A DNA stretch of 64,000 nucleotides from an uncultured bacterium (GTDB taxonomy: Bacteria; Methylomirabilota; Methylomirabilia; Rokubacteriales; DASRDR01), in the NCBI GenBank assembly GCA_964463175.1, contig CAYXBJ010000112.1, positions 1,331-65,330 on the forward strand. The letters run 5' to 3'. Shown piece by piece: positions 1 through 64,000 of the stretch. Within the stretch, counting starts at the first letter, position 1; every line of letters begins with the position of its first letter. A program made the translations under genes and the position numbers. A model generated the notes under the pieces. The model did not search any database, was not told the DNA's origin, and saw only the letters and a list, made by a program, of their open reading frames with translations.

Positions 1-26
1 CCCGCCCTCCCCTCGTCCAGGCAGAC

Positions 27-55
27 TTGCTGAATCAAGTATAATCAATGATAAT
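27..55 (+). promoter_or_regulatory. Putative sigma70-type promoter of the citrate-synthase-like gene. TTGCTG (27-32), 17 nt, GATAAT (50-55). Sits inside an AT-rich island (31-60) carrying direct repeats ATAATCAA (41-48, 51-58)
   Basis: Only strongly AT-rich 30-bp stretch in a ~70% GC region. -35/-10-like hexamers have correct spacing. AAGGAGG RBS at 101-107 is followed by ATG at 114. Confidence 0.4.
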
Positions 56-113
56 CAAGTTTGCCACGCAGCCCCGGCGGCGCAGACCCGTCGGGCGAGC
101 AAGGAGGACCGTC

Positions 114-1271
114 ATGGAAGCCACCTGGAAAGCGGGATTGGAGGACGTGATCGCGGCGCGCTCGGCGATCACGACCATCGACGGAGCGGCCGGGCGCCTC
201 TACCACCGCGGCTACGAGATCGGCGAGCTCGCCGGCCGCGTGAGCTTCGAGGAGACCGCGCACCTCCTGTGGTTCGGCGAGCTGCCGTCGCCCGCCGAGC
301 GTGACGCGTTCACCGGGCGCCTCCGCGCCGGCCGCGCGCTGCCGCCGCCGGTGCTCGCGCTGCTCCGCACGCTGCCGCGGGACACGCATCCACTCGACGC
401 CCTGCGCACGGCCGTGTCGCTCGCCGCGACCACCGATCCCGACGTCCGCGTGTCCGACGCCGGCGCGAACCTGCGCAAGGCGTTCCGGCTCACGGCGCTG
501 GTCCCCGCGGTGGTCGCCGCGTGGCAGCGGCTCCGCGCGGGACAGGAGCCGGCCGCCGCGAACGACGAGGACTCGCACGCCGCCCACTTCCTCCGGCTCC
601 TCCACGGCCGCCCGCCCACGCCCGAGGTCGCGCACGTGCTCGACACCATCCTCACCCTCCACGCGGACCACGAGCTCAACGCATCGACCTTCGCGGTCCG
701 GGTCGCCGTCGCGACCCTGGCGGACCTCCACGCGGCGCTGGTCGCGGCGGTCGCCACCCTCAAGGGACCGCGCCATGGCGGCGCGAACGAGGACGTGCTG
801 GCGATGCTGCTCGAGATCGGCGACCCCACCCGGGCGGAGGCGTACGTCAACCAGCGCCTCGATGCCCACGCTCGCGGCACCCGGACCGAGCGCGCAGACC
901 CCCGCGCCCGCGTGCCGGGGTTCGGGCATCGCGTCTACCGCGTGGACGACGCCCGGGCGCGCGTGCTGCGGCAGATGGCGAAGACCATGGCGGAGGCAAC
1001 CGGGCACGCGCGGCTCTTCGAGACCGCCGAGCGCGTCTATGCGACGATGACCGCGCGCACGGGCCTGCCGGTCAACGTCGACTTCTTCTCGGCGGTGGTG
1101 TACCACGCGCTCGGCATCCCCGGGGACCTCTGCACCTCGATCTTCGCGGTGGGCCGGGTCGCCGGCTGGTGCGCCCACGCGCTCGAGCAGTACGCGGACA
1201 ACCGTCTCATCCGCCCGCGCGCCGAGTACATCGGTGTGGCGCCGCGGGAGCTCGCCCCCGCGGCGCGCTGA
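114..1271 (+). CDS. Citrate synthase / 2-methylcitrate synthase family protein
   Basis: Translation (MEATWKAGLEDVIAARSAITTIDG...YHRGYEIGELA...) has typical citrate-synthase family N-terminal and catalytic regions. Strong RBS AAGGAGG 6 nt upstream of ATG 114. The track ORF 48..1271 has an implausible Arg-rich N-terminal extension. Confidence 0.8.
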   Translation: MEATWKAGLEDVIAARSAITTIDGAAGRLYHRGYEIGELAGRVSFEETAHLLWFGELPSPAERDAFTGRLRAGRALPPPVLALLRTLPRDTHPLDALRTAVSLAATTDPDVRVSDAGANLRKAFRLTALVPAVVAAWQRLRAGQEPAAANDEDSHAAHFLRLLHGRPPTPEVAHVLDTILTLHADHELNASTFAVRVAVATLADLHAALVAAVATLKGPRHGGANEDVLAMLLEIGDPTRAEAYVNQRLDAHARGTRTERADPRARVPGFGHRVYRVDDARARVLRQMAKTMAEATGHARLFETAERVYATMTARTGLPVNVDFFSAVVYHALGIPGDLCTSIFAVGRVAGWCAHALEQYADNRLIRPRAEYIGVAPRELAPAAR

Positions 1272-1382
1272 CGCGGGCCGGGAGACCGGGGCGACGCCGG
1301 CCACCCCGGACGACCCAGAGCGCGGACCCGCGACGCGACACCGCCCGGGTCCCCCTCGCCCGGTGAAGCCACGCAGCGCGGG

Positions 1383-2165
1383 CTACCGGTGACGCCAGCG
1401 CGGCGTGTCCTTCGCAAAGAACGCGCGCACACCCTCCTGCGCGTCGTCGGTGCGGAAGGCGGTCGCGGAGAGCTCGAGGGTCCGCCGGACCGCCTCGTCC
1501 TCCGTCGTGTCGTGCGCCAGGTCGACTGCTTCCTTGATCAGCTGGAGCGCACGATTGGGCCGCTCGGCCAGCGTGCGCGCGAGCTCGAGGGCCGCGGCGA
1601 GCGCCTGGCCAGGGGGGACCACGCGGTTGACCAGGCCCCAGCTGCGCGCGGTCTCGGCGTCGATGGGGTCGCCCGTGAACATCAGCTCCTTGGCGCGCCC
1701 TTCCCCGACTCGCCGGGGCACGCGCACGGTCCCGCCGCTCCCCGGCAGCACGCCGAGCTTCACCTCGGGCAGGGCGAGCCGCACGTCCGCGCCCGCGACG
1801 AGGAGATCGCAGCACACCGCGAGCTCGAGCCCGCCGCCGTACGCCAGCCCGTTGAGCGCCGCGATGGTGGGCTTCGGGAAGTCGTCGAGCCGGCTGTACG
1901 CCGCGTTCTCCGGGCCCAGCTTCTTTCGCACCACGTCGTCCGCCACCGAAGGGAACTCGCTCACGTCGGAGCCCGCGCAGAAGGCCCGCGTCCCCGCGCC
2001 GGTCACCACGAGGACGCGCGCCGCCGGATCGTCCGCGAGTCGGTCGAGCGCCGCGCGGAGCCGGCGGGTCAGCTCGAGCGTCACCAGGTTGAGCGGCGGA
2101 TTGTCCAGGGTCAGCACGGCGACGCCGTGCTCGACCCGCGTGTGGATCAGGGCCGGCTCAGTCAT
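1383..2165 (-). CDS. Enoyl-CoA hydratase/isomerase (crotonase family)
   Basis: MTEPALIHTRVEHGVAVLTLDNPPLNLV...FCAGSDV...YGGGLELAV is a crotonase fold signature. Start ATG at 2163-2165. The upstream part of track ORF 1383..2423 is Arg/Ser-rich junk. Confidence 0.8.
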   Translation of the reverse strand: MTEPALIHTRVEHGVAVLTLDNPPLNLVTLELTRRLRAALDRLADDPAARVLVVTGAGTRAFCAGSDVSEFPSVADDVVRKKLGPENAAYSRLDDFPKPTIAALNGLAYGGGLELAVCCDLLVAGADVRLALPEVKLGVLPGSGGTVRVPRRVGEGRAKELMFTGDPIDAETARSWGLVNRVVPPGQALAAALELARTLAERPNRALQLIKEAVDLAHDTTEDEAVRRTLELSATAFRTDDAQEGVRAFFAKDTPRWRHR

Positions 2166-3756
2166 GGTCGGGACGCCTCCTCTGACGCGGCGACGGCCGC
2201 CCGCGGAACTCGGCGAGGATATCCATGGGCTCGGGGCGAAACAGGCGCGGGTCCATGAGCCGGGGCGGGCGCGGGACCCGGACCGGGAAGCCGATCCGTC
2301 CCAGCACGTCCGTCGCCAGGTCCACGCCGGGGGCGATCTCGACGACCTCGATCCCGTCGGGGCCCAGCCGGAACACCGCCCGGTCGGTGACGTACATGAC
2401 GGCCTGGCCGCGCGTTCGCGCATAGCGCCCGCTGAAGGTCACCTGCTGGACGGCCGGGACCCACTTCGACGTTCGCCCCTCGCGGCGGAGTCGCACGCCG
2501 CCGGAGCCGTCGGGCTGGATGTCGAGACCGTCCGCGGTCAGGGTCCCGGAGAACACGACCTTCCGCGCCCCCTGGCTGATGTTCACGAAGCCGCCCGGGC
2601 CGTTCACGACCTTGCCGAAGCGGCTCACGTTGACGTTGCCCTCGGCGTCGACCTCGGCGAACGAGAGGAATGCGATGTCGAGCCCCCCGCCGTCGTAGAA
2701 GTCGAACTGGTACGGCTGGTCGATCATCGCGTCGTAGTTGTGGCCGGCGCCGGCATCGTTGCCGCCCGCCGGCACGCCGCCCACGATCCCCTGCTCCACT
2801 GTCAGCGTCACGTCGCGATGGATCCCTTCCTCGGCCGCCACCGGGGCGATCCCGTTCGAGACCCCGAAGCCGAGGTTCACGATCGCGCCCGGGAACAGCT
2901 CGAGCGCCGCGCGCCGCGCGATGACCTTGCGGATGTCGAGCGGCAGCCGCGCCAGGGCGGCATCGGGACGACGGATCACGCCCGCGTAGGCGGGATCGAA
3001 CCGGGTGACGTAGGTCTGCCACTCGTCGGGCACCACGACGAGATAGTCGACGAGCGCGCCCGGCACCTTCACGTGCTTGCCGGGCAGCGTCCCGGCCGCG
3101 GCGATCCGGGAGACCTGGCAGAGCACGGTCGCGCCGCGGTTCCGCGCAGCCTGGGCGATGGACAGCTGCTCGCCGAAGTACGGCTCGTCCTCCATGGTGA
3201 CGTTGCCGCGCTCGTCGGCGGTGCTGCCGCGGATGACCGCGAGGTCGATCGGCTGCGCCCGGTAGAAGAGGTACTCCTCGCCGTGAAGCGTCAGGAGCTC
3301 GACCAGGTCTTCCGTCGTGCGGGGGCTCTGTTTCCCGCCGCCGTGGCGCGGGTCGACGAAGGTGTGGAGGCCGGTCCGGGTCAGGAGCCCGGGGCGGCCC
3401 GCGGCCATGTCGCGACAGAGCTGGGAGAGCGCGCCCTGCGGGAGGGTGTACGCCTCGATCTCGTCGGCCGCCGCCATCGCGCCGACTGCCGGGCAGTTGT
3501 TGAAGCCGGCCGAGACCACGCGCTTGATGAGACCCGGCTGCGCGAGGCGGTTGAACCCGGTGGTCTTCCAGTCACCGAGGGCGACCACGCTCATGAGCGA
3601 GAGCCCGCGGGGCCGGCCCGTCCCGCGAAAGCGCTCGGCCAGGCCGGCGATCCATGCCTCCGGCACGGCGTGCCCGCCGCCGGAGCCGCCGACGAGGATG
3701 CGGTCGCCGTCCCGCGCGAGGCCGACGGCGGCGTCGAGGGGAATGATCTCCGCCAC
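2158..3756 (-). CDS. Acyl-CoA:acetate/3-ketoacid CoA-transferase, fused alpha/beta subunits (YdiF-like family I CoA-transferase)
   Basis: Approximately 530-aa protein with the typical N-terminal IIPLDAAVGLARDGDRILVGG and glycine-rich family-I CoA-transferase blocks. 8-nt overlap with downstream crotonase. Start assigned to GTG 3754-3756 (VAEIIPLD...). The exact start is uncertain because the ORF extends further with Arg-rich low-complexity sequence. Confidence 0.65.
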   Translation of the reverse strand: MAEIIPLDAAVGLARDGDRILVGGSGGGHAVPEAWIAGLAERFRGTGRPRGLSLMSVVALGDWKTTGFNRLAQPGLIKRVVSAGFNNCPAVGAMAAADEIEAYTLPQGALSQLCRDMAAGRPGLLTRTGLHTFVDPRHGGGKQSPRTTEDLVELLTLHGEEYLFYRAQPIDLAVIRGSTADERGNVTMEDEPYFGEQLSIAQAARNRGATVLCQVSRIAAAGTLPGKHVKVPGALVDYLVVVPDEWQTYVTRFDPAYAGVIRRPDAALARLPLDIRKVIARRAALELFPGAIVNLGFGVSNGIAPVAAEEGIHRDVTLTVEQGIVGGVPAGGNDAGAGHNYDAMIDQPYQFDFYDGGGLDIAFLSFAEVDAEGNVNVSRFGKVVNGPGGFVNISQGARKVVFSGTLTADGLDIQPDGSGGVRLRREGRTSKWVPAVQQVTFSGRYARTRGQAVMYVTDRAVFRLGPDGIEVVEIAPGVDLATDVLGRIGFPVRVPRPPRLMDPRLFRPEPMDILAEFRGRPSPRQRRRPDHD

Positions 3757-3944
3757 GGGTGAGGAGACTAGGCCAGAAGCCGGGCCCGCGCAATTGCGGC
3801 CACGGCGCCCCGCGGGGCCGAGGCGCGGCCCGTCTGCCCGTGAGGCGTCTCGGCGCCGGTCGCGCCGTTGACACCGTGGGGGTCTGACGGGCACCATCGT
3901 GCCGATCCGGGACGCGACCCCCCCACTCACATGGATGAACGCCG

Positions 3945-4502
3945 ATGATGCGACGCTCCCTGCTCTTCCTCGTGGCCGCCGGCGCCCTCGGGCTCGTGGG
4001 CTGCGCCTCCACGCCCGTCAAGGTCGATACGGGACCTATCCGCGCCAGCACGTTCAACTTCGTGGATGGGGGCCTCAAGCCCGCGCCCGCATACGCCGAC
4101 AACCGGGACGCCGTCCACGCGATGATTCAGGAGGCCATCACCAAGAACCTCGCCACCCGCGGCGTCACGCGAGTGCCCTCCGGCGGTGACGTGACGGTGG
4201 CCTATCTCGTCATCCTCGGTAACAACGTGTCGACGCGGTCGATCAACGACTACTTCGGCTACCGCGACGACGCCTGGGCCCTCCAGGAGAAAGCGCAGGA
4301 GGCCTACACGAGCACCGGCAACCCGAATGCCTTCGAGGCGGGCACGCTGCTCATCGACATCATCGAGGCGAAGGGGTTCAAGGTGCGGATGCGGAACTAC
4401 GCCACGCGGCCGACTCTGAAGGACCTCCCGGCCGACGCGCGGGCCGCGCGCATCCAGGAAGTGGTGGACGAGATCCTGAAGAACGTGCGCATCGGCCCCT
4501 GA
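3945..4502 (+). CDS. Lipoprotein of unknown function (signal peptide + lipobox LVGC)
   Basis: MMRRSLLFLVAAGALGLVGCAS... is a classic lipoprotein signal with lipobox Cys. Coding-like codon usage. Confidence 0.6.
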   Translation: MMRRSLLFLVAAGALGLVGCASTPVKVDTGPIRASTFNFVDGGLKPAPAYADNRDAVHAMIQEAITKNLATRGVTRVPSGGDVTVAYLVILGNNVSTRSINDYFGYRDDAWALQEKAQEAYTSTGNPNAFEAGTLLIDIIEAKGFKVRMRNYATRPTLKDLPADARAARIQEVVDEILKNVRIGP

Positions 4503-4526
4503 GCCGGGTGGCGGAGCGCCGCCGGC

Positions 4527-5615
4527 TCAGCGGGAGCGGGGCTTCTTCTTCTCCCCCCCGCGGTGCGTCGAGCTCCCTGCCAGCCAGCCGAGCCGCCAGA
4601 ACACACCGACCAGCCCCAACCCGACCGCCGCCATCACGCTCAGCACGGCCGGGTAGCCGAACGCCCACTTGAGCTCCGGCATGGACTCGAAGTTCATGCC
4701 GTAGATGCCGGCGATCAGGGTCAGCGGCAGCATGATGCTGGACACCACGGTCAGCACCCGGGCGATCTCGCTCGTCCGGTTGGCCGCCGCCGCCTGGATG
4801 CCGCCCAGGATTCCGTCGAGAAGGTCGCGGGACGAGTCGACCGCCTCGCGGATGGCCAGCGCGTTCCGGAGCATCTCGAGGAAGGCGTTCCGCCCGTCGT
4901 CACTCACGAAGCGGCTCCGCTTGGTGCCGAGGAGCATCAGCACGATGTGAAGACTGGCCGCCAGCTTCTTGAGCGTCAGGATATTGCGGGAGGCGATGGT
5001 CACACTCTCCGGCACGCCGCCGTGGCCCGCGGCCAGCTCGGCCTCGAGGAGATCGAGGTAGTTGTCGTTCGCGAGATTGAGGTGCGCGTAGTCGTAGAGA
5101 CAGCGCTGCAGGAACAGAAACGCGATGAAGCCGGGCGTCTTTCCGGCCAGACGGAAGCTGTCGATGCACGTTTCTTTGATCTGGTCGACGGCGTCCAGCC
5201 GCCGCCGGTGATACGTGATGACGTAGTCCGCACCCAGGACGAGGATCATCCGGGCGAACTCGATCTCCGTGATCGTCTGAGCGGTGTCGAGATGTGCCTC
5301 GGGCTCGTAGATGGGATACAGATAGAAGGCGAGACAGTCCGACCGCTCCACGATCCTTGGAAGCACCTCTGGCCGGTCGAAGTGAGACACGAGCTTGAGG
5401 TCGATGTCCATGCGCCGGAGGACCTCGTTCAGCGGGCTGATGTCCGGCGCCTGGATGTCGATCCAGGAGAAGACGACCGGGTCCTGCAGTTCGGCGTCGA
5501 ACCCGGCAAGGCCGAAGGTGCGGACCGTGTGGTTCGTCGGGTCGAAGCTGATGCCGTGGAAGACCAGGTCCGGCGTCGTGGCGAGCGGCGCCGGCGATTC
5601 CTTGAGCGTCGTCAT
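4527..5615 (-). CDS. corA: Magnesium/cobalt transporter CorA
   Basis: C-terminal two TM helices with the YGMNF (GMN) signature loop. Size 362 aa, typical for CorA. Confidence 0.85.
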   Translation of the reverse strand: MTTLKESPAPLATTPDLVFHGISFDPTNHTVRTFGLAGFDAELQDPVVFSWIDIQAPDISPLNEVLRRMDIDLKLVSHFDRPEVLPRIVERSDCLAFYLYPIYEPEAHLDTAQTITEIEFARMILVLGADYVITYHRRRLDAVDQIKETCIDSFRLAGKTPGFIAFLFLQRCLYDYAHLNLANDNYLDLLEAELAAGHGGVPESVTIASRNILTLKKLAASLHIVLMLLGTKRSRFVSDDGRNAFLEMLRNALAIREAVDSSRDLLDGILGGIQAAAANRTSEIARVLTVVSSIMLPLTLIAGIYGMNFESMPELKWAFGYPAVLSVMAAVGLGLVGVFWRLGWLAGSSTHRGGEKKKPRSR

Positions 5616-5697
5616 GCGGCGCTAGTCTGCCACCGTCCGAGGGGAATCGCCAAGGACGACCGCGGGGTGGCCACCGACAACGACCGGCGCCCGAGCG

Positions 5698-6348
5698 TCA
5701 GGCCGCCGCCCCGGATCGAGGCGCATCGGCGGGGGGCGCGGGCGCGATGACGATGTCCTCCCCCTCGAGCCGGACGCCTCCCCGGGCAAAGTACCGGCGC
5801 GTCGGGCCCATCGCCCAGTAACCGATCGACCCGACGATCTTCCGACCGGTCTTGCCCTCCATCACGTGGCGCGCAGGAGTGTTCCACCACGCCACGAGGC
5901 CGACGAGCCGGGTGAGGCCACATGCGCGTGCCCGATCGACCGCGAGAAGCGTCCCCGCGGTGTGAAGTCCTCGGCCACGGTAGCGCGGCACCGTGTAAAC
6001 GTCCACGACGCACAGGTCGCCGCGGGCTGGACGTAGCGTTCGCCCGAGATAGCGCAGGAACACCGGACGCGTGGCCTCCCAGCGCCAGTGCGCGAGCTCT
6101 CCGGCAATCCACGCTGCCCAGCATTCCTGCCCGGTGTCGAGGCGGCGCCGGACTTCGGTTCGAGCCGGGCGGAGGCCGCCCGGTCCGATCACCAGCTCGG
6201 CTGGATCATCGACCCGGCCCCAGCTCACCCCGGCGAGCCGCGGCACGCTCGCCGGAACCTCGATCGGCCGCACCGTGATCAGATATTCGCGCCGCAAGAG
6301 CCAGCTCGTGGCCACGATCGGGAGTCGGCACCCCGTGGCGGCCCACAT
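5698..6348 (-). CDS. GNAT family N-acetyltransferase (last gene of AsnB/ligase operon)
   Basis: FLRYLGRTLRP...CVVDVYTVPRYRGRGLHTAGTLLAVDRARACGL contains the GNAT acetyl-CoA-binding R-x-x-G-x-G motif. Start set to ATG 6346-6348 (MWAATG...) so it does not overlap the upstream ligase, which ends at 6390. Confidence 0.6.
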   Translation of the reverse strand: MWAATGCRLPIVATSWLLRREYLITVRPIEVPASVPRLAGVSWGRVDDPAELVIGPGGLRPARTEVRRRLDTGQECWAAWIAGELAHWRWEATRPVFLRYLGRTLRPARGDLCVVDVYTVPRYRGRGLHTAGTLLAVDRARACGLTRLVGLVAWWNTPARHVMEGKTGRKIVGSIGYWAMGPTRRYFARGGVRLEGEDIVIAPAPPADAPRSGAAA

Positions 6349-6389
6349 GTCACGCGCACGCGGCACCAGTGGGCGCCTGAACGCCGTTG

Positions 6390-7811
6390 TCACGATGGCT
6401 CGCCCACTCGTGAGCTCGTCCCGGTCGGGGTCCGTGGGATCCGGGACATGATTGCCAGTCGCTTCCCGGACGGCGTGCGCTCGATGGCGTCGACGGTCGC
6501 CACTCGCACGCGTGTTCCCGGGCCAAGCAGAGTCTCGAGCTCTCGCCGGAAGAACTCGCCGATCGCGTTCGTGTAGCGCGTCGTCGGGACCAGACGGAGC
6601 TCCACCGTCCCGGGCGACTCCTGCACGGCCTGATACTCCCACACGTACGGAACCGCGTCACCGACCGTCACGAGGCACTGCCCGAGCACCGCCGCCGAGA
6701 TCGCGCGGCCGTCGGGGGTCACCAGGGTCTCGCTCACGCGGCCCTCGATCGCGGCGATGGTCGGCCAGCCGCGGCCGCATGCGCATGGCGGACCGAGGAC
6801 GGCGGTGTCACCCAGCTCGTAATTGATGAACGGCATCACGTGGTTGACGAGGTCGGTCACAACCACGCGCCCCTGCTCCCCCGGGGCCACGCTCCTCCCT
6901 GCGGCGTCGACCACTCGTACAATCGCCCGCTCCGCGTTCACGTGCAGGACGGCGGGGTTGTCCGGGCAGGTCTGGGCAATGCGTGGAATCTCGAGACAGG
7001 AGTAGTGGCTCCGGACGGGGGCTGCAAAGGCCCGCTCGATGGCGTCGCGCTCGGGCGTCAGCAACGTCTCGGCCGCGGCAATCACGACACGCGGCGCGAC
7101 CGCCAGCGGACGCCCGTCCTCCAGCAGTTCGCGGGCGAGCCGACCAGCGTACGACGCGTATGCCCAGATATGGTACGGCCGGTGCCGCGCCCATCGGTCG
7201 ATAGCCGATCGCAGCGCTGGCAGCGTCGTGTCCGGCCCGGCGAGCCACACCTGCTCCCGGCCGAATAGCCACCGGCGCGCGCGGGCGGCAAGCGGGCCGA
7301 CATGCTTGCCCGCGAGGTACATATTCCGCGGGCTCGCGACGACGATCTCCGTGTGCCAGTAGGCGGTTTTCGCCCACTCCAGGAAGAGGAGATAGGCGCC
7401 GGTCCACGTGTCCGCGCCCGCCCGGTCCAGGAAGAACTCGAACGGCTCCCCGGTCGACCCGGACGTCACGCCGCGCAGTCGCCGGCGGTCGGGCAGATTC
7501 TCGGCGGTCACGCCGCTCGGAAAGCGGCGACGAAGGGCCGCCTTCGTCGTGATGGGTATCCGTGCCAGGTCATCGCTCGTCCGGATCGACCCGGGGTCGA
7601 GGCCAGCAGCGGCGAACAGCTCGCGGTAGTACGGGACGTGCGCCGCGGCGGGCACGACCAGCGCTTGGAGGCGCTCGGCGACGCGCGCCTCCAGCTCGCT
7701 CGGGCCCGTCCACTGCCGGGATCGCAGCCTCGTCACCTCCGTCCAGAAGCGACGCCCGGTCAGCCGCTCGCACGCCGGAAACATGAGCCGGGGAACGAGC
7801 GAGCTATACAT
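6390..7811 (-). CDS. PaaK/CapK/coenzyme-F390-synthetase-like adenylate-forming ligase, paralog A
   Basis: TSGSTGEPF AMP-binding P-loop-like motif and PaaK-family architecture (~470 aa). Start aligned with paralog B at conserved MYSSLVPRLMFPACERLTGRRFW. 8-nt overlap with paralog B stop. Confidence 0.7.
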   Translation of the reverse strand: MYSSLVPRLMFPACERLTGRRFWTEVTRLRSRQWTGPSELEARVAERLQALVVPAAAHVPYYRELFAAAGLDPGSIRTSDDLARIPITTKAALRRRFPSGVTAENLPDRRRLRGVTSGSTGEPFEFFLDRAGADTWTGAYLLFLEWAKTAYWHTEIVVASPRNMYLAGKHVGPLAARARRWLFGREQVWLAGPDTTLPALRSAIDRWARHRPYHIWAYASYAGRLARELLEDGRPLAVAPRVVIAAAETLLTPERDAIERAFAAPVRSHYSCLEIPRIAQTCPDNPAVLHVNAERAIVRVVDAAGRSVAPGEQGRVVVTDLVNHVMPFINYELGDTAVLGPPCACGRGWPTIAAIEGRVSETLVTPDGRAISAAVLGQCLVTVGDAVPYVWEYQAVQESPGTVELRLVPTTRYTNAIGEFFRRELETLLGPGTRVRVATVDAIERTPSGKRLAIMSRIPRTPTGTSSRVGEPS

Positions 7812-9201
7812 CGAGGGCGCTTTGGACTCGAGATACGATGACCGGGCGCTTGCCGGACGGCTCCGGGGGAATCCGGTCGACCACGTCCAACCGTAGCGCC
7901 ACATCGTCACCGAGGCATTCCTGAATCTCCGCCTGGAGAGCCGCGGCCGTGCCGGACGTGAAGTGTGGCGCCGGCACCACGCGGAGCACGACCTGGTCCG
8001 GCGCAATCTGCTCGGCCTGATACTCCCAGACTTCGGCCGTGCGGCTACCGAGCGAGGGTAGCTGGTTCAGGAGAATCGCCGACACCAGCCGCCCGGACGA
8101 GGTCCGGATCACTTCGCTCGTCCGCCCCTCCAGGCCGGTCAGCGTCGGCCAGCCGCGGCCGCACGGACAGATCCCCGCGTCCGCGCCCCAGTCGCCGATG
8201 TCGTAGTTCACGAAGGGCTGGACGTAGTTGGACAGGACCGTCAGCTGCAGGCGCCCGGGCTCTCCCGGCCCGGCCGGCGTGCCGTCTGCCCGCGAGACCC
8301 AGAAGACGGCCCGCTCGGAGTTCACGTGAAGAACGGCGGGATTGTCGGGGCAGGTCTGAGCGACGTGCATGGCCTCCCAGCTCGAGTAATGGTTGACCAC
8401 GCGCGCTCGAAACGCTTGGGCGATGACCGCCTCCCGTGCGGCGGTGAGGGTCTCCGAGACGCTGATCACGACGCGAGGCGACACGGGCAACCGGACGTCG
8501 GCCGCGAGGAGCCGGGTTCCGAGCTCCGCCGCGTAGGCCGGGTAGGCACGCACGTGATAGCCCCGGTGGATCGGGATGCGGGCCACGATCGCGGCCAATT
8601 CCGCAGCGGTGAGCTCGGGCCCGAGCACCGCACGGACGTCCTCGCCGAGGACGAGGCGGCGGAGCGGCCGGCTGACCTTCGAGACCAGCCACGGGGCAGT
8701 GTGGTAAGAGCGACCCAGTCGCACGCCCAGGTCAATCCGCGTCTGCCAGAGGGCCGCTCCGGCCCATTCGAGGAAGAGGAGGTAGGAGGCCAGGGTCTCG
8801 TCGGCGCTGGTCGGGTCGCCGCAGATCTCGAAGGGGAAGCCCGTTGAGCCGGATGTGGTCGTTCTGAACCGGCGAGGCGCCGGCCGGTCGTCGGCCACGA
8901 TCTCGCCCGGTGAACGGGCGCGGAGGGCTGCCTTGGTTGTCGGTGGCAACCAGGGGAGGTCCTCGATGCGGCGGACCCCCGCCGGATCGACGCCCGTCGC
9001 GTCGAAGAGCTCCCGGTAGTACGGGACGTGACGGTGGGCGTGGACCAGGAGGGCGCGCAGACGCACGGCAGCGCGGGCCGCCAGCTCGTCCGGTGAGCGC
9101 CACTGCAGCGTCCGCATCTCCTGAAATCGCGTCCACAGTCGGCGACCAGTCAGCCGCTCGTACGCGGGAAGGACGACACGGGGCACGTACCAGCTATGCA
9201 T
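7804..9201 (-). CDS. PaaK/CapK/coenzyme-F390-synthetase-like adenylate-forming ligase, paralog B
   Basis: TSGSTGFPF motif. N-terminus MHSWYVPRVVLPAYERLTGRRLW aligns to paralog A. 8-nt overlap with asnB-like stop (9194) and with the paralog A start. Confidence 0.7.
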   Translation of the reverse strand: MHSWYVPRVVLPAYERLTGRRLWTRFQEMRTLQWRSPDELAARAAVRLRALLVHAHRHVPYYRELFDATGVDPAGVRRIEDLPWLPPTTKAALRARSPGEIVADDRPAPRRFRTTTSGSTGFPFEICGDPTSADETLASYLLFLEWAGAALWQTRIDLGVRLGRSYHTAPWLVSKVSRPLRRLVLGEDVRAVLGPELTAAELAAIVARIPIHRGYHVRAYPAYAAELGTRLLAADVRLPVSPRVVISVSETLTAAREAVIAQAFRARVVNHYSSWEAMHVAQTCPDNPAVLHVNSERAVFWVSRADGTPAGPGEPGRLQLTVLSNYVQPFVNYDIGDWGADAGICPCGRGWPTLTGLEGRTSEVIRTSSGRLVSAILLNQLPSLGSRTAEVWEYQAEQIAPDQVVLRVVPAPHFTSGTAAALQAEIQECLGDDVALRLDVVDRIPPEPSGKRPVIVSRVQSALDV

Positions 9202-11119
9202 GGCCCGCCGCCATGCCAGGCGCTCGTACGTCATTCACGGCCGAGGCTCCCGGACGTCGAAATAGATCGTGCCAGAGCTGGACGCCCAGGATGGCCCACA
9301 AAAGCTGCCCGTCGGAGCGCGCGTCGGCGCGGTGGCGAGCCACCAGGGCCTGCACCGCGGCCGCATCGAAATAGCCGTCTCTCCGCAGGCGTTCCGCGGA
9401 CAACAGAGTCTCGGCGAATTCCGGAAGTCGCCCGCGCAGCCATGCCCCGACCGGTGCACGTAGCGGGCGCTTTCGCCGCCAGGCGATGGCCGGCGGCAGA
9501 TCCGAGGCCATCGCTCGGCGCAGGATGTACTTCTCGCGGCCCCGACGCAGGCAGAGCCGCCCCGGAATTCCGGCCGCCAGCTCGATCAATTCGTGATCGA
9601 GAAACGGCACGCGCGCTTCCAGACCGAACGCCATCGTCGTGCGGTCGAGGCTTTCGGTCATGTATCCGGCCAGCCGAGTCAGGAGGTCGTGATATCGCAG
9701 TCCGGCGAAGCGGTCACAGGGCGTGGACGGGTCACCCGGAGGGTCCTCGGCGGTAGTCCCTCCACCGAGCTGAGCCCGGAGATCGGCAGCGAGCAGCGTG
9801 CGGCGGGTTTCGCCGCCGAGCGGGCCGGCCAGACAGGCGTATCGGGGGAGGTCCATCTCGGCGGGCGCCAGCAGGAGCCGGCTCCCCCATGGCCACCGCC
9901 TGCGCCCCATCCCACCCAGGAGCAGGCCATTCCGGAGCCACCGCGGGAGCCGTGACGCCGAATGCAGGAGGCGGTCGCCGAGATGCCACGCATAGCCACC
10001 GAAGACCTCGTCCGCGCCCTCGCCGGTCAGCACCACCTTGACGCGACGAGCCGCCGTCTCGGCCAGCAAGAAACGTGGCAGATCCGGCGTATACGCGGCG
10101 GGCGTTTCCACGTGCCACAGGACCTCGGGGTAGCGGCGAAGGGATGCCGCGTCACACACGACACGCTCGTTCGGCAGCTCCTGCCCCGGAACCTGGGACA
10201 AGAGTCGCTGGCCACGTGTCTCGTCATAGTCGGCTGACTCGAAGGCGACGGTAAACGTGGGAAGTGGACCCACGATCCCGCGGGCAAGGGCCACGACCGC
10301 GCTCGAGTCCAGGCCGCCGCTGAGCCAGGCTCCCAGGCCCACGTCGGCCCGCGTATACAGCGCGACGGTCTCCGCCAGCTTCGCGTGGAGATCCTCGGCC
10401 CACTCCCGGCCGCTCCGCTCGGAAGGCCGCTCGCGGGACAGAACCTCCGCCAGCCGCCAGTATGGCCGGACCACGGAGCGTCCACTCTCGTAGACGAGCC
10501 AGTGGCCAGGCGGCAGTCTCCGGATCCCGGAGAAGAGCGTGCCGGGATCCCGCACGAAGCCGAACAGGAGGAGGTCGTCGAGCGCCCGCACGTCGAGGGG
10601 TCCGGGCTCGACGCCCCCCGCGAGGATCGCCTTCTGCTCCGATGCGAAGTGGAGGCCCGCAGGCCCCTCGAAGTAGTGGAGCGGCTTGATGCCGAGCCGA
10701 TCCCGTACGAGCCAGAGTCGTCGGCGCCGCGTGTCCCACAGCGCGAAGGCGAACATGCCGCGCAGGCGACCGACGCTTTCGACGTCGTCTTCCTCATACA
10801 GGTGGACGATGACCTCGACGTCGGAGTTCGTGCGAAATTGGTGGCCGCGGGCTTCGAGCCCGGCGCGGAGCGTCGCGTGGTTGTAGATCTCGCCGTTGCA
10901 GACGACGAGGAGCGAGCCGTCCTCGTTGCCTATGGGCTGGTCGCCGGAGGCGAGGTCGATGATGGCGAGGCGCTGGACGCCCAGGCCGATACCGGGCCCG
11001 GTGTACACGCCGCGGCTGTCCGGCCCGCGATGCCGCAGCGTGCCCGCCATCCGTTCCACGAGCTCACGCGGCGCTGGCTGCCTCGCATCGGACAGGGCCA
11101 CACCGGCGATTCCGCACAC
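9194..11119 (-). CDS. Asparagine synthetase (glutamine-hydrolysing) family amidotransferase (AsnB/WbpS-like)
   Basis: Begins V/M-CGIAG, i.e. the Ntn glutaminase nucleophile Cys is directly after the start codon. SGGLDSS PP-loop ATP pyrophosphatase motif present. 641 aa. GTG start 11117-11119 is preceded by a GGAGGA RBS (spacing 5). Confidence 0.85.
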   Translation of the reverse strand: MCGIAGVALSDARQPAPRELVERMAGTLRHRGPDSRGVYTGPGIGLGVQRLAIIDLASGDQPIGNEDGSLLVVCNGEIYNHATLRAGLEARGHQFRTNSDVEVIVHLYEEDDVESVGRLRGMFAFALWDTRRRRLWLVRDRLGIKPLHYFEGPAGLHFASEQKAILAGGVEPGPLDVRALDDLLLFGFVRDPGTLFSGIRRLPPGHWLVYESGRSVVRPYWRLAEVLSRERPSERSGREWAEDLHAKLAETVALYTRADVGLGAWLSGGLDSSAVVALARGIVGPLPTFTVAFESADYDETRGQRLLSQVPGQELPNERVVCDAASLRRYPEVLWHVETPAAYTPDLPRFLLAETAARRVKVVLTGEGADEVFGGYAWHLGDRLLHSASRLPRWLRNGLLLGGMGRRRWPWGSRLLLAPAEMDLPRYACLAGPLGGETRRTLLAADLRAQLGGGTTAEDPPGDPSTPCDRFAGLRYHDLLTRLAGYMTESLDRTTMAFGLEARVPFLDHELIELAAGIPGRLCLRRGREKYILRRAMASDLPPAIAWRRKRPLRAPVGAWLRGRLPEFAETLLSAERLRRDGYFDAAAVQALVARHRADARSDGQLLWAILGVQLWHDLFRRPGASAVNDVRAPGMAAGHA

Positions 11120-11205
11120 GCGCGAATCCTCCAGATCCCCTGTCGGGAAGGCGCGGCCAGTATGACACGCGGGCCGGCGCAGTTACCGGCCGGCGCACCC
11201 GATGG

Positions 11206-11742
11206 CTACACTCCGCGCGCCGTCGTCCAGCGCCGCTGGACCATCGGAACGGCCATGGCGGTGCGCCACGTCGTCGACGCCCCGAGCGCGCCCAGAACCA
11301 CCAGGCTCAGCGCGATGCCGACGGGCCACGGGGCGACCATGAACCCGAGAGCCGTCGCCAGCTCGCGCCCGGCGAACCAGTCCGTGACGATCTTCGCGAG
11401 CTGCATGTTGAGGAGCACGCCGCCCGCGCCGCTGACGAGTCGGCCGCCCGCGACCACCGGCCACGACTGGCCGATCACCAGGGCCGCGCCGCCGAGCGTC
11501 ATCAGTGCGAGCGCCGACAGGACGACCGCGCGATCGCCGAATCGCGCGCCGAGAAGACCTCCGGGCATCGCGAGGACCGCGCCGGGCAGGAGATAGAGCC
11601 CGATCAGCGTGCCGAGCTGCGCGTAGCTGAGGCCGAGGTCCGCCACCGGGAGCGGACCCACGGCCGCGGCCGACTGGAACTGGAAGGCCATGGCGGTCCG
11701 CGCCACCACCACGAGGCCGAGGACGGCCCATCGGCTTTGCAC
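11206..11742 (-). pseudogene. MFS transporter N-terminal half only (6 TM, 178 aa). Probable truncated remnant
   Basis: MFS-like TM helices (motif A-like GARFGDR) but the ORF stops after about six helices. Only 87 nt separate the stop from the asnB-like start, so there is no room for a C-terminal half. Confidence 0.45.
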
Positions 11743-11861
11743 GCGCCAAGGCTACTCAATTGCCGGCTGTCGTGGAACCCGACAGTCCGGACGGTCCCCG
11801 GCTGAATAGGCCCCCGGCGCCCTCCATCCAATTGGTCGTGAACAAGGAGGAGGACACGACA

Positions 11862-12359
11862 ATGAAGAAGATTCTGGTAGCCGCTCTGGTCCTGCCGGTG
11901 GCGCTGCTGGGCGCCGCGCGGCCCGCCAAGGCCAGCGACAAGGCCGCGGCGATCTTCGCCGGTGTGGCGGCGGGCGTCGGCGCCGCGCTGATCTTCGATG
12001 CGCTCGTCCCGCACCCCGTGGTGGTGGCCCCGGCGCCGGTCATCGTCCAGGCGCCCCCGCCGCCGCCGGTTGTGTACCAGCCGGCGCCCGTGGTGTATCA
12101 GGCGCCGCCCCCGGTGGTGTATCAGCCGGCGCCCGTGGTATATCAGGCGCTGCCCCCGGTCGTGTATGAGGCCGCGCCCGTGGTATATCAGGCGCCGCCG
12201 CGGGTCGTGTACCGGGCGCCAGTGGTGGTCCAGGCGCCGCCCCGTGTGATCGTGAAGCACCCCCGTCGCGTCGTTTACACGCCGGGTCCGGCCTACGTCC
12301 GTGACGGCCACGGCCACTGGGTGACGCCGCCGCCGGCCCGGGAGCTCTACCAGCGCTAG
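11862..12359 (+). CDS. Secreted proline-rich tandem-repeat protein (about seven repeats of P-V-V-Y-Q-A-P)
   Basis: AGGAGG RBS 7 nt upstream of ATG 11862. Signal peptide MKKILVAALVLPVALLGAARPAKA. Body of 21-nt repeats. The track ORF 11760..12359 has a non-coding-like extension. Confidence 0.6.
   Translation: MKKILVAALVLPVALLGAARPAKASDKAAAIFAGVAAGVGAALIFDALVPHPVVVAPAPVIVQAPPPPPVVYQPAPVVYQAPPPVVYQPAPVVYQALPPVVYEAAPVVYQAPPRVVYRAPVVVQAPPRVIVKHPRRVVYTPGPAYVRDGHGHWVTPPPARELYQR
12036..12245 (+). repeat. Tandem 21-nt (heptad-codon) repeats inside the proline-rich protein gene
   Basis: Visible repeats ccggtggtgtatcaggcgccg / cccgtggtatatcaggcgctg etc. encoding PVVYQAP variants. Confidence 0.6.
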
Positions 12360-12386
12360 CCAGTCGCACGGTCCCGATCGGCTCGA

Positions 12387-12422
12387 CAGCGGGCGACTCC
12401 AGGTCGCCCGCTGTTCGTTTGT
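12387..12422 (+). terminator. Rho-independent terminator downstream of the repeat-protein gene
   Basis: Perfect 11-bp stem cagcgggcgac / gtcgcccgctg with 5-nt loop, followed by the T-rich tract ttcgtttgt. Confidence 0.65.
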
Positions 12423-12603
12423 CCCGCCCGAAATCCGGGGCCCGTCCGTGGGCTCACTGCGAGCCGTGTAGTACCCTCGAACCCGCCGTGAACAAGCGCT
12501 CGAACGAGGACTGGCTGCGCGAGCTCCGCGCGAGCGGCGAGGGCCAGGCCGCCGCGGTCGGCGACCTCCGTGCCTATCAGCGGCAACGCGGAGGTGCTTA
12601 GAG

Positions 12604-13521
12604 TTAGCCCGCTTGCTGGAACAGCGCGTAGCGCTCCGCCAGGAACTCGGGATTGGGGCGCGAGTCCGCGCGTCGGGGAATTGTGATCTTCGTGCCCTGG
12701 AATCTCAGGAGTCCGTGTTGAAGCGTGGGGCCGTCCTTCTCGCGCAAAATGTCTACCCGGAGTTCCACCGTCAGGTCAGGGCGGATTCCGAGTAAATGCC
12801 GATCGAATGCTGCGTGGTGAAGACTGCACAGGGCGAGGCCATTGGGGACCACCGGCTCCCCCCGCGGGTGTCCGTCGGGCAGAATGTGCGCCGCATCGAG
12901 TAGTTCCCGGTGCCGGAAGCGACAGACGGCACACTGCTCCCGATACGCGTGGAGAATGCGCTCCCGGAACGCGCGCTGATGGACCCGCTGGAGCGCGACC
13001 CTCGTGACGTACCGCCGACGCACGTCTGCCGCGAGCATCTGGTCGGGGCTCCCCGTCGAGAAGAGGCGATCACGATCTTCGATCAGTACGGTGAAACAGA
13101 GCCCCCGCGGATCATCCTCCACGATATAGGCGGGCCAGTCAGCCACATACCGGCCGGGAACGATGCCGTGCAAGTACACGAGCGGGGTACGTCGCTGCAT
13201 GGCCAATCGCAGGCCTATGTTGTCACGGTGTGCAGGATCAGTCCCCCTGTATCGGTAACGAATGACACCATCAGGCCCGATCTCGTCGTCATACGGGCGC
13301 GGACGTCCTGCAACCGCGGGGGCCGTAGCTATGCTGAGCGGCATGTCGGGCAGGATGGCGGGCTTGAAGATTCCCTGTGGGCCGAGCAGGGGCACGCGGC
13401 GGCCCTCGAAATCAAAACCACGCAGAAGTGCCTCGTACGGCAGGGTGTCTGGATGGCGGAGTGTTAGCTCCCCGAGGAACTGAAAGGCCGCAAGTCGCAC
13501 ACGACTGTCGAGGTCGCCCAC
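12604..13521 (-). CDS. Putative modification-dependent (type IV) restriction endonuclease: N-terminal SRA/YDG-like domain + C-terminal HNH (HNH_2) nuclease
   Basis: C-terminal CAVCRF...LLDAAHILP...NGLALCSLHHAAFD matches the HNH_2-type Zn-finger nuclease. N-terminal YDDEIGPDGVIRYRYRGTDP resembles the SRA/YDG base-flipping motif (Y-E/D-D-D...G...Y.Y.G.G). The gene has clearly lower GC and atypical codons (AGT, CTT, TTT, ATA, GAT) compared with its neighbours. Confidence 0.6.
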   Translation of the reverse strand: MGDLDSRVRLAAFQFLGELTLRHPDTLPYEALLRGFDFEGRRVPLLGPQGIFKPAILPDMPLSIATAPAVAGRPRPYDDEIGPDGVIRYRYRGTDPAHRDNIGLRLAMQRRTPLVYLHGIVPGRYVADWPAYIVEDDPRGLCFTVLIEDRDRLFSTGSPDQMLAADVRRRYVTRVALQRVHQRAFRERILHAYREQCAVCRFRHRELLDAAHILPDGHPRGEPVVPNGLALCSLHHAAFDRHLLGIRPDLTVELRVDILREKDGPTLQHGLLRFQGTKITIPRRADSRPNPEFLAERYALFQQAG

Positions 13522-13639
13522 GTCATCGCCTGAGTGGGCGCGAGCCTACGGCAGGATCGACAGACCTGCAACATCGGGTCACAACGTGCAGTCCCCTGGT
13601 CCCGAACCGACCTGGACGTTGTCGAGTGGCGATCTCGTC

Positions 13640-15622
13640 TCAGATCGCGCGGCCGACGCGCGCGGCGTCCAGCATGGCGAGGAGAAGCGTCCGGGGCGCG
13701 TAGGCGTCGCCGATGAGATGGAGGGCGGGCGCGTCCTCCCGCCCCGCGGTGAGCGTGGCGAGCTCGTGATAGAGCTGGTCCCGCGCCTGGCCGCCCGAGG
13801 CAAGGATCACCGTGTCGGCGGGGATCGTCCACTCGGCGTCCGTCAGCATGTGGCGCACGCGCACGCGGCCCGCGTCGATGGCGACGGGCGCCGCCAGCAC
13901 GGTGATCGTCACGCCCTGGCGCAGGAGGCGCTCGAGCAGCTTGGCGCGGAGAGTGGTGCCGATGTCCTCGCCGAGGCTGTACTGGCGCGTGACGATCTCG
14001 ACGGCGTGGCCGGCCTGGCTGAGCGCATCGGCCACCTTCGGTCCGGGGGTATAGCTCGTCTCGTCCAGGATCACGGCGCGCCCGCGGATCGGCGCGGTCC
14101 CGGCCAGCACGTCGGTCGCGGAAACGACGTGCGCCCGGTCGACGCCGGGCAGCCGCGGCCGGCGCGGATCGGCGCCGGTCGCCACGACCACGGCGTCCGG
14201 GCGCTCCGCGAGCACCGCCGTCGCGGTCGCGGCCACGCCGAGCCGCACCTCGACCTTCAGCCGGCTGATCTGCCGGGCGAGCCAGTCGATCGCGGTCGCG
14301 TAGGCTTCCCATCCCGGCGCCCGCGCCGCAATCCGCAGCGCGCCGCCCAGGCGGCCCTCGCGTTCGAGGAGCGTCACGCCATGGCCGCGCTCGGCCAGGA
14401 CGCGCGCCGCCTCCATGCCGGCCGGGCCGCCGCCGACGACCAGGACCCGCCGCGCGGTGGCCGCCGGAACCAGCGTGCCCCACTCGCGCTCGCGCCCGAT
14501 AACGGGATTCTGGACGCAGCCGATCGGCAGCCCGAAGTAGAGGCGGTCGATGCAGCCCTCCGCCGAGCCCATGCACACGCGGATGTCGTCGAGCCGGCCC
14601 TCGCGCGCCTTCCGCGGCAGCTCCGGATCGGCGATCAGGGCGCGCGTCATGCCCACGAGATCCGCCGCGCCGCTCCGGAGCACCTCCTCGGCCTGAGTCG
14701 GCGTCACGATCCGCCCGGTGACGATCACCGGCGTCCGCACCGCCGCTTTGATGCGGGCCGCTAGGTGCACGAACGGGCCGAGCCCGTAGTACGCCGAGGG
14801 ATTGTTGTAGCCCCGCGAGCGGAACGTCGAGATCGTCCCGCCGGTGACTGTGAAGTAGTCGAGCTGACCGGTCCGGTCCAGTCGCGTGATGATCTCGAGC
14901 AGCTCGTCCGGCTGGAGGCCCTCCGGCAGCGCGTCGTCGCCCGAGATCCGCGCGCCGACGACGAAGTCGCGGCTCACCGCGCCGCGCACCGCCTCGAGCA
15001 CCTCGAGCGAGAAGCGCATCCGGTTGTCGAGACTCCCGCCGTACTGATCGGTCCGCAGGTTGATGGCGGGACTCCAGAACTGGTCGGGCAGCTGGTCGGC
15101 GTAGAACGCGAGATCGGCACCGTCGAAGCCGCACGCCTGGAGACGCCGGCACGACGCGGCGTAATCGTCGACCATCCGGCGGATCTCGCCCACCGACAGC
15201 ACGTGAGGGATCCCCGGCGAGAGCTGGCTCGACGTGGCGGAGGGACCCGAGCCGCACCGGTCGAGGTGGTGATAGCTGCGCCGGCCGCTCGAGGTGACCT
15301 GGCTCAGCGCGAGCGCGCCATGCGCCTTGACGGCCCGGGCGGCCGCCCGGAGCCCGGGCTCGGCGGCCGGATGCCAGAGGTTGACGTGATTCGGCGGCGT
15401 CGGGGTCTGCGGCGACGCGGAGGCGGACCCGAACATCATCACGGTTCCGCAGCCGCCGGCCGCCTTCGCCGCGTGATAGGCGATGATCCGCTCGCCCGGC
15501 GCGCCGTCGACGGCCATGTTCGTGCCGTGGCTCGTCGAGACGATCCGGTTCGGCGCCTCCGCGTGGCCGCGCGGGCCGAAGCGAAACGGGCTGAAGAGGA
15601 GGGGGAACGGCGACGGGGCCAT
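13640..15622 (-). CDS. OYE-type NADH:flavin oxidoreductase with 4Fe-4S and C-terminal FAD/NAD(P)-binding domain (2,4-dienoyl-CoA reductase / trimethylamine-dehydrogenase family)
   Basis: N-terminal LFSPFRFG...HGAHGYL-type old-yellow-enzyme TIM barrel. Cys cluster VCMGSAEGCIDR...IGCVQNP. GxGxxG Rossmann motif (VVGGGPAGMEAA). 660 aa. Confidence 0.8.
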   Translation of the reverse strand: MAPSPFPLLFSPFRFGPRGHAEAPNRIVSTSHGTNMAVDGAPGERIIAYHAAKAAGGCGTVMMFGSASASPQTPTPPNHVNLWHPAAEPGLRAAARAVKAHGALALSQVTSSGRRSYHHLDRCGSGPSATSSQLSPGIPHVLSVGEIRRMVDDYAASCRRLQACGFDGADLAFYADQLPDQFWSPAINLRTDQYGGSLDNRMRFSLEVLEAVRGAVSRDFVVGARISGDDALPEGLQPDELLEIITRLDRTGQLDYFTVTGGTISTFRSRGYNNPSAYYGLGPFVHLAARIKAAVRTPVIVTGRIVTPTQAEEVLRSGAADLVGMTRALIADPELPRKAREGRLDDIRVCMGSAEGCIDRLYFGLPIGCVQNPVIGREREWGTLVPAATARRVLVVGGGPAGMEAARVLAERGHGVTLLEREGRLGGALRIAARAPGWEAYATAIDWLARQISRLKVEVRLGVAATATAVLAERPDAVVVATGADPRRPRLPGVDRAHVVSATDVLAGTAPIRGRAVILDETSYTPGPKVADALSQAGHAVEIVTRQYSLGEDIGTTLRAKLLERLLRQGVTITVLAAPVAIDAGRVRVRHMLTDAEWTIPADTVILASGGQARDQLYHELATLTAGREDAPALHLIGDAYAPRTLLLAMLDAARVGRAI

Positions 15623-15665
15623 TGCTGCGCGGGGTCCGGTCCGGGTCAGTCGGCCCTGGCCCGCG

Positions 15666-16685
15666 TCACCGTCCGCGCGCCGGCGCGCCGGGCTTCACCG
15701 CCCGCGCGACGGCCGCGATGTGCTCCGGTCGCATCCCGCAGCAGCCGCCGACGATGGCGTAGCCCTCGCCCACGTAGCGCCGCGCGTGATCGGCCAGCTC
15801 CTCCGGCGAGACCGTGTGCTCCCAGCGCCACTGGTACATGTCGTAGCGCCCGTTGTTGGGATAGACGCCGAGCGGCAGGGACGTGAAGCCGCGGAGCCAC
15901 GGCGCCACCCCGTGGGCATTCGCCGGCGGCAGGCAGTGGACCAGCACGGCGCCGGCGCCCACCTCCTCGAGGCGCCGGGCAGCGCGCCCGAACAGATCGC
16001 CGTCCGCCGGCAGCGCGTCGCCGAAGATGCCGACCGGGCCACCCACGCCGCGGCGGTATGCGACCCACAGGGGGACTCCCGTCGCGACGAGCGTCCCGTA
16101 GTGCGGGAAGCTCAGATCCTCGGGGATGGGCGGCGCCAGCTCGACGAGGAACGCGTCCGGCGGCTCCGACTCGAGGGCTCGCGCGAGGTCGCGGAGGTAC
16201 TCGTGCGAGACCATCTCCTTCCAGTCCTTGCTGCCGCGACCGCTGCTCGCCCGGTTGTCGGGCCAGTCGGCCTTCGGCGAGTCCTGGATCATCATCGCGA
16301 AGACGACCGCGAGGTCCGGCCGGCCCCCCTCGCGCGCTGCCTCGCGAGCCAGGCGCACGCTGAGCCGCGCCTTCTCGCGCCACGTCCCGGCCGGCACGGC
16401 CAGGTCCCCGTCCTGCTCCATGCGCACGCACCGGTGGAACATGAAGGTGTTCGTGAGGAGGATGTCGGCGCCGGCGTCGACGTAGCGCCGGTGCATCGCC
16501 TTCACCGTCTCGGGAGCCTCGTAGAGCCCGAGCGTCCCCCAGGTGAAGTTCACCGGGCGGTCGGCCCGGGCCGGAGGATAGCCCATGGCCTGGAGCTCCG
16601 AGCCGATCCCGCCGTCCATGACGGTCGGCTCCCCGCGCGCCCACCGCGCCTTGAGCTGACGATAGACCGACGATTCGTGGCTCAT
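15666..16685 (-). CDS. Homocysteine S-methyltransferase (MmuM/BHMT family)
   Basis: MDGGIGSEL...ILLTNTF...GGCCG (C-terminal Zn-binding Cys pair) is typical of Pfam S-methyl_trans. Start ATG 16683-16685. Confidence 0.75.
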   Translation of the reverse strand: MSHESSVYRQLKARWARGEPTVMDGGIGSELQAMGYPPARADRPVNFTWGTLGLYEAPETVKAMHRRYVDAGADILLTNTFMFHRCVRMEQDGDLAVPAGTWREKARLSVRLAREAAREGGRPDLAVVFAMMIQDSPKADWPDNRASSGRGSKDWKEMVSHEYLRDLARALESEPPDAFLVELAPPIPEDLSFPHYGTLVATGVPLWVAYRRGVGGPVGIFGDALPADGDLFGRAARRLEEVGAGAVLVHCLPPANAHGVAPWLRGFTSLPLGVYPNNGRYDMYQWRWEHTVSPEELADHARRYVGEGYAIVGGCCGMRPEHIAAVARAVKPGAPARGR

Positions 16686-16828
16686 GGGTCTCGACGCGCG
16701 GCATGATATACGCGCCTCGGTTTCCGCCACAAGGCGTCATGCCGCGCGCGGCGATGAATCGATCGCGCGAGGCCCGCCGCCGGGCGCCCCGCGAGCCGAG
16801 ACCGCGAGGTCACGGCCGATCGCGGGCG

Positions 16829-18562
16829 CTACCGGGCACGGGTGGCGCGCAGGCGGGCTGTCTCCTCGGGCAGGATCGCCAGCGTCGTCGGATCGAGGGC
16901 GACGCCGTACTCCCGCCGGGCGTACTCGAGCGTGATCTTCTCCTCGAGGACATCCCAGCGGACACGCTCCGGATCGCGCGTCATGGGATCCCCCCAGCCA
17001 CCGGGGCCCGCGTAGACGTGGCGGAAGACGTCGCCGCGCTTGAGCGTCAGGGTGCACTTCGCGGGCAGCTCCCGCGCCGCCGGCGTACCGGGATTCATGA
17101 GGTTCGCGGACGGCGTCCCCGCACGCCCGCCCTGGAGTCCGTACGGGAGATGGTGGCGGCGGTCGGTGCGAAGCTGGAGCGTGCCCTCCGCCTCCTCGAA
17201 GCGGTACTCGCGGATCAGCGCGAGGCCGCCGCGGAAGCGCCCGGCGCCGCCGGAGTCGGCGAGATAGCCGTAGCGCTGGATGCGGATCGGGTACTCGGTC
17301 TCGATCACCTCGATGGGATTGTTCGAGAAGTTCACGACCGTGCTGCTGCAGGCGTCGATCCCGTCCTTCGTCGGCCGCCCGCCCCACGAGCCGAAGAGGA
17401 ACTCCAGGAACACGAACGCCCGCCGCTCGGCGTCGTAGCCGCCGATGCTGACGCCGGTGTCGCCGCCCACCTCGCAGGCGAACACCCGGTCCGGCGCGAC
17501 CTGCGCGAGGGCGCCGAACACCGCGTTGGCGATCCGGAAGCCGGTCAGCCCGCGCGCCGCGACCGACGCCGGCAGCACCGGGTTCACGATCGTCCCCGCC
17601 GGCGCCACGACCTCGATCGGGCGGAAGTAGCCCTCGTTGTTCGGCGGGTCGCCGCCGATCAGGTGGCGGACGCACGCGTACACTGCCGACTTCGTGAACG
17701 GGATCGGCGAGTTGATCGCGCCCTTCACCTGTGGCGCCGAGCCGGTGAAGTCGGCGATCAGGCGGTCGCCGGACACCGTCACCGTGACCACGATGGGAAT
17801 CGGGTCCGGGTCGATGCCGTCGTCGTCGATGTGGTCCGTGAAATGATAGACCCCGTCCGGCATCGCCTTGATGGCGTTCCGAGCCAGGCGCTCCGCCTGA
17901 TTGAGGAGGGCATCGGTGCAGGCGGCGAACGCCTCGCGCCCGTAGCGCTCGAGGAGGGCGAGGTAGCCGCGCTCGCCGGTGAGGCACGCCGCCACCTGCG
18001 AGCGCACGTCGCCCAGCACCTGTCGCGGGACCCGCACGTTCTTGTCGATGAAGTCGAAGACCGCCTCCACCGGCTCGCCGCGGTCCCAGAGGCGCATGGG
18101 CGGGATGCGGAGCCCTTCCTGGAAGATCTCGGTCGCGTCGCAGCCGTTCCCGCCCGGCGTCTTCCCGCCGACGTCCAGCTGGTGCCCGATGCTCACCGAC
18201 CAGCCGACCAGATCGGCCCCGACATAGATCGGCTTCAGGATGTAGAAGTCCGGGAGGTGCGTCCCGCCCTCGAACGGATCGTTCAAGATGAACACGTCGC
18301 CGGGCCGGAGCTTCCCTCGGAACTTCCGCGTCACCGCGGCCATCGCGTCGGGCACCGAGCCGAGGTGGAGCGGGAGCGTCAGCCCCTGGGCGATCAGGCG
18401 CCCCTCGGCGTCGCAGAGCGCGCACGACATGTCCATCGAGTTCTTGAGGTTGTTCGAGTAGGCAGTGCGCACCAGCGCGATCGCCATCTCGTCGACGATC
18501 GCGTCGAGCGCGTTCTTGATCAGCTCGAGCGTGATGGGATCCGACGCGGCCCGGTTCGTCAC
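16829..18562 (-). CDS. N-methylhydantoinase B / hydantoinase B (HyuB, acetone-carboxylase alpha family)
   Basis: DPITLELIKNALDAIVDEMAIAL is the characteristic hydantoinase_B N-terminus. GTG start overlaps the hyuA stop (GTGA). Confidence 0.8.
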   Translation of the reverse strand: MTNRAASDPITLELIKNALDAIVDEMAIALVRTAYSNNLKNSMDMSCALCDAEGRLIAQGLTLPLHLGSVPDAMAAVTRKFRGKLRPGDVFILNDPFEGGTHLPDFYILKPIYVGADLVGWSVSIGHQLDVGGKTPGGNGCDATEIFQEGLRIPPMRLWDRGEPVEAVFDFIDKNVRVPRQVLGDVRSQVAACLTGERGYLALLERYGREAFAACTDALLNQAERLARNAIKAMPDGVYHFTDHIDDDGIDPDPIPIVVTVTVSGDRLIADFTGSAPQVKGAINSPIPFTKSAVYACVRHLIGGDPPNNEGYFRPIEVVAPAGTIVNPVLPASVAARGLTGFRIANAVFGALAQVAPDRVFACEVGGDTGVSIGGYDAERRAFVFLEFLFGSWGGRPTKDGIDACSSTVVNFSNNPIEVIETEYPIRIQRYGYLADSGGAGRFRGGLALIREYRFEEAEGTLQLRTDRRHHLPYGLQGGRAGTPSANLMNPGTPAARELPAKCTLTLKRGDVFRHVYAGPGGWGDPMTRDPERVRWDVLEEKITLEYARREYGVALDPTTLAILPEETARLRATRAR

Positions 18563-20643
18563 GCGCGCCCTCCGGTCGAGATGAGGATGTTGCCATGGTC
18601 GTCCAGGCACGCCGTCGTCCCCGGCGGCACCAGTGTCGTCGCGTCGTACTCGTCGACGAGGAGCGGACCCGGTCGGGGATGCGCGTCGAGGTCCGCCCGC
18701 GCGAGGATGGGCGTCGCGAGCGTCCCGTGCTCGCGCCCGAAGTACGCGCGCCGCGACCCGCCCACTGGCGCCGCACGCTCGCTCGCGAGGCGCACCGCCC
18801 GCCGCGCGGCCGGGCGGACCAGCCGCGCCGTGACCCGGAGGCTCACGACCTGGATCGGATCGCCCGCCGCCGCGTGGCCGTACGTCCGCTCGTGCTCGCG
18901 GGCGAAGGCCGCCGCCAGCCGGTCCACGTCGGCGGCCCCGCGCCAGTCGGTGCCGACGGGAATCGTCAGCTCGAACGACTGACCCTCGTACTTCAGATCG
19001 ACGCCCCGCTCGGTCGCCACCGCCTCGCGGTACCCTTCCGCGCGGAGGAGGGCCTCCGCCTCGCGCTCGAGGGCGCCAAGCGCGGCGGCCACGCCGCCCG
19101 CGGTCTCGGCCGACAGCGGGCGGAGCACGCTCCGGACCAGGTGATGCTCGCTCTCGGCCTCCAGAAGACCGACCGCGCTGAACACCCCCGGCGCGGGCGG
19201 CACCAGCACGGTCCCGATCGCGAGGGAGCGCGCCATCTCCGCGGCGAAGAGCGGCCCGTTGCCGCCGAAGGCCACCAGGGCGAAGTCACGCGCGTCACGC
19301 CCCCGCTCGATGGTCACCGCGCGGACCGCACGGGCCATCCGCACGCAGCCGACGAGGTAGACGCCATGGGCCGCCGCCTGGAGCTCGAGGTCGAGCGGCT
19401 TGGCCACCTGCTCCCCGATCACCTCGCGCGCGCGGGCGGCGTCGAGCGCGAGCCCGCTCGGCAGCCGCTCCGAGTGGAGATAGCCGAGCACGACGTTCGC
19501 GTCGGTCAGCGTCGCGTCCTTCCCGCCCTGCCCGTAGCAGGCCGGCCCGGGGATCGCGCCCGCGCTCCGCGGCCCGACGTGGAGCTGACCGGCGTCGTCC
19601 ACCCGCACGACGCTGCCGCCACCCGCGCCGACCTCCGCAATGTCGATCGCCGGGATCCGCAGCAGGAACCCGCTGCCCCGGTTCAGCCGGCTCCCCTGCG
19701 ACAGCGCACCCCCGATCTCGAACTCGCCGGTGCGCTTGAGCTCCCCGCCTTCGATCACCGAGGCCTTCGCGGTGGTCCCGCCCATGTCGATGCTGATCGC
19801 GTTGGGCCGGCCGATCCGGCGGGCGAGCTCCGCCGTCGCGATCACGCCCGCCGCCGGCCCCGACTCGATCACGTGGACCGGACGGCGCCGGCCGCTGGCT
19901 GCCGTCATGACGCCGCCGTTCGACTGCATCACGAGGATCGGCGCGCGAAGGCCCAGCCCGCGCAGTTCCGTCTCGAGGCTCCCGAGGTAGCGGCTCATCA
20001 CCGGCATGACGTAGGCGTTCGTCACCGCGGTGCTCGTCCGCTCGAACTCCCGCACCTCGGGCAGGATCTCCGAGGACAGTGTCAGGTGCGTGCCGGGCGC
20101 CCGTTCCCGGACGATCTCGGCGGCGGCCTGTTCGTGCGCGTCGTTCGCATAGGCGTGGAGGAACGCGATCGCGATCGCCTCGACGCCCTCGCGCGTGAGC
20201 AGGTCGACGGCGGCCCGGACGCTCTCCGGGTCGAGCGGCGTCAGGACCGTCCCGCCCGGGCCGAGCCGCTCGGTGATCTCGCGCCGCCAGCGGCGCGGCA
20301 CCAGGGGAGCCGGGCGCTCGAAGTCGATGTCGTAGAGCCGCGCCAGCCGGAGGCGGCCGATCTCGAGGAGGTCGCGGAACCCCGCGGTCGTGAGGAGCCC
20401 CGTCCGGGCCCCGCGGCGCTCGAGGATCGCGTTCGTGGCCACGGTCGTGCCGTGGATCAGCTCGTCGACGTCGGCCGCGCCGATCCCGGCCGCCGCCATC
20501 AGCTCGCGCGCGCCTTGGACGATCGCCTGGGCGTAGTCGCCGGTCGAGGAGAGTACCTTGCGGGTCAACGCCCGCCCGTCCGGCCCGACCAGGACCAGAT
20601 CGGTGAACGTGCCGCCGACGTCGACCCCCAGGCGATGGCGCAT
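18559..20643 (-). CDS. N-methylhydantoinase A / hydantoinase A (HyuA)
   Basis: [18 protein letters not shown] is the hydantoinase_A ATPase N-terminus (actin-like fold). 694 aa. Coupled to hyuB. Confidence 0.8.
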
Positions 20644-20817
20644 CCGGCTCCCCGGGCCGGCCGATCTCGAGGTCGCGCCGGCGCCCAGGCGATTGTAAAC
20701 CGTTCGCTCTGGACGCACGCGGTACACTCGTGGCTTGAATCGCCCGCGCGTGTCAGGCGGTCACGCTGCCGACGGGCGCGGCGGGACGGGTGATCCACGG
20801 GCACGCGAAGGAGTGAC

Positions 20818-21642
20818 ATGAGGACAAGCGCGGTGGTGGCGTTGGCGGGCTGGGCTCTGGTGTCGCCGATGACGAGCCGGGCCGAAGCCCCGCCCTCCGT
20901 CTTCCTCGAGGAGCTGACCTGGACCGAGGTGCGGGACCTGATCCGCGCCGGGGCCACGACCATCATCCTGCCAACCGGCGGCACGGAGCAGAACGGCCCG
21001 CACATGACGCTCGGCAAGCACAACGCCCGCGCGCGAGCCCTGTCGGCGGCGATCGCCCGCGCGCTCGGGAACGCGCTGGTCGCTCCGGTTCTCGCCTACG
21101 TCCCCGAGGGCGGGCTCGCGCCGCCGACCGGGCACATGCGCTACCCGGGCACGATCACGCTCGGCGAGGCGCCCTTCGAGGCCGTGCTCGAGTCCGCGGC
21201 CCGGAGCTTCGCCCTCCACGGATTCCGCGACATCGTCTTCCTCGGGGACAGCGGGGAGAACCAGCGGGGCCAGGAGGCGGTGGCGCGACGCCTGAACCAC
21301 GCCTGGGCCGGAACGGCGATCCGCGTCCACGCGATCGAGGCGTACTACCGGGCGAGCACCGCGGGCGCGAGCGCGCTCTTCCGGAGCCGCGGCTACCAGG
21401 ACAGCGAGCTCGGGCGCCACGCCGGCGCGCTCGACACGTCGCTCGCCCTGGCGGTCGACCCGAGCCTCGTGCGGCAGGACCGCCTGCACGCCGGCCCCTG
21501 GGAGGGTGCGGACGGCGATCCGAGCCGCGCGAGCGCCGAGGTGGGGCGCGCGGCCGTCGATCAGATCGTCGCCCAGACCGTCGAGGCCATCCGGCGTGCG
21601 GTCACGCGGCCCGCCGTCCCGCCGGTCGGCGCGCACCCATGA
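20818..21642 (+). CDS. Creatininase (creatinine amidohydrolase) family protein with N-terminal signal peptide
   Basis: ILPTGGTEQNGPHMTLGKHN and LAYVPEGG blocks are typical of the creatininase / MftE-like fold. Signal-like N-terminus MRTSAVVALAGWALVSPMTSRAEA. RBS AAGGAG upstream. Confidence 0.7.
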   Translation: MRTSAVVALAGWALVSPMTSRAEAPPSVFLEELTWTEVRDLIRAGATTIILPTGGTEQNGPHMTLGKHNARARALSAAIARALGNALVAPVLAYVPEGGLAPPTGHMRYPGTITLGEAPFEAVLESAARSFALHGFRDIVFLGDSGENQRGQEAVARRLNHAWAGTAIRVHAIEAYYRASTAGASALFRSRGYQDSELGRHAGALDTSLALAVDPSLVRQDRLHAGPWEGADGDPSRASAEVGRAAVDQIVAQTVEAIRRAVTRPAVPPVGAHP

Positions 21643-22898
21643 GGCGCGCCCGTAAGCCGGCGCGGGTCACGGGGAGTCCCGGCGGCGTCCCGTGGTCCGT
21701 CGTCGGCGTGCTCCTGGCCGTCGCGGCGGCCGTGTGGGGCGTGGCGCTCTGGTGGCCTCCCCACCCGCGAGTGAGCGCCCAGGCGACGCCGGAGGCCAGC
21801 GCCCCCTCGCCGGCGCTAGCGCCGATCCAGACCCTCCCCGGCATGCCCGCGGTGCCCGACCCGACGAACCTCTACAGCGAGACGGCCGCGGGCCGGCTCA
21901 GCCCGGCCGTCGCCGGCGCGCTCCCCCGCGTGTACGTGCCGAACGTCAAGGGCAACACCGTCACGGTGATCGACCCGACGACCCAGAGCGTGGTCGAGAC
22001 GTTTCCGGTCGGCCTCAATCCCCAGCACGTCGTGCCGTCCTACGACCTCACGGTCCTCTGGGTCGCGAACAATGCCGAGGGCTCGACGAAGGGTAGCCTC
22101 ACGCCCATCGATCCGGCGACGGGCAAGCCGGGACGCGCGGTGCCCGTCGATGACCCCTACAATCTCTACTTCACGCCGGACGGTCGCTCCGCGATCGTCG
22201 TCGCCGAGGCGCTGAAGCGTCTCGACTTCCGCGATCCGCGCACGATGGCCCTCCAGGCGTCGATCCCGGTGCCCGGCTGCGCGGGCGTCAACCACATCGA
22301 CTTCGCGATCGACGGGAAGTTCATGATCGGGACCTGCGAGTTCCAGGGCGGCCTGGTCAAGATCGATCTCGTCGAGCGGACGGTGGTGGGCTACCTCGCG
22401 CTGCCCCACGGCGGGATGCCCCAGGACATCCGGATCTCGCCAGACGGCCAGACCTTCTTCGTCGCGGACATGATGGCCGGCGGCGTCCACCTGGTGGACG
22501 GCGCGCGCTTCGCCGCCATCGGCTTCATCGCGACGGGCACCGGCACCCACGGGCTCTATCCAAGCCGGGACGGGAAGAAGCTCTACGTCGCGAATCGCGG
22601 CTCCCGGCAAATCCGTGGGCGCCCGAAGGGGCCAGGCAGCGTGTCGGTGATCGACTTCGCCACCCGCACGATCGAGGCAACGTGGCCGGTGCCCGGGGGC
22701 GGGAGCCCGGACATGGGCAACGTCAGCGCCGACGGCAGCCAGCTTTGGCTGAGCGGCCGCTTCGACGACGTCGTCTACGTCTTCGACACTCGCACCGGCC
22801 AGGTCACGACGATCCCCGTGGGGAAGGAGCCGCACGGCCTCACGGTGTGGCCGCAGCCGGGCCGCTACTCGCTCGGCCACACCGGCAACATGCGCTGA
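21639..22898 (+). CDS. Membrane-anchored YVTN-family beta-propeller repeat protein
   Basis: Repeated VYVPN / LYVAN / FFVAD 40-residue YVTN-type blades. N-terminal TM anchor. ATGA overlap with creatininase gene. Confidence 0.7.
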   Translation: MRRARKPARVTGSPGGVPWSVVGVLLAVAAAVWGVALWWPPHPRVSAQATPEASAPSPALAPIQTLPGMPAVPDPTNLYSETAAGRLSPAVAGALPRVYVPNVKGNTVTVIDPTTQSVVETFPVGLNPQHVVPSYDLTVLWVANNAEGSTKGSLTPIDPATGKPGRAVPVDDPYNLYFTPDGRSAIVVAEALKRLDFRDPRTMALQASIPVPGCAGVNHIDFAIDGKFMIGTCEFQGGLVKIDLVERTVVGYLALPHGGMPQDIRISPDGQTFFVADMMAGGVHLVDGARFAAIGFIATGTGTHGLYPSRDGKKLYVANRGSRQIRGRPKGPGSVSVIDFATRTIEATWPVPGGGSPDMGNVSADGSQLWLSGRFDDVVYVFDTRTGQVTTIPVGKEPHGLTVWPQPGRYSLGHTGNMR

Positions 22899-22946
22899 GC
22901 CCCGAGCCGTCCCCGACGCGGAGGACGGCTCGGGTCAGTCCGACTC

Positions 22947-23147
22947 TCAGTGCGAGAGTCGCGGCGCAGGCTCCGTTGGCATCATGTAGACCAGCGCAAT
23001 GCCCAGGAGCGTCACGATCGCGCCGCCCACCACGACGTCCAGCTGAGCGATGCGATCCGTCGCGAAACTCAAGAGCCACGGCGTCACGATCAGGACGAGC
23101 CCGATCAGGACGATCAGCCACGAAAGCACTCGGTGTGCACCCATCAC
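22947..23147 (-). CDS. Small membrane protein (TPW motif; SPW-repeat-like)
   Basis: 66 aa, two hydrophobic helices around TPWLL. Weak evidence only. Confidence 0.3.
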   Translation of the reverse strand: MMGAHRVLSWLIVLIGLVLIVTPWLLSFATDRIAQLDVVVGGAIVTLLGIALVYMMPTEPAPRLSH

Positions 23148-23169
23148 GTCCTCCTTGCCGAGCCGATCC

Positions 23170-23409
23170 TCAGGACCGACTCCGGAGGCGAGAGGAGCCG
23201 GCGAGGAGATCGACCACGATGACGACGCCCTGCGCCACGACCGTGATCCCGGTGAGGGCGACCGCGACCGCAGCGACGTGATGCGCCGAGAAGTGGAACT
23301 CCCAGGGCATGCCCACCAGGGCGAGACCGAGTGCCGTGGTGAGCACGCCGACCGCCGTTCCCATGACGAGCCCGGTCGTGACGACCAGCGTCTCCTCGAA
23401 GTTCTTCAT
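23170..23409 (-). CDS. Small membrane protein (MPW motif; SPW-repeat-like)
   Basis: 79 aa from ATG 23407-23409. Helix-MPWEF-helix. Adjacent to and in a different frame from 22947..23147. Confidence 0.3.
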   Translation of the reverse strand: MKNFEETLVVTTGLVMGTAVGVLTTALGLALVGMPWEFHFSAHHVAAVAVALTGITVVAQGVVIVVDLLAGSSRLRSRS

Positions 23410-23606
23410 GGCCCTCTCTGACCCTCCGTTCACAGGATGCGCGGCGGCCGGCCCGCGGACCGTGACTTGAGTCTCGGCCGATCGAGACCGAAGTCATTCC
23501 GTCCCCTGATCGGCGTGACGATGATGGGTTCGTGCGACGGGACAGGGGGGCGACGAGACCGGAGCCGGGGCGGGCCCCGGCTCATCCGGCGGGGCGGGAA
23601 GGCGTC

Positions 23607-24287
23607 CTAGGAGACGCTGGGCAGCCGGCGCCCGCTGTGGCGCTCGAGCTGGGCGCGGTCGAGGATGACCGCGGACCGCGGCTCGAGCCGGATCGCGCCG
23701 CTGCTCTCGAGCTGGCGGAGCGAGCGCGTCGCGACCTCGCGGACGGTGCCGACCATGGCCGCCAGCTCGTTCCGGGTGGGCAGCGTCGCCACCCCGCCGG
23801 GCCCGGCCAGGCGCAGGAGCAGCCCGGCCATCCGCGGGACGACGCCTCGCAGCGACAGATCCCCCGCCAGCCGCGCCATGTCGCGGAGGCGCCCCGCCAG
23901 CATGCGGGACATCTCCAGTCCGATCTGGGGATACTCGTGGACCAGGCTCGTCAGCGCGGCCCGGCCGATGAGAAGCATCACGCTGGCCTCGGTGGCCTGC
24001 GCGTTCGCGATGGCGGGCTCGCCGTCGAGCGCGGACGCCTCGTTGATCGACTCGCCGACCGCCGCGTGGAAGAGCTCCTGCTCACGCCCGTCAGGCGACA
24101 TCTTGAACACGCGGATCTGCCCGGAGGCGACCACGTAGAGGCCCGGCGCCGGCTCGCCTTCCAGGTAGATCAGCGAGCCCTTTTCGTAGACGCGGATGAC
24201 GGTGCGGCGCGTGACCGCGCTCAGACTGTCCGGATCGAGACCCGCGAAGAACGGGTGCCGCCCGAGCACGTCCACGACGTCCACCAT
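23607..24287 (-). CDS. Crp/Fnr family transcriptional regulator
   Basis: cNMP-binding beta-roll (GEPAPGLYVVASGQIRV...) plus C-terminal HTH (RNELAAMVGTVREVATRSLRQLE). Confidence 0.8.
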   Translation of the reverse strand: MVDVVDVLGRHPFFAGLDPDSLSAVTRRTVIRVYEKGSLIYLEGEPAPGLYVVASGQIRVFKMSPDGREQELFHAAVGESINEASALDGEPAIANAQATEASVMLLIGRAALTSLVHEYPQIGLEMSRMLAGRLRDMARLAGDLSLRGVVPRMAGLLLRLAGPGGVATLPTRNELAAMVGTVREVATRSLRQLESSGAIRLEPRSAVILDRAQLERHSGRRLPSVS

Positions 24288-24440
24288 GCTGTCGCCCGGG
24301 GCGCGAAAAGAGCGCTCCCGTATCCGATTCTAGCACCGCGTGCCGCGGCGCCGGCGCGCCCGGCCCGGTCCATGGGTCATCATGTGCCCGTCATGCGATG
24401 CTCCGGTGCTCCACCCGGAGCGAAGCCGGGTGACTGAGCG

Positions 24441-24881
24441 ATGAGCGCCCCTCACGAGCGCGCCGCCACGCTGGAGGCCTTCGGCGCCCCGGTGACGCGC
24501 GCGACCGCCGTGCTCGTCTCGCAGAACCCGGGACAGCGCCTCTTCCGCGCGATCGCCATCCTCGTGGGCTGCTGGGCCGCTGCCATCGCGTCGGTCTTCA
24601 TCCCGGTCGCGCACTTCTTCCTGGTCCCCGGCTTCGTCGTGCTCGGCGTGGCACTCGCGGTCTTCCGCAGTCGGGAGCGGGAGCGCCTCCTCGGCGTGCA
24701 CGGCGTGTGCCCGCGCTGCGGTCGAGAGCGGGAGCTCGGGCGCGGCGACCGGCAGGGCGGCCAGACCTGGGTCACCTGCCCCGCGTGCTTCACGCGCCTG
24801 CTCGTCACGATCGGGTCGCGGGACCCGTCCGGGGCCACCCCCGTGGCGCCGCCACCGGCGCCCGCCGCGACCGCCCGATGA
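24441..24881 (+). CDS. Hypothetical membrane protein with C-terminal CxxC...CxxC zinc-ribbon
   Basis: Two predicted TM helices followed by CPRCG...CPAC. ATGA-coupled to the next ORF. Confidence 0.45.
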   Translation: MSAPHERAATLEAFGAPVTRATAVLVSQNPGQRLFRAIAILVGCWAAAIASVFIPVAHFFLVPGFVVLGVALAVFRSRERERLLGVHGVCPRCGRERELGRGDRQGGQTWVTCPACFTRLLVTIGSRDPSGATPVAPPPAPAATAR

Positions 24882-25336
24882 GCCCGGTCCGCGCCGACCT
24901 GAACGCGCTGCTCGAGACCGAGCAGGAAGCCACGGCAGCCCTGAACGGTCTGGGCAACGTCGGCACGGCGCCGGAGGCGCAAGCGTGTCTCGACGAGCTG
25001 CGCTTCTCCATGCGCTGGTTCTGCTCCGGCCTGGCGAAGCACGTGCGGCGCTCGACCCGGGGCCACGCGCCGAGATCCGAGCCCGGCATCGCGGCCCCGG
25101 TGAGCAATCGACTGATCGCGGCGCCCACCGGCGTCGATCGCATCCGGCTCCTCACCCAGACGCAGCGATCGGTGCTGGTGCGCGTCGAGAGCGTGCTCGC
25201 CAGCAGCCTGGCGCCGGATCTCCGGTCGTTCCTCGAGCAGGCGCGCGCGGTGCTCGCCCAAAGCGTCCATTGCTGCGAGCAGGCAATCGCGTCGCTCGAC
25301 AGGCAGCGGGAGGTTCCTCTCGACCCGGACTCCTGA
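24878..25336 (+). CDS. Hypothetical protein, translationally coupled partner of the zinc-ribbon membrane protein
   Basis: ATG 24878 overlaps the upstream stop (ATGA). 152 aa, helical, no recognised domain. Confidence 0.4.
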   Translation: MSPVRADLNALLETEQEATAALNGLGNVGTAPEAQACLDELRFSMRWFCSGLAKHVRRSTRGHAPRSEPGIAAPVSNRLIAAPTGVDRIRLLTQTQRSVLVRVESVLASSLAPDLRSFLEQARAVLAQSVHCCEQAIASLDRQREVPLDPDS

Positions 25337-25389
25337 TCGTCAGGGCATCGGGCCGGCGCGGGTGGCCGCGCCGGCCCCGGCTCCCGCCC

Positions 25390-26112
25390 TCAGCTCTTGG
25401 CCGCGAGGTCGAAGCGGAGCTTCACCTCCTGCCCGGGCTTCACGTCGACCTCCTTGGTCTGCGTGCCCAGCACCGGGTGCCACACCTCGACTTTGTGCTT
25501 CCCGGCCGGCACGTTCTCGAGCCGGAACTCGCCCTTGGCCCCGGTGAGGGTCGCGGGGTGGTCCGTCACGAAGAGCCAGCCCTGCATCCAGCTGTGGACG
25601 TCGCACTGGAGCTTGATGACCTCGGGCTTCGAGATCTCCTCGGTGATGACCTTCTTGAACTTCGGCTGGGCCTGGTTGAAGGGGCGGTTCGCCGTCGACG
25701 TGCTGTGGATGTTGTGGAGGATGCCGTCGGAGTTGAGGATGTCGAGCTCACCCGGCGCCATGATCAGGACGTCGGGGTGGAACTCGCATCCTTTCTGGTC
25801 GAGCGTGCTCTTGGCCCCACCGGGCGCGCCCTTCACGTCGGGCAGCGAGACGACGGCGTCCTGGAGCCCGTGCTCGGCGCCGACCGCCACCGCGGCGATC
25901 TTCTTCTCGGATCCGCAGACCTGCGGATCCTTGTTGACCGTGATCGTCTTCGGCGCCGGCGGGGTGCCGGTGACCGTCACCTCGCCCACGATGGTGCCGC
26001 CGCCCTGGGCGCCGGCCCGGGTCCCGAGGCCGACGACGGCGGCGCTGGCGAGGAGCGCGAGCGTCAGCGCACCCAGCCCCGTTAGCGAGAAGATCCCTCG
26101 TCCGTGTCGCAT
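25390..26112 (-). CDS. Secreted protein with C-terminal cupredoxin-like (type-1 copper) site
   Basis: Signal peptide. Ligand spacing H(NIH)...C-DV-H-SW-M (Cys-x2-His-x2-Met), typical of blue-copper sites. Confidence 0.5.
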   Translation of the reverse strand: MRHGRGIFSLTGLGALTLALLASAAVVGLGTRAGAQGGGTIVGEVTVTGTPPAPKTITVNKDPQVCGSEKKIAAVAVGAEHGLQDAVVSLPDVKGAPGGAKSTLDQKGCEFHPDVLIMAPGELDILNSDGILHNIHSTSTANRPFNQAQPKFKKVITEEISKPEVIKLQCDVHSWMQGWLFVTDHPATLTGAKGEFRLENVPAGKHKVEVWHPVLGTQTKEVDVKPGQEVKLRFDLAAKS

Positions 26113-26362
26113 GGCTTGCCCTCCGCTCTCGCGCGCGTCTCACAGCTGGTCCCGCTCGATGAGCCCACGATGCCACTGTCCGCGCGGGTCGATGGAGAGC
26201 GCCGTGACTTTGGTCACAGCGGCGGGAGTTGGCGGGGTGGCCGGCGGGGCCGCGCCCGGCATGTGTCGGGGATTGCCCCGCGTCGACCGGGCGCATGCTC
26301 GAACAGCGGCCACTTCGCGACCTCGGCGGAGCCTCGGCCCGGCGCGATCCGCCCGGTCGTCG

Positions 26363-27550
26363 CTACTTCGAGGCCGGCAAGCGTCCCTTGAGGTTCGCGG
26401 CGCGGAACGGTCCCGGCGCCGCGATCAGGGCGCGCGCCGCGTCGACCTGGTCCCAGGTGTTCCAGAGCAGCACCCCGCGGACGCGTCCGGCCTCGAGGTA
26501 GTAGACCACGCCCTCCTTCATCGGGTCCTTCCAGTCCGCGACGGTCTCGTGCCGCGCGTCCACTTCCCCGACCGCCTCGTACCCCAGCTTGAAGAGGTCG
26601 GAGTAGAAGAACGGGAGGTGCTCGTAGCGGAGCCCCGCGCCGGCCATGTTCTGGCCCGCGACGTCGCCCATCGTGTTGGCGTTGTCCTCGTGCTCGACGC
26701 GGATGCGCTTGCCAAGCGCGGGATTGGGGAAGCTCGCCACGTCGCCCGCCGAGTAGATGCCGGGCTGGCTCGTCCGCAGCTGCTCGTCGACGGCGATCCC
26801 GTCCTGCACGGTGAGGCCCGCCTGCCGGGCCAGATCGAGCTCGAGCTCGATGCCGAGGCCCGCGACGACCGCGTCGGCCGCGACCACACCGGAGCCCTTG
26901 GTGTGCACCCGGTAGCCGCCGGCCGCCGCCTCGACTCGCTCGACCGACTCGCCCATCAGCATCGTCACGCCTTCCTGGCGGTAGTAGTCCACCAGGGAGC
27001 GGGACAGGTCGGCGGGGAAGACGCGGGCCCCCAGGCCTTGCTGGGGCACGATCATCGTGACCGCGCACTGCTGCATCCGGAGCCCGGCGGCCACTTCCGA
27101 GCCGATGAACCCGCCGCCGATGACCACGAAGCGCGCCTTGCGGTCAGCCAGCTGCCGCGACCGCCGGTAGTCGTCGAGGGTGCGAAAGTAGATGAGACCG
27201 TCGGGCGCGCCGGCGAGCCGGCGCGGCGTGCCGCCGGTCGCGAGCAGCAGCGTCTCGTACTCGTGGACGGTGCCCCGGTCATCGGTAACGCGACGCGCCC
27301 GCGGGTCGAGCGTGACGGCGCGACGGCCGAGGTGGAGCTCGGCGCCGGTCTCGCCGCTCTTCCGCCAGATGCCGTCTTCCGCCTCGCCCTTCCACAGCCC
27401 TTTGCTGAGCGGCGGCCGGTTGTACGGAGCGTGGGGCTCGGCGGCGATGAGGCCAATGGCGCCGGTCCCGTCGCGCTTCCGGATGCCGTGGGCGGCCGCG
27501 TCGGCGGTCATCCCGCCGCCGACGATGAGATAGCGGTATCGGGCCATCAT
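26363..27550 (-). CDS. FAD-dependent pyridine nucleotide-disulfide oxidoreductase (ferredoxin-reductase / AIF-like)
   Basis: Two Rossmann GxGxxG motifs (LIVGGGMTADAAA, VVIGGGFIGSEVAA). Start ATG 27548-27550 preceded by a GGAGG RBS at 4-nt spacing. Confidence 0.8.
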   Translation of the reverse strand: MMARYRYLIVGGGMTADAAAHGIRKRDGTGAIGLIAAEPHAPYNRPPLSKGLWKGEAEDGIWRKSGETGAELHLGRRAVTLDPRARRVTDDRGTVHEYETLLLATGGTPRRLAGAPDGLIYFRTLDDYRRSRQLADRKARFVVIGGGFIGSEVAAGLRMQQCAVTMIVPQQGLGARVFPADLSRSLVDYYRQEGVTMLMGESVERVEAAAGGYRVHTKGSGVVAADAVVAGLGIELELDLARQAGLTVQDGIAVDEQLRTSQPGIYSAGDVASFPNPALGKRIRVEHEDNANTMGDVAGQNMAGAGLRYEHLPFFYSDLFKLGYEAVGEVDARHETVADWKDPMKEGVVYYLEAGRVRGVLLWNTWDQVDAARALIAAPGPFRAANLKGRLPASK

Positions 27551-27720
27551 GGAACCTCCCGGGTCGCGGGCCGCCATGACGATCGCGACCCACAATAAAA
27601 CTGTACTCCCGATCCACGGGCCGCGGTGGCCGCACGTCGCTGCCGGTCAGCCGTCCGGAGCGGACACTCGTATGGCGCGCACGGCCTCGGTGACGCCTGG
27701 GCGCGACGCGCGCGCATCGG

Positions 27721-28029
27721 TCACGGCGATCGGCTGTCGAGGAGGATGACCCAGGGCTCGACGCGCGCGATCTCGAGCAGCCCGATCTGGGTCCAGGGGT
27801 CGGCGGCGAGGCGGGCGCGCACTGTGGCCTCGCTGTTCGAGTCGATCACCAACAGGGTCTCCTCGCCGCCTTCGCCCATCGGCCCGCCGAGCACGACGAA
27901 TCCCTCCGCGGCCAGGGCGTTCATGAAGCGGGCATGCGCGTCCCAGAGGACCTGCTGCCGCATCGGCCTCGCGTGATCCCACGCGGGCCCACGGACTCGA
28001 CGGACGGCGAAGTAGCGGAGCGGGCTCAC
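27721..28029 (-). CDS. YciI-like (Dabb-type) small protein
   Basis: Approximately 100 aa. Sequence pattern consistent with the YCII-related domain. Confidence 0.5.
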   Translation of the reverse strand: MSPLRYFAVRRVRGPAWDHARPMRQQVLWDAHARFMNALAAEGFVVLGGPMGEGGEETLLVIDSNSEATVRARLAADPWTQIGLLEIARVEPWVILLDSRSP

Positions 28030-28098
28030 GTCCCCCTCACCTGGCGCCTGGCGTGCGGCCGGGGCCCGAGGCCCCGTGCCCGGTAACGCGTCCGGGCG

Positions 28099-29040
28099 TC
28101 AGCCGGTCCGGCGGTGGAAGGCCGGCACGATCTCGGCGGCGAGCTGATCGAGCTGATCGAGCATCCGGTCGGGCGGGCACATCGGGCGCAGGATGAATTT
28201 CGACGCGCCCCCGGCGACGTACGCCTCGAGATGCTCCCGCACCCGCGCGGGCGGACCGAACGCCGTGCAGCACGCAAGCGTCGCGTCGTCCACGCGGCCC
28301 TTCGGGATGAAGGGCTCCGCCAGGGCGCGGGCGACGGCCGGGTCCGGATCGAGACAGTAGTAGAAGAGCGCGCCGAAGTGGTCGACGTCGATGCGGCGTC
28401 CCGCCTCGGCCGCGAACGCCTGCGTCTTCTCCACGCCGACGCGCACCTGCTCCGGCGTGATGAAGGATGGGATCCAGCCGTCGCCGAGCCGGCCCGCCCG
28501 ACGCATCGCCGCCTCGCTGTTGCCGCCGATCCAGAGCGGCATCGGCTGCTGGACCGGCTTCGGCAGGACGCTGACGCGGTCGAGCCGCCAGAACTCGCCG
28601 GCGAGCGTCACCTCGTCCTCGCTCCAGCACCGCCGCATGATCTGGATCGCCTCGTCGGTGCGGCGGCCGCGCTCGCGGAACGGCACGCCGGCCGCCTCGA
28701 ACTCCCGCGGCTGGTCGACGCCGATCCCGAAGGCCGGTAGCATGCGACCGTTCGAGAGGTAGTCGATCATCGCGATCTCGCGCGCGGCCATGACCGGCGT
28801 CCGGAACGGCGTGATGAACACGCTCGGCCCGAACTTGAGGCGGCTCGTCCGCGCGGCCACCGCTGCCATCGCCGTCATCGGCTCCGGTACCGGGAGGGGC
28901 GAGGACAGTCGCTCCGAGAACCACACGGAGTCGATCTCGCTCTTCTCGCAGAGCTCGACGAACCGCCAGAAGAAGTCGCGGCCGGCCGGCCCGTCGGGCC
29001 ACGGGCCCGGCATCACGCCGATGCGGTACTTGATGCGCAT
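28099..29040 (-). CDS. LLM-class (luciferase-like) flavin/F420-dependent oxidoreductase
   Basis: MRIKYRIGVMPGP...TIM-barrel LLM family pattern. 313 aa from ATG 29038-29040. Confidence 0.7.
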   Translation of the reverse strand: MRIKYRIGVMPGPWPDGPAGRDFFWRFVELCEKSEIDSVWFSERLSSPLPVPEPMTAMAAVAARTSRLKFGPSVFITPFRTPVMAAREIAMIDYLSNGRMLPAFGIGVDQPREFEAAGVPFRERGRRTDEAIQIMRRCWSEDEVTLAGEFWRLDRVSVLPKPVQQPMPLWIGGNSEAAMRRAGRLGDGWIPSFITPEQVRVGVEKTQAFAAEAGRRIDVDHFGALFYYCLDPDPAVARALAEPFIPKGRVDDATLACCTAFGPPARVREHLEAYVAGGASKFILRPMCPPDRMLDQLDQLAAEIVPAFHRRTG

Positions 29041-29090
29041 GACAACGACTTTAGCAGTCGGGCAGAAGCAGGTCCACGGAGGGCCCCGCG

Positions 29091-29519
29091 TTACGCGTGT
29101 CCTCGCGCGGGCATCACGCCGATCTGCTGGAGGAACCCCATGACGTCCTTCTCCGACCATTTCTCGGCCAGCTTGCCGTTGGCGATCCGGTGGATGGTGA
29201 TCGACGTCATCTTCAAGTCGTTGCCCGTCCTCGGGGCGCCAGGCAGATCTCCGGTGTGCTTCCCGATCGATGTCATCCGCGTGACGACGCGGTCCCTCTC
29301 GGCAATCTGGTCCTCGATGCGCTGATACCCTGGCGTCGCCTCCCAGAAGATCCTGAACGATTGCTTCACGCCCTCCCGCCCCGGTGGCAAGCCTGGGAAG
29401 GGAGGCGGATTGTGATCGATGTAATCCTCCGCGACCAGCTCATCCATCGCTTCCAGGTTGCTCTTGTCGATCCCGGCATAGAACCGGCGCACCAGCGCCT
29501 TGTTGGCTCCTGCAGACAT
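29091..29519 (-). CDS. SnoaL-like / NTF2-fold ester-cyclase family protein
   Basis: ANKALVRRFYAGIDKSNLEAMDELVAEDYIDHN is an NTF2-like signature. RBS AAGGAGAG upstream of ATG 29517-29519. Confidence 0.6.
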   Translation of the reverse strand: MSAGANKALVRRFYAGIDKSNLEAMDELVAEDYIDHNPPPFPGLPPGREGVKQSFRIFWEATPGYQRIEDQIAERDRVVTRMTSIGKHTGDLPGAPRTGNDLKMTSITIHRIANGKLAEKWSEKDVMGFLQQIGVMPARGHA

Positions 29520-29668
29520 CGATCTCTCCTTCTTCTCCTCGAGTCCAACTCTCACGGGTTCCGCTTGATGGAACGAGCAGGCGTCAATCGTCTCAGGCCC
29601 CATGGCGCGAGATCGCCGACCGGCCGCCGAAGGCGTCCCTCGAGCCAATCCGGCAACCCGGCGACCCC

Positions 29669-30595
29669 TTACGGCCGATTCCGAATGCCGAAGGGCACGT
29701 GGACGGACGGCGCGACGGTGGCCGCCGGGACCGCGTGCGTCTTCTGATCGTCGAAGAAGATGTGCGGGCGAAAGATCTCGAGAACCCGGTTCTTCCCGAG
29801 GCCGCCGAGCAGCAGGGTCTCGTCGACCGTGATGCCCCAGCTGCGGAGCGTCGTCACCATGCGCCGATGGGCCGGCGCATTCCGCGACGTCACGATCGCC
29901 GTCCGGATCTTGGGGAGATAGTGCGGGTCCCGCTGGACGCGCCGGCGCTCGAGCTGCTGCAGTCGGGCCATCTCCTCGAGAAGACGCTTCAGCGGACCGG
30001 CCTCGAGCGGCAGCGGCGCATGAGCATCCTCGTGATCGAGGAACTGCTGCAGGCCGTGCTCGTGGTTGACCCGCTCGGATTCGTCGCTCGCAAGCACCCC
30101 ATCGAAGTCGAAGGCGATCCGCAGCTCGGGATCCGTCGGGTCGTCCTCGACGCTCGATCCGAGCACCTGACCCGCCGGTCGCCCGTCCCCCAGAGCCGCG
30201 CGAACGTCCTCCTCGTTCGCCGAGAGGAAGAGACTCGCGTTGAACGCCGGCATGTACCGATAGGGGCGCCGTCCGGTCACGAAGGCGCCGCGCGAGATCG
30301 CCAGCTTGTGGTGCGCGATGGAGTTGAACACCCGCAGTCCGGTGTCCGGATCGTTCCGCGAGAGCAGGATGACCTCGACCGGCCGGTCGTCCGGATCGGG
30401 CTCGTTGAGGCTGAGGAGGCGGCGCACGAACGAGAACGCCACGCCCGGATTGAGCACGTCCTCCTCGTGCTCGCGCTGGTACCGGCGGTACTCGTCCTCG
30501 CCGCGCTCCCGGAACACGCGATCGGATTCGGTGAGGTCGAAGAGGGCGCTCGAGGCGAGCGCGACGACGAACTTCTCCTCGATCAGGAACGGCAA
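29669..30595 (-). CDS. Bacterial 5'-nucleotidase family (PF06189-like HAD-related) protein
   Basis: IAFDFDGVL DxD-type motif and overall similarity to the bacterial cytosolic 5'-nucleotidase family. Confidence 0.55.
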   Translation of the reverse strand: MPFLIEEKFVVALASSALFDLTESDRVFRERGEDEYRRYQREHEEDVLNPGVAFSFVRRLLSLNEPDPDDRPVEVILLSRNDPDTGLRVFNSIAHHKLAISRGAFVTGRRPYRYMPAFNASLFLSANEEDVRAALGDGRPAGQVLGSSVEDDPTDPELRIAFDFDGVLASDESERVNHEHGLQQFLDHEDAHAPLPLEAGPLKRLLEEMARLQQLERRRVQRDPHYLPKIRTAIVTSRNAPAHRRMVTTLRSWGITVDETLLLGGLGKNRVLEIFRPHIFFDDQKTHAVPAATVAPSVHVPFGIRNRP

Positions 30596-30633
30596 CGGTC
30601 AGCTCCGGAGCGGGACTGACCCTTGCGTCATCG

Positions 30634-31587
30634 TCATCGAGCCTGTGCGAGCCGCGCGGCGACGCCGTCGGGGACCGGGTAGCGGCGCGTGGCGGGGCCG
30701 GCCTTGACGAGCTGACCCGGGAGCACGCGACCCACCACCTCCTGGACGCGGCGCGACACGCCCAGCAACCGGTCGAGATCGATGCCGGTCTGGACGCCCA
30801 TGGCGTGGAGGCCGTGGACGAGGTCCTCCGTGCAGACGTTGCCGGACGCCCCGGGCGCGAACGGGCAGCCGCCGAGCCCGCCGATCGAGCTGTCGAAGTG
30901 GGTCACGCCGCACGCCATCGCGGCGAGGATGTTCGGGATCGCCATCGCGCGCGTGTCGTGCGTGTGGAGCGTCCACTCAACGCCGGGGAAGCGCGGCATG
31001 AAGCGCTCCAGGATCGCCGTCACCTGCCGCGGGTTCGCCATGCCGGTCGTGTCAGCGAGGGCGATGCCGGGGGCGCCCATGTCGACGAGCGACCGCACCA
31101 CCCACTCCAGCCGCTCGACCGGCACGTCGCCCTCGAACGGGCACCCGAACGACGTCGAGATCGCGCAGTTCACCGCCACCCTCGCGCGCGCGGCGACCTC
31201 CAGCACGGCGCGGAGCTTCACCAGCGACTCGGCGACCGTCATGTTGACGTTGGCGAGGTTGTGGCTCTCGCTCGCGGAGACGACGGTGTGGATCGCGTCG
31301 ACGCCGGCGTCGACCGCGCGCACGGCGCCCTTGTCGTTCGGCACGAGCGCGACGTAGCGCGTGCCCGGCCGCCGGCGGATCCGCGCCATGACCTCCTCGG
31401 CGTCCCGCATCTGGGGCACCACCTTCGGGTGGACGAACGACGTGACCTCGATGCGCGGGAGGCCGGTCTCGGACAGGCGGTCGATGACCTCGACCTTCGT
31501 CTCGGTCGGAATCCACTCGGGCTCGATCTGGAAGCCGTCGCGGGGCCCGACCTCGCAGATGGTGACGCGCGCCGGCAGTGTCAGCAT
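30634..31587 (-). CDS. Hydroxymethylglutaryl-CoA lyase-like (HMGL-like TIM barrel)
   Basis: VTICEVGPRDGFQ...HTHDTRAMAIPNILAAMACG contains the DRE/HxH-type metal site of the HMG-CoA lyase family. Confidence 0.8.
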   Translation of the reverse strand: MLTLPARVTICEVGPRDGFQIEPEWIPTETKVEVIDRLSETGLPRIEVTSFVHPKVVPQMRDAEEVMARIRRRPGTRYVALVPNDKGAVRAVDAGVDAIHTVVSASESHNLANVNMTVAESLVKLRAVLEVAARARVAVNCAISTSFGCPFEGDVPVERLEWVVRSLVDMGAPGIALADTTGMANPRQVTAILERFMPRFPGVEWTLHTHDTRAMAIPNILAAMACGVTHFDSSIGGLGGCPFAPGASGNVCTEDLVHGLHAMGVQTGIDLDRLLGVSRRVQEVVGRVLPGQLVKAGPATRRYPVPDGVAARLAQAR

Positions 31588-31624
31588 CCGACGTCCTCCC
31601 GAGCCCGGGGCGATCCGGGCTCGC

Positions 31625-32545
31625 TCATAGCTCGCGCGGGCAGCCCGGCGCCGTCGACCCGAGCGCGTGGGCCATCGCGCGGAGATGCGCGGGCGCGCTC
31701 CCGCAGCAGCCGCCGACGATCCGGACGCCCGCGGCGACGAGTCGCTTCGCGTAGTCGGCCATCTCCTCCGGGCTCCCGCGGTAGACGGCCTTCCCGTCCT
31801 CCAGCACCGGCAGGCCGGCGTTCGGCTTGGCGACGAGCACCGCGTCCGGGACGGCCGCGTGCATGGCGACCATCGCGGGCAGGAGCTCCGCCGGGCCGAG
31901 GCCGCAGTTGCCGCCGACCGCCGCGGCGCCGAGCGCGGTCAGCTCCTTCGCCGCCTGCTCGGGGCTGACGCCCATCATCGTGTGCCCGTGGGTGTCGAAG
32001 CTCATCGTGACGACCACCGGCACGCCGGGCGCCGCCTGGCGCACGCCCTCGAGCGCGGCCTCGACCTCCTCGAGCGCCGACATGGTCTCGATCCAGAACA
32101 CGTCGACGCCGCCGGCATGGAGGGCGGCCGCCTGCTCGGCGAATCCCTTGACGGCGTCGTCACGCTCGAGCTCCCCGAGGGGCGCCAGGATCCCGCCGCT
32201 CGGGCCGATGTCGCCGGCGACGACGGCCCGGCTGCCCGGCGCGTGCGCGATCGCCCCGGCGAGCCTCGCCGCGGCTTCGTTCAGCTCGGCGACCCGCGTG
32301 TCGAGGCCGTGAAGCGCGAGGCGGAACCGGTTCCCGCCGAACGTGTTGGTCAGGAGGATCCGCGCGCCGGCGTCCTGGTACGCGCGGTGGATCTCGCAGA
32401 TCACGTCGGGGCGCTCGACGTTCCAGCGCTCCGGGGAGTCGCCGGAGGTGAGCCCGGCCTCGAAGAGCATCGTGCCCATGGCGCCGTCTGCCAGGATCGG
32501 GCCCGGCGCCGCGAGAAGCGCCCGCCAGCGCGCGCCGTCAGGCAA
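31625..32545 (-). CDS. Homocysteine S-methyltransferase-domain protein (MetH N-terminal-like; candidate methylcorrinoid:homocysteine/THF methyltransferase)
   Basis: ILADGAMGTML...ILLTNTF...VGGNCGLGP...GGCCGSAPAHL (Zn-binding Cys triad pattern). Start is probably the TTG at 32543-32545 (8-nt overlap with the corrinoid-protein gene), so the start is low confidence. Confidence 0.7.
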   Translation of the reverse strand: MPDGARWRALLAAPGPILADGAMGTMLFEAGLTSGDSPERWNVERPDVICEIHRAYQDAGARILLTNTFGGNRFRLALHGLDTRVAELNEAAARLAGAIAHAPGSRAVVAGDIGPSGGILAPLGELERDDAVKGFAEQAAALHAGGVDVFWIETMSALEEVEAALEGVRQAAPGVPVVVTMSFDTHGHTMMGVSPEQAAKELTALGAAAVGGNCGLGPAELLPAMVAMHAAVPDAVLVAKPNAGLPVLEDGKAVYRGSPEEMADYAKRLVAAGVRIVGGCCGSAPAHLRAMAHALGSTAPGCPREL

Positions 32546-33224
32546 GGGAGCCGCCCATCTTCTCGGCCATGAGGCGCTTCGCCGTCGCGACGGCCTTCGC
32601 GGCGTCGCGGCAGTAGGCGTCGGCGCCGATCGTCTTCGCGAAGTCGGCGTTGAGCGGCGCGCCGCCGACCAGGACGATGAGCTTCTCGCGGAGCCCGGCC
32701 TCCTTGAGCGCCTGGATCACCACGCGCATGTACGGCATCGTCGTCGTGAGAAGCGCGCTCATCCCGAGGATGTCGGCGCCGTGCTCGCGCACGGCATGCA
32801 GGAACTTCTCGACGTCGGTGTTGATGCCGAGGTTGATGACCTGGAAGCCGGCCCCCTCCATCATCATCCCGACCAGGTTCTTCCCGATGTCGTGGATGTC
32901 GCCCTTGACGGTGCCGATGACGAGCGTGCCGATGCGCGGCGCGCCGGTCTCGGCGAGGAGGGGCCGCAGGACCTCCATCCCCCCCTTCATCGCCTTCGCG
33001 GCCATCAGCACCTGCGGGACGAAGAGCTTCCCGGTGCGGAAGTCCTCCCCCACGACGTCCATGCCGGCGATGAGGCCCTGGGTGAGGGCGTCGTAGGGCG
33101 TGAGCCCGCGGCGGAGGAGTTCGTGGACGCCGGCCACGACGGGCTCGACGTGGCCGCCGTAGAGGTTGTCCTGGATCTGCTCCAGGAGCTCCTCGAGCGG
33201 CAGCTGCGTGAGGTCGCTACTCAT
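32538..33224 (-). CDS. Cobalamin (B12)-binding corrinoid protein (MtgC/MtbC-like)
   Basis: DxHxxG B12-binding motif (GDIHDIGKNLV) and cap + Rossmann B12-binding domain organisation. 228 aa. Confidence 0.8.
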   Translation of the reverse strand: MSSDLTQLPLEELLEQIQDNLYGGHVEPVVAGVHELLRRGLTPYDALTQGLIAGMDVVGEDFRTGKLFVPQVLMAAKAMKGGMEVLRPLLAETGAPRIGTLVIGTVKGDIHDIGKNLVGMMMEGAGFQVINLGINTDVEKFLHAVREHGADILGMSALLTTTMPYMRVVIQALKEAGLREKLIVLVGGAPLNADFAKTIGADAYCRDAAKAVATAKRLMAEKMGGSLA

Positions 33225-33227
33225 TCG

Positions 33228-34754
33228 CTAGGCCTCGGCCTGCTGGGCGAGCCGGCGGCGCCGCCGCTCCGCCCGGTCGGAGAGCGCCTCGTCGGGCGCG
33301 CGCGTCCAGCCCTCGGGCGGCGCGAACGTCGCGGCCACCATGCCGGCGAACTCCGAGCGGAGCCGCGCGTCGACCTCGGGGGAGAAGAGGCTCGGCGCGT
33401 CGCGGGTGAGAATGTCGCGGACCCGCGCCATCGCGCGCCCCTGAGCGTCGAGCCCGCCCTTCTCGATCCACCCCTGACGGGGATCTCGGTCAGCGATCTC
33501 CGGAAGGAACCCCGTGGTGCGCATGCGCTCGAGCGTGTGCACGTGGTCGGCGAACATGCCGCCCGGCCCCACTTCCTTGATCACGTCGAGCGCGAAGTTC
33601 TCCTCGGTCAGCTCGAGGCCCTTCTGGATGCGACGGAGCATCGCCACGATCTCGTCGTCGATGACCGCCTTCGCGAAGTCGAACGACATGAGGGCGTCCA
33701 GGAGCCCCGCCATGTTGAAGAGATGATTGCCGGACAGGAGCGCCGCCACCCCGGACATGCCGGTCTCGAAGCCGGACTGGGCGTCGTTCACCTTCGCGTT
33801 CGAGAGTCCGATGTAGCCGCCGCACGGCACGCCGTAGAAGCGCGCCAGCTGCGCGACCCCCATGAACAGCATGCCGGTCTCGATGGCGCCCGGCGCGTAG
33901 GCGCCGGTCCGCATGTCGGCCACCGTCGGGAGGCTCGAGTAGATCGTCGCCTTCCCCGGCCGCACCATCTGCTCGAGGACGATCGCCGCCAGGAACTCGG
34001 CGTTCCCTTGCACCAGCGTGCCGGCGAGCGTCAGCGGCGACGTCAGCCCGGCGTTCGGCACGAGGGTCGGATGGCCGGGCAGGCCGCGCTCGGCGTAGTA
34101 GATGAGGGTCTCGGTGGAGTCGTAGTCCATGGTGAGGGGCGACACGCACGGGCAGTAGTGGTGCGTGATGAAGGGCCGCGCCATGTAGGCGGCCTCGCCC
34201 CCGGCAATGATGTGGGCGAGCTTCAGGATCGAGTCGAGCTCCTCCGGCGGGCCGCTGATGCGGATCGGCTTCCGGCAGTACTTGAGCGCGGCGTAGAGCC
34301 GCGTGGTCGAGAAGAAGGCGGGCGGCGCGTCGTCGGCGAGCGTCGAGACCGAGAAGATGTCGTAGTTCGGGAGCTGATCGACGAGCCGCGCGATGCGCGC
34401 GATGTCCGCGGCCAGCGCGCGGCGGGCGATCCCCGTCGCCGGGTCGACCATGTCGGGGGCCGAGCTGCCCGTGATCACCACCGGCGCGTCGTCGGGCACG
34501 GTGCGATCGAACTGCGGGTCGCGCGCCCGGAACGTGAACTTCGGCGGCATGCCGGCGCGGTGCTGCTCGACCACCGCGCGCGGGAACCGGACCCTTTCCC
34601 CGCCCGCCTCGACCTTGCAGCCGTGCTTGGCGAAGATCTCGCGAGCGCGGGCGTTCCGGACGAGCATCCCCACGTCTTCCAGGATCTCGAGGGAGGCCTC
34701 GTGGACCCGGCGGACCTCGTCCTCGGACAGGAACGCCGCGGGTGTCCGGATCAT
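33228..34754 (-). CDS. MttB-superfamily (non-pyrrolysine) quaternary-amine:corrinoid methyltransferase (MtgB-like)
   Basis: 508 aa with typical MttB-family blocks. Uninterrupted ORF with no in-frame amber codon, i.e. the non-Pyl clade. GGGGGAG RBS upstream of ATG 34752-34754. Confidence 0.8.
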   Translation of the reverse strand: MIRTPAAFLSEDEVRRVHEASLEILEDVGMLVRNARAREIFAKHGCKVEAGGERVRFPRAVVEQHRAGMPPKFTFRARDPQFDRTVPDDAPVVITGSSAPDMVDPATGIARRALAADIARIARLVDQLPNYDIFSVSTLADDAPPAFFSTTRLYAALKYCRKPIRISGPPEELDSILKLAHIIAGGEAAYMARPFITHHYCPCVSPLTMDYDSTETLIYYAERGLPGHPTLVPNAGLTSPLTLAGTLVQGNAEFLAAIVLEQMVRPGKATIYSSLPTVADMRTGAYAPGAIETGMLFMGVAQLARFYGVPCGGYIGLSNAKVNDAQSGFETGMSGVAALLSGNHLFNMAGLLDALMSFDFAKAVIDDEIVAMLRRIQKGLELTEENFALDVIKEVGPGGMFADHVHTLERMRTTGFLPEIADRDPRQGWIEKGGLDAQGRAMARVRDILTRDAPSLFSPEVDARLRSEFAGMVAATFAPPEGWTRAPDEALSDRAERRRRRLAQQAEA

Positions 34755-34973
34755 GACTGGCTCCCCCTGACGCGGGTAGACGCGCCCCCCGCGCTGGCCA
34801 TCCAGGGTACCAGAGATGGGGCCAGATCTTGCCTTCCGGACGAGTCGCGAACCCCGGTCCGCCGCCCGGAGTAGGTCCGCAGCCGGAGGAAATGTCCGTG
34901 CAGCCAGGTCCGATCCTCCCCTGCTAGACTGGGGCCACTTCTACACTGGGGTGACTTCCAGGAGGAGCCGACC

Positions 34974-35834
34974 ATGCCCGCAGCGACCACCCGGACGGCG
35001 CACGCGATGTCGCCGGAAGAGCAGCAGGCGTTCTACGCGGACCAGGGTTACCTGGTCTTCCCCGAGATGCTGGGTCGCGACGAGGTCGCCGCGTTGCGCG
35101 CGGCGCTGGACGAGGTGCTCGAGGAGGCCCGGGGACTGACCGAGAACACCCCGAAGTTCTCCGTCACCCGGGGCCACGACGGCGCTCACCACGTGCGCCG
35201 GATCTTCAACCCGATCCAGCACCACAAGGCGTTCCACGACGCCGCGTTCCATCCGCGGATCCTCGACGCCGTCGAGAATCTCATCGGCCCGAACATCCAG
35301 CTCCACCACAGCAAGCTCAATCTGAAGCCGCCGTCGAGCCCCGAGTCGAGGTTCGAGTGGCACCAGGACTATCCGTTCTTCCCGCACACCAACTACGACC
35401 TGCTCGCGGTGCTGGTGCACATCGACGAGTCGACCGAGGAGAACGGGTGCCTCCGGATCATGCCGGGCATCCACCGGCTCGGTCCGCGCCTCCACCGGTT
35501 CGCCAAGGACGGCGCCTTCTCGTCGCAGCTCGAGGACCGGAGCGTGCTCGCCGACGAGTCGCAATTCCTCAACGTCCCCTGCCCGGCCGGCGGCGTGGAG
35601 CTGCACCACTGCAACATGCTCCACAGCTCGACCGCGAACCGCGGCACCGCGCCGCGCAGCGTGCTGATCTTCCAGTACCGCGCCGCGGACAACGTCGCGC
35701 TGGGCGGCGGCATGGCGCACTTCGGGTTCGGGATGATGGTGCGGGGGGCGATGCCCTATCGGGCGCGCATGCTCGACGGCACCCTCGTCGCGCTGCCCGG
35801 CGAGATCAAGGACCCGCTCCAGCGGGACGGCTAG
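34974..35834 (+). CDS. Phytanoyl-CoA dioxygenase (PhyH) family Fe(II)/2-oxoglutarate-dependent oxygenase
   Basis: WHQDYPFF...HxD...H facial-triad pattern of the PhyH family. GGAGGAG RBS 6 nt upstream of ATG 34974. Confidence 0.8.
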   Translation: MPAATTRTAHAMSPEEQQAFYADQGYLVFPEMLGRDEVAALRAALDEVLEEARGLTENTPKFSVTRGHDGAHHVRRIFNPIQHHKAFHDAAFHPRILDAVENLIGPNIQLHHSKLNLKPPSSPESRFEWHQDYPFFPHTNYDLLAVLVHIDESTEENGCLRIMPGIHRLGPRLHRFAKDGAFSSQLEDRSVLADESQFLNVPCPAGGVELHHCNMLHSSTANRGTAPRSVLIFQYRAADNVALGGGMAHFGFGMMVRGAMPYRARMLDGTLVALPGEIKDPLQRDG

Positions 35835-35867
35835 CGCCGGGGCCGCGCTTCGCGTCTCCGCCGCGCG

Positions 35868-36188
35868 TCAGCGCGCGGCCGGAGCGGGCCCCAGCTCGGC
35901 CTCGAGGAACTCGCGGGTGCCGGGCGGGCCGGTGAGCTCGAGCCATGCGGGACCGCCGCCGGGCTCGACCGTCAGCCGGAACCGGAGGAACGCGCAGCAT
36001 CGCCGCTCGAGGTCGATGAACGTCGCGAGGAGTGCCAGGCGCTCCGGCTCGGCGGCAAAACGGAGCGCGACGCCATCCGGCAGCCAGCGGGCATCCTCCC
36101 GGGCCCGCCGGACCTCGCCCAGCACGCCGGCCCGGCGCTCGGCGAGCTCGGGCTCGGTCAGGCTGCAGGCGACGGGCAGGTCGGTCAC
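35868..36188 (-). CDS. Hypothetical small protein (~106 aa) upstream of the MBL gene
   Basis: Coding-like composition in the C-terminal 106 codons of track ORF 35868..36470. GTG start 36186-36188. No recognised domain. Confidence 0.3.
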   Translation of the reverse strand: MTDLPVACSLTEPELAERRAGVLGEVRRAREDARWLPDGVALRFAAEPERLALLATFIDLERRCCAFLRFRLTVEPGGGPAWLELTGPPGTREFLEAELGPAPAAR

Positions 36189-36199
36189 GCCCGGTCGAC

Positions 36200-37138
36200 C
36201 TACCCGCCGAAGGTGAACGTCGAGCCGGTCGAGCTCACGACCAGCTCCTTCCCCATCTGCTGGGCGAGCCGGACGAACGCCTCCGCGCCCGTGCAGTGCT
36301 GGGGCACGAGGTAGTCGACCTCGAAGCCGCGGAGCGCCTCGACGACGCGATCGATCCGCTCCGCGTCGAGCCCGGACAGATGGAAGCCGCCGATCACGGC
36401 GTGGATCTTCGCGACTCCGCTGACGCGCGCCGCGTGGCGGCAGATGCCGACGATCCCGCGATGCGAGCACGACGTGACGACGACCAGCCCGCGGTCCTTC
36501 ACGTGGGCGACGAGGGTCTGCTCGCCGATGAACGTGTCCTGGACGAAGGCGCCGTCCTGCTCCATGCGGAGCGACGGCGGGATCGCCTCGTACGGCTCCG
36601 GCGCCCGCATCTCGCCCGAGAGGAGCACGCCCTCGGGAAGGACCATCGGCTCCGGCACGTCGACCACGTCGAGATCCCAGCGCGCGACGTCACCCCGGTC
36701 GAGGCGGCCGAGGGACACACGGTCCCCGTCCCGCTCCATGAAGCGCGCGACGTAGTGATTCGGATGGCCGTAGAAGCGAAGCCCCGGCCGCATGACGCGC
36801 CGGTACGCCGTCAGGAAGCCGAGCAGCCCGCCGAAGTGATCGGAGTGGCCGTGAGAGAGCGCGAGCGCGTCGATCTTCGTCGCGTCGAGGCCCAGCTCCC
36901 GGAAGTTGTGAGTCATCGACGCGGCGCTGAGGCCGAAGTCAAACGCCAGGCGGGCGCTCTCGCGTCCCCGCGTCACCTCCACGTGGTGGGCGAGACCGTG
37001 CTCGGCGCGGAGGTCGGCGATCTTCCGGGCCCGCGGGACGCTCCAGCGGCGCGCGACCTTCTCGTCGGCGCGCAGGATGTCGACCGAGTTGTCGACGACG
37101 GTGGTGACGGCGACGCGATCGACCACCGGCAGCGGCAT
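36200..37138 (-). CDS. MBL-fold metallo-hydrolase
   Basis: HxHxDH motif (LSHGHSDHFGG). 312 aa from ATG 37136-37138. The track ORF has a 132-aa junk N-terminal extension. Confidence 0.7.
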   Translation of the reverse strand: MPLPVVDRVAVTTVVDNSVDILRADEKVARRWSVPRARKIADLRAEHGLAHHVEVTRGRESARLAFDFGLSAASMTHNFRELGLDATKIDALALSHGHSDHFGGLLGFLTAYRRVMRPGLRFYGHPNHYVARFMERDGDRVSLGRLDRGDVARWDLDVVDVPEPMVLPEGVLLSGEMRAPEPYEAIPPSLRMEQDGAFVQDTFIGEQTLVAHVKDRGLVVVTSCSHRGIVGICRHAARVSGVAKIHAVIGGFHLSGLDAERIDRVVEALRGFEVDYLVPQHCTGAEAFVRLAQQMGKELVVSSTGSTFTFGG

Positions 37139-37143
37139 GGCTC

Positions 37144-38310
37144 TCAGTACGACCGCGGGAGGCCGAGGACGTGCTCGGCGATGTACGCGGTGACCAGGTT
37201 CTGGTTGATGGGCGCCGTCTTGTAGAGCCGCGCCTCGCGGAACTTCCGCTCGATGTCGTACTCCTCGGCGAACCCGTAGCCGCCGTGGCAGTCGACGCAG
37301 GCGTTGGCCGCCTCCCACGCCGCCTCGGCCGAGAGGTACTTGGCCATGTTGGCCTCGGCACCGCAGGGCTGGCCGGCGTCGAAGAGCGCGGCCGCCTTGT
37401 TCCGCATGAGCTCCGACGCCTCGACCGCCATGTGGGCCTTGGCGATCGGAAACTGGACGCCCTGGTTCGCCCCGATCGGCCGCCCGAAGATCACGCGCTG
37501 GTTCGAGTAGGCCACCGCCTTCTCCACGAACCACCGCCCGTCCCCGACGGAATCCGAGGCGACCAGGATGCGCTCGGCGTTCATGCCGTCGATGATGTAG
37601 GAGAAGCCGCGGCCCTCCTCGCCGATCAGGCTCTCGGCGGGGATCTCCATGTTGTCGAAGAAGAGCGCGTTGGTGGAGTGGTTCATCATCATGCGGAGCG
37701 GCCGGACCTCAAGCCCCTGCGCCTGGCGCAGGTCGAAGAGGAACACGGACAGCCCGTCCGTCTTCCGCGTCACGTGGTCGACCGGCGTCGTGCGCGCGAG
37801 GAGCAGCATCAGATCGGATTGCAACACCCGCGAGATGAAGATCTTCTGGCCGTTGACGACGTAGCGGTCGCCCCGGCGCACCGCGGTCGTCTGGAGCTTG
37901 GTGGTGTCCGACCCCGAGTTCGGCTCGGTCACGCCGAACGCCTGGAGCCGGAGCTCGCCGGTCGCGATCTTCGGGAGATAGCGCCGCTTCTGGTCCTCGG
38001 AGCCGTGCCGGAGGACCGTGCCCATGATGTACATCTGGGCGTGGCACGCCGCCGCGTTACCGCCGCACGCGTTGATCGTCTCGAGGATGAGGCCGCCCTC
38101 GAGGATGCCGAGTCCGGCGCCGCCGTACTCCGTCGGGACCAGGGCGCCGAGGTAGCCGGCGCGCGTGAGCTCGGTTACGAACGCCTCCGGGTAGGCGCGC
38201 TCCTGATCGAGCTGCCGCCAGTACTCGCCCGGATAGCGCTTGCAGATCTCGGCCACGCCCGCCTTCAGCGCGCGCTGCTCGTCGGTCAGCGTCAGGCTCA
38301 TGGACACCAT
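37144..38310 (-). CDS. Acyl-CoA dehydrogenase
   Basis: Full ACAD architecture (N-terminal helical, beta-barrel and C-terminal helical domains, e.g. ...GGYGFAEEYDIERKFREARLY). 388 aa. Confidence 0.85.
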   Translation of the reverse strand: MVSMSLTLTDEQRALKAGVAEICKRYPGEYWRQLDQERAYPEAFVTELTRAGYLGALVPTEYGGAGLGILEGGLILETINACGGNAAACHAQMYIMGTVLRHGSEDQKRRYLPKIATGELRLQAFGVTEPNSGSDTTKLQTTAVRRGDRYVVNGQKIFISRVLQSDLMLLLARTTPVDHVTRKTDGLSVFLFDLRQAQGLEVRPLRMMMNHSTNALFFDNMEIPAESLIGEEGRGFSYIIDGMNAERILVASDSVGDGRWFVEKAVAYSNQRVIFGRPIGANQGVQFPIAKAHMAVEASELMRNKAAALFDAGQPCGAEANMAKYLSAEAAWEAANACVDCHGGYGFAEEYDIERKFREARLYKTAPINQNLVTAYIAEHVLGLPRSY

Positions 38311-38320
38311 GGCTCGGCCC

Positions 38321-39118
38321 TCAGCGCCCCTCGAACCGAGGCTTCCGGCGCTCGTTGAACGCGCGGACGCCCTCGACGCGGTCCTGGGTCACGACCGTCG
38401 CGTTGTAGGCCTCGATCGACAGCACCATCCCGGTCTCGAGGTCGGTCTCGCCGCCCCAGGCGATCGCCTTCTTCGCCTGGCGCACTGCCACCGGGCCGTT
38501 CTCCGCGATGGTGGCGGCGAGCTCGGTCGCCCGGAGTCGCGCCTGGCCGCGCGGCACGACATGGTTCACGAGGCCGATCGCCCGCGCCTCCGGAGCCTCC
38601 ACGCGCCGTCCCGTGAAGATGAGCTCCTTCGCCAGCGGCGCGCCGACGATGCGCGGCAGGAGCTGCGTCCCGCCCACGCCGGGGAAGATCCCGCGGGTGA
38701 CCTCCGGCAGGGCGAACACCGCGCTCTCGCTCGCGACGACGAAGTCGGCGAGGAGGGCGAGCTCGCAGCCGCCGCCGAACGCGAAGCCCTCCACGGCGGC
38801 GATCACTGGCGCCGGGCAGCGGAGGATGGCCATCGCCGCCTGCTCGAAGATGAGGTGCTGGGCGCGCCAGACGTCGTCCGACATGCCCTCGCGCTCCTTG
38901 AGGTCGCCGCCGACGCAGAACGCGCGATCACCCGCGCCGGTGAACACGACCGCGCGCACGCCCGGCGCGACGGCCGGCCCGCGGAAGCACCCGAGAAGGT
39001 CCTCGCCCATCGCCGTGTTCATCGCGTTCAGGACCTCCGGGCGGTGCAGCACCACGGTGAGGACGTGGCCGTCCCCCGAGCCCTCGAGCCGGAGCGTGCG
39101 GAAGCTCGCCTCGCTCAC
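38321..39118 (-). CDS. Enoyl-CoA hydratase/isomerase (crotonase), CaiD-like
   Basis: LTVVLHRPEVLNAMN...AFCVGGDLKE...GFAFGGGCELALL crotonase signatures. 265 aa. Confidence 0.85.
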   Translation of the reverse strand: MSEASFRTLRLEGSGDGHVLTVVLHRPEVLNAMNTAMGEDLLGCFRGPAVAPGVRAVVFTGAGDRAFCVGGDLKEREGMSDDVWRAQHLIFEQAAMAILRCPAPVIAAVEGFAFGGGCELALLADFVVASESAVFALPEVTRGIFPGVGGTQLLPRIVGAPLAKELIFTGRRVEAPEARAIGLVNHVVPRGQARLRATELAATIAENGPVAVRQAKKAIAWGGETDLETGMVLSIEAYNATVVTQDRVEGVRAFNERRKPRFEGR

Positions 39119-39211
39119 GCGAGCCTATCCACGCGAGACCGAGCGACGCCGCGCGCCAGCTCGACCATTCGGTTCATCCGCTCGGCGACACGGTCCGGCG
39201 CGCACGACCCG

Positions 39212-40414
39212 TCACTCCGGCAAGGGCCAGTCGACGACGCCCTGCGCGCGAAGCTCGCCCATCTCGACCGCGCCGAAGCCGAGCTCGCCGAGGAGGTCGA
39301 TGGTGTGCTCGCCCACGCGCGGCGGCGGGCGGCGGGGCACCGGGCGCTCGTCGCCGAACCGCACGGGAAGCGCCACCGTCGTGAGATCGGGAAGGTCCGG
39401 ACGCGGCGTGGGCATGAGCATCTCGCTCGCCTTCGTCTGGGGATCCGTCGCGACCTGATCGACGGTCTGCACCGGCGCGCCGGTGACGCCGGCCTGGCGG
39501 AGGCGCTCGAGGAGCTCCGCGGTCGCCCACGGACGCGTCAGCCCTTCCAGCACGGGGACGAGCGTCGCGCGGTTCTGCACGCGATCGGGGTTGGTGCGGT
39601 ACCGCGGGTCGGCGGCGAGCTCGGGGCGCCCGAGGGCCTCGCAGAGCCGGCCGAAGAGCGCGTCGGTCGGGGTCGTGATCATGAGGTAGCCGTCGACCGT
39701 CGGGAAGGCCTGGTAGGGCACGATCATCGCCGCGGCCGAGCCCTGGGGCTGCAGCACCTCGCCGGTTCCGAGGTACGCCATGATCTGGTAGGGAATCCAC
39801 GCGAGCGCGGTGTCGAAGAGCGCGGTGCTCACCTCCGAGCCGACCCCGGTCTCGTCCCGCTCCCGGAGTGCCGCCAGGACGCCGAGCGCCGCCCACATCC
39901 CCGTTCCCATGTCGACCATCGACGTGCCCGCGCGCACCGGCGCCTGGCCGGGGTGGCCGGTCAGCCGCATGAACCCGCTGTAGCCCTGCATCATCGGGTC
40001 GTACCCCGGATGCTCGCGCAGCGGCCCGCGGCTCCCGAACGCGGTCACCGAGCAGTAGACGAGTCGGGGGTTGAGGGCGCGGGCCTGCGCCGTGCCGAAG
40101 CCGAGCTCGTCGGCGTTGCCGGGGCGGAAGCTCTGCACGAGCACGTCCGATCGCCGGACGAGCCGCTCGATCACCGCGCGGGCCCCGGGCGCTTTCACGT
40201 CGAGGGCGAGGCTCCGCTTGTTCCGGTTGAACGACAGGAAGATCGTGCCCTCCGGCCCCCAGCGCGGCGGCGCCCACGCGCGCGTCTCGTCCCCGCGGCC
40301 CGGCCGCTCGACCTTGACCACGTCCGCGCCCAGGTCCCCGAGGATCTGGGTGCAGTACGGCCCGGCCACGTTCTGCGTGAGATCGAGGACGGTCAGCCCG
40401 GCCAGCGCGGTCAC
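39212..40414 (-). CDS. Family III CoA-transferase (CaiB/BaiF-like)
   Basis: LAGLTVLDLTQNVAGPYCTQILGDLGADVVKVE is the family-III N-terminus. Start assigned to GTG 40412-40414. Codons upstream to ATG 40546 are AT-rich and non-coding-like. Confidence 0.7.
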   Translation of the reverse strand: MTALAGLTVLDLTQNVAGPYCTQILGDLGADVVKVERPGRGDETRAWAPPRWGPEGTIFLSFNRNKRSLALDVKAPGARAVIERLVRRSDVLVQSFRPGNADELGFGTAQARALNPRLVYCSVTAFGSRGPLREHPGYDPMMQGYSGFMRLTGHPGQAPVRAGTSMVDMGTGMWAALGVLAALRERDETGVGSEVSTALFDTALAWIPYQIMAYLGTGEVLQPQGSAAAMIVPYQAFPTVDGYLMITTPTDALFGRLCEALGRPELAADPRYRTNPDRVQNRATLVPVLEGLTRPWATAELLERLRQAGVTGAPVQTVDQVATDPQTKASEMLMPTPRPDLPDLTTVALPVRFGDERPVPRRPPPRVGEHTIDLLGELGFGAVEMGELRAQGVVDWPLPE

Positions 40415-40518
40415 GGCGATCAGTATAGCCTCGCCGGCCGGGTCCGCGGACCATCCCGGCCCGGACGGCGCGGGTCGGGTTGACGGCCGGGCGGCGCCGC
40501 CGCAGAATGCGACGTAAG

Positions 40519-40534
40519 TTGGTCGGCCAACCAA
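40519..40534. promoter_or_regulatory. Near-palindrome TTGGTCGGCCAACCAA in the divergent TetR / CoA-transferase intergenic region (candidate TetR operator)
   Basis: 16-bp inverted repeat with one mismatch. Lies in the only AT-richer stretch between the divergent genes. Confidence 0.4.
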
Positions 40535-40641
40535 TTTATGTTCCACTTCATGTCATCGAGCGGTGAGTGCAAAGCGTGTCGAGAATCGGATGCGCCCCCT
40601 GACGGGGACCTCCCGCGATTCGCGCCGCGAGGGCGTCGTCC

Positions 40642-41274
40642 GTGAGCCCGCGACCCAGGGTCGCCGACGAGCGTCGAGCGGCGATCGTCCGCGCCACCAT
40701 CCGCTGCCTGGCGCGTGACGGGTATGCCCGTCTCACGATGAAGCGGGTCGCCGCGGAGGCGGGCGTGAGCCCCGGCATCCTCCACTACTACTTCCGCGAC
40801 AAGCGCGCGATCCTGGGCCGCGCCGCCGCCACCGTCATGGCCGATCTCGATCGGCGCGTGGCGACCGAGGCACGCGGCGCGCGCGACGCGAGGGGGCGCC
40901 TGCGGGCTCTCCTCCGCGCCTGCCTCGAGGTCGCGACCGAGAGCCGCGAGTTCTGGACGGTGCTCATCGAGCTGTGGGGCGAGGCGCTCCACGACCGGGA
41001 GCTCGCGCGGCTGAACCGGCTCGCCTACGCGCGAGCCCGGCGGTTCCTCGCGGCGGGCGTCGCGCGGGGCGCCGCGGCCGGCACCTTCCGCAAGGTCGCG
41101 CCCGACGAGGCCGCGGCGGTCATCCTCGCCCTCGTGGACGGGCTCTCGCTCCAGATCACCTTCGACCCCGAGCTGATGCCGCTCGGCCGCGCCGTTCGTG
41201 TCGCGGAGGAGGCGCTGGGCGCCTATCTGGCGGGGGCCGGCCGATCCGATGCGTGGGAGGACCGCCATGGCTGA
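40642..41274 (+). CDS. TetR/AcrR family transcriptional regulator
   Basis: N-terminal HTH (RLTMKRVAAEAGVSPGILHYYFRDKRAIL). 210 aa. Confidence 0.85.
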   Translation: MSPRPRVADERRAAIVRATIRCLARDGYARLTMKRVAAEAGVSPGILHYYFRDKRAILGRAAATVMADLDRRVATEARGARDARGRLRALLRACLEVATESREFWTVLIELWGEALHDRELARLNRLAYARARRFLAAGVARGAAAGTFRKVAPDEAAAVILALVDGLSLQITFDPELMPLGRAVRVAEEALGAYLAGAGRSDAWEDRHG

Positions 41275-41845
41275 CCCGGCCCGGCCCGCGCGTGCCCGCC
41301 TGCTCGACTACCTCCGGGCGCGGGCCGCCGGGCTCGACGCGCCGCGGCTCCGGGCGCGCGTGCGCTCGGCGGCGGCGGAGTTCGAGGCGGCACTCGCGGG
41401 GCTCGATGAGCCCGCGGCGCGCCGGCGGGTCACCGCGGACGAGTGGACGGTGGCGCAGGTGGTGGATCACGTCGCCCAGTCCACCGTGCGATCCGCCGAG
41501 GAGCTCCGCCATCTCCGCGCGGGCCGGCGGCCGCCGGGTCCGCCGATCTACGAGGCGCTCCTCTCCGGGGCCGCCCACCGCGTGCCGTGGACCGAGCTGG
41601 TCGACGGTCTACGGGAGGCGATGGCTGCGCTCGACGAGGCGCTGAGCGGCCCCGCCGCGCTCGACGGCAGCCCGGCGCGCACGGTCACCGCGCCGGCCGT
41701 CCTGGTGATCAACGCGGAAGAGGCGGGCGGCACGCCCGAGATCTTCGCGGCCGAGCTCACGTGGCCGGAGTACGCGCTCGTGGTGCGGCTGCACCTCCTG
41801 GAGCACCGTGCGCAGGTCCGTCAGCTCCGCAGCGCGGGAGTCTGA
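41267..41845 (+). CDS. DinB-like / maleylpyruvate-isomerase N-terminal-domain family protein
   Basis: WTVAQVVDHVAQS...(DinB_2-like helical bundle His motif). ATG 41267 overlaps the TetR stop (ATGGCTGA). Confidence 0.5.
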   Translation: MADPARPARARLLDYLRARAAGLDAPRLRARVRSAAAEFEAALAGLDEPAARRRVTADEWTVAQVVDHVAQSTVRSAEELRHLRAGRRPPGPPIYEALLSGAAHRVPWTELVDGLREAMAALDEALSGPAALDGSPARTVTAPAVLVINAEEAGGTPEIFAAELTWPEYALVVRLHLLEHRAQVRQLRSAGV

Positions 41846-41930
41846 GCGGGCGAGCCGTCCGCGGACAAGGCAGGGCCCCGGGGGCCTCGACGGGCCCCAG
41901 GGGCATGCCCGGTGAGTACGTCAGTCGCGA

Positions 41931-42614
41931 CTAGCTGTCTTCGCCCTGGTCGTCGTCGTTGCCGCCGTGGTGGCCGCTCGGCTTCCCCGACCCGGGCCCG
42001 GAGGAGATGGAGCCCGGACCCCGGTTCGTGCCGTGGATCTCGCCGTTGTGGTGTTCATGGTGATGCCCGTGCTCGTCGTCGCAGTCCGCCTCGATCTCGA
42101 GCTTCTGTGCCACGACTCCGCCCGTCGTGGTCGGCGGCGATGCCGCGTTCAGCACGCCCTCGACCTCGACCGGCGTCGTGCCGGGCGTGATGTCGCTCAG
42201 CAGGGTGACGGGCGAGCCGCCGACGACCGCGGTCAGCTGGCACGGCCCCCCGGTCACGCCCTTGAACTCGAACTTGCCCTGGTTGTTCGTCGTCGTCGTG
42301 AGAACCGGGGCGCCGCTGCACGAGAGGTTCACCGTCACGCCCACCGCCGGCGTCCCGGTGACCGCCGCGTCGGCGGTCTGGACGATGAGATCGAGCGCGC
42401 GCGCCAGCCAGCTCTGCCCGGGCATCGGATCACCCAGCGCCACGGTCACGCCCGGCCCCTTGCTGATCGTCCCGCGCACGGTCTGCCCCTGGGCGCTGCT
42501 GCCCGCCGATGAGCCGGTGCTCTTCGAGCTCGAGCCGCACCCGGCCATGACGACCAGGGCGACCGCGGCCACCGTGCACGCCCCCATCCTTGCTTGCCAC
42601 CGTCGACTGTCCAT
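41931..42614 (-). CDS. Lipoprotein with carboxypeptidase-regulatory-like beta domain and His-rich C-terminal tail (probable metal-binding)
   Basis: Lipobox VMAGCGSS. C-terminal DCDDEHGHHHEHHNGEIHG...GHHGGNDDDQGEDS. Confidence 0.5.
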   Translation of the reverse strand: MDSRRWQARMGACTVAAVALVVMAGCGSSSKSTGSSAGSSAQGQTVRGTISKGPGVTVALGDPMPGQSWLARALDLIVQTADAAVTGTPAVGVTVNLSCSGAPVLTTTTNNQGKFEFKGVTGGPCQLTAVVGGSPVTLLSDITPGTTPVEVEGVLNAASPPTTTGGVVAQKLEIEADCDDEHGHHHEHHNGEIHGTNRGPGSISSGPGSGKPSGHHGGNDDDQGEDS

Positions 42615-42887
42615 TCGCTCCCCCTCGGCATGTGATGGCACGAGCCCGGACCATCCGGATGGTGGCCGGATGGCAGCCGGGCCCATAGCCGGGCTCGTGG
42701 CCTGGCCGAGGAAGAGCAACTGGAATGCCACCGGAGGAGTGGCGCGGAACATCTCGGAAACACAGCATCGCGCGCGAGCCCGGCATCGGAGCCCGACGCC
42801 TCGCGACGGGCAAATCCCCGGAGCGGGCAGGGATCTGCCCATCAGCGCGGGATCGGGCGGGCACCGGGAGGGACGAGACCTGGGACG

Positions 42888-43235
42888 CTAGCGCACCACG
42901 ACCTCGCCGCGCATCGACGGGTGTCGCGCGCAGAAGTACGGGTAGACGCCGGGAGCGGCGAAGGTCGCGCTGCCGCTCGTCCCCTTGCCGGCGAGCTGCA
43001 CGTCGAACCGTCCGTCCGGATCTCCGGGCCGGCCCGACGTCACCGTGTGCGTGATGTCGTCCTGGTTCGTCCACGTGACGCGCGTGCCGCCGCGCACCTC
43101 GAGGACGCCCGGCTGGAACTGGAAGACGCGGACCGCCGCGTCGACCATGGCGCCGTCGGCGGACAGGGCGGGCGCGGCCGCCCCGAGCCCGAGCGCGAGG
43201 AGCAATGCCGGCCGGATGGACCATCGACGTGTCAT
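42888..43235 (-). CDS. Cupredoxin (plastocyanin/pseudoazurin-like blue copper protein)
   Basis: Signal peptide. Ligands H(THTV)...YPYFCARHPSMRG (Cys-x2-His-x2-Met). Confidence 0.75.
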   Translation of the reverse strand: MTRRWSIRPALLLALGLGAAAPALSADGAMVDAAVRVFQFQPGVLEVRGGTRVTWTNQDDITHTVTSGRPGDPDGRFDVQLAGKGTSGSATFAAPGVYPYFCARHPSMRGEVVVR

Positions 43236-43475
43236 TCGGGTTCCTCTCTCTCGCCGGCGATTCGTCGCCGGCCTTCACCTCCTCACTACGCATTCGCACC
43301 GCCGGACGGTTTTCACGCGGCGGTCACCGCGTCTTCGAAGCCGAACGACGTTCCAAAGATTGCGTCGTCGGAGAGCGTCTGATAGGATGCCCGCGTTCGC
43401 TAAGTCCGCGTCACTTCGACGGTGCATCAGGATTGCGGTACCAGGTCGCAAGCCACTTCGTCGCTGGGGAGGTCC

Positions 43476-45656
43476 GTGTCGGCACAGCGTCTGGCCTGTC
43501 TCTTGGTCGTCGCGTGCCTCGCCGTCCTCCCGAGCCTCGCGCAGGGTCAGGAGCGCGAGCGGCTCTCCATCGACGCCGGAACCCCGGTCACCGTCTACGC
43601 CGACCACGTCCAGAATTTGGAGCAGGAGAAGCTGCTTCTCGCCGAGGGCAACGTCCAGCTCGAGCAGGGCGACGTCCGGCTGGAGGCCGACCGAGTCGAG
43701 GTGAACACCGAGACGGGTGAGGCCGTGGCCTCCGGCCGGGTGGTTCTGTTCGACGGACGCGACCGGCTGACCGGCGAGCGCATCGAGTACAACCTCCGCT
43801 CGGCCACCGGCATCGTGTACCAAGCGGAGGCCGCCGCCGAGCCGCACTTCTTCTTCGGCGGCGAGCGCATGGAGCGCTTCGGCGACAAGGCGTACCGCAT
43901 CGCCGGCGGTGTCTTCACGACGTGCGAGGACGAGGATCCGGCGTGGTCGGTCCACCTCAACTCGGCGACGGCCTACCTGGACGACTACCTGTGGGGCACC
44001 GGCGCGGCGTTCTGGGTCTGGCGGGTGCCGCTGATCCCCTTCATCCCGTTCTTCGCGACGAGCCTGCGCAAGGACCGCCACAGCGGGCTGCTCGCGCCGA
44101 CCTTCGGCAGCAGCAGCGACAAGGGCTTCTTCGTCCGGCAGCCGGTCTACATCGTGCTGTCCGACAGCCAGGATCTGACGGTGGCGCCCGCCTGGTTCGA
44201 GAAGCGCGGCTTCGGGATGGGCGCGAACTACCGCTACGTGCGCACCGAGGGATCGCGCGGCGCGCTCGACGGGTTCTACCTCCACGACACGGAGAAGTCT
44301 CCGGACCACGGCGAGGAACGCGGAGTGGTGAGCCTCCGGCACGAGGAGGTCTTCACGCCGCGGATGAACCTGAAGGTCGACGCCGGCTACGTCAGCGACG
44401 ACAAATTCCTCAGCGAGTTCGGCAACACGCTCGACGAGCGCAGCGCCCAGCGCCTCGAGACGAACGTCTCGCTGACCCAGCGCTGGGAGAAGTGGAACTT
44501 CGTCGGCCGGCTCTTCGCCTATCAGGACCTCACCACCGACAAGCCGATCGAGCTCCAGCGGCTCCCCGACCTCCGGCTGAGCGCGTTCTCGCAGCCCATC
44601 CCGTGGATCCCCGGGATGCTCTTCGAGATGGACAGCTCCTACGTCAACTTCGTGCGCGACATCGGGTCGGGCGGCCAGCGCCTCGACTTCGAGCCCCGCG
44701 TGTCCTATCCCTTCAATCCCGGCGGCCTCTTCACGATCACCCCGCGGGTCGGCGTCCACGAGACCATCTACGACACCGAGGTCACCGGCACCAAGGTGGA
44801 GCGGGGCATCGTGGTCGAGGACACCGACAAGGCGTTCCTCGCCCGCTCCCTGCTCGAGGCCGGGGTCGATCTCGAGGCGCGCGCCTACCGGGTGTTCGAT
44901 CTCGACGGCGCGTTCGGGATCCAGAAGCTCCAGCACGTCATCGAGCCGCGGATCAGCTACAACTTCCTCGGCGGCGACGATCCGGACAACATCCCGCAAT
45001 GGGACGGGATCGACGTCATCAAGCCGAGCAACGTGGTGACCTACTCGCTCGTCAACCGGCTCAAGGCTCGCGCGGTGAGCCAGGACGACCGGCCCGGCCG
45101 CGTCTGGGAGCTCATTCGGTTCACGCTCAGCCAGACATACACCATCGACCCCACCGCGACCTCGACGACGGTCTTCGGGGTGCCCGGACAGACCACGACC
45201 ACGGTCAGCACCATCACCCCCAAGCGGCTGTCGGACCTGGGCGCGGACCTCATCTTCGAGCCGCTGTACGGCGTGCGGTTCCGGGGCACCGCGGCCTTCG
45301 ACCCCTACGACGGCAAGATCACGGCCGCCACCACCGACGTCTCCTACGAAGCGGCGCGGTGGCGGGCGGCGTTCGGCACCCGGCACGGCGAGGACGGTCG
45401 CCTCGTTTTCATCCAGGGCTCCATCCAGGCCCAGATCGGCACCCGTTGGACGGTCCGGTTCTCGAGCGACTACAACATGGATACCGGGACGGTCATCGAG
45501 AACCGCCTCGAGGTCGAGTTCCGCGAGCAGTGCTGGGGGGTGACCGCCGCCTACATCAACCGCGTGAACGAGGACGAATTCCGGATCACCATCAACCTGC
45601 TCGAATTGGGGCAATATGGGTTCGGGCGGGGGTTCAGCGGCCTGACCACACAATGA
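43476..45656 (+). CDS. lptD: LPS-assembly outer-membrane protein LptD (OstA)
   Basis: N-terminal OstA_N jellyroll region (RLSIDAGTPVTVYADHV...LEADRVEVN) followed by a large C-terminal beta-barrel. GTG start after GGGGAGG at 43476. Track ATG 43422 is also possible. Confidence 0.8.
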   Translation: MSAQRLACLLVVACLAVLPSLAQGQERERLSIDAGTPVTVYADHVQNLEQEKLLLAEGNVQLEQGDVRLEADRVEVNTETGEAVASGRVVLFDGRDRLTGERIEYNLRSATGIVYQAEAAAEPHFFFGGERMERFGDKAYRIAGGVFTTCEDEDPAWSVHLNSATAYLDDYLWGTGAAFWVWRVPLIPFIPFFATSLRKDRHSGLLAPTFGSSSDKGFFVRQPVYIVLSDSQDLTVAPAWFEKRGFGMGANYRYVRTEGSRGALDGFYLHDTEKSPDHGEERGVVSLRHEEVFTPRMNLKVDAGYVSDDKFLSEFGNTLDERSAQRLETNVSLTQRWEKWNFVGRLFAYQDLTTDKPIELQRLPDLRLSAFSQPIPWIPGMLFEMDSSYVNFVRDIGSGGQRLDFEPRVSYPFNPGGLFTITPRVGVHETIYDTEVTGTKVERGIVVEDTDKAFLARSLLEAGVDLEARAYRVFDLDGAFGIQKLQHVIEPRISYNFLGGDDPDNIPQWDGIDVIKPSNVVTYSLVNRLKARAVSQDDRPGRVWELIRFTLSQTYTIDPTATSTTVFGVPGQTTTTVSTITPKRLSDLGADLIFEPLYGVRFRGTAAFDPYDGKITAATTDVSYEAARWRAAFGTRHGEDGRLVFIQGSIQAQIGTRWTVRFSSDYNMDTGTVIENRLEVEFREQCWGVTAAYINRVNEDEFRITINLLELGQYGFGRGFSGLTTQ

Positions 45657-46762
45657 AGGTCCCTCAGTTCGACCTCACGCGCCAGTACGAGACGCTCGAG
45701 CCCGAGATCGAGTCGGCGATCCGGCACGTGCTGCGAGGAGGCCGGTTCATCCTCGGCCCCGAGGGCGAGGCCTTCGAGGCGGAGTGCGCCGCCTATCTGG
45801 GCGTGACCCACGCGATCGGCGTCGGGTCCGGCTCGGACGCGATCAAGCTCTCCTTGCAGGCGCTTGGCGTCGGCCCCGATACCGAGGTGATCACCCCCGC
45901 GTTCTCCTTCGTCGCCTCCGCGACGGCCGCCCTCGAGCTGCGGGCCCGGCCCGTCTTCGTCGACGTCGAGCCGGCCACGCTCACGCTCGATCCGGACCGC
46001 GTCGCGGACGCCATCACGCCGCGGACGCGGGTGATCCTCGCCGTCCACCTCTACGGGCTGCCGGCCGCCATGGGCCCCCTCCGGGTTCTCGCGGAGTCCC
46101 GCGGGGTGCACCTCGTGGAGGACGCCGCTCAGGCGTTCGGCGCGACCCTCGGCGGCCGGGCGGTGGGCGGGCACGGCCACGCGGCGGCGTTCAGCTTCTA
46201 CCCCACCAAGAACCTGGCGGCCTACGGCGACGCCGGCCTGGTGACGACCGCCGACGCGACGCTCGCCGGGCATCTCCGCCGGGCCCGGAACCACGGCCAG
46301 ACGCAGAAGTACCGGCATGACGAGATCGGCTGGACGGCGCGGCTCGACGAGCTCCAGGCGGCCATCCTGCGGGTGAAGCTGCGGCATCTCCCGGAGTGGA
46401 CCCGCGCCCGGCAGGCCATCGCCGCGCGGTACGGCGCGGGCCTCGCGGGACTTCCCGTTGTCCTGCCCGCCGAGCGCCCGGGCGCCACGCACGTGTACCA
46501 CCAGTACACGATCCGGACGACCCGACGGGACGCCCTCGCGGCGCACCTCACCGCCGACGGCATCGGCACCGCCTGTCACTATCCGCTGCCCATCCCCGCG
46601 CAGCCGCTCTTCCAGGAGCTGGGATACGATGCCGAGGCCTTCCCGGCGTCGTGGGCCGCCGCGCGGGAGGTGCTCTCCCTCCCGTGCTTCCCCGAGCTCC
46701 GGCCTGACGAGATCGACGCCGTCATCGCCGCCGTCCGGGGTTTCTTCGAAGGAGATCGCTGA
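45653..46762 (+). CDS. DegT/DnrJ/EryC1/StrS family PLP-dependent sugar aminotransferase (1 of 3)
   Basis: GSGSDAI...FSFYPTKNLAAYGDAG (Lys in the F-x-P-T-K context). ATGA overlap with the lptD stop. Confidence 0.85.
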   Translation: MKVPQFDLTRQYETLEPEIESAIRHVLRGGRFILGPEGEAFEAECAAYLGVTHAIGVGSGSDAIKLSLQALGVGPDTEVITPAFSFVASATAALELRARPVFVDVEPATLTLDPDRVADAITPRTRVILAVHLYGLPAAMGPLRVLAESRGVHLVEDAAQAFGATLGGRAVGGHGHAAAFSFYPTKNLAAYGDAGLVTTADATLAGHLRRARNHGQTQKYRHDEIGWTARLDELQAAILRVKLRHLPEWTRARQAIAARYGAGLAGLPVVLPAERPGATHVYHQYTIRTTRRDALAAHLTADGIGTACHYPLPIPAQPLFQELGYDAEAFPASWAAAREVLSLPCFPELRPDEIDAVIAAVRGFFEGDR

Positions 46763-47715
46763 TGCGGGTCCTGATCACCGGCTTCACCGGCTTCGTGGGG
46801 AGTCACCTCGCCGACTACCTCATCGCCCGCGGCGACATCGAGGTCTTCGGCATGCAGCGCTGGCGGAGCCGCCAGGAGAACGTCGAGCATCTCGGGACGA
46901 AGGTCCGCCGGGTCGAGTGCGACCTCCGCGACGCCGCTGCCGTCCGGCGCGCCCTGCGCGAGGTGCGCCCGGACCGGATCTTCCACCTGGCGGCCCAGAG
47001 CTACGTGCCCACGTCCTGGCTGATCCCGGGTGAGACGCTGAGCGGCAACGTGCTGGGCCAGGTAAACCTGTTCGAGGCGATGCGCGACCTCGAGCTCGGC
47101 GCCCGGGTCCACATCGCCGGCTCGAGCGAGGAGTACGGTCTCGTGCTGCCCAACGAGGTGCCGATCCGGGAGGAAAGCCCGCTCCGCCCGCTCTCGCCCT
47201 ACGCGGTCTCGAAGGTCGCCCAGGATCTCCTCGCCTATCAGTACTGGAGGAGCTACGGGCTCCACGTGGTCCGGACCCGCGGCTTCAATCACACCGGCCC
47301 GCGCCGCGGCGAGGTCTTCGTCTCCTCGAACTTCTCGCGGCAGATCGCCGAGATCGAGAAGGGCCTGCGGGAGCCCGTCGTCCGGGTCGGCAACCTCGAC
47401 TCGATCCGGGACTTCACCGACGTCCGCGACATGGTCCGGGCCTACTGGCTGGCCCTCGAGCGCGGCGCGGCGGGCGAGGTCTACAACGTCTGCTCGGGCC
47501 GCGGGTACTCGGCGCGCCAGGTGCTGGACATCCTCCTCGGGCTGAGCCACGTGAAGGTCGAGATCCAGCCGGACCCCGCCCGGATGCGACCCTCCGACGT
47601 CACACTCCTGGTCGGCGACTACTCGAAGTTCCGGAGCGCCACCGGCTGGGAGCCCACCATCCCGTTCGAGGTGACGCTCACGGATCTCCTCGAGCACTGG
47701 CGCAAGCGCGTCTAG
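46762..47715 (+). CDS. NAD(P)-dependent NDP-sugar epimerase/dehydratase/reductase (GDP-4-keto-6-deoxymannose reductase Rmd-like), paralog 1
   Basis: ITGFTGFVGSHL Rossmann motif. YxxxK (YAVSK). AGGAGA RBS. 1-nt overlap with degT stop. Confidence 0.8.
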   Translation: MRVLITGFTGFVGSHLADYLIARGDIEVFGMQRWRSRQENVEHLGTKVRRVECDLRDAAAVRRALREVRPDRIFHLAAQSYVPTSWLIPGETLSGNVLGQVNLFEAMRDLELGARVHIAGSSEEYGLVLPNEVPIREESPLRPLSPYAVSKVAQDLLAYQYWRSYGLHVVRTRGFNHTGPRRGEVFVSSNFSRQIAEIEKGLREPVVRVGNLDSIRDFTDVRDMVRAYWLALERGAAGEVYNVCSGRGYSARQVLDILLGLSHVKVEIQPDPARMRPSDVTLLVGDYSKFRSATGWEPTIPFEVTLTDLLEHWRKRV

Positions 47716-47727
47716 GCAGCGCGGCGC

Positions 47728-48672
47728 GTGAAGGTCCTCATCACCGGCGTCGCCGGCTTCGCCGGCAGTCACCTCGCGGAGCTGGCGCTCCACGAGGGGG
47801 CGGAGGTCGTGGGCACCGTTCTGCCGGGCGCGCCGACCGACAATCTCGCCGCGCTGCAGAAGGATGTGGCGACGGTCGTCTGCGACCTGACGGAGCCCGG
47901 CGCGGCGGCGGCGGTGCTGCGGGCCACACGCCCCGACCGCGTCTTTCATCTCGCCGGGGCCTCGGTCGTGGGCACCTCGTGGGCCCTCCGGGCCGACGTC
48001 CTCCGGACCAACCTCGAGGCCACGTACCAGCTCTGCGAGGGACTCCGCGGCCATCCGGTGCCCTCCCTCCTGGTCTCCTCCGGCGAGGTCTACGGGGTCG
48101 TGCCCGAGTCGGAGCAGCCGATCTCCGAGACGCGGCGGTGGGCCCCGAGCTCGCCGTACGCCCTGTCGAAGGCCTCCCAGGAGCTGTACGCGGGGTACTA
48201 CGTCCGCGCGGAGGGCCTGCCGCTGGTGATCGTCCGCGCCTTCAACCAGGTCGGCCCGCGACAGGGGCTCGGCTTCGTCTGGAGCGACGTGGCCCGGCAG
48301 GTCGCCGAGATCGAGCGCGGGCGCTCGGCCGCGGTCCTCGAGGTCGGCACCACGACCACGCGGCGCGACTTCACCGACGTGCGCGACATGGTCCGGGCGT
48401 ACTGGCTGCTGCTCGGCCGCGGCGATCCGGGCTGGACCTACAACGCGGCCTCCGGCCAGGCCACGTCGATCCGGCAGGTCATCGATGGCTTCCTCGCCCT
48501 CGCCTCACGCCCGATCGAGGTGCGTCAGGTCCCCGCGCGCGTGCGCCCCATCGACACCCCCCTCCTGGTCGGGGACGCGAGCCGGCTCCGGGCGCTGACC
48601 GGCTGGGCGCCATCCATCCCGCTCCACCAGAGCCTCGAGGACACGCTCGACGACTGGCGCCGCCGCGTTTGA
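47728..48672 (+). CDS. NAD(P)-dependent NDP-sugar epimerase/dehydratase/reductase, paralog 2
   Basis: ITGVAGFAGSHL, YALSK. Approximately 45% identical to paralog 1 by eye. GTG start 47728. Confidence 0.8.
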   Translation: MKVLITGVAGFAGSHLAELALHEGAEVVGTVLPGAPTDNLAALQKDVATVVCDLTEPGAAAAVLRATRPDRVFHLAGASVVGTSWALRADVLRTNLEATYQLCEGLRGHPVPSLLVSSGEVYGVVPESEQPISETRRWAPSSPYALSKASQELYAGYYVRAEGLPLVIVRAFNQVGPRQGLGFVWSDVARQVAEIERGRSAAVLEVGTTTTRRDFTDVRDMVRAYWLLLGRGDPGWTYNAASGQATSIRQVIDGFLALASRPIEVRQVPARVRPIDTPLLVGDASRLRALTGWAPSIPLHQSLEDTLDDWRRRV

Positions 48673-48709
48673 CCGGACGCCCCGGCCTCCGGCGGTAGAA
48701 TGAAGGGTC

Positions 48710-49516
48710 ATGGCGGGGCACCTGGCTGACCTGTACCGCTACCGCGCGCTCCTCGGAACGCTCGTCCTCCGCGAGCTCCGGGCGCGCTACCGGGGCTCGT
48801 TCCTGGGGTTCCTCTGGTCCTTCCTGAATCCGCTGCTCCTCATGCTGGTGTACGCCCTCGTCTTCTCCATCTACCTCCGGGTGCCGATGGAGGGGTACGC
48901 GGTCTTCCTCTTCTCCGGGCTCCTGCCCTGGCTCTGGTTCTCGTCCTCGCTGGGGCACTCCGCCGGCGTGATCGTGGCCTCGGGGGCGCTGGTCAAGCGG
49001 ATCCTCTTCCCCGCCGAGATCCTGCCGGTGGTCTCGGTGCTGGCGAACCTGATCAACATGCTGCTGTCGTTCCCCCTCCTGTTCGGGTTCCTCCTCGTCT
49101 TCGGGATCCGCCCGCACGGCGTCCTCCTGTTCCTGCCGATCCTCGTCGTGCTCCAGCTGCTCTTCACCACCGGGCTCGCGCTGGCGCTCGCGGCGCTCAA
49201 CGTCCACCTCCGGGACGTGGAGCAGATCCTGACGAACGCGCTGACCCTGCTGTTCTTCCTGTCGCCGATCCTCTATCCGGTGTCGACGGTCCCGACGACG
49301 CTCCACCTCGGCAGCACGATCGAGCTCCCGCTCCGGCCGCTCTACTTCCTCAACCCGATCGCCGGGCTCGTCCAGAGCTACCAGAACATCTTCTTCTTCG
49401 GTCGCCAGCCGCACTGGATCCACCTGGGAACCGTGAGCATCTACGCCGTCCTCGCCTTGCTGGGCGGCTGGTGGGTGTTCGACCGTCTGCGCGACAGCCT
49501 CGCCGAGGAGGTCTGA
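48710..49516 (+). CDS. wzm: ABC-2 type polysaccharide export permease (Wzm)
   Basis: Six TM helices. N-terminal amphipathic LYRYRALLGTLVLRELRARYRGSFLGFLW is typical of Wzm/TagG. Confidence 0.85.
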   Translation: MAGHLADLYRYRALLGTLVLRELRARYRGSFLGFLWSFLNPLLLMLVYALVFSIYLRVPMEGYAVFLFSGLLPWLWFSSSLGHSAGVIVASGALVKRILFPAEILPVVSVLANLINMLLSFPLLFGFLLVFGIRPHGVLLFLPILVVLQLLFTTGLALALAALNVHLRDVEQILTNALTLLFFLSPILYPVSTVPTTLHLGSTIELPLRPLYFLNPIAGLVQSYQNIFFFGRQPHWIHLGTVSIYAVLALLGGWWVFDRLRDSLAEEV

Positions 49517-49520
49517 CGCC

Positions 49521-50804
49521 GTGAGCGGACCGTCCGCGCTCGCGGAGACCGCCATCGCGCTCCGGGACGTCTCGAAGCGGTTCCGGCTCTACCGGGGGCG
49601 CCACGTCTCGACCGTGAAGGACCTCTTCGTCCGCCTGGTGGTCGGCCAGGGCGGGCCCGGCCTGTTCTCGGGCGAGGAGCTCTGGGCGCTCCGGGACCTG
49701 ACCCTCGAGCTTGGCCGGGGGCGCATGGTCGGGATCGTCGGCTCGAACGGCTCCGGGAAGTCGACCCTGCTCAAGGTCCTCGGAGGCATCCTCAAGCCGA
49801 CCACCGGCCAGGTCTCGGTGCGCGGGCGGGTGTCCGCCCTGATCGAGCTGGGCGCGGGCTTCCACCCGGAGTTCACCGGGCGCGAGAACGTCTACATCAA
49901 CGGCGTGCTCCTCGGGCTGTCCCGCGCGGAGATCCGCGCGCGCTTCGATGAGATCGTCGCCTTCGCCGGGCTCGAGGCGTTCGTGGACAGCCCCGTGAAG
50001 ACGTACTCCTCGGGAATGTACATGCGGCTCGGCTTCGCGATCGCGGTCACCGTGGACCCGGACGTCCTGCTGATCGACGAGGTGCTGGCCGTCGGCGACG
50101 AGGCCTTCCAGCACCGCTGCGTCGGCAAGATCCAGGAGTTCAAGGCTGCCGGGAAGACGATCGTGCTCGTCTCCCACGACCTCGGGAGCATCGAGCGACT
50201 CTGCGACGAGGTGGTCTGGCTGGATCACGGGCGGCTCCAGGCCCACGGCGAGGCGCGCGAGGTCGTGAGCCGCTACCTCGACCACGTGGCGCGCGAGGAG
50301 GCCCGGGCGCTCGGCGTCGAGCACACCGAGGCGGAGGCGGTCGCGCGGACCGGGACCGGCGCGCGCTGGGGAACCCGCGAGGTCGAACTGACCCGCGTCC
50401 AGCTGGCCGGGCGCGACGGCCTGGAGCGCTACCTCTTCGAGACCGGCGAGCCCTGCGCCGTGCACCTCGCCTACCGGGCCCACCGGCCGATCGAGGACCC
50501 GGTGTTCGGTGTCGGCATCTTCCGGAAGGACGGGGTCTGCTGCTACGGCACCAACACCGCGGTGGAGGGCCTCAACTGGGGCAAGGTCGATGGCGAGGGC
50601 GCCGTCACCATGCAGATCGAGCGGCTCGATCTGATCGAGGGCGACTATCTCCTCGACGTCGCCGTGCACGCGCGCGACGGCCATCCGTACGACTATCACA
50701 GCCGCCTCTACGGCTTCGCGGTGCGCTCCCGGGTGCGCGACACGGGCGTCGCGCGGCTCGGACACCGGTGGCGCCTCCAGCCGGGCAGCGGAGACGGGCC
50801 GTGA
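49521..50804 (+). CDS. wzt: Polysaccharide ABC exporter ATP-binding protein Wzt with C-terminal glycan-terminus-binding extension
   Basis: Walker A GSNGSGKST, ABC signature YSSGM, Walker B LLIDE. About 180-aa C-terminal extension beyond the NBD, as in Wzt proteins with a carbohydrate-binding domain. Confidence 0.85.
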   Translation: MSGPSALAETAIALRDVSKRFRLYRGRHVSTVKDLFVRLVVGQGGPGLFSGEELWALRDLTLELGRGRMVGIVGSNGSGKSTLLKVLGGILKPTTGQVSVRGRVSALIELGAGFHPEFTGRENVYINGVLLGLSRAEIRARFDEIVAFAGLEAFVDSPVKTYSSGMYMRLGFAIAVTVDPDVLLIDEVLAVGDEAFQHRCVGKIQEFKAAGKTIVLVSHDLGSIERLCDEVVWLDHGRLQAHGEAREVVSRYLDHVAREEARALGVEHTEAEAVARTGTGARWGTREVELTRVQLAGRDGLERYLFETGEPCAVHLAYRAHRPIEDPVFGVGIFRKDGVCCYGTNTAVEGLNWGKVDGEGAVTMQIERLDLIEGDYLLDVAVHARDGHPYDYHSRLYGFAVRSRVRDTGVARLGHRWRLQPGSGDGP

Positions 50805-50847
50805 CAGCCCTGACCACCGCACGCCGCGCACCCTGTCGGAACGCGCC

Positions 50848-50900
50848 GTGACCGACCCGCGCGTGACGCCGCCGGCCGCCACAGGCCGAAGGCCGTCCGA
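50848..50900 (+). repeat. Degenerate upstream copy of the methyltransferase gene 5' end (gtgaccgacccgcgcgtgac...ccacaggccgaaggccgtccga)
   Basis: Shares the same 26-bp motif as 50951-50977 and 61511-61537. Reads VTDPRVTPPAATGRRPSDR* in frame. Confidence 0.5.
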
Positions 50901-50923
50901 TAGACGAAAGCGCGGCATGGACC

Positions 50924-52258
50924 GTGACCGTGACTGACCCACGCGTGACACCACAGGCCGAAGGCCGTCCGGTCGACGCGGGCCGCCTCATGGAGGAGAT
51001 CAAGGAGCGCGTGCGGGAGCGCCGCGCCTCCGGCTTCTACTCCGAGGACGAGGTCCGGCGCATCACCCAAATGGAGATCGAGCTGGCGGAGAGCGCGCCG
51101 GCGTTCCAGGACGAGCTGGAGGGCCATCTCGAGCAGCTGAACGACGGCTGGGATACCGCCGCGGAGCCGGTCATCACGTCCCACCGCGGCGGCATCGGCG
51201 GGGTCATCGTCGGGGCCAAGAAGCTCCTCCGGCGGGTCACCCGGCCCTACATCACCCTCATCCTCGCGCGCCAGGTCGAGTTCAACAGCGCGCTCCTCCA
51301 TCTCCTGAACGCGTTCGTCCTGCCGGTGCGCGACGCGCTCGCCACGCTCACCCGGCGTCACGAGGACCTCTCCCTCGATCTCCAGGAGCGGCTGACGGTC
51401 GAGCACGGCGAGCGCCGTCGGAAGGAGCAGGAGGTCGCCGAGCAGCTCGGCGTCCTCACCGCTCGTCTCGAAGCCCTCCGGGCCGAGATGGACCGCGTGC
51501 GGCGGCCGGCCCCGGCGATGGCGCTGCCCCCGACGCCGGCGGTGCCGGCCGGACTCGGTGCGCTCCCGGCCGCCGCCTACGTGCGCTTCGAGGATCGCCA
51601 TCGCGGGACCGCCGAAGAGATCCGCGAGCGCCAGCGCGTCTACCTCGATCTCTTCGCCGGCGCCGGGCGCGTCCTGGACGTCGGCTGCGGGCGCGGGGAG
51701 TTCCTCGAGCTGTGTCGCGACGCGGGAATCGACGCGCGGGGCATCGACCTCGACCCTGCGATGGTCGCGCGCTGCCGCGAGGCCGGCCTCGCCGCGGAGC
51801 AGGCGGACGCGCTCGCCTACCTGGACGCCCTGCCGGACGGCGCGCTCGGCGGGATCTTCTCCGCCCAGGTGATCGAGCACATCCCGCCCGAGGCCCTCAT
51901 CGCCCTGGTGCGGCTCGCTCAGCGGAAGCTCCGGCCGGGCGGCGTGCTGCTCTGCGAGACCCCGAACCCGGCCTGTCTCACCGTGTTCTCCGGCGCGTTC
52001 TACGTCGACCTCTCGCACGTGAAGCCCATCCACCCCGAGGCGGCGCGCTTTGTGCTGGAGGCCGCGGGCTTCCGCGACGTCGAGATCCGATACGTGAACC
52101 CGGTGCCGCCGGACGGAAAGCTCCAGCGGCTCGAGCCCTTCTGGTACATGCGCCGGTACGAAGAGGTCTTCCTGGGCCAGATCAATGACAACTTCGAGCG
52201 GCTGAACCAGCTCCTCTGGGGCGCGCAGGACTACGCCGTGATCGGCCGGCGCCCGTGA
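50924..52258 (+). CDS. Class I SAM-dependent methyltransferase with long N-terminal coiled-coil region (WbdD-like candidate glycan chain terminator)
   Basis: C-terminal VLDVGCGRGEF (motif I) ...LRPGGVLL. N-terminal ~200 aa predicted coiled coil. Start is GTG 50924 (per track) or ATG 50990 (MEEIKERV). Confidence 0.7.
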   Translation: MTVTDPRVTPQAEGRPVDAGRLMEEIKERVRERRASGFYSEDEVRRITQMEIELAESAPAFQDELEGHLEQLNDGWDTAAEPVITSHRGGIGGVIVGAKKLLRRVTRPYITLILARQVEFNSALLHLLNAFVLPVRDALATLTRRHEDLSLDLQERLTVEHGERRRKEQEVAEQLGVLTARLEALRAEMDRVRRPAPAMALPPTPAVPAGLGALPAAAYVRFEDRHRGTAEEIRERQRVYLDLFAGAGRVLDVGCGRGEFLELCRDAGIDARGIDLDPAMVARCREAGLAAEQADALAYLDALPDGALGGIFSAQVIEHIPPEALIALVRLAQRKLRPGGVLLCETPNPACLTVFSGAFYVDLSHVKPIHPEAARFVLEAAGFRDVEIRYVNPVPPDGKLQRLEPFWYMRRYEEVFLGQINDNFERLNQLLWGAQDYAVIGRRP

Positions 52259-53487
52259 GGCGGCTGCTCCGGCGGGCGCGGCCGGAGCCCGTGGAACGGG
52301 CCGAGGGCCGCGGCCCCCGGCTGGCGTTCGTCGTGCCCCGCTACGGCGCCGACATCGTGGGAGGCGCCGAGACTCTCGTCCGGGGTCTCGCCCAGCACCT
52401 CGCCGCCGCCGGCCACGCCGTCGAGGTGCTGACCACGTGCGCGCAGGACCACCTCTCGTGGAAGAACGTCCTACCGGCCGGCGCCCGCCGCGAGGCCGGC
52501 GTGCTGGTGCGGCGCTTCCCGGTCCAGCTGCGGGACACGCGCCGCCACGCGTGGCTCCAGCAGCGGATCCTCCGAGGCTCGCGGCTCAGCCCGAAGCAAG
52601 AGGCCCGCTGGGTGCAGGAATCGGTCGGGAGCCGGGAGCTTTTCGACCATCTCGCCGAGCGCCAGGCGAACTACGATCTCGTGTGCTTCGCGCCGTACCT
52701 CTTCGGGACGACGCTCCGCGGCGTGCCGCTCGTCCCGGGCCGGGCGGTCCTCATCCCCTGCCTCCACGATGAGCCGTTCGCGCATCTCGGCGTGGTGCGG
52801 AACGCGTTCCAGGCCTGCCGGGGTTTCATCTTCAACGCCGCGCCGGAGGCCGCGCTGGCCGAGAAGCTCTACGGGATCGGGGACCGCCCGGCCGGCGTGG
52901 TCGGCCTCGGCTTCGATCCGCCGCCGGCCACGGATGCGACGGCCTTCCGCCGGCGCCACGGCCTCGAGGGCCCCCTCCTCGTCTATCTCGGACGCAAGGA
53001 AACCGGGAAGAACGTCCCGCTCCTGATCGAGTACGCGCTCCGCTACCGCGACGTCCGTCGCTCCGACCTGACGCTCGTCCTCGCCGGGGACGGCCCGGTC
53101 ACCGCGCCGGCGGGCGCCGCGGGCGTCCGGGACCTCGGGTACCTCGATGCGGCCGCCAAGGCCGCGGCGTACGCGGCCGCCACGGTCGTGTGCCAGCCGT
53201 CGGTCAACGAGTCCTTCTCGATCGTCCTCATGGAGGCGTGGCTCGCGGGGACGCCGGTCCTCGTCCACGCGCGGTGCGCGGTGACGACGCATCACGTCTT
53301 CCAGGCCGGCGGCGGGCTCGCCTTCGAGGACTTCTACGAGTTCGCGGAGGCGCTCGACCTCCTCCTCGAGGACGGCGAGCGGCGCCGCCGCCTCGGCGCC
53401 CAGGGCCGGGCCTACGTCGAGACGGTCTACAGCTGGCCGGCGGTGACCGCGCGCCTCCGCGACACCCTGGAGCGCCTCGTTGCCTGA
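52255..53487 (+). CDS. GT4 family glycosyltransferase (GT-B, group 1), paralog 1
   Basis: RLAFVVPRYGADIVGGAETLV... N-terminus. E-x7-E-like C-terminal domain (MEAWLAGTPVL). GTGA overlap with methyltransferase stop. Confidence 0.8.
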   Translation: MRRLLRRARPEPVERAEGRGPRLAFVVPRYGADIVGGAETLVRGLAQHLAAAGHAVEVLTTCAQDHLSWKNVLPAGARREAGVLVRRFPVQLRDTRRHAWLQQRILRGSRLSPKQEARWVQESVGSRELFDHLAERQANYDLVCFAPYLFGTTLRGVPLVPGRAVLIPCLHDEPFAHLGVVRNAFQACRGFIFNAAPEAALAEKLYGIGDRPAGVVGLGFDPPPATDATAFRRRHGLEGPLLVYLGRKETGKNVPLLIEYALRYRDVRRSDLTLVLAGDGPVTAPAGAAGVRDLGYLDAAAKAAAYAAATVVCQPSVNESFSIVLMEAWLAGTPVLVHARCAVTTHHVFQAGGGLAFEDFYEFAEALDLLLEDGERRRRLGAQGRAYVETVYSWPAVTARLRDTLERLVA

Positions 53488-54673
53488 GACGCTGGCCTTC
53501 GTGGCGCCATGGTACGGGCAGGACATCGCGGGCGGCGCCGAGGCCGAGTGCCGCGAGACGGCGCGGGCGCTCCGGCGGCGCGGCGTCGGGGTCGAGATCC
53601 TCACGACCTGCGCGCGCGACCACGCCTCGCCGTGGGTGGATCACCACCCGGAAGGCGCGACGGAGGAGGGCGGGCTCGTCGTGCGCCGCTTCAAGGTCCG
53701 GCCGCGCGACCCCGAGCAGTACGGGCGGCTCCAGTGGCGCCTGACCGCCGGGGGCACCCTCACGTCCTGGGAGGAAGAGGACTTCGTCCGGGAATCGGTC
53801 AACTCGAACGATCTCTACGCGTACCTGGGCGCCGAGCGCGAGCGGTACTGGTACCTGTTCATCCCGTACTGTTTCGGCACCACGTGGGAAGGCGCGCTGG
53901 TCGCGCCCGAGCGCTCGCTCCTCATTCCCTGCCTCCACGACGAGCCGTTCGCGCAGCTCAAGTGGACGCGGCGCCTCCTGCGCGCCGTCCGCGGCGTCTG
54001 CTTCCACGTACCGGCCGAGCGCGCGCTGGCGGAGCGCCTGGCCGGCGCGGACGCGGCCCGCTTCCACCTCGTCGGTGAGGGCGTCGAGCCGCCGCCGCCG
54101 GGCGATGGCGAGCGGTTTCGCCGGACGCACCGGGTGCTGGATCCGTTCATCCTCTACGCCGGCCGCAAGGCGGCAGAGAAGAACACGCCGCTCCTGGTGG
54201 AGTACTTCGCCCGCTACAAGCTCACCCATCCCCGGAGCCGCCTCAAGCTCGTGCTGATCGGCTCGGGCGGCGTGCGCATTCCGGGCCGGCTCTCCGCTGA
54301 CATCCTCGATCTCGGGTTCGTGACCCCGCAGGACAAGGCCGACGCCTACGCGGCGACGCTGGCGCTCTGCCAGCCGTCGCTCCTCGAGAGCTTCTCGCTC
54401 GTCATGATGGAGGCCTGGCTCGCCGGGGCGCCATCGCTGGTCCACGGGCGGTGCGCCGTGACCCGCGACCACTGCCTCCGCTCGAACGGCGGCCTCTTCT
54501 TCGAGGACTACTTCGAGTTCGTCGAGGCGGTGGAGCTGCTGGCCGGCGACGCGGCGCTCCGTCAGCGGATGGCCGAGGCCGGGCGCGCCTACGTCCTCCA
54601 GCACTACACGTGGGACCGGGTCACCGACAACTACCTGGCCGTCCTCCGCCAGGTCGGAGCCCGGCTGTCGTGA
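53480..54673 (+). CDS. GT4 family glycosyltransferase, paralog 2
   Basis: LAFVAPWYGQDIAGGAEAEC...MEAWLAGAPSL. TTG start with 8-nt overlap to paralog 1. Confidence 0.75.
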   Translation: MPETLAFVAPWYGQDIAGGAEAECRETARALRRRGVGVEILTTCARDHASPWVDHHPEGATEEGGLVVRRFKVRPRDPEQYGRLQWRLTAGGTLTSWEEEDFVRESVNSNDLYAYLGAERERYWYLFIPYCFGTTWEGALVAPERSLLIPCLHDEPFAQLKWTRRLLRAVRGVCFHVPAERALAERLAGADAARFHLVGEGVEPPPPGDGERFRRTHRVLDPFILYAGRKAAEKNTPLLVEYFARYKLTHPRSRLKLVLIGSGGVRIPGRLSADILDLGFVTPQDKADAYAATLALCQPSLLESFSLVMMEAWLAGAPSLVHGRCAVTRDHCLRSNGGLFFEDYFEFVEAVELLAGDAALRQRMAEAGRAYVLQHYTWDRVTDNYLAVLRQVGARLS

Positions 54674-55767
54674 CCGCCCGTCCGCCCATTCGCGCCGTCC
54701 ATCAGCTGGTGTCGAACTTCGATCTCGGGGACGCCATCGGCAATCACGTCCGGGCGCTCCGCCGGCTCCTCCGGAGCTGGGGGTACGCATCCGACGTGTA
54801 CGCCCAGTACCGCCACATGAGCCTCCTCAAGGACGCGCACTTCTACACGACGTATCGCGCGGTGTCCTCGCCCGACACGGTCGTGCTGTTCCACTTCTCG
54901 ATCGGCTCGGAGGTGACGAGCTTCTTCGCCGGCCTGCCGGACCGCCGGGCGATCGTGTACCACAACATCACGCCGCCCGAGTACTTCGTCGGCGTCAACG
55001 CGCGGGTCGCGGATCGGTGCCGGCGCGGGCGCTGGGAGCTGGCCCGGCTCCGCACCGTGACGGAGCTCGCCCTCGGCGTCTCGGAGTTCAACCGGCAGGA
55101 GCTCGAGACCGCGGGATTCCGGCAGACCGGGGTCCTGCCGATCCTCGTCGACTGGGACCAATACGCGCATTCGCCGGTCCGCGCGCTCGAGGAGGCTTAC
55201 GGGCGCGGCACGAACCTCCTCTTCGTCGGCCGCCTCGCCCCGAACAAGCGGATCGAAGATCTGATCAAGGCGTACTACTTCTACCGGCGGCTCGAGCCGG
55301 ACAGCCGCCTGATCATGGTGGGCTCGGCGGTCGACACCGAGACCTACCTCGCCGGTTGCCAGAAGCTCTGCGCGGAGCTGGGGCTCCTCGACCACGTGGT
55401 GTTCGCGGGCAGCGTGTCGCAGGCCGAGCTCTGCACCTACTACCGTCTCGCGGCGGCCTACCTCTGTCTCTCCGAGCACGAGGGCTTCTGCGTGCCGCTC
55501 CTCGAAGCCATGCACTTCGACGTGCCGGTCGTCGCCTACGCGGCGGCGGGCGTGCCCGGCACGATGGGCGACGCCGGCCTCCTCGTCCACGAGAAGGACT
55601 TCCCCGCGATCGCCGAGCTCACTCACCGGGTCGTCCACGATCCCGTGGTGCGCGCCGCCGTCGTCCGCGGGCAGCGCGACCGGCTCCGGGCCTTCGACGC
55701 CGAGACGATCGGCGCCACCCTGCGCGGGCACCTCGAGACCCTGACCAGCGCGGAGGCGGTCCGGTGA
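54670..55767 (+). CDS. GT4 family glycosyltransferase (distinct subfamily)
   Basis: ...EHEGFCVPLLEAMHFDVPVVA (EX7E motif). GTG 54670 overlaps the upstream stop (GTGA). Confidence 0.75.
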   Translation: MTARPPIRAVHQLVSNFDLGDAIGNHVRALRRLLRSWGYASDVYAQYRHMSLLKDAHFYTTYRAVSSPDTVVLFHFSIGSEVTSFFAGLPDRRAIVYHNITPPEYFVGVNARVADRCRRGRWELARLRTVTELALGVSEFNRQELETAGFRQTGVLPILVDWDQYAHSPVRALEEAYGRGTNLLFVGRLAPNKRIEDLIKAYYFYRRLEPDSRLIMVGSAVDTETYLAGCQKLCAELGLLDHVVFAGSVSQAELCTYYRLAAAYLCLSEHEGFCVPLLEAMHFDVPVVAYAAAGVPGTMGDAGLLVHEKDFPAIAELTHRVVHDPVVRAAVVRGQRDRLRAFDAETIGATLRGHLETLTSAEAVR

Positions 55768-56969
55768 GCGCCTCCGGGCCGCGACTGCGGCTCGCCTTCG
55801 TGGTGCAGCGCTACGGCCCGGAGATCGACGGGGGCGCCGAGTACGAGTGCCGTCGCGTCGCCGAGGCCCTGGCGCCTCACCACACCGTCGAGGTGCTGAC
55901 CACGTGCGCCCGCGACTACCTCACCTGGCGGAACGTCTACTCGCCAGGCGTCGAGACGGTCAACGGCGTCCGCGTGCGCCGCTTCGCGGTGGACCGGCCG
56001 CGCCGGGTGCGCGCGTTCGGGCGCTACGCCGACTGGCTCTACGCCACCCCCCACACCTTCTTCGACGAGGCGGAGTGGGTGCGGCTCCAGGGGCCGATCT
56101 GCCCGGCGCTCGTCGAGTGGATCCGGGCTCACGCCGATGACCACGACGGCTTCGTCTTCTACACGTACCTCTATCTCCCGACAACGCTCGGGCTGCCGCT
56201 GGTCGCCCACAAGGCGGTGCTCGTGCCGACGGCCCACGACGAGCGGCCGATCTACCTGGATCTCTTCCGGAGCCTGTTTCGGATCCCGCGCGGGCTGATC
56301 TTCCAGGTCGAGGAGGAGCGGGCGTTCGTCGAGGGGCGCTTCCACACCGCGCACCTGCCTTCGGCGGTGATCGGCGCGGGGATCGACCCGGTCGCCGACG
56401 CCGACGCGGCGCGGTTCCGGCGGCAGCACGGGCTCGAGGGTCCGTACTTCCTCTACGTCGGGCGGGTCGACGTCGAGAAGGGCTGCCGGACGCTCGTCGA
56501 CGCGTTCCTCCAGTGGCGCGAGCGCGCGCCGGAGCCGGTGACGCTGGTCCTCATGGGCACCGTCGCGCTGAAGCTCCCGCGCCATCCGGCCATCCGCGCC
56601 CTCGGCTTCCGGCCCGACCAGGAAAAGCACGACGCCATTGCGGGCGCGACGGCCCTCGTCATGCCGTCGCCCCACGAGAGCTTCTCGTTCGTGATCCTCG
56701 AGGCGTGGTCCCAGGGCACGCCGGTCCTCGCGACCACGCGCTCCCCGGTCCTCCGGGGCCACGTGGAGCGCTCCGGCGCGGGACTCCTCTACGACCGCGC
56801 GCCGGGCGACTTCGGCGCCGCCGCCGCGAGCCTGCTCGCCGACGAGTCGCTCCGGAAGACCTTCGGCGAGCGGGGCCGCGCCTACGTCGAGGCGCGCTAT
56901 CGCTGGCCGGGCATCACCCGCCAGTACCTCGACTTCCTCGGACGCGTCTTCGCGGGGCCGGCGGAATAG
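55764..56969 (+). CDS. GT4 family glycosyltransferase, paralog 3 of the RYG-GGAE group
   Basis: LRLAFVVQRYGPEIDGGAEYEC...LEAWSQGTPVL. GTGA overlap with the upstream gene. Confidence 0.8.
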   Translation: MSASGPRLRLAFVVQRYGPEIDGGAEYECRRVAEALAPHHTVEVLTTCARDYLTWRNVYSPGVETVNGVRVRRFAVDRPRRVRAFGRYADWLYATPHTFFDEAEWVRLQGPICPALVEWIRAHADDHDGFVFYTYLYLPTTLGLPLVAHKAVLVPTAHDERPIYLDLFRSLFRIPRGLIFQVEEERAFVEGRFHTAHLPSAVIGAGIDPVADADAARFRRQHGLEGPYFLYVGRVDVEKGCRTLVDAFLQWRERAPEPVTLVLMGTVALKLPRHPAIRALGFRPDQEKHDAIAGATALVMPSPHESFSFVILEAWSQGTPVLATTRSPVLRGHVERSGAGLLYDRAPGDFGAAAASLLADESLRKTFGERGRAYVEARYRWPGITRQYLDFLGRVFAGPAE

Positions 56970-56972
56970 CCG

Positions 56973-57701
56973 ATGGACGCGCAGGTCTTCACCGAGCACT
57001 TCGACCTCGAGGACACGCACTGGTGGTTCCGCTCCAAGCGCACGCTCGTCCTCTCGCTGCTCCGGCGGTACGGCGCCCTCGCGGGCCCGGGGCTCGACGT
57101 CGGCTGCGGGGCGGGCGGCACGCTCGCGGTCCTCGCCCGGCACGGCACCTGGGCCGGGGTCGACGCCGACCCGGCCGCGCTCCAGCTCTCCCGGCGGCGC
57201 GGCCTCGACCGGCTGGCCGGCGGCGGGGCGGAGGCGCTGCCGTTTCGCACCGGGACGTTCGCGGCGTGCCTCTGCCTCGATCTCCTCTATCACCGCAACG
57301 TGATCTCGGAGGGCGGCGTCCTCCGGGAGTGTCATCGCGTCCTGCGCCCGGGCGGGCTCCTCGTCGTGACGGACTCGGCCTTCAAGTGGCTCCGCTCCGC
57401 GCACGACGACGCCGTCCACGGCGCCCGCCGCTACACGCGGCGCGAGATGGTCGAGCACGTGCGGGCGGCGGGGTTCACGCCGGTGCTCGCCTCCTACGCC
57501 TACTGCCTCGTCTTCCCGGTCGTGGCGGCCGTCCGGCTCGCGCGCCGCGGCGCCAACGGGGGGTCGGACGTCTACCCGGTGCCCCGCCCGCTCAACGCCG
57601 CGCTCCTCGGGGTCCAGGCCGTCGAGCGGGCGCTTCTCCGCGTCGCGTCGCTGCCCTTCGGCAGCTCGGTCGTCCTGGCGGCGCGCAAGGCAGCGGCATG
57701 A
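56973..57701 (+). CDS. Class I SAM-dependent methyltransferase
   Basis: LDVGCGAGGTL motif I. LRPGGLLVV. 242 aa. Confidence 0.75.
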   Translation: MDAQVFTEHFDLEDTHWWFRSKRTLVLSLLRRYGALAGPGLDVGCGAGGTLAVLARHGTWAGVDADPAALQLSRRRGLDRLAGGGAEALPFRTGTFAACLCLDLLYHRNVISEGGVLRECHRVLRPGGLLVVTDSAFKWLRSAHDDAVHGARRYTRREMVEHVRAAGFTPVLASYAYCLVFPVVAAVRLARRGANGGSDVYPVPRPLNAALLGVQAVERALLRVASLPFGSSVVLAARKAAA

Positions 57702-58423
57702 TGGCCTCGGTCGTGCTGCCCACGTACAACGAGCGCGACGTCATTGTCGGCGTGGTCGCCGAGATCCTGGACGCCGTTGGCGACGTCGAGGTGCTGGTCG
57801 TGGACGACGACTCGCCGGACCGGACCTGGGAGCTGGTCGACTCGGCCTTCGCCAGCGACGGCCGGGCGCGCGCCCTCCGGCGAGTCGGCCGCCGCGGCCT
57901 CCCGTCGGCGATCGCCGAGGGCGTCGGGGCCACCACGGGCGAGGTGGTGGTGTGGCTGGACGCGGACGGCTCCATGCCCGCCGACGTCATCCCGCGCCTG
58001 GTCGCCGCCACGGCGGGCGCCGACGTGGCGGTCGCATCGCGCTACGCCCCGGGCGGGAAGGACGCGCGCGATTCGACCGCCCGGATCCTGGCGTCGCGCG
58101 CCATCAACACCTTCGGCACGCTGTGTCTCGGGGGCCCGGTCCGCGACTGGACGTCGGGCTTCGTGGCGGCGCGGCGCGGCGCGCTCGCGCGGGTGCCGAT
58201 CCGCGCCGACCACGCCTACGGGGACTACTGCATCGATTTTCTCCACCGGGCGTGTCGCCAGGGTCTCCGGGTGGTCGAGGTGCCGTACGCGTGCGTGGAA
58301 CGGCGCGCGGGCACCACCAAGACCAGTCCGAGCCTCCGGCGATTCGCGGCCCTGGGATTGCGCTACGTCCACACCATCCGGCGGCTCCGACGGGAGAGCC
58401 GCACCGAGGAGGATCGGTCGTGA
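57698..58423 (+). CDS. GT2 family polyprenyl-phosphate sugar transferase (DPM1/ArnC-like), copy 1
   Basis: VVLPTYNERDVI...VVDDDSPD...LDADGS (DxD) is the signature of dolichyl/undecaprenyl-phosphate glycosyltransferases. ATGA overlap with methyltransferase stop. Confidence 0.8.
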   Translation: MMASVVLPTYNERDVIVGVVAEILDAVGDVEVLVVDDDSPDRTWELVDSAFASDGRARALRRVGRRGLPSAIAEGVGATTGEVVVWLDADGSMPADVIPRLVAATAGADVAVASRYAPGGKDARDSTARILASRAINTFGTLCLGGPVRDWTSGFVAARRGALARVPIRADHAYGDYCIDFLHRACRQGLRVVEVPYACVERRAGTTKTSPSLRRFAALGLRYVHTIRRLRRESRTEEDRS

Positions 58424-59658
58424 TCGAAGAGACCCGACTGCCCGAGGACGTCATGGCCGAGCTCCTGCGCATCGTGCCGGGGCCCGAGCCGGCGCTGGAG
58501 GTCCGTCTCCCCCGCATCCCCGTGGTGGAAGAGTCGCTGAGCCGCCAGATCATTCCCGTGTCGGACCCGCGCCTGGACGGCAACGAGCTGCGCTACCTCA
58601 CCCAGTGCGTCCAGTCGAACTGGATCTCCTCGGCCGGCCGCTTCGTGCGGGAATTCGAGGAGAATTTCGCCCAGCTGGTCGGGTGCAAGTACGGGGTCGC
58701 CTGCTCGAACGGGACCACGTCGCTCCACCTCGCGCTGGTGACCTTCGGCCTCGAGCCGGGGGACGAGGTCATCCTCCCCGCCTTCACGATGATTGCGACC
58801 GCGAACGCCGTCAAATACACCGGTGCCACCCCCGTGCTGGTCGACTCGGAGCGCGATACCTGGAATCCGGACACGTCGAAGATCGCCGCGGCCATCACGC
58901 CCCGGACCAAGGGGATCATCGTCGTCCATACCTACGGCCATCCGGTGGACATGGATCCGGTCATGGAGGCCGCCGCGCGGCGGGGCCTGTGGGTCCTGGA
59001 GGACGCCGCGGAGGCCCACGGCGCGATTTACCGGAACCGGCCCATCGGGAGCATCGGCCAGGCCGCCTCCTTCTCCTTCTACGCGAACAAAATCATCACG
59101 ACCGGCGAGGGCGGCATGGTCACCACGAACGACCTGGAGATCGCGCGCCTCGGCCGCCGGCTGCGCGATCACGCCTTCTCGGACGAGCGCCACTTCTGGC
59201 ACAAGTACCTCGGCTTCAACTACCGGATGACCAACATGCAGGCCGCGGTAGGCCTCGCGCAGTGCGAGCGACTGGAGGAGTTCGTGCGCATCCGCCGCGA
59301 CAACGCCGCCCGCTACTCGGCGCGGCTCAAGCGGATCCCCGGGCTCACGCTGCCGGTGGAGAAGGACTGGGCGAAGAACGTCTACTGGATGTACGGCGTC
59401 GTGGTCGAGGACGAGTTCGGCATCTCCCGGGACGAGCTCCGGCGGCGGCTTGCCCGGCGCGGCATCGAGACCCGCACCTTCTTCATTCCCATCCACATGC
59501 AGCCGATCTACTATGAGTTGTTCCGCGGGCAGCGGTTCCCGGTGGCCGAGGAGCTCTGCCAGCGCGGGCTCTACCTGCCCTCGGGCGCGACCCTGACGGA
59601 GGCCGAGGTGGCCTACGTGTGCCAGGCCGTGGCCGAGGTGCGAGAGGAACGCGGATGA
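58420..59658 (+). CDS. DegT/DnrJ/EryC1/StrS sugar aminotransferase (2 of 3)
   Basis: FSFYANKIITTGEGG. GAGGAGG RBS 7 nt upstream of GTG 58420, which overlaps the GT2 stop. Confidence 0.8.
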   Translation: MIEETRLPEDVMAELLRIVPGPEPALEVRLPRIPVVEESLSRQIIPVSDPRLDGNELRYLTQCVQSNWISSAGRFVREFEENFAQLVGCKYGVACSNGTTSLHLALVTFGLEPGDEVILPAFTMIATANAVKYTGATPVLVDSERDTWNPDTSKIAAAITPRTKGIIVVHTYGHPVDMDPVMEAAARRGLWVLEDAAEAHGAIYRNRPIGSIGQAASFSFYANKIITTGEGGMVTTNDLEIARLGRRLRDHAFSDERHFWHKYLGFNYRMTNMQAAVGLAQCERLEEFVRIRRDNAARYSARLKRIPGLTLPVEKDWAKNVYWMYGVVVEDEFGISRDELRRRLARRGIETRTFFIPIHMQPIYYELFRGQRFPVAEELCQRGLYLPSGATLTEAEVAYVCQAVAEVREERG

Positions 59659-60746
59659 TTCCGGTCTTCGCTCCCTGGCTGTCCGACAACGTGCGGCGCT
59701 ACGTGCTCGACTGCGTCGACACCGGCTGGATCTCGTCGCTCGGCGAGTACGTGAAGCGCTTCGAGCGCGACTTCGCGACGTTCTGCGAGGCCCGGCACGC
59801 GGTGGCGACGTCGAACGGCACCACCGCCCTCCACCTGTGCCTCGCGACCCTCGGGATCGGGCCGGGCGACGAGGTCCTGATCCCCGACCTGACCTTCATC
59901 GCGACGGCCAACGTGGTCCGCTTCACCGGCGCGACCCCGGTCCTCGTCGACTCCGAGCCCCGGACGTGGAACATCGATCCCGTCGACGCGCGCCGCAAGG
60001 TCACGTCCCGGACCCGCGCCATCATCCCGGTCCATCTCTACGGCCACCCGGTGGACATGGATCCGCTGCTCGCCCTGGCCGCCGAGCATCGCCTGGAGAT
60101 CGTCGAGGACGCCGCCGAGGCCCACGGGGCGCGCTACAAGGGGCGGCGCGTCGGCGCGATCGGGCGCATCGGCGCCTTCTCCTTCTACGGGAACAAGATC
60201 ATCACGACTGGCGAGGGCGGCGCGGTGGTGACGAACGACCCCGCGCTGGCCGAGCGCGCCGCATTCCTGCGCGACCACGCGATGGATCCCCGGCGCCGCT
60301 ACTATCATCCGGAGGTCGGCTACAACTACCGCATGACCAACATCCAGGCGGCGATCGGCTGCGCTCAGCTCGAGCAGGCGGATGCCATCCTCGCGCGGCG
60401 GAAGGCCATCGCGGCCGCCTACCAGACAGGCCTCGCCGGGATTCGGGGACTCACGCCGCCGCCCGCCGAGCCCTGGGCGGAGACCGTCTACTGGATGTAC
60501 TCCGTTCTCATCGAGCCGGCCTTCGGGCGGAGCCGGGCGGACGTGATGGCGGGCCTCCGCGCGCGCGGCGTGGACTCGCGCCCCTTCTTCGTCCCGCTCC
60601 ACGAGATGCCGCCGGACCGCCTGGACGCGCCGTTCCCGGTGGCGACGTCGCTCGGGGCGCGGGGGATCAACCTCCCCTCCGGCACCGGGCTCCAGCTCGA
60701 GGAGATCGCCACGGTGTGCGACGCTCTGCGGGCGCTCGCCGGCTGA
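59655..60746 (+). CDS. DegT/DnrJ/EryC1/StrS sugar aminotransferase (3 of 3)
   Basis: FSFYGNKIITTGEGG. ATGA overlap with upstream degT. Confidence 0.85.
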   Translation: MIPVFAPWLSDNVRRYVLDCVDTGWISSLGEYVKRFERDFATFCEARHAVATSNGTTALHLCLATLGIGPGDEVLIPDLTFIATANVVRFTGATPVLVDSEPRTWNIDPVDARRKVTSRTRAIIPVHLYGHPVDMDPLLALAAEHRLEIVEDAAEAHGARYKGRRVGAIGRIGAFSFYGNKIITTGEGGAVVTNDPALAERAAFLRDHAMDPRRRYYHPEVGYNYRMTNIQAAIGCAQLEQADAILARRKAIAAAYQTGLAGIRGLTPPPAEPWAETVYWMYSVLIEPAFGRSRADVMAGLRARGVDSRPFFVPLHEMPPDRLDAPFPVATSLGARGINLPSGTGLQLEEIATVCDALRALAG

Positions 60747-60806
60747 GGGTCACCGGCCGACGATGCCTCTCTCGACGCGCCCCCCCGAACGCTGAGTCAC
60801 GCCGCC

Positions 60807-61508
60807 GTGGTGTCCGTCGTGCTGCCCACGTACAACGAGCGGGAGGGGATCGCCGAGCTCGTCACCGAGATCCTCGGCGTTGCCCGCAGCGCGCGACTCG
60901 AGGTCGAGGTCCTGGTGGTGGACGACGCGTCGCCCGACGGCACGGCCGCCCATGTGGAAACGGTCTTCGCCGCCGACCCCGCGGTGCGGGTCCACGTGCG
61001 CCGGGGCGAGCGGGGGCTGGCGAGCGCGATCCACCGCGGCATCCGCGAGGCGCGCGGCGACACCATCGTGGTCATGGACTCGGACGGCAATCACGACCCC
61101 GCTCTCCTGCCGCTGATGGTCCGCTGCGCGGAGGACTTCGACGTGGTCATCGGCTCCCGGTACGTCCTCGGGGGCGGCATGCTCACGTCGCGGTTTCGCT
61201 ACTGGGGCTCGTACGCCTTCAACATCCTGATCCGGATCGTGCTGGGGCTGCGGATCCACGACAACCTCTCCGGCTACCTCGCGTTCCGGCCGCCGCTCCT
61301 GCACGGACTCGATCCCGAGGCGGTGTTCTACGGGTACGGTGACTACGCCATCCGGCTGCTCCACCACGTGGTCCGCCGGGGCGGCCGGGTGCTGGAGATC
61401 CCCACCGTCTATCGGTTCCGGAAGGGGGGCGAGTCGAAGACCCGCTTCTCCGCGTACCTCTGGACGTATCTCGCGTCGGTCTTCCGCCTCCGGCTGGCCC
61501 GGCGGTGA
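60807..61508 (+). CDS. GT2 family polyprenyl-phosphate sugar transferase (DPM1/ArnC-like), copy 2
   Basis: VVLPTYNEREGI...VVDDASPDGT...MDSDGN. GTG start 60807. Confidence 0.8.
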   Translation: MVSVVLPTYNEREGIAELVTEILGVARSARLEVEVLVVDDASPDGTAAHVETVFAADPAVRVHVRRGERGLASAIHRGIREARGDTIVVMDSDGNHDPALLPLMVRCAEDFDVVIGSRYVLGGGMLTSRFRYWGSYAFNILIRIVLGLRIHDNLSGYLAFRPPLLHGLDPEAVFYGYGDYAIRLLHHVVRRGGRVLEIPTVYRFRKGGESKTRFSAYLWTYLASVFRLRLARR

Positions 61509-61510
61509 AC

Positions 61511-61537
61511 CCACCGGCCGAAGGCCGCCCGGTCAAC
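61511..61537 (+). repeat. Third copy of the CCACMGGCCGAAGGCCGYCCGGTCRAC motif
   Basis: acccaccggccgaaggccgcccggtcaac lies immediately after the GT2 stop and 24 nt before the GTG of the large membrane glycosyltransferase. Confidence 0.5.
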
Positions 61538-61560
61538 TCCTGCGCGGCCGCGACGCTCTG

Positions 61561-64000
61561 GTGAGCGCGGCCGCCTCGCCGCCGGGCGGGACCACGGCCC
61601 GCCCCCTGCGCGACTTCTGGCTCTGGGCGCTCGTCGGGCTTCTCGGGCTCCTCCTGGCCCTGTATCTCGCCTTCCCGCGACTCGATGCCGATCAGGCCAT
61701 CACCGGGCTCGTCGGCGTCTACGTCCTGCACGGCGAGTTCCCCACCTTCTTCTGGATGCAGGACCATGCGGGCGTGCCGGAGTCGTACATGGCGGCGCCG
61801 CTCTTCTATCTGTTCGGCATCTCGCGACGGGTCCTCGACCTCGTTCCGGCCCTCAGCACCCTGGCGCTGGCCCTGGCCGTCTACCGCACCGGCGCGCTCC
61901 TCTTCGGCCGCGTGCCGGGCCTGCTCGGCATTCTCTTCACCACCGTGGTGTCGGCGTACGTCGCGGCGAACTACACCCTCGCCCGGGCCTACTACGTCGA
62001 GCACCTCCTGGTGGGCCAGGTCGTGCTGATCGGCGCCGCGCTCTGGCTCGCCCGGCCGCTGTCCGAGCCGGTGCGCTGCCGCGTCGCGATCGCCATGGGC
62101 CTCGCGGGTGGACTGGGTCTGTACTTCAACTTCCAGATCGTCGACGCCCTCGTGCCCGCCGTGCTCGTGATGCTCGTGAGGGAGCCGACGTTGCCGCTCC
62201 GGCGGGCGGCCTGGCTCGGCGTGGGCGCGTTCTTCCTCGCGAGCCTGCCGTTCTGGACCTATCAGCTCACCCGGGACTGGGCCACGTTCGCGACGGGTGT
62301 GCGCTTCCAGGGCCGACTGTCCGGGCTGGAGAGCGCGCGGATTCTGTTCGTCGACCTGATCCCGGTGGTCCTCGGCGTCCGCTCCGGCACGGACCAGCCG
62401 CCCCATCTGCCGGGGCCGCTCGCCTGGTCCATCCCGCTGATCGTGGGCGGCGCCGTCCTCCTGCTGCTGGCTCGGGTCGTCGTCGGCCTCGGTCGCCTGC
62501 GGCGCGAGGTACCGCGGGCCGGGGAGGCCATGCTCCTGATCGGCCTCGCCGTCACCCTCGGCGTCGTCTGGTACGGCGGGTACATCCGCGTCCCGCGCTA
62601 CCTCCTGCCGCTGATCCCGCTGCTCGCGCTGGTGCTCGCGCGGGCGGCCCAGCTGACGTGGCGGTGGACTCGCGCCGGGACCATCCTGTGGGTGACGGTG
62701 TACCTCGCCGCAGTGGGGCTCGACCTCGCGCCCGACATCACGGCGCTCCACCCCGAGGCCCGGACCCAGTACCGGCAGGAGCGGGTCGCCGACGCCGAGC
62801 TCTTCGCGTTCCTGCGGGCGCGGGACTTCCGGAAGGCCTACTCCTTCGACTACTGGCTCGCGCCGCGCCTGACCTTCGAGGCCCCGGACATCATCGTGGC
62901 CCAGCCGTTCAACGACCGGTATCCGCCGTTCACCCAGGCCGTGGACCGCTCGCCGCAGCCCGCCTACGTGGTCCAGGCGGGCGTCGAGACCTTCCGCGCC
63001 TGGATGGAGGTCCTGGGCATCACCGGCCGCGAGGACATCGCCGGGGACTACCGCGTCTTCCACGACTTCACGCCGCCGCCCGACGCCCGGCCGCTGGCCC
63101 GCGCGTCGTTCACGGTCAGCGCGAGTCCGGGCCGCGGCGAGCCGGCCAGCGTGCTCGATGGCGACATCAACACCGGCTGGTCGACCGCCCGGGGGACGAC
63201 TCCCCCGGCCTGGATGGAGGTGGACCTCGGCGCCGAGCGCGTGGTGAGCGGCGTGACGCTGGTGAACGACCGCGCCGAGCGCATCCCCGAGGACTTCCTC
63301 GTGCTCGTCGACCGTGACGGCGCGTGGCGGCAGATGGCGGCGCTGGCCCCCCAGGGCGTCGCCGCCCGATGGGAGAACGGCGCCATCCGCATCGCGCCGA
63401 GCCGGACCCTCACCGTGCGCTTCGCTCCGGTGGCGACCCGGCGCATCCGGCTCGTGGAGAAAGGGCCGCCCGGCCGCTGGAGCGTCGCGGAGATCTTCGT
63501 CCTGGGCCCCGCGCCGCCCGGATCTCCGCCGGACGCGATCACCGCGCTCGTGGACGAGGGCCGGCGGCTGGAAGACGCGGGGCATGCGGGCGCCGCGCTC
63601 CAGCGCTACCACGACGCGATGCGGCGCGCGCCGGACGATCCCGCCGGATACGAGGCCTTCGCGGGACTGGGCACCATCCTCCGGGCGAGCGCCCGGTCGC
63701 CGATCGAGCACGCCGCGCGGCTCGTCGACCTCGGGCTCCTCGGCGACGCGCGGGCAGCCTACGCCGACGCGGTCCGGACGCTGGGCCCCGGGCGGGTGCA
63801 CGTGGAGCTCTGGCGGCTCCGGGCGCGCCTGGCCGCGGCGGACGGGGACGCCCCGGAGGCGGCGCGCCTGAGCGCCGAGGCGGACGCGGCGCTCGCGCCG
63901 GCGCGGCCCGTCGGCGCGGTGGTGGGCGGGCAGGCCGAGCTCGTGGGCTACGAGGTCCGGCCGCAGCCCCTCGAGGCCGGCGGGACCGTCGAGATCACGA
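61561..64000 (+). CDS. Large polytopic membrane glycosyltransferase (GT39/GT83 ArnT/PMT-like) with C-terminal F5/8-type-C (discoidin) domain and TPR-like tail. 3' end outside window
   Basis: Not listed in the ORF track because it has no stop before the window end. A manual frame-1 translation from GTG 61561 shows no stop codons over more than 810 codons and strong GC3 bias. It shows multiple TM helices (FWLWALVGLLGLLLALYLAF...), a GDINTGWST...WMEVDLG discoidin motif and a C-terminal Ala/Arg-rich helical repeat. Confidence 0.65.
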   Translation, partial: MSAAASPPGGTTARPLRDFWLWALVGLLGLLLALYLAFPRLDADQAITGLVGVYVLHGEFPTFFWMQDHAGVPESYMAAPLFYLFGISRRVLDLVPALSTLALALAVYRTGALLFGRVPGLLGILFTTVVSAYVAANYTLARAYYVEHLLVGQVVLIGAALWLARPLSEPVRCRVAIAMGLAGGLGLYFNFQIVDALVPAVLVMLVREPTLPLRRAAWLGVGAFFLASLPFWTYQLTRDWATFATGVRFQGRLSGLESARILFVDLIPVVLGVRSGTDQPPHLPGPLAWSIPLIVGGAVLLLLARVVVGLGRLRREVPRAGEAMLLIGLAVTLGVVWYGGYIRVPRYLLPLIPLLALVLARAAQLTWRWTRAGTILWVTVYLAAVGLDLAPDITALHPEARTQYRQERVADAELFAFLRARDFRKAYSFDYWLAPRLTFEAPDIIVAQPFNDRYPPFTQAVDRSPQPAYVVQAGVETFRAWMEVLGITGREDIAGDYRVFHDFTPPPDARPLARASFTVSASPGRGEPASVLDGDINTGWSTARGTTPPAWMEVDLGAERVVSGVTLVNDRAERIPEDFLVLVDRDGAWRQMAALAPQGVAARWENGAIRIAPSRTLTVRFAPVATRRIRLVEKGPPGRWSVAEIFVLGPAPPGSPPDAITALVDEGRRLEDAGHAGAALQRYHDAMRRAPDDPAGYEAFAGLGTILRASARSPIEHAARLVDLGLLGDARAAYADAVRTLGPGRVHVELWRLRARLAAADGDAPEAARLSAEADAALAPARPVGAVVGGQAELVGYEVRPQPLEAGGTVEIT

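Follow-up and report, generated by a model that had tools for sequence, protein, structure and literature searches.

What pathway is served by the run of CoA-enzyme genes on the minus strand of this 64-kb stretch of DNA from a rokubacterium (the window), and do the MttB methyltransferase and TetR genes beside it belong to the same system? The original prediction read the run as a Cai-like module under TetR control that, together with MttB, catabolizes a carnitine-like quaternary amine. The reading favored here, with middling confidence, is that the five minus-strand genes make up the promoter-proximal portion of a Rokubacteria operon that ends in HMG-CoA lyase.

Gene layout and the conserved operon

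GC3 frame analysis and Pfam bear out all five minus-strand genes as predicted (family-III CoA-transferase, crotonase, acyl-CoA dehydrogenase, MBL-fold protein, and small protein), and the divergent TetR gene and its palindrome are likewise present (Table 1). The proposed span, 36200-41274, holds for its genes, but its start leaves out the small protein. MttB begins 1.1 kb past this 106-aa gene, with PhyH convergent between both. The window also carries creatininase, hydantoinase, TMADH-like flavoprotein, and second S-methyl_trans genes.

Table 1. Features of the locus, in window coordinates
Feature	Position	Strand	Remarks
Family-III CoA-transferase (CoA_transf_3), 400 aa	39212-40414	-	GTG start; first gene of operon
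Crotonase-type enoyl-CoA hydratase (ECH_1), 265 aa	38321-39118	-	PF00378
Acyl-CoA dehydrogenase, 388 aa	37144-38310	-	Three ACAD Pfam domains
MBL-fold metallo-protein (Lactamase_B), COG1237 type, 312 aa	36200-37138	-	PF00753
Orphan protein, 106 aa	35868-36188	-	Last gene of CoA transcription unit
HMG-CoA lyase, 317 aa	30634-31587	-	NCBIfam PRK05692
Inserted MttB cassette, whole	31625-34754	-	Pfam
Non-Pyl MttB	33228-34754	-	Pfam
Corrinoid protein	32538-33224	-	DIHDIG motif
Homocysteine S-methyltransferase	31625-32545	-	GGCC motif
PhyH-family Fe/2OG dioxygenase	34974-35834	+	PF05721; convergent with CoA unit
BetI-like TetR-family repressor, 210 aa	40642-41274	+	TetR_N + TetR_C_6; divergent
DinB/MDMPI-like gene	41267-41845	+	Pfam DinB_2, MDMPI_N
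Palindromic operator TTGGTCGGCCAACCAA, 16 bp	40519-40534		Unique in window
Sigma-70-like promoter TTGACG-17-CAGAAT	40480-40508	+	Reads into tetR-dinB
TATACT box GGCTATACTG	40422-40427	-	Likely -10, presumed to serve the CoA operon

Relatives were compared in 80 species-level loci, nearly all from Rokubacteria, and lyase co-occurrence was scored in the 47 whose sequence spans 9 kb or more. The lyase is present in 43 of these 47 (identity 69-82%), and hydratase, dehydrogenase, and lyase occur jointly in 41. Gene order varies, yet all four core genes remain clustered. In two loci (L002 and L003), the transferase, hydratase, dehydrogenase, MBL, and lyase genes overlap or are closely spaced in that order, with the lyase immediately after dehydrogenase/MBL. 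The core operon across Rokubacteria comprises (i) CoA-transferase, (ii) enoyl-CoA hydratase, (iii) acyl-CoA dehydrogenase, and (iv) HMG-CoA lyase, and the gene that consistently accompanies the three CoA genes is the lyase, not MttB. A literature search for a characterized operon of these four enzymes found none, and we know of no such case. L002 and L088 carry an extra family-I CoA-transferase downstream, which fits acetoacetate activation.

The lyase scores 362.5 bits with PRK05692, the subfamily model for HMG-CoA lyase (cutoff 246), and matches the structures 6nds (300 bits), B. subtilis 1ydo (YngG, 290), and human 2cw6 (230). These scores identify a canonical HMG-CoA lyase whose nearest type is Bacillus YngG.

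Family assignment of the CoA enzymes

The CoA-transferase scores 427 bits with PF02515, shares its length of 400 aa with most homologues, and has Asp168 within an invariant VDMGTGMW motif. Among solved structures, its matches descend from SUGCT (9br7, 280 bits) through YfdE (244) and Frc (185) to CaiB (75), the most distant family-III match. NCBIfam models give 305 bits for succinate-glutarate CoA-transferase (cutoff 750) and 94 for CaiB (cutoff 413), and identity is 38% to YfdE, 29% to Frc, and 25% to E. coli CaiB. The sequence thus marks the enzyme as SUGCT/YfdE/Frc-like; of the two groupings that the original prediction had named as telling against it, the one with formyl-CoA transferases is found. 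In a distant clade, CoA-transferase identity is 57-63% versus about 81% for the dehydrogenase, a divergence suggesting that the substrate of the transferase may have shifted there. SUGCT, a dicarboxyl-CoA:dicarboxylate transferase, forms HMG-CoA and glutaryl-CoA and takes glutarate, HMG, succinate, and adipate as substrates (PMC10871334). Resemblance to a system in which SUGCT feeds HMG-CoA lyase or glutaryl-CoA dehydrogenase lies in the best solved structure and in the lyase of this operon family; unlike that system, the locus has a transferase far below the equivalog cutoff and a dehydrogenase that is not orthologous to the decarboxylating glutaryl-CoA dehydrogenase.

The hydratase (PF00378, 209 bits) best matches 3kqf (219 bits), followed by AUH (162) and a "carnitinyl-CoA dehydratase" (139); it reaches 150 bits with the CaiD equivalog (cutoff 500) and is 36% identical to E. 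coli CaiD. All NCBIfam matches of the dehydrogenase fall below cutoff: AcrC (252, cutoff 640), non-decarboxylating glutaryl-CoA dehydrogenase (219), YdiO type (208), and CaiA (176, cutoff 540). The enzyme is 30% identical to E. coli CaiA and 78-88% identical phylum-wide. Its Glu246 lies on helix G, the YEGT glutamate of MCAD-type enzymes is absent, and alignment places this putative catalytic base as in CaiA and YdiO. Isovaleryl-CoA and long-chain dehydrogenases typically have a helix-G Glu and no YEGT Glu. A carboxylate-binding residue was sought in the dehydrogenase and none was identified.

The predicted caiB/caiD/caiA composition therefore stands at the level of three Pfam families, but the Cai identity does not, given the missed equivalogs and the low E. 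coli identities. E. coli caiTABCDE likewise has one family-III CoA-transferase, one crotonase, and one acyl-CoA dehydrogenase, and CaiA shares the helix-G Glu and the missing YEGT Glu. Unlike caiTABCDE, the locus lacks the antiporter, ligase, CaiE, and Fix electron-transfer genes, ends in an HMG-CoA lyase that is absent from Cai, and has a TetR repressor in place of the CaiF activator. As predicted, annotation of the 25-46 kb interval shows no caiT- or caiC-like gene. A carnitine module was rejected as an assignment because the Cai equivalogs are missed widely, SUGCT, YfdE, and Frc outscore CaiB, and the partner is HMG-CoA lyase.

The two remaining proteins are accessory and possibly act together as a thioester or other hydrolase with its partner. 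The MBL-fold protein (PF00753, 30.2 bits, cutoff 22.7) has an intact HGHSDH motif and matches only uncharacterized structures (2p4z at 90 bits, 3h3e, 7dck); its gene lies between dehydrogenase and lyase in 12 of the 80 relatives, loci without MttB included. The 106-aa orphan has no Pfam or NCBIfam match and 461 homologues, all unnamed, of which both taxon-labelled ones are from Methylomirabilota/Rokuibacteriota. Cys8, Cys64, and Cys65 are invariant, and the AF2 model (pLDDT 83) shows a repeated alpha-beta-beta arrangement that retrieves nothing from the PDB at E <0.01.

The methyltransferase cassette and the TetR operator

The trio of MttB, corrinoid protein, and homocysteine methyltransferase is an autonomous B12-dependent methyl-transfer cassette inserted into the operon in this lineage. 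It occurs in only 6 of the 80 relatives, always between dehydrogenase/MBL and lyase, and within the species set is confined to the clade with at least 82% CoA-transferase identity, plus L088 at 79%. The trio is co-oriented inside the operon in L006, L009-L011, L088, and the P0026 contig, and it keeps this position among relatives whose MttB identity ranges over 73-96%. MttB is missing from about 90% of related operons, whose dehydrogenase and lyase are still ~80% identical. Chloroflexota orthologues of MttB (66-68% identity) lie in GntR-flanked MttB-RACo-corrinoid-S-methyl_trans cassettes; the two such cassettes both lack CoA genes, and one adjoins a dimethylglycine-dehydrogenase-like gene. 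The predicted MttB link is thus physical, and operonic in close relatives, but the conserved partner is the lyase and the trio stands alone elsewhere.

MtgB structures are the top matches of MttB (246 bits), MtgC models fit the corrinoid protein best (209, cutoff 370), and the homocysteine methyltransferase matches BHMT PRK07534 (345.7, cutoff 338). MtgBCDE of Ruegeria pomeroyi is a glycine-betaine demethylase/split methionine synthase, with which the trio shares a pfam06253 methyltransferase, a pfam02310 corrinoid protein, and a pfam02574 homocysteine-binding module (PMC12478193). Unlike MtgBCDE and Desulfitobacterium MtgBCA, the locus has neither a pterin-binding (pfam00809) module nor a RamA/RACo activase, its MtgC score is below cutoff, and its cassette sits inside an acyl-CoA operon. 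PhyH (PF05721, 112 bits; weak match to ectoine hydroxylase, 63/336), found among relatives in L007 and L008 only, splits the ancestral operon in two and, with other inserted genes, separates the lyase from the CoA genes. PhyH, a PF06189 gene, an ABC transporter, and a DoeA-like M24 enzyme are variably present at one site in close relatives.

The link between the palindrome and TetR is genuine. TTGGTCGGCCAACCAA is self-complementary at 14 of 16 positions and occurs once in the window, versus 0.10 chance matches expected; across 1.40 Mb of related loci, the consensus TTGGTTGGnCGACCAA turns up seven times, with a single copy in each locus that has TetR, 2-57 nt ahead of the tetR start codon, and none elsewhere. 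Twelve of the 16 operator positions are identical to TTGATTGGACGTTCAA of the E. coli betI-betT intergenic region, a level of identity reached by 55 of 20000 shuffles; we take TTGATTGGACGTTCAA to be the BetI-protected site. BetI models are the best NCBIfam matches of the regulator, both below cutoff (109/201, 93/118), and it is 28% identical to E. coli BetI. In both systems the genes are divergent and the site lies at the promoter of the regulator gene itself; unlike E. coli, the locus lacks betA, betB, and betT.

The operator starts 11 nt past the -10 box of the tetR-dinB promoter, over the tetR transcription start. This promoter is the sole promoter-like site in 34.6-41.4 kb, and both hexamers are kept in relatives, TetR-less ones too. 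The DinB-type gene, whose ATG at 41267 follows GGGAGG, overlaps the tetR stop by 8 nt and is co-transcribed with tetR; in TetR-less relatives, DinB is directly divergent to the CoA-transferase. TetR autoregulation is well supported, since the operator occurs once and only in TetR-bearing relatives, covers the tetR transcription start, and is similar to the bet site. A TATACT box lies 7 nt before the CoA-transferase GTG and recurs in 11 of 11 aligned upstream regions, 7-12 nt from the start codon; it is likely the -10 of a leaderless or short-leader CoA operon mRNA and would serve as its promoter element. The operon had been described as under TetR control; this we only infer, since the operator covers the tetR-dinB promoter and lies ~90 bp from the CoA -10 box.

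Candidate pathways

Distal leucine/isovalerate catabolism with non-orthologous parts is a rather doubtful account. Here, the enzymes would act as isovaleryl-CoA dehydrogenase, 3-methylglutaconyl-CoA hydratase, and HMG-CoA lyase, with methylcrotonyl-CoA carboxylase elsewhere in the genome, and the transferase would activate free isovalerate or the acetoacetate product. The liu (Pseudomonas) and yng (Bacillus) clusters share acyl-CoA dehydrogenase, crotonase-type hydratase, and HMG-CoA lyase with this locus, and the YngG-type lyase, the helix-G Glu, and the branched-chain amino-acid-type ABC genes upstream in L004 agree with such a role; the very high phylum-wide conservation of dehydrogenase and lyase suggests housekeeping. 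However, the dehydrogenase scores only 157-160 bits with isovaleryl-CoA dehydrogenases of solved structure, of which it is not an orthologue, and matches generic short-chain enzymes better (190-217). Of 86 related loci, just 1 has a biotin-carboxylase-like gene within 10 kb, and the 64-kb window has none; MaoC, ferritin, LLM, and citrate synthase, rather than carboxylase subunits, occupy the gaps. The classical pathway needs no succinyl-CoA-dependent transferase, and liu/yng activation proceeds by ligase.

A single supercluster for a carnitine/gamma-butyrobetaine-like betaine would combine Cai-like chain processing, N-demethylation by MttB, and de-repression of a betaine-sensing TetR; in an extended form, the lyase would cleave carnitinyl-CoA to acetyl-CoA and betaine aldehyde. 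The embedded trio, the BetI-like regulator and operator, the CaiA-like Glu, and the creatininase, hydantoinase, flavoprotein, and second S-methyl_trans genes agree with it, as does the fact that TetR and MttB mostly co-occur in one subclade. It is improbable, given the Cai scores, the MttB-less operons and CoA-less Chloroflexota cassettes, and the absence of caiT, caiC, BCCT, and OpuA-type genes from the annotated 25-46 kb. The TetR-MttB pairing is broken by L006, L009, and L088 (MttB only) and L023 (TetR only). The lyase is canonical, and in human HMG-CoA lyase structures the C5 carboxylate of the substrate contributes to Mg binding, a role that a trimethylammonium group could not fill. Improbable, too, is a set of unrelated neighbors (CoA genes, trio, PhyH, TetR-DinB) inserted at a permissive, well-expressed locus, with TetR regulating tetR-dinB only. 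The operator position, the ancestral divergence of DinB where TetR is absent, and the variable genes at the PhyH site suit it; the constant intra-operon position of the trio despite substantial divergence and its frequent pairing with a BetI-like regulator argue against it.

The best explanation, rated at about an even chance, is a succinyl-CoA-dependent activate-desaturate-hydrate-cleave route that degrades a short acid, probably one that is C5-dicarboxylic or 3-methyl-branched, with an inserted methyl-harvesting cassette. The SUGCT-like transferase would move CoA from succinyl-CoA onto a short carboxylic acid. The likeliest acid is a C5 dicarboxylate (glutarate, 3-methylglutarate, or HMG type), a preference that follows from the dicarboxylate substrates of the closest characterized relatives of the transferase (SUGCT, succinate-glutarate CoA-transferase, YfdE). 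The dehydrogenase would yield a 2-enoyl-CoA, the crotonase would hydrate it to a 3-hydroxyacyl-CoA of HMG-CoA type, and the lyase would cleave this to acetyl-CoA and either acetoacetate or malonate semialdehyde as the carbonyl acid. Against this route, none of the enzymes meets an equivalog cutoff for a defined substrate, the dehydrogenase yielded no carboxylate-binding residue and has its putative catalytic base where CaiA and YdiO have theirs, and the transferase has diverged much more than the dehydrogenase. The cassette, inserted between dehydrogenase/MBL and lyase before PhyH split the operon, would convert a quaternary amine and homocysteine to the demethylated amine and methionine, with glycine betaine as the most likely methyl donor, while the BetI-like TetR would bind the palindrome just past its own promoter and autoregulate tetR-dinB. 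Retention of the trio within the operon, together with the BetI-like regulator and operator, would be easier to explain if quaternary-amine and CoA chemistry were linked.

Gene content and comparison with the Cai carnitine system

The window has a G+C content of about 71%, and its genes were called by third-position G+C. The names of homologues and the 80 related loci assign it to Rokubacteria/Methylomirabilota. Five minus-strand genes running from 40414 down to 35868 encode a CoA-transferase, a hydratase, a dehydrogenase, an MBL-fold protein, and a 106-aa protein, with tetR divergent to them (Table). The genes and the palindrome of the original prediction prove real, as judged by gene calls, Pfam assignments, and the uniqueness of the palindromic site. 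All 461 homologues of the 106-aa protein are "hypothetical", and its AF2 model has no Foldseek match in the PDB at E < 0.01; the solved relatives of the MBL-fold protein found in a PDB search are all uncharacterised. LptD and O-antigen genes lie beyond the TetR side of the locus, and an Rfam scan of the whole window returned zero riboswitches or other RNA families. None of the 86 related loci has an equivalent of the PF06189 gene, which also lacks an NCBIfam match; PhyH occurs solely in the window and two related loci (L007 and L008). The window also holds a second group of N-methyl-compound genes, comprising an Oxidored_FMN + Pyr_redox_2 fusion (domain layout as in trimethylamine dehydrogenase or 2,4-dienoyl-CoA reductase), a second S-methyl_trans, hydantoinase B and A, and creatininase, as well as a Crp-family regulator.

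Table. Features of the locus and its surroundings (window positions)
Feature	Position	Strand	Remarks
Family-III CoA-transferase	39212-40414	minus	GTG start; 400 aa, also in most homologues
Crotonase (hydratase)	38321-39118	minus	
Acyl-CoA dehydrogenase	37144-38310	minus	three-domain
MBL-fold protein	36200-37138	minus	HGHSDH motif intact
106-aa protein	35868-36188	minus	no family match (Pfam, NCBIfam)
TetR regulator	40642-41274	divergent to CoA genes	"BetI-type" C-terminal domain (TetR_C_6, Pfam)
Predicted operator TTGGTCGGCCAACCAA	40519-40534		14/16 self-complementary; single copy in window, 0.10 matches expected by chance
Sigma-70-like promoter	40480-40508	plus	TTGACG-17-CAGAAT; reads into tetR
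CoA-operon box (GGCTATACTG) with stretch up to start codon	40415-40427	minus	TATACT at 40422-40427
Tandem repeat CTAGACTGGGGCCACTT / CTACACTGGGGTGACTT	34924-34957		17-nt direct repeat
MttB trio	31625-34754	minus	MttB, corrinoid protein, S-methyl_trans
HMG-CoA lyase	30634-31587		PRK05692 member
PF06189 "5'-nucleotidase" family gene	29669-30595		417 bits; after lyase
Crp-family regulator	23607-24287		
Second N-methyl-compound group	13640-21642		

The original prediction had likened the CoA genes to the carnitine caiB-caiD-caiA set, an identity that is not borne out, as the likeness stays at the level of Pfam families. Each enzyme falls far below the cut-off of its Cai equivalog: 94.3 bits against 413 for the CoA-transferase (CaiB, NF002914), 175.8 against 540 for the dehydrogenase (CaiA, NF002885), and 150.2 against 500 for the hydratase (CaiD, NF002936), with identities to the E. 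coli K-12 proteins of 25, 30, and 36%, respectively. The annotated genes at 25-46 kb, and those of related contexts, contain neither the BCCT domain of a CaiT antiporter nor the AMP-ligase domain of a CaiC ligase.

The transferase is a full-length family-III CoA-transferase (PF02515, 427 bits, model positions 1-366 of 366), and its Asp168, invariant in 12 homologues, is probably the equivalent of SUGCT Asp212. Among solved structures it matches SUGCT best (280 bits), followed by a Brucella CaiB/BaiF-family protein (275), formyl-CoA transferase (250), YfdE (244), Frc (185), benzylsuccinate CoA-transferase subunits (157 and 123), methylacyl-CoA racemase (~95), and CaiB (75), the weakest family-III match in the PDB. 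The original prediction had named a transferase grouping with formyl-CoA or succinyl-CoA:benzylsuccinate transferases as half of what would speak against it, and the ranking, with SUGCT first and CaiB last, comes out that way. The top NCBIfam match is succinate-glutarate CoA-transferase (NF052585), of which the protein is not a member (305.5 bits, cut-off 750).

Many short-chain enzymes lie at an equal distance from the dehydrogenase; its best NCBIfam matches are, in order, AcrC, non-decarboxylating glutaryl-CoA dehydrogenase, YdiO type, a desulfinase, and CaiA. It carries Glu246 on helix G and lacks the MCAD-type YEGT glutamate, traits common with CaiA and YdiO. Isovaleryl-CoA dehydrogenase likewise has the helix G glutamate and no YEGT glutamate, and this placement does not discriminate between models. 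Taken together, a carnitine interpretation of the module is not supported.

A four-enzyme operon with HMG-CoA lyase

Neighbourhoods anchored on the transferase were collected from metagenome contigs and 80 species-representative genomes, and all window proteins were mapped onto them by tblastn. Of the 80 loci, 73 encode the hydratase and 74 the dehydrogenase. An orthologue of the window HMG-CoA lyase occurs in 43 of the 47 loci that extend at least 9 kb from the transferase start, and hydratase, dehydrogenase, and lyase are all present in 41 of the same 47. In two relatives (L002 and L003), the transferase, hydratase, dehydrogenase, MBL, and lyase genes overlap or almost abut, and one other contig keeps the four enzyme genes together in shuffled order. 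The lyase belongs to the HMG-CoA lyase subfamily PRK05692 (362.5 bits, cut-off 246), matches five solved HMG-CoA lyases at 230-300 bits, and has GPRDG, HTHD, and GGCP motifs. A search for cultured relatives in a plasmid collection yielded no orthologous cluster, the top match being 47% identical and in different contexts, and no report of an operon of transferase and HMG-CoA lyase was found in the literature.

Where the transferase is less than 70% identical to that of the window (57-68%; 57-63% in the main distant clade), median identity is still 81% for the dehydrogenase and 79% for the lyase. Over the 80 loci, the transferase is at least 82% identical in the near clade versus 57-63% in the distant one, with dehydrogenase and lyase at ~80% throughout; judging by these identities, the transferase of the MttB-bearing clade may have changed specificity or been replaced.

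Accessory genes that recur behind the lyase encode a luciferase-like oxidoreductase and an O-methyltransferase; others that recur encode ferritin, MaoC, and the MBL protein. In close relatives, an SBP_bac_1 ABC transporter lies inside or just after the module in L001 (13764-18277), L002 (15244-18342), and L088 (14613-17621); its binding protein matches only generic sugar and UgpB-type binders, which gives no clue to the substrate. L001 also encodes an M24 enzyme whose top match is the ectoine hydrolase DoeA (225 bits, below the cut-off). Both the transporter and the M24 enzyme are absent from the window. A short (345-aa) MetE-like Meth_synt_2 gene lies ~3.8 kb upstream of the transferase in 28 related loci (e.g., L029 5169-6206 and L004 3124-4170), recurring in the distant clade without the B12-dependent trio; it may tie the module to methionine synthesis in another way, or its recurrence may be coincidental.

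In the proposed pathway, a short acid would be activated by the succinyl-CoA-dependent transferase, desaturated by the dehydrogenase, hydrated by the hydratase, and finally split by retro-Claisen cleavage through HMG-CoA lyase. That a lyase takes the place of 3-hydroxyacyl-CoA dehydrogenase and thiolase hints at an intermediate substituted at position 3. SUGCT, the nearest characterised relative of the transferase, acts on dicarboxylates, glutarate and HMG among them, and passes CoA from one to another (PMC10871334). Because of this dicarboxylate use, the canonical lyase, and the family-I CoA-transferases (candidates for acetoacetate activation) that follow the lyase in L002 and L088, the substrates are most likely C5 dicarboxylates of the glutarate, 3-methylglutarate, or HMG type.

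The MttB trio inside the operon

The MttB of the trio (PF06253; MTTB, 313.9 bits) is an uninterrupted 508-aa ORF with no in-frame UAG. The corrinoid protein carries its DxHxxG motif as DIHDIG at residue 109, and the S-methyl_trans protein has a GGCC motif and scores 345.7 against a cut-off of 338 with the BHMT model. The trio thus contains the methyltransferase, corrinoid protein, and methyl-acceptor module of a non-pyrrolysine MttB/MtgB-type system. MtgB and MtgC are the closest characterised matches, although MtgB structures, the top matches of the window MttB, reach only 246 bits. In module composition, the trio is the same as the recently described Ruegeria system, in which glycine-betaine demethylation is coupled to methionine synthesis (PMC12478193).

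The trio occurs in six of the 80 loci, all with a transferase at least 82% identical, and additionally in L088 and on a further contig (P0026). Its position is constant, between the dehydrogenase/MBL/small genes and the lyase; this constancy within the operon and its rarity among relatives indicate that the trio was inserted into an operon that already existed. Chloroflexota commonly carry MttB orthologues, at 64-70% identity. In two such contexts (MttB 66-68% identical), MttB sits in a cassette of its own, GntR | MttB, RACo activase, corrinoid protein, S-methyl_trans, DUF1638; close to one of the two lie MTHFR, a pterin-binding protein, and a dimethylglycine-dehydrogenase-like gene. This last neighbour, in L090, is suggestive of glycine betaine as a putative MttB substrate. 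The RACo activase, DUF1638, and pterin-binding genes seen beside these orthologues (L089 10001-17147; L090 10001-18502) are missing from the window trio.

The original prediction treated 29-41 kb as one catabolic supercluster. The later insertion of the trio and the absence of CoA genes from both Chloroflexota contexts count against this, and no report of MttB together with CoA genes was found in the literature. On the simplest reading, the CoA operon and the MttB trio are two modules and not a single pathway.

Predicted TetR control and competing readings

The palindrome is a good operator call, being unique in the window, the MttB-PhyH intergenic region included, and co-occurring with tetR across related loci. 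The consensus TTGGTTGGnCGACCAA has seven copies in 1.40 Mb of related sequence, one for each of the seven loci with TetR, where it precedes the tetR start by 2-57 nt, and none in TetR-less loci. Because of this exact co-occurrence, strong comparative evidence predicts the palindrome to be the cognate operator of TetR. It starts 11 nt past the -10 box of the tetR promoter, the sole promoter-like site in the region. A dinB-like gene overlaps the tetR stop, and where relatives lack TetR, dinB comes directly after this promoter.

The module had been placed under this regulator. The divergent TetR and its operator stand, but the operator sits at the tetR promoter, and a separate conserved box belonging to the CoA operon lies ~90 bp away from it, 7-12 nt ahead of the transferase start codon. 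For these reasons, autoregulation of tetR-dinB is well supported as a prediction, whereas the divergent layout makes repression of the CoA operon no more than plausible. The box holds the same position in L001-L012 and L023, where, as in the window, no Shine-Dalgarno sequence lies at a normal distance before the start codon; the arrangement suggests that the transferase mRNA may be leaderless or have a very short leader. The tandem repeat directly precedes the PhyH ribosome-binding site, and both of its copies hold a TAnACT hexamer resembling the TATACT box.

TetR scores below both BetI equivalogs (109.1 vs 201.3 for TIGR03384 and 93.2 vs 118 for PRK00767), although these models are its top family matches and the TetR_C_6 domain is clear (83 vs 27). 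A site in the E. coli betI-betT intergenic region (TTGATTGGACGTTCAA) is identical to the window operator at 12 of 16 positions, with 55 of 20000 shuffles as good. The homologues in the PDB, all unnamed structural-genomics TetRs, give no clue to the ligand. The strongest case left for a quaternary-amine signal is this BetI-like regulator with its operator, but with all three Cai equivalogs missed and CaiB last among the structure matches, a carnitine-type supercluster is quite unlikely. A leucine/isovalerate route with its carboxylase encoded elsewhere fares somewhat better, though still unlikely. The module is not a classical leucine (liu/yng) cluster, because methylcrotonyl-CoA carboxylase subunits are unlinked to it: tblastn with E. 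coli AccC matches one of 86 loci and nothing in the window, and the gap genes are annotated as other families.

Purely coincidental adjacency is improbable to much the same degree as the supercluster. Very improbable is a real metabolic coupling, in which a trio inside an operon under a BetI-like repressor would mark an undescribed aerobic carboxy-betaine route. Gamma-butyrobetaine, carnitine, or a C5 homologue would be CoA-activated by transfer, desaturated, and hydrated; the HMG-CoA-lyase homologue would yield acetyl-CoA and betaine aldehyde or glycine betaine; and the methyl groups of the cleavage product would pass to cobalamin and then homocysteine, giving methionine. In human HMG-CoA lyase, the C5 carboxylate of the substrate helps bind Mg, which argues against a betaine as lyase substrate. 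The module is read as another case of a familiar type of acyl-CoA catabolic operon, with the inserted methyl-transfer cassette as its one unusual feature.

As given, the carnitine reading would have suggested a carnitine pathway in a soil bacterium; the evidence favours something more ordinary, an operon for short-chain acyl-CoA catabolism next to a TetR gene. The analysis defines a phylum-wide, uncharacterised operon of transferase, hydratase, dehydrogenase, and HMG-CoA lyase in uncultured Rokubacteria, in which a compact cassette of MttB, corrinoid protein, and homocysteine methyltransferase acts as a movable unit. It carries over to soil phyla the connection of betaine demethylation with methionine synthesis that was described recently, and offers for testing a predicted BetI-like operator and regulator pair that is comparatively well footprinted.
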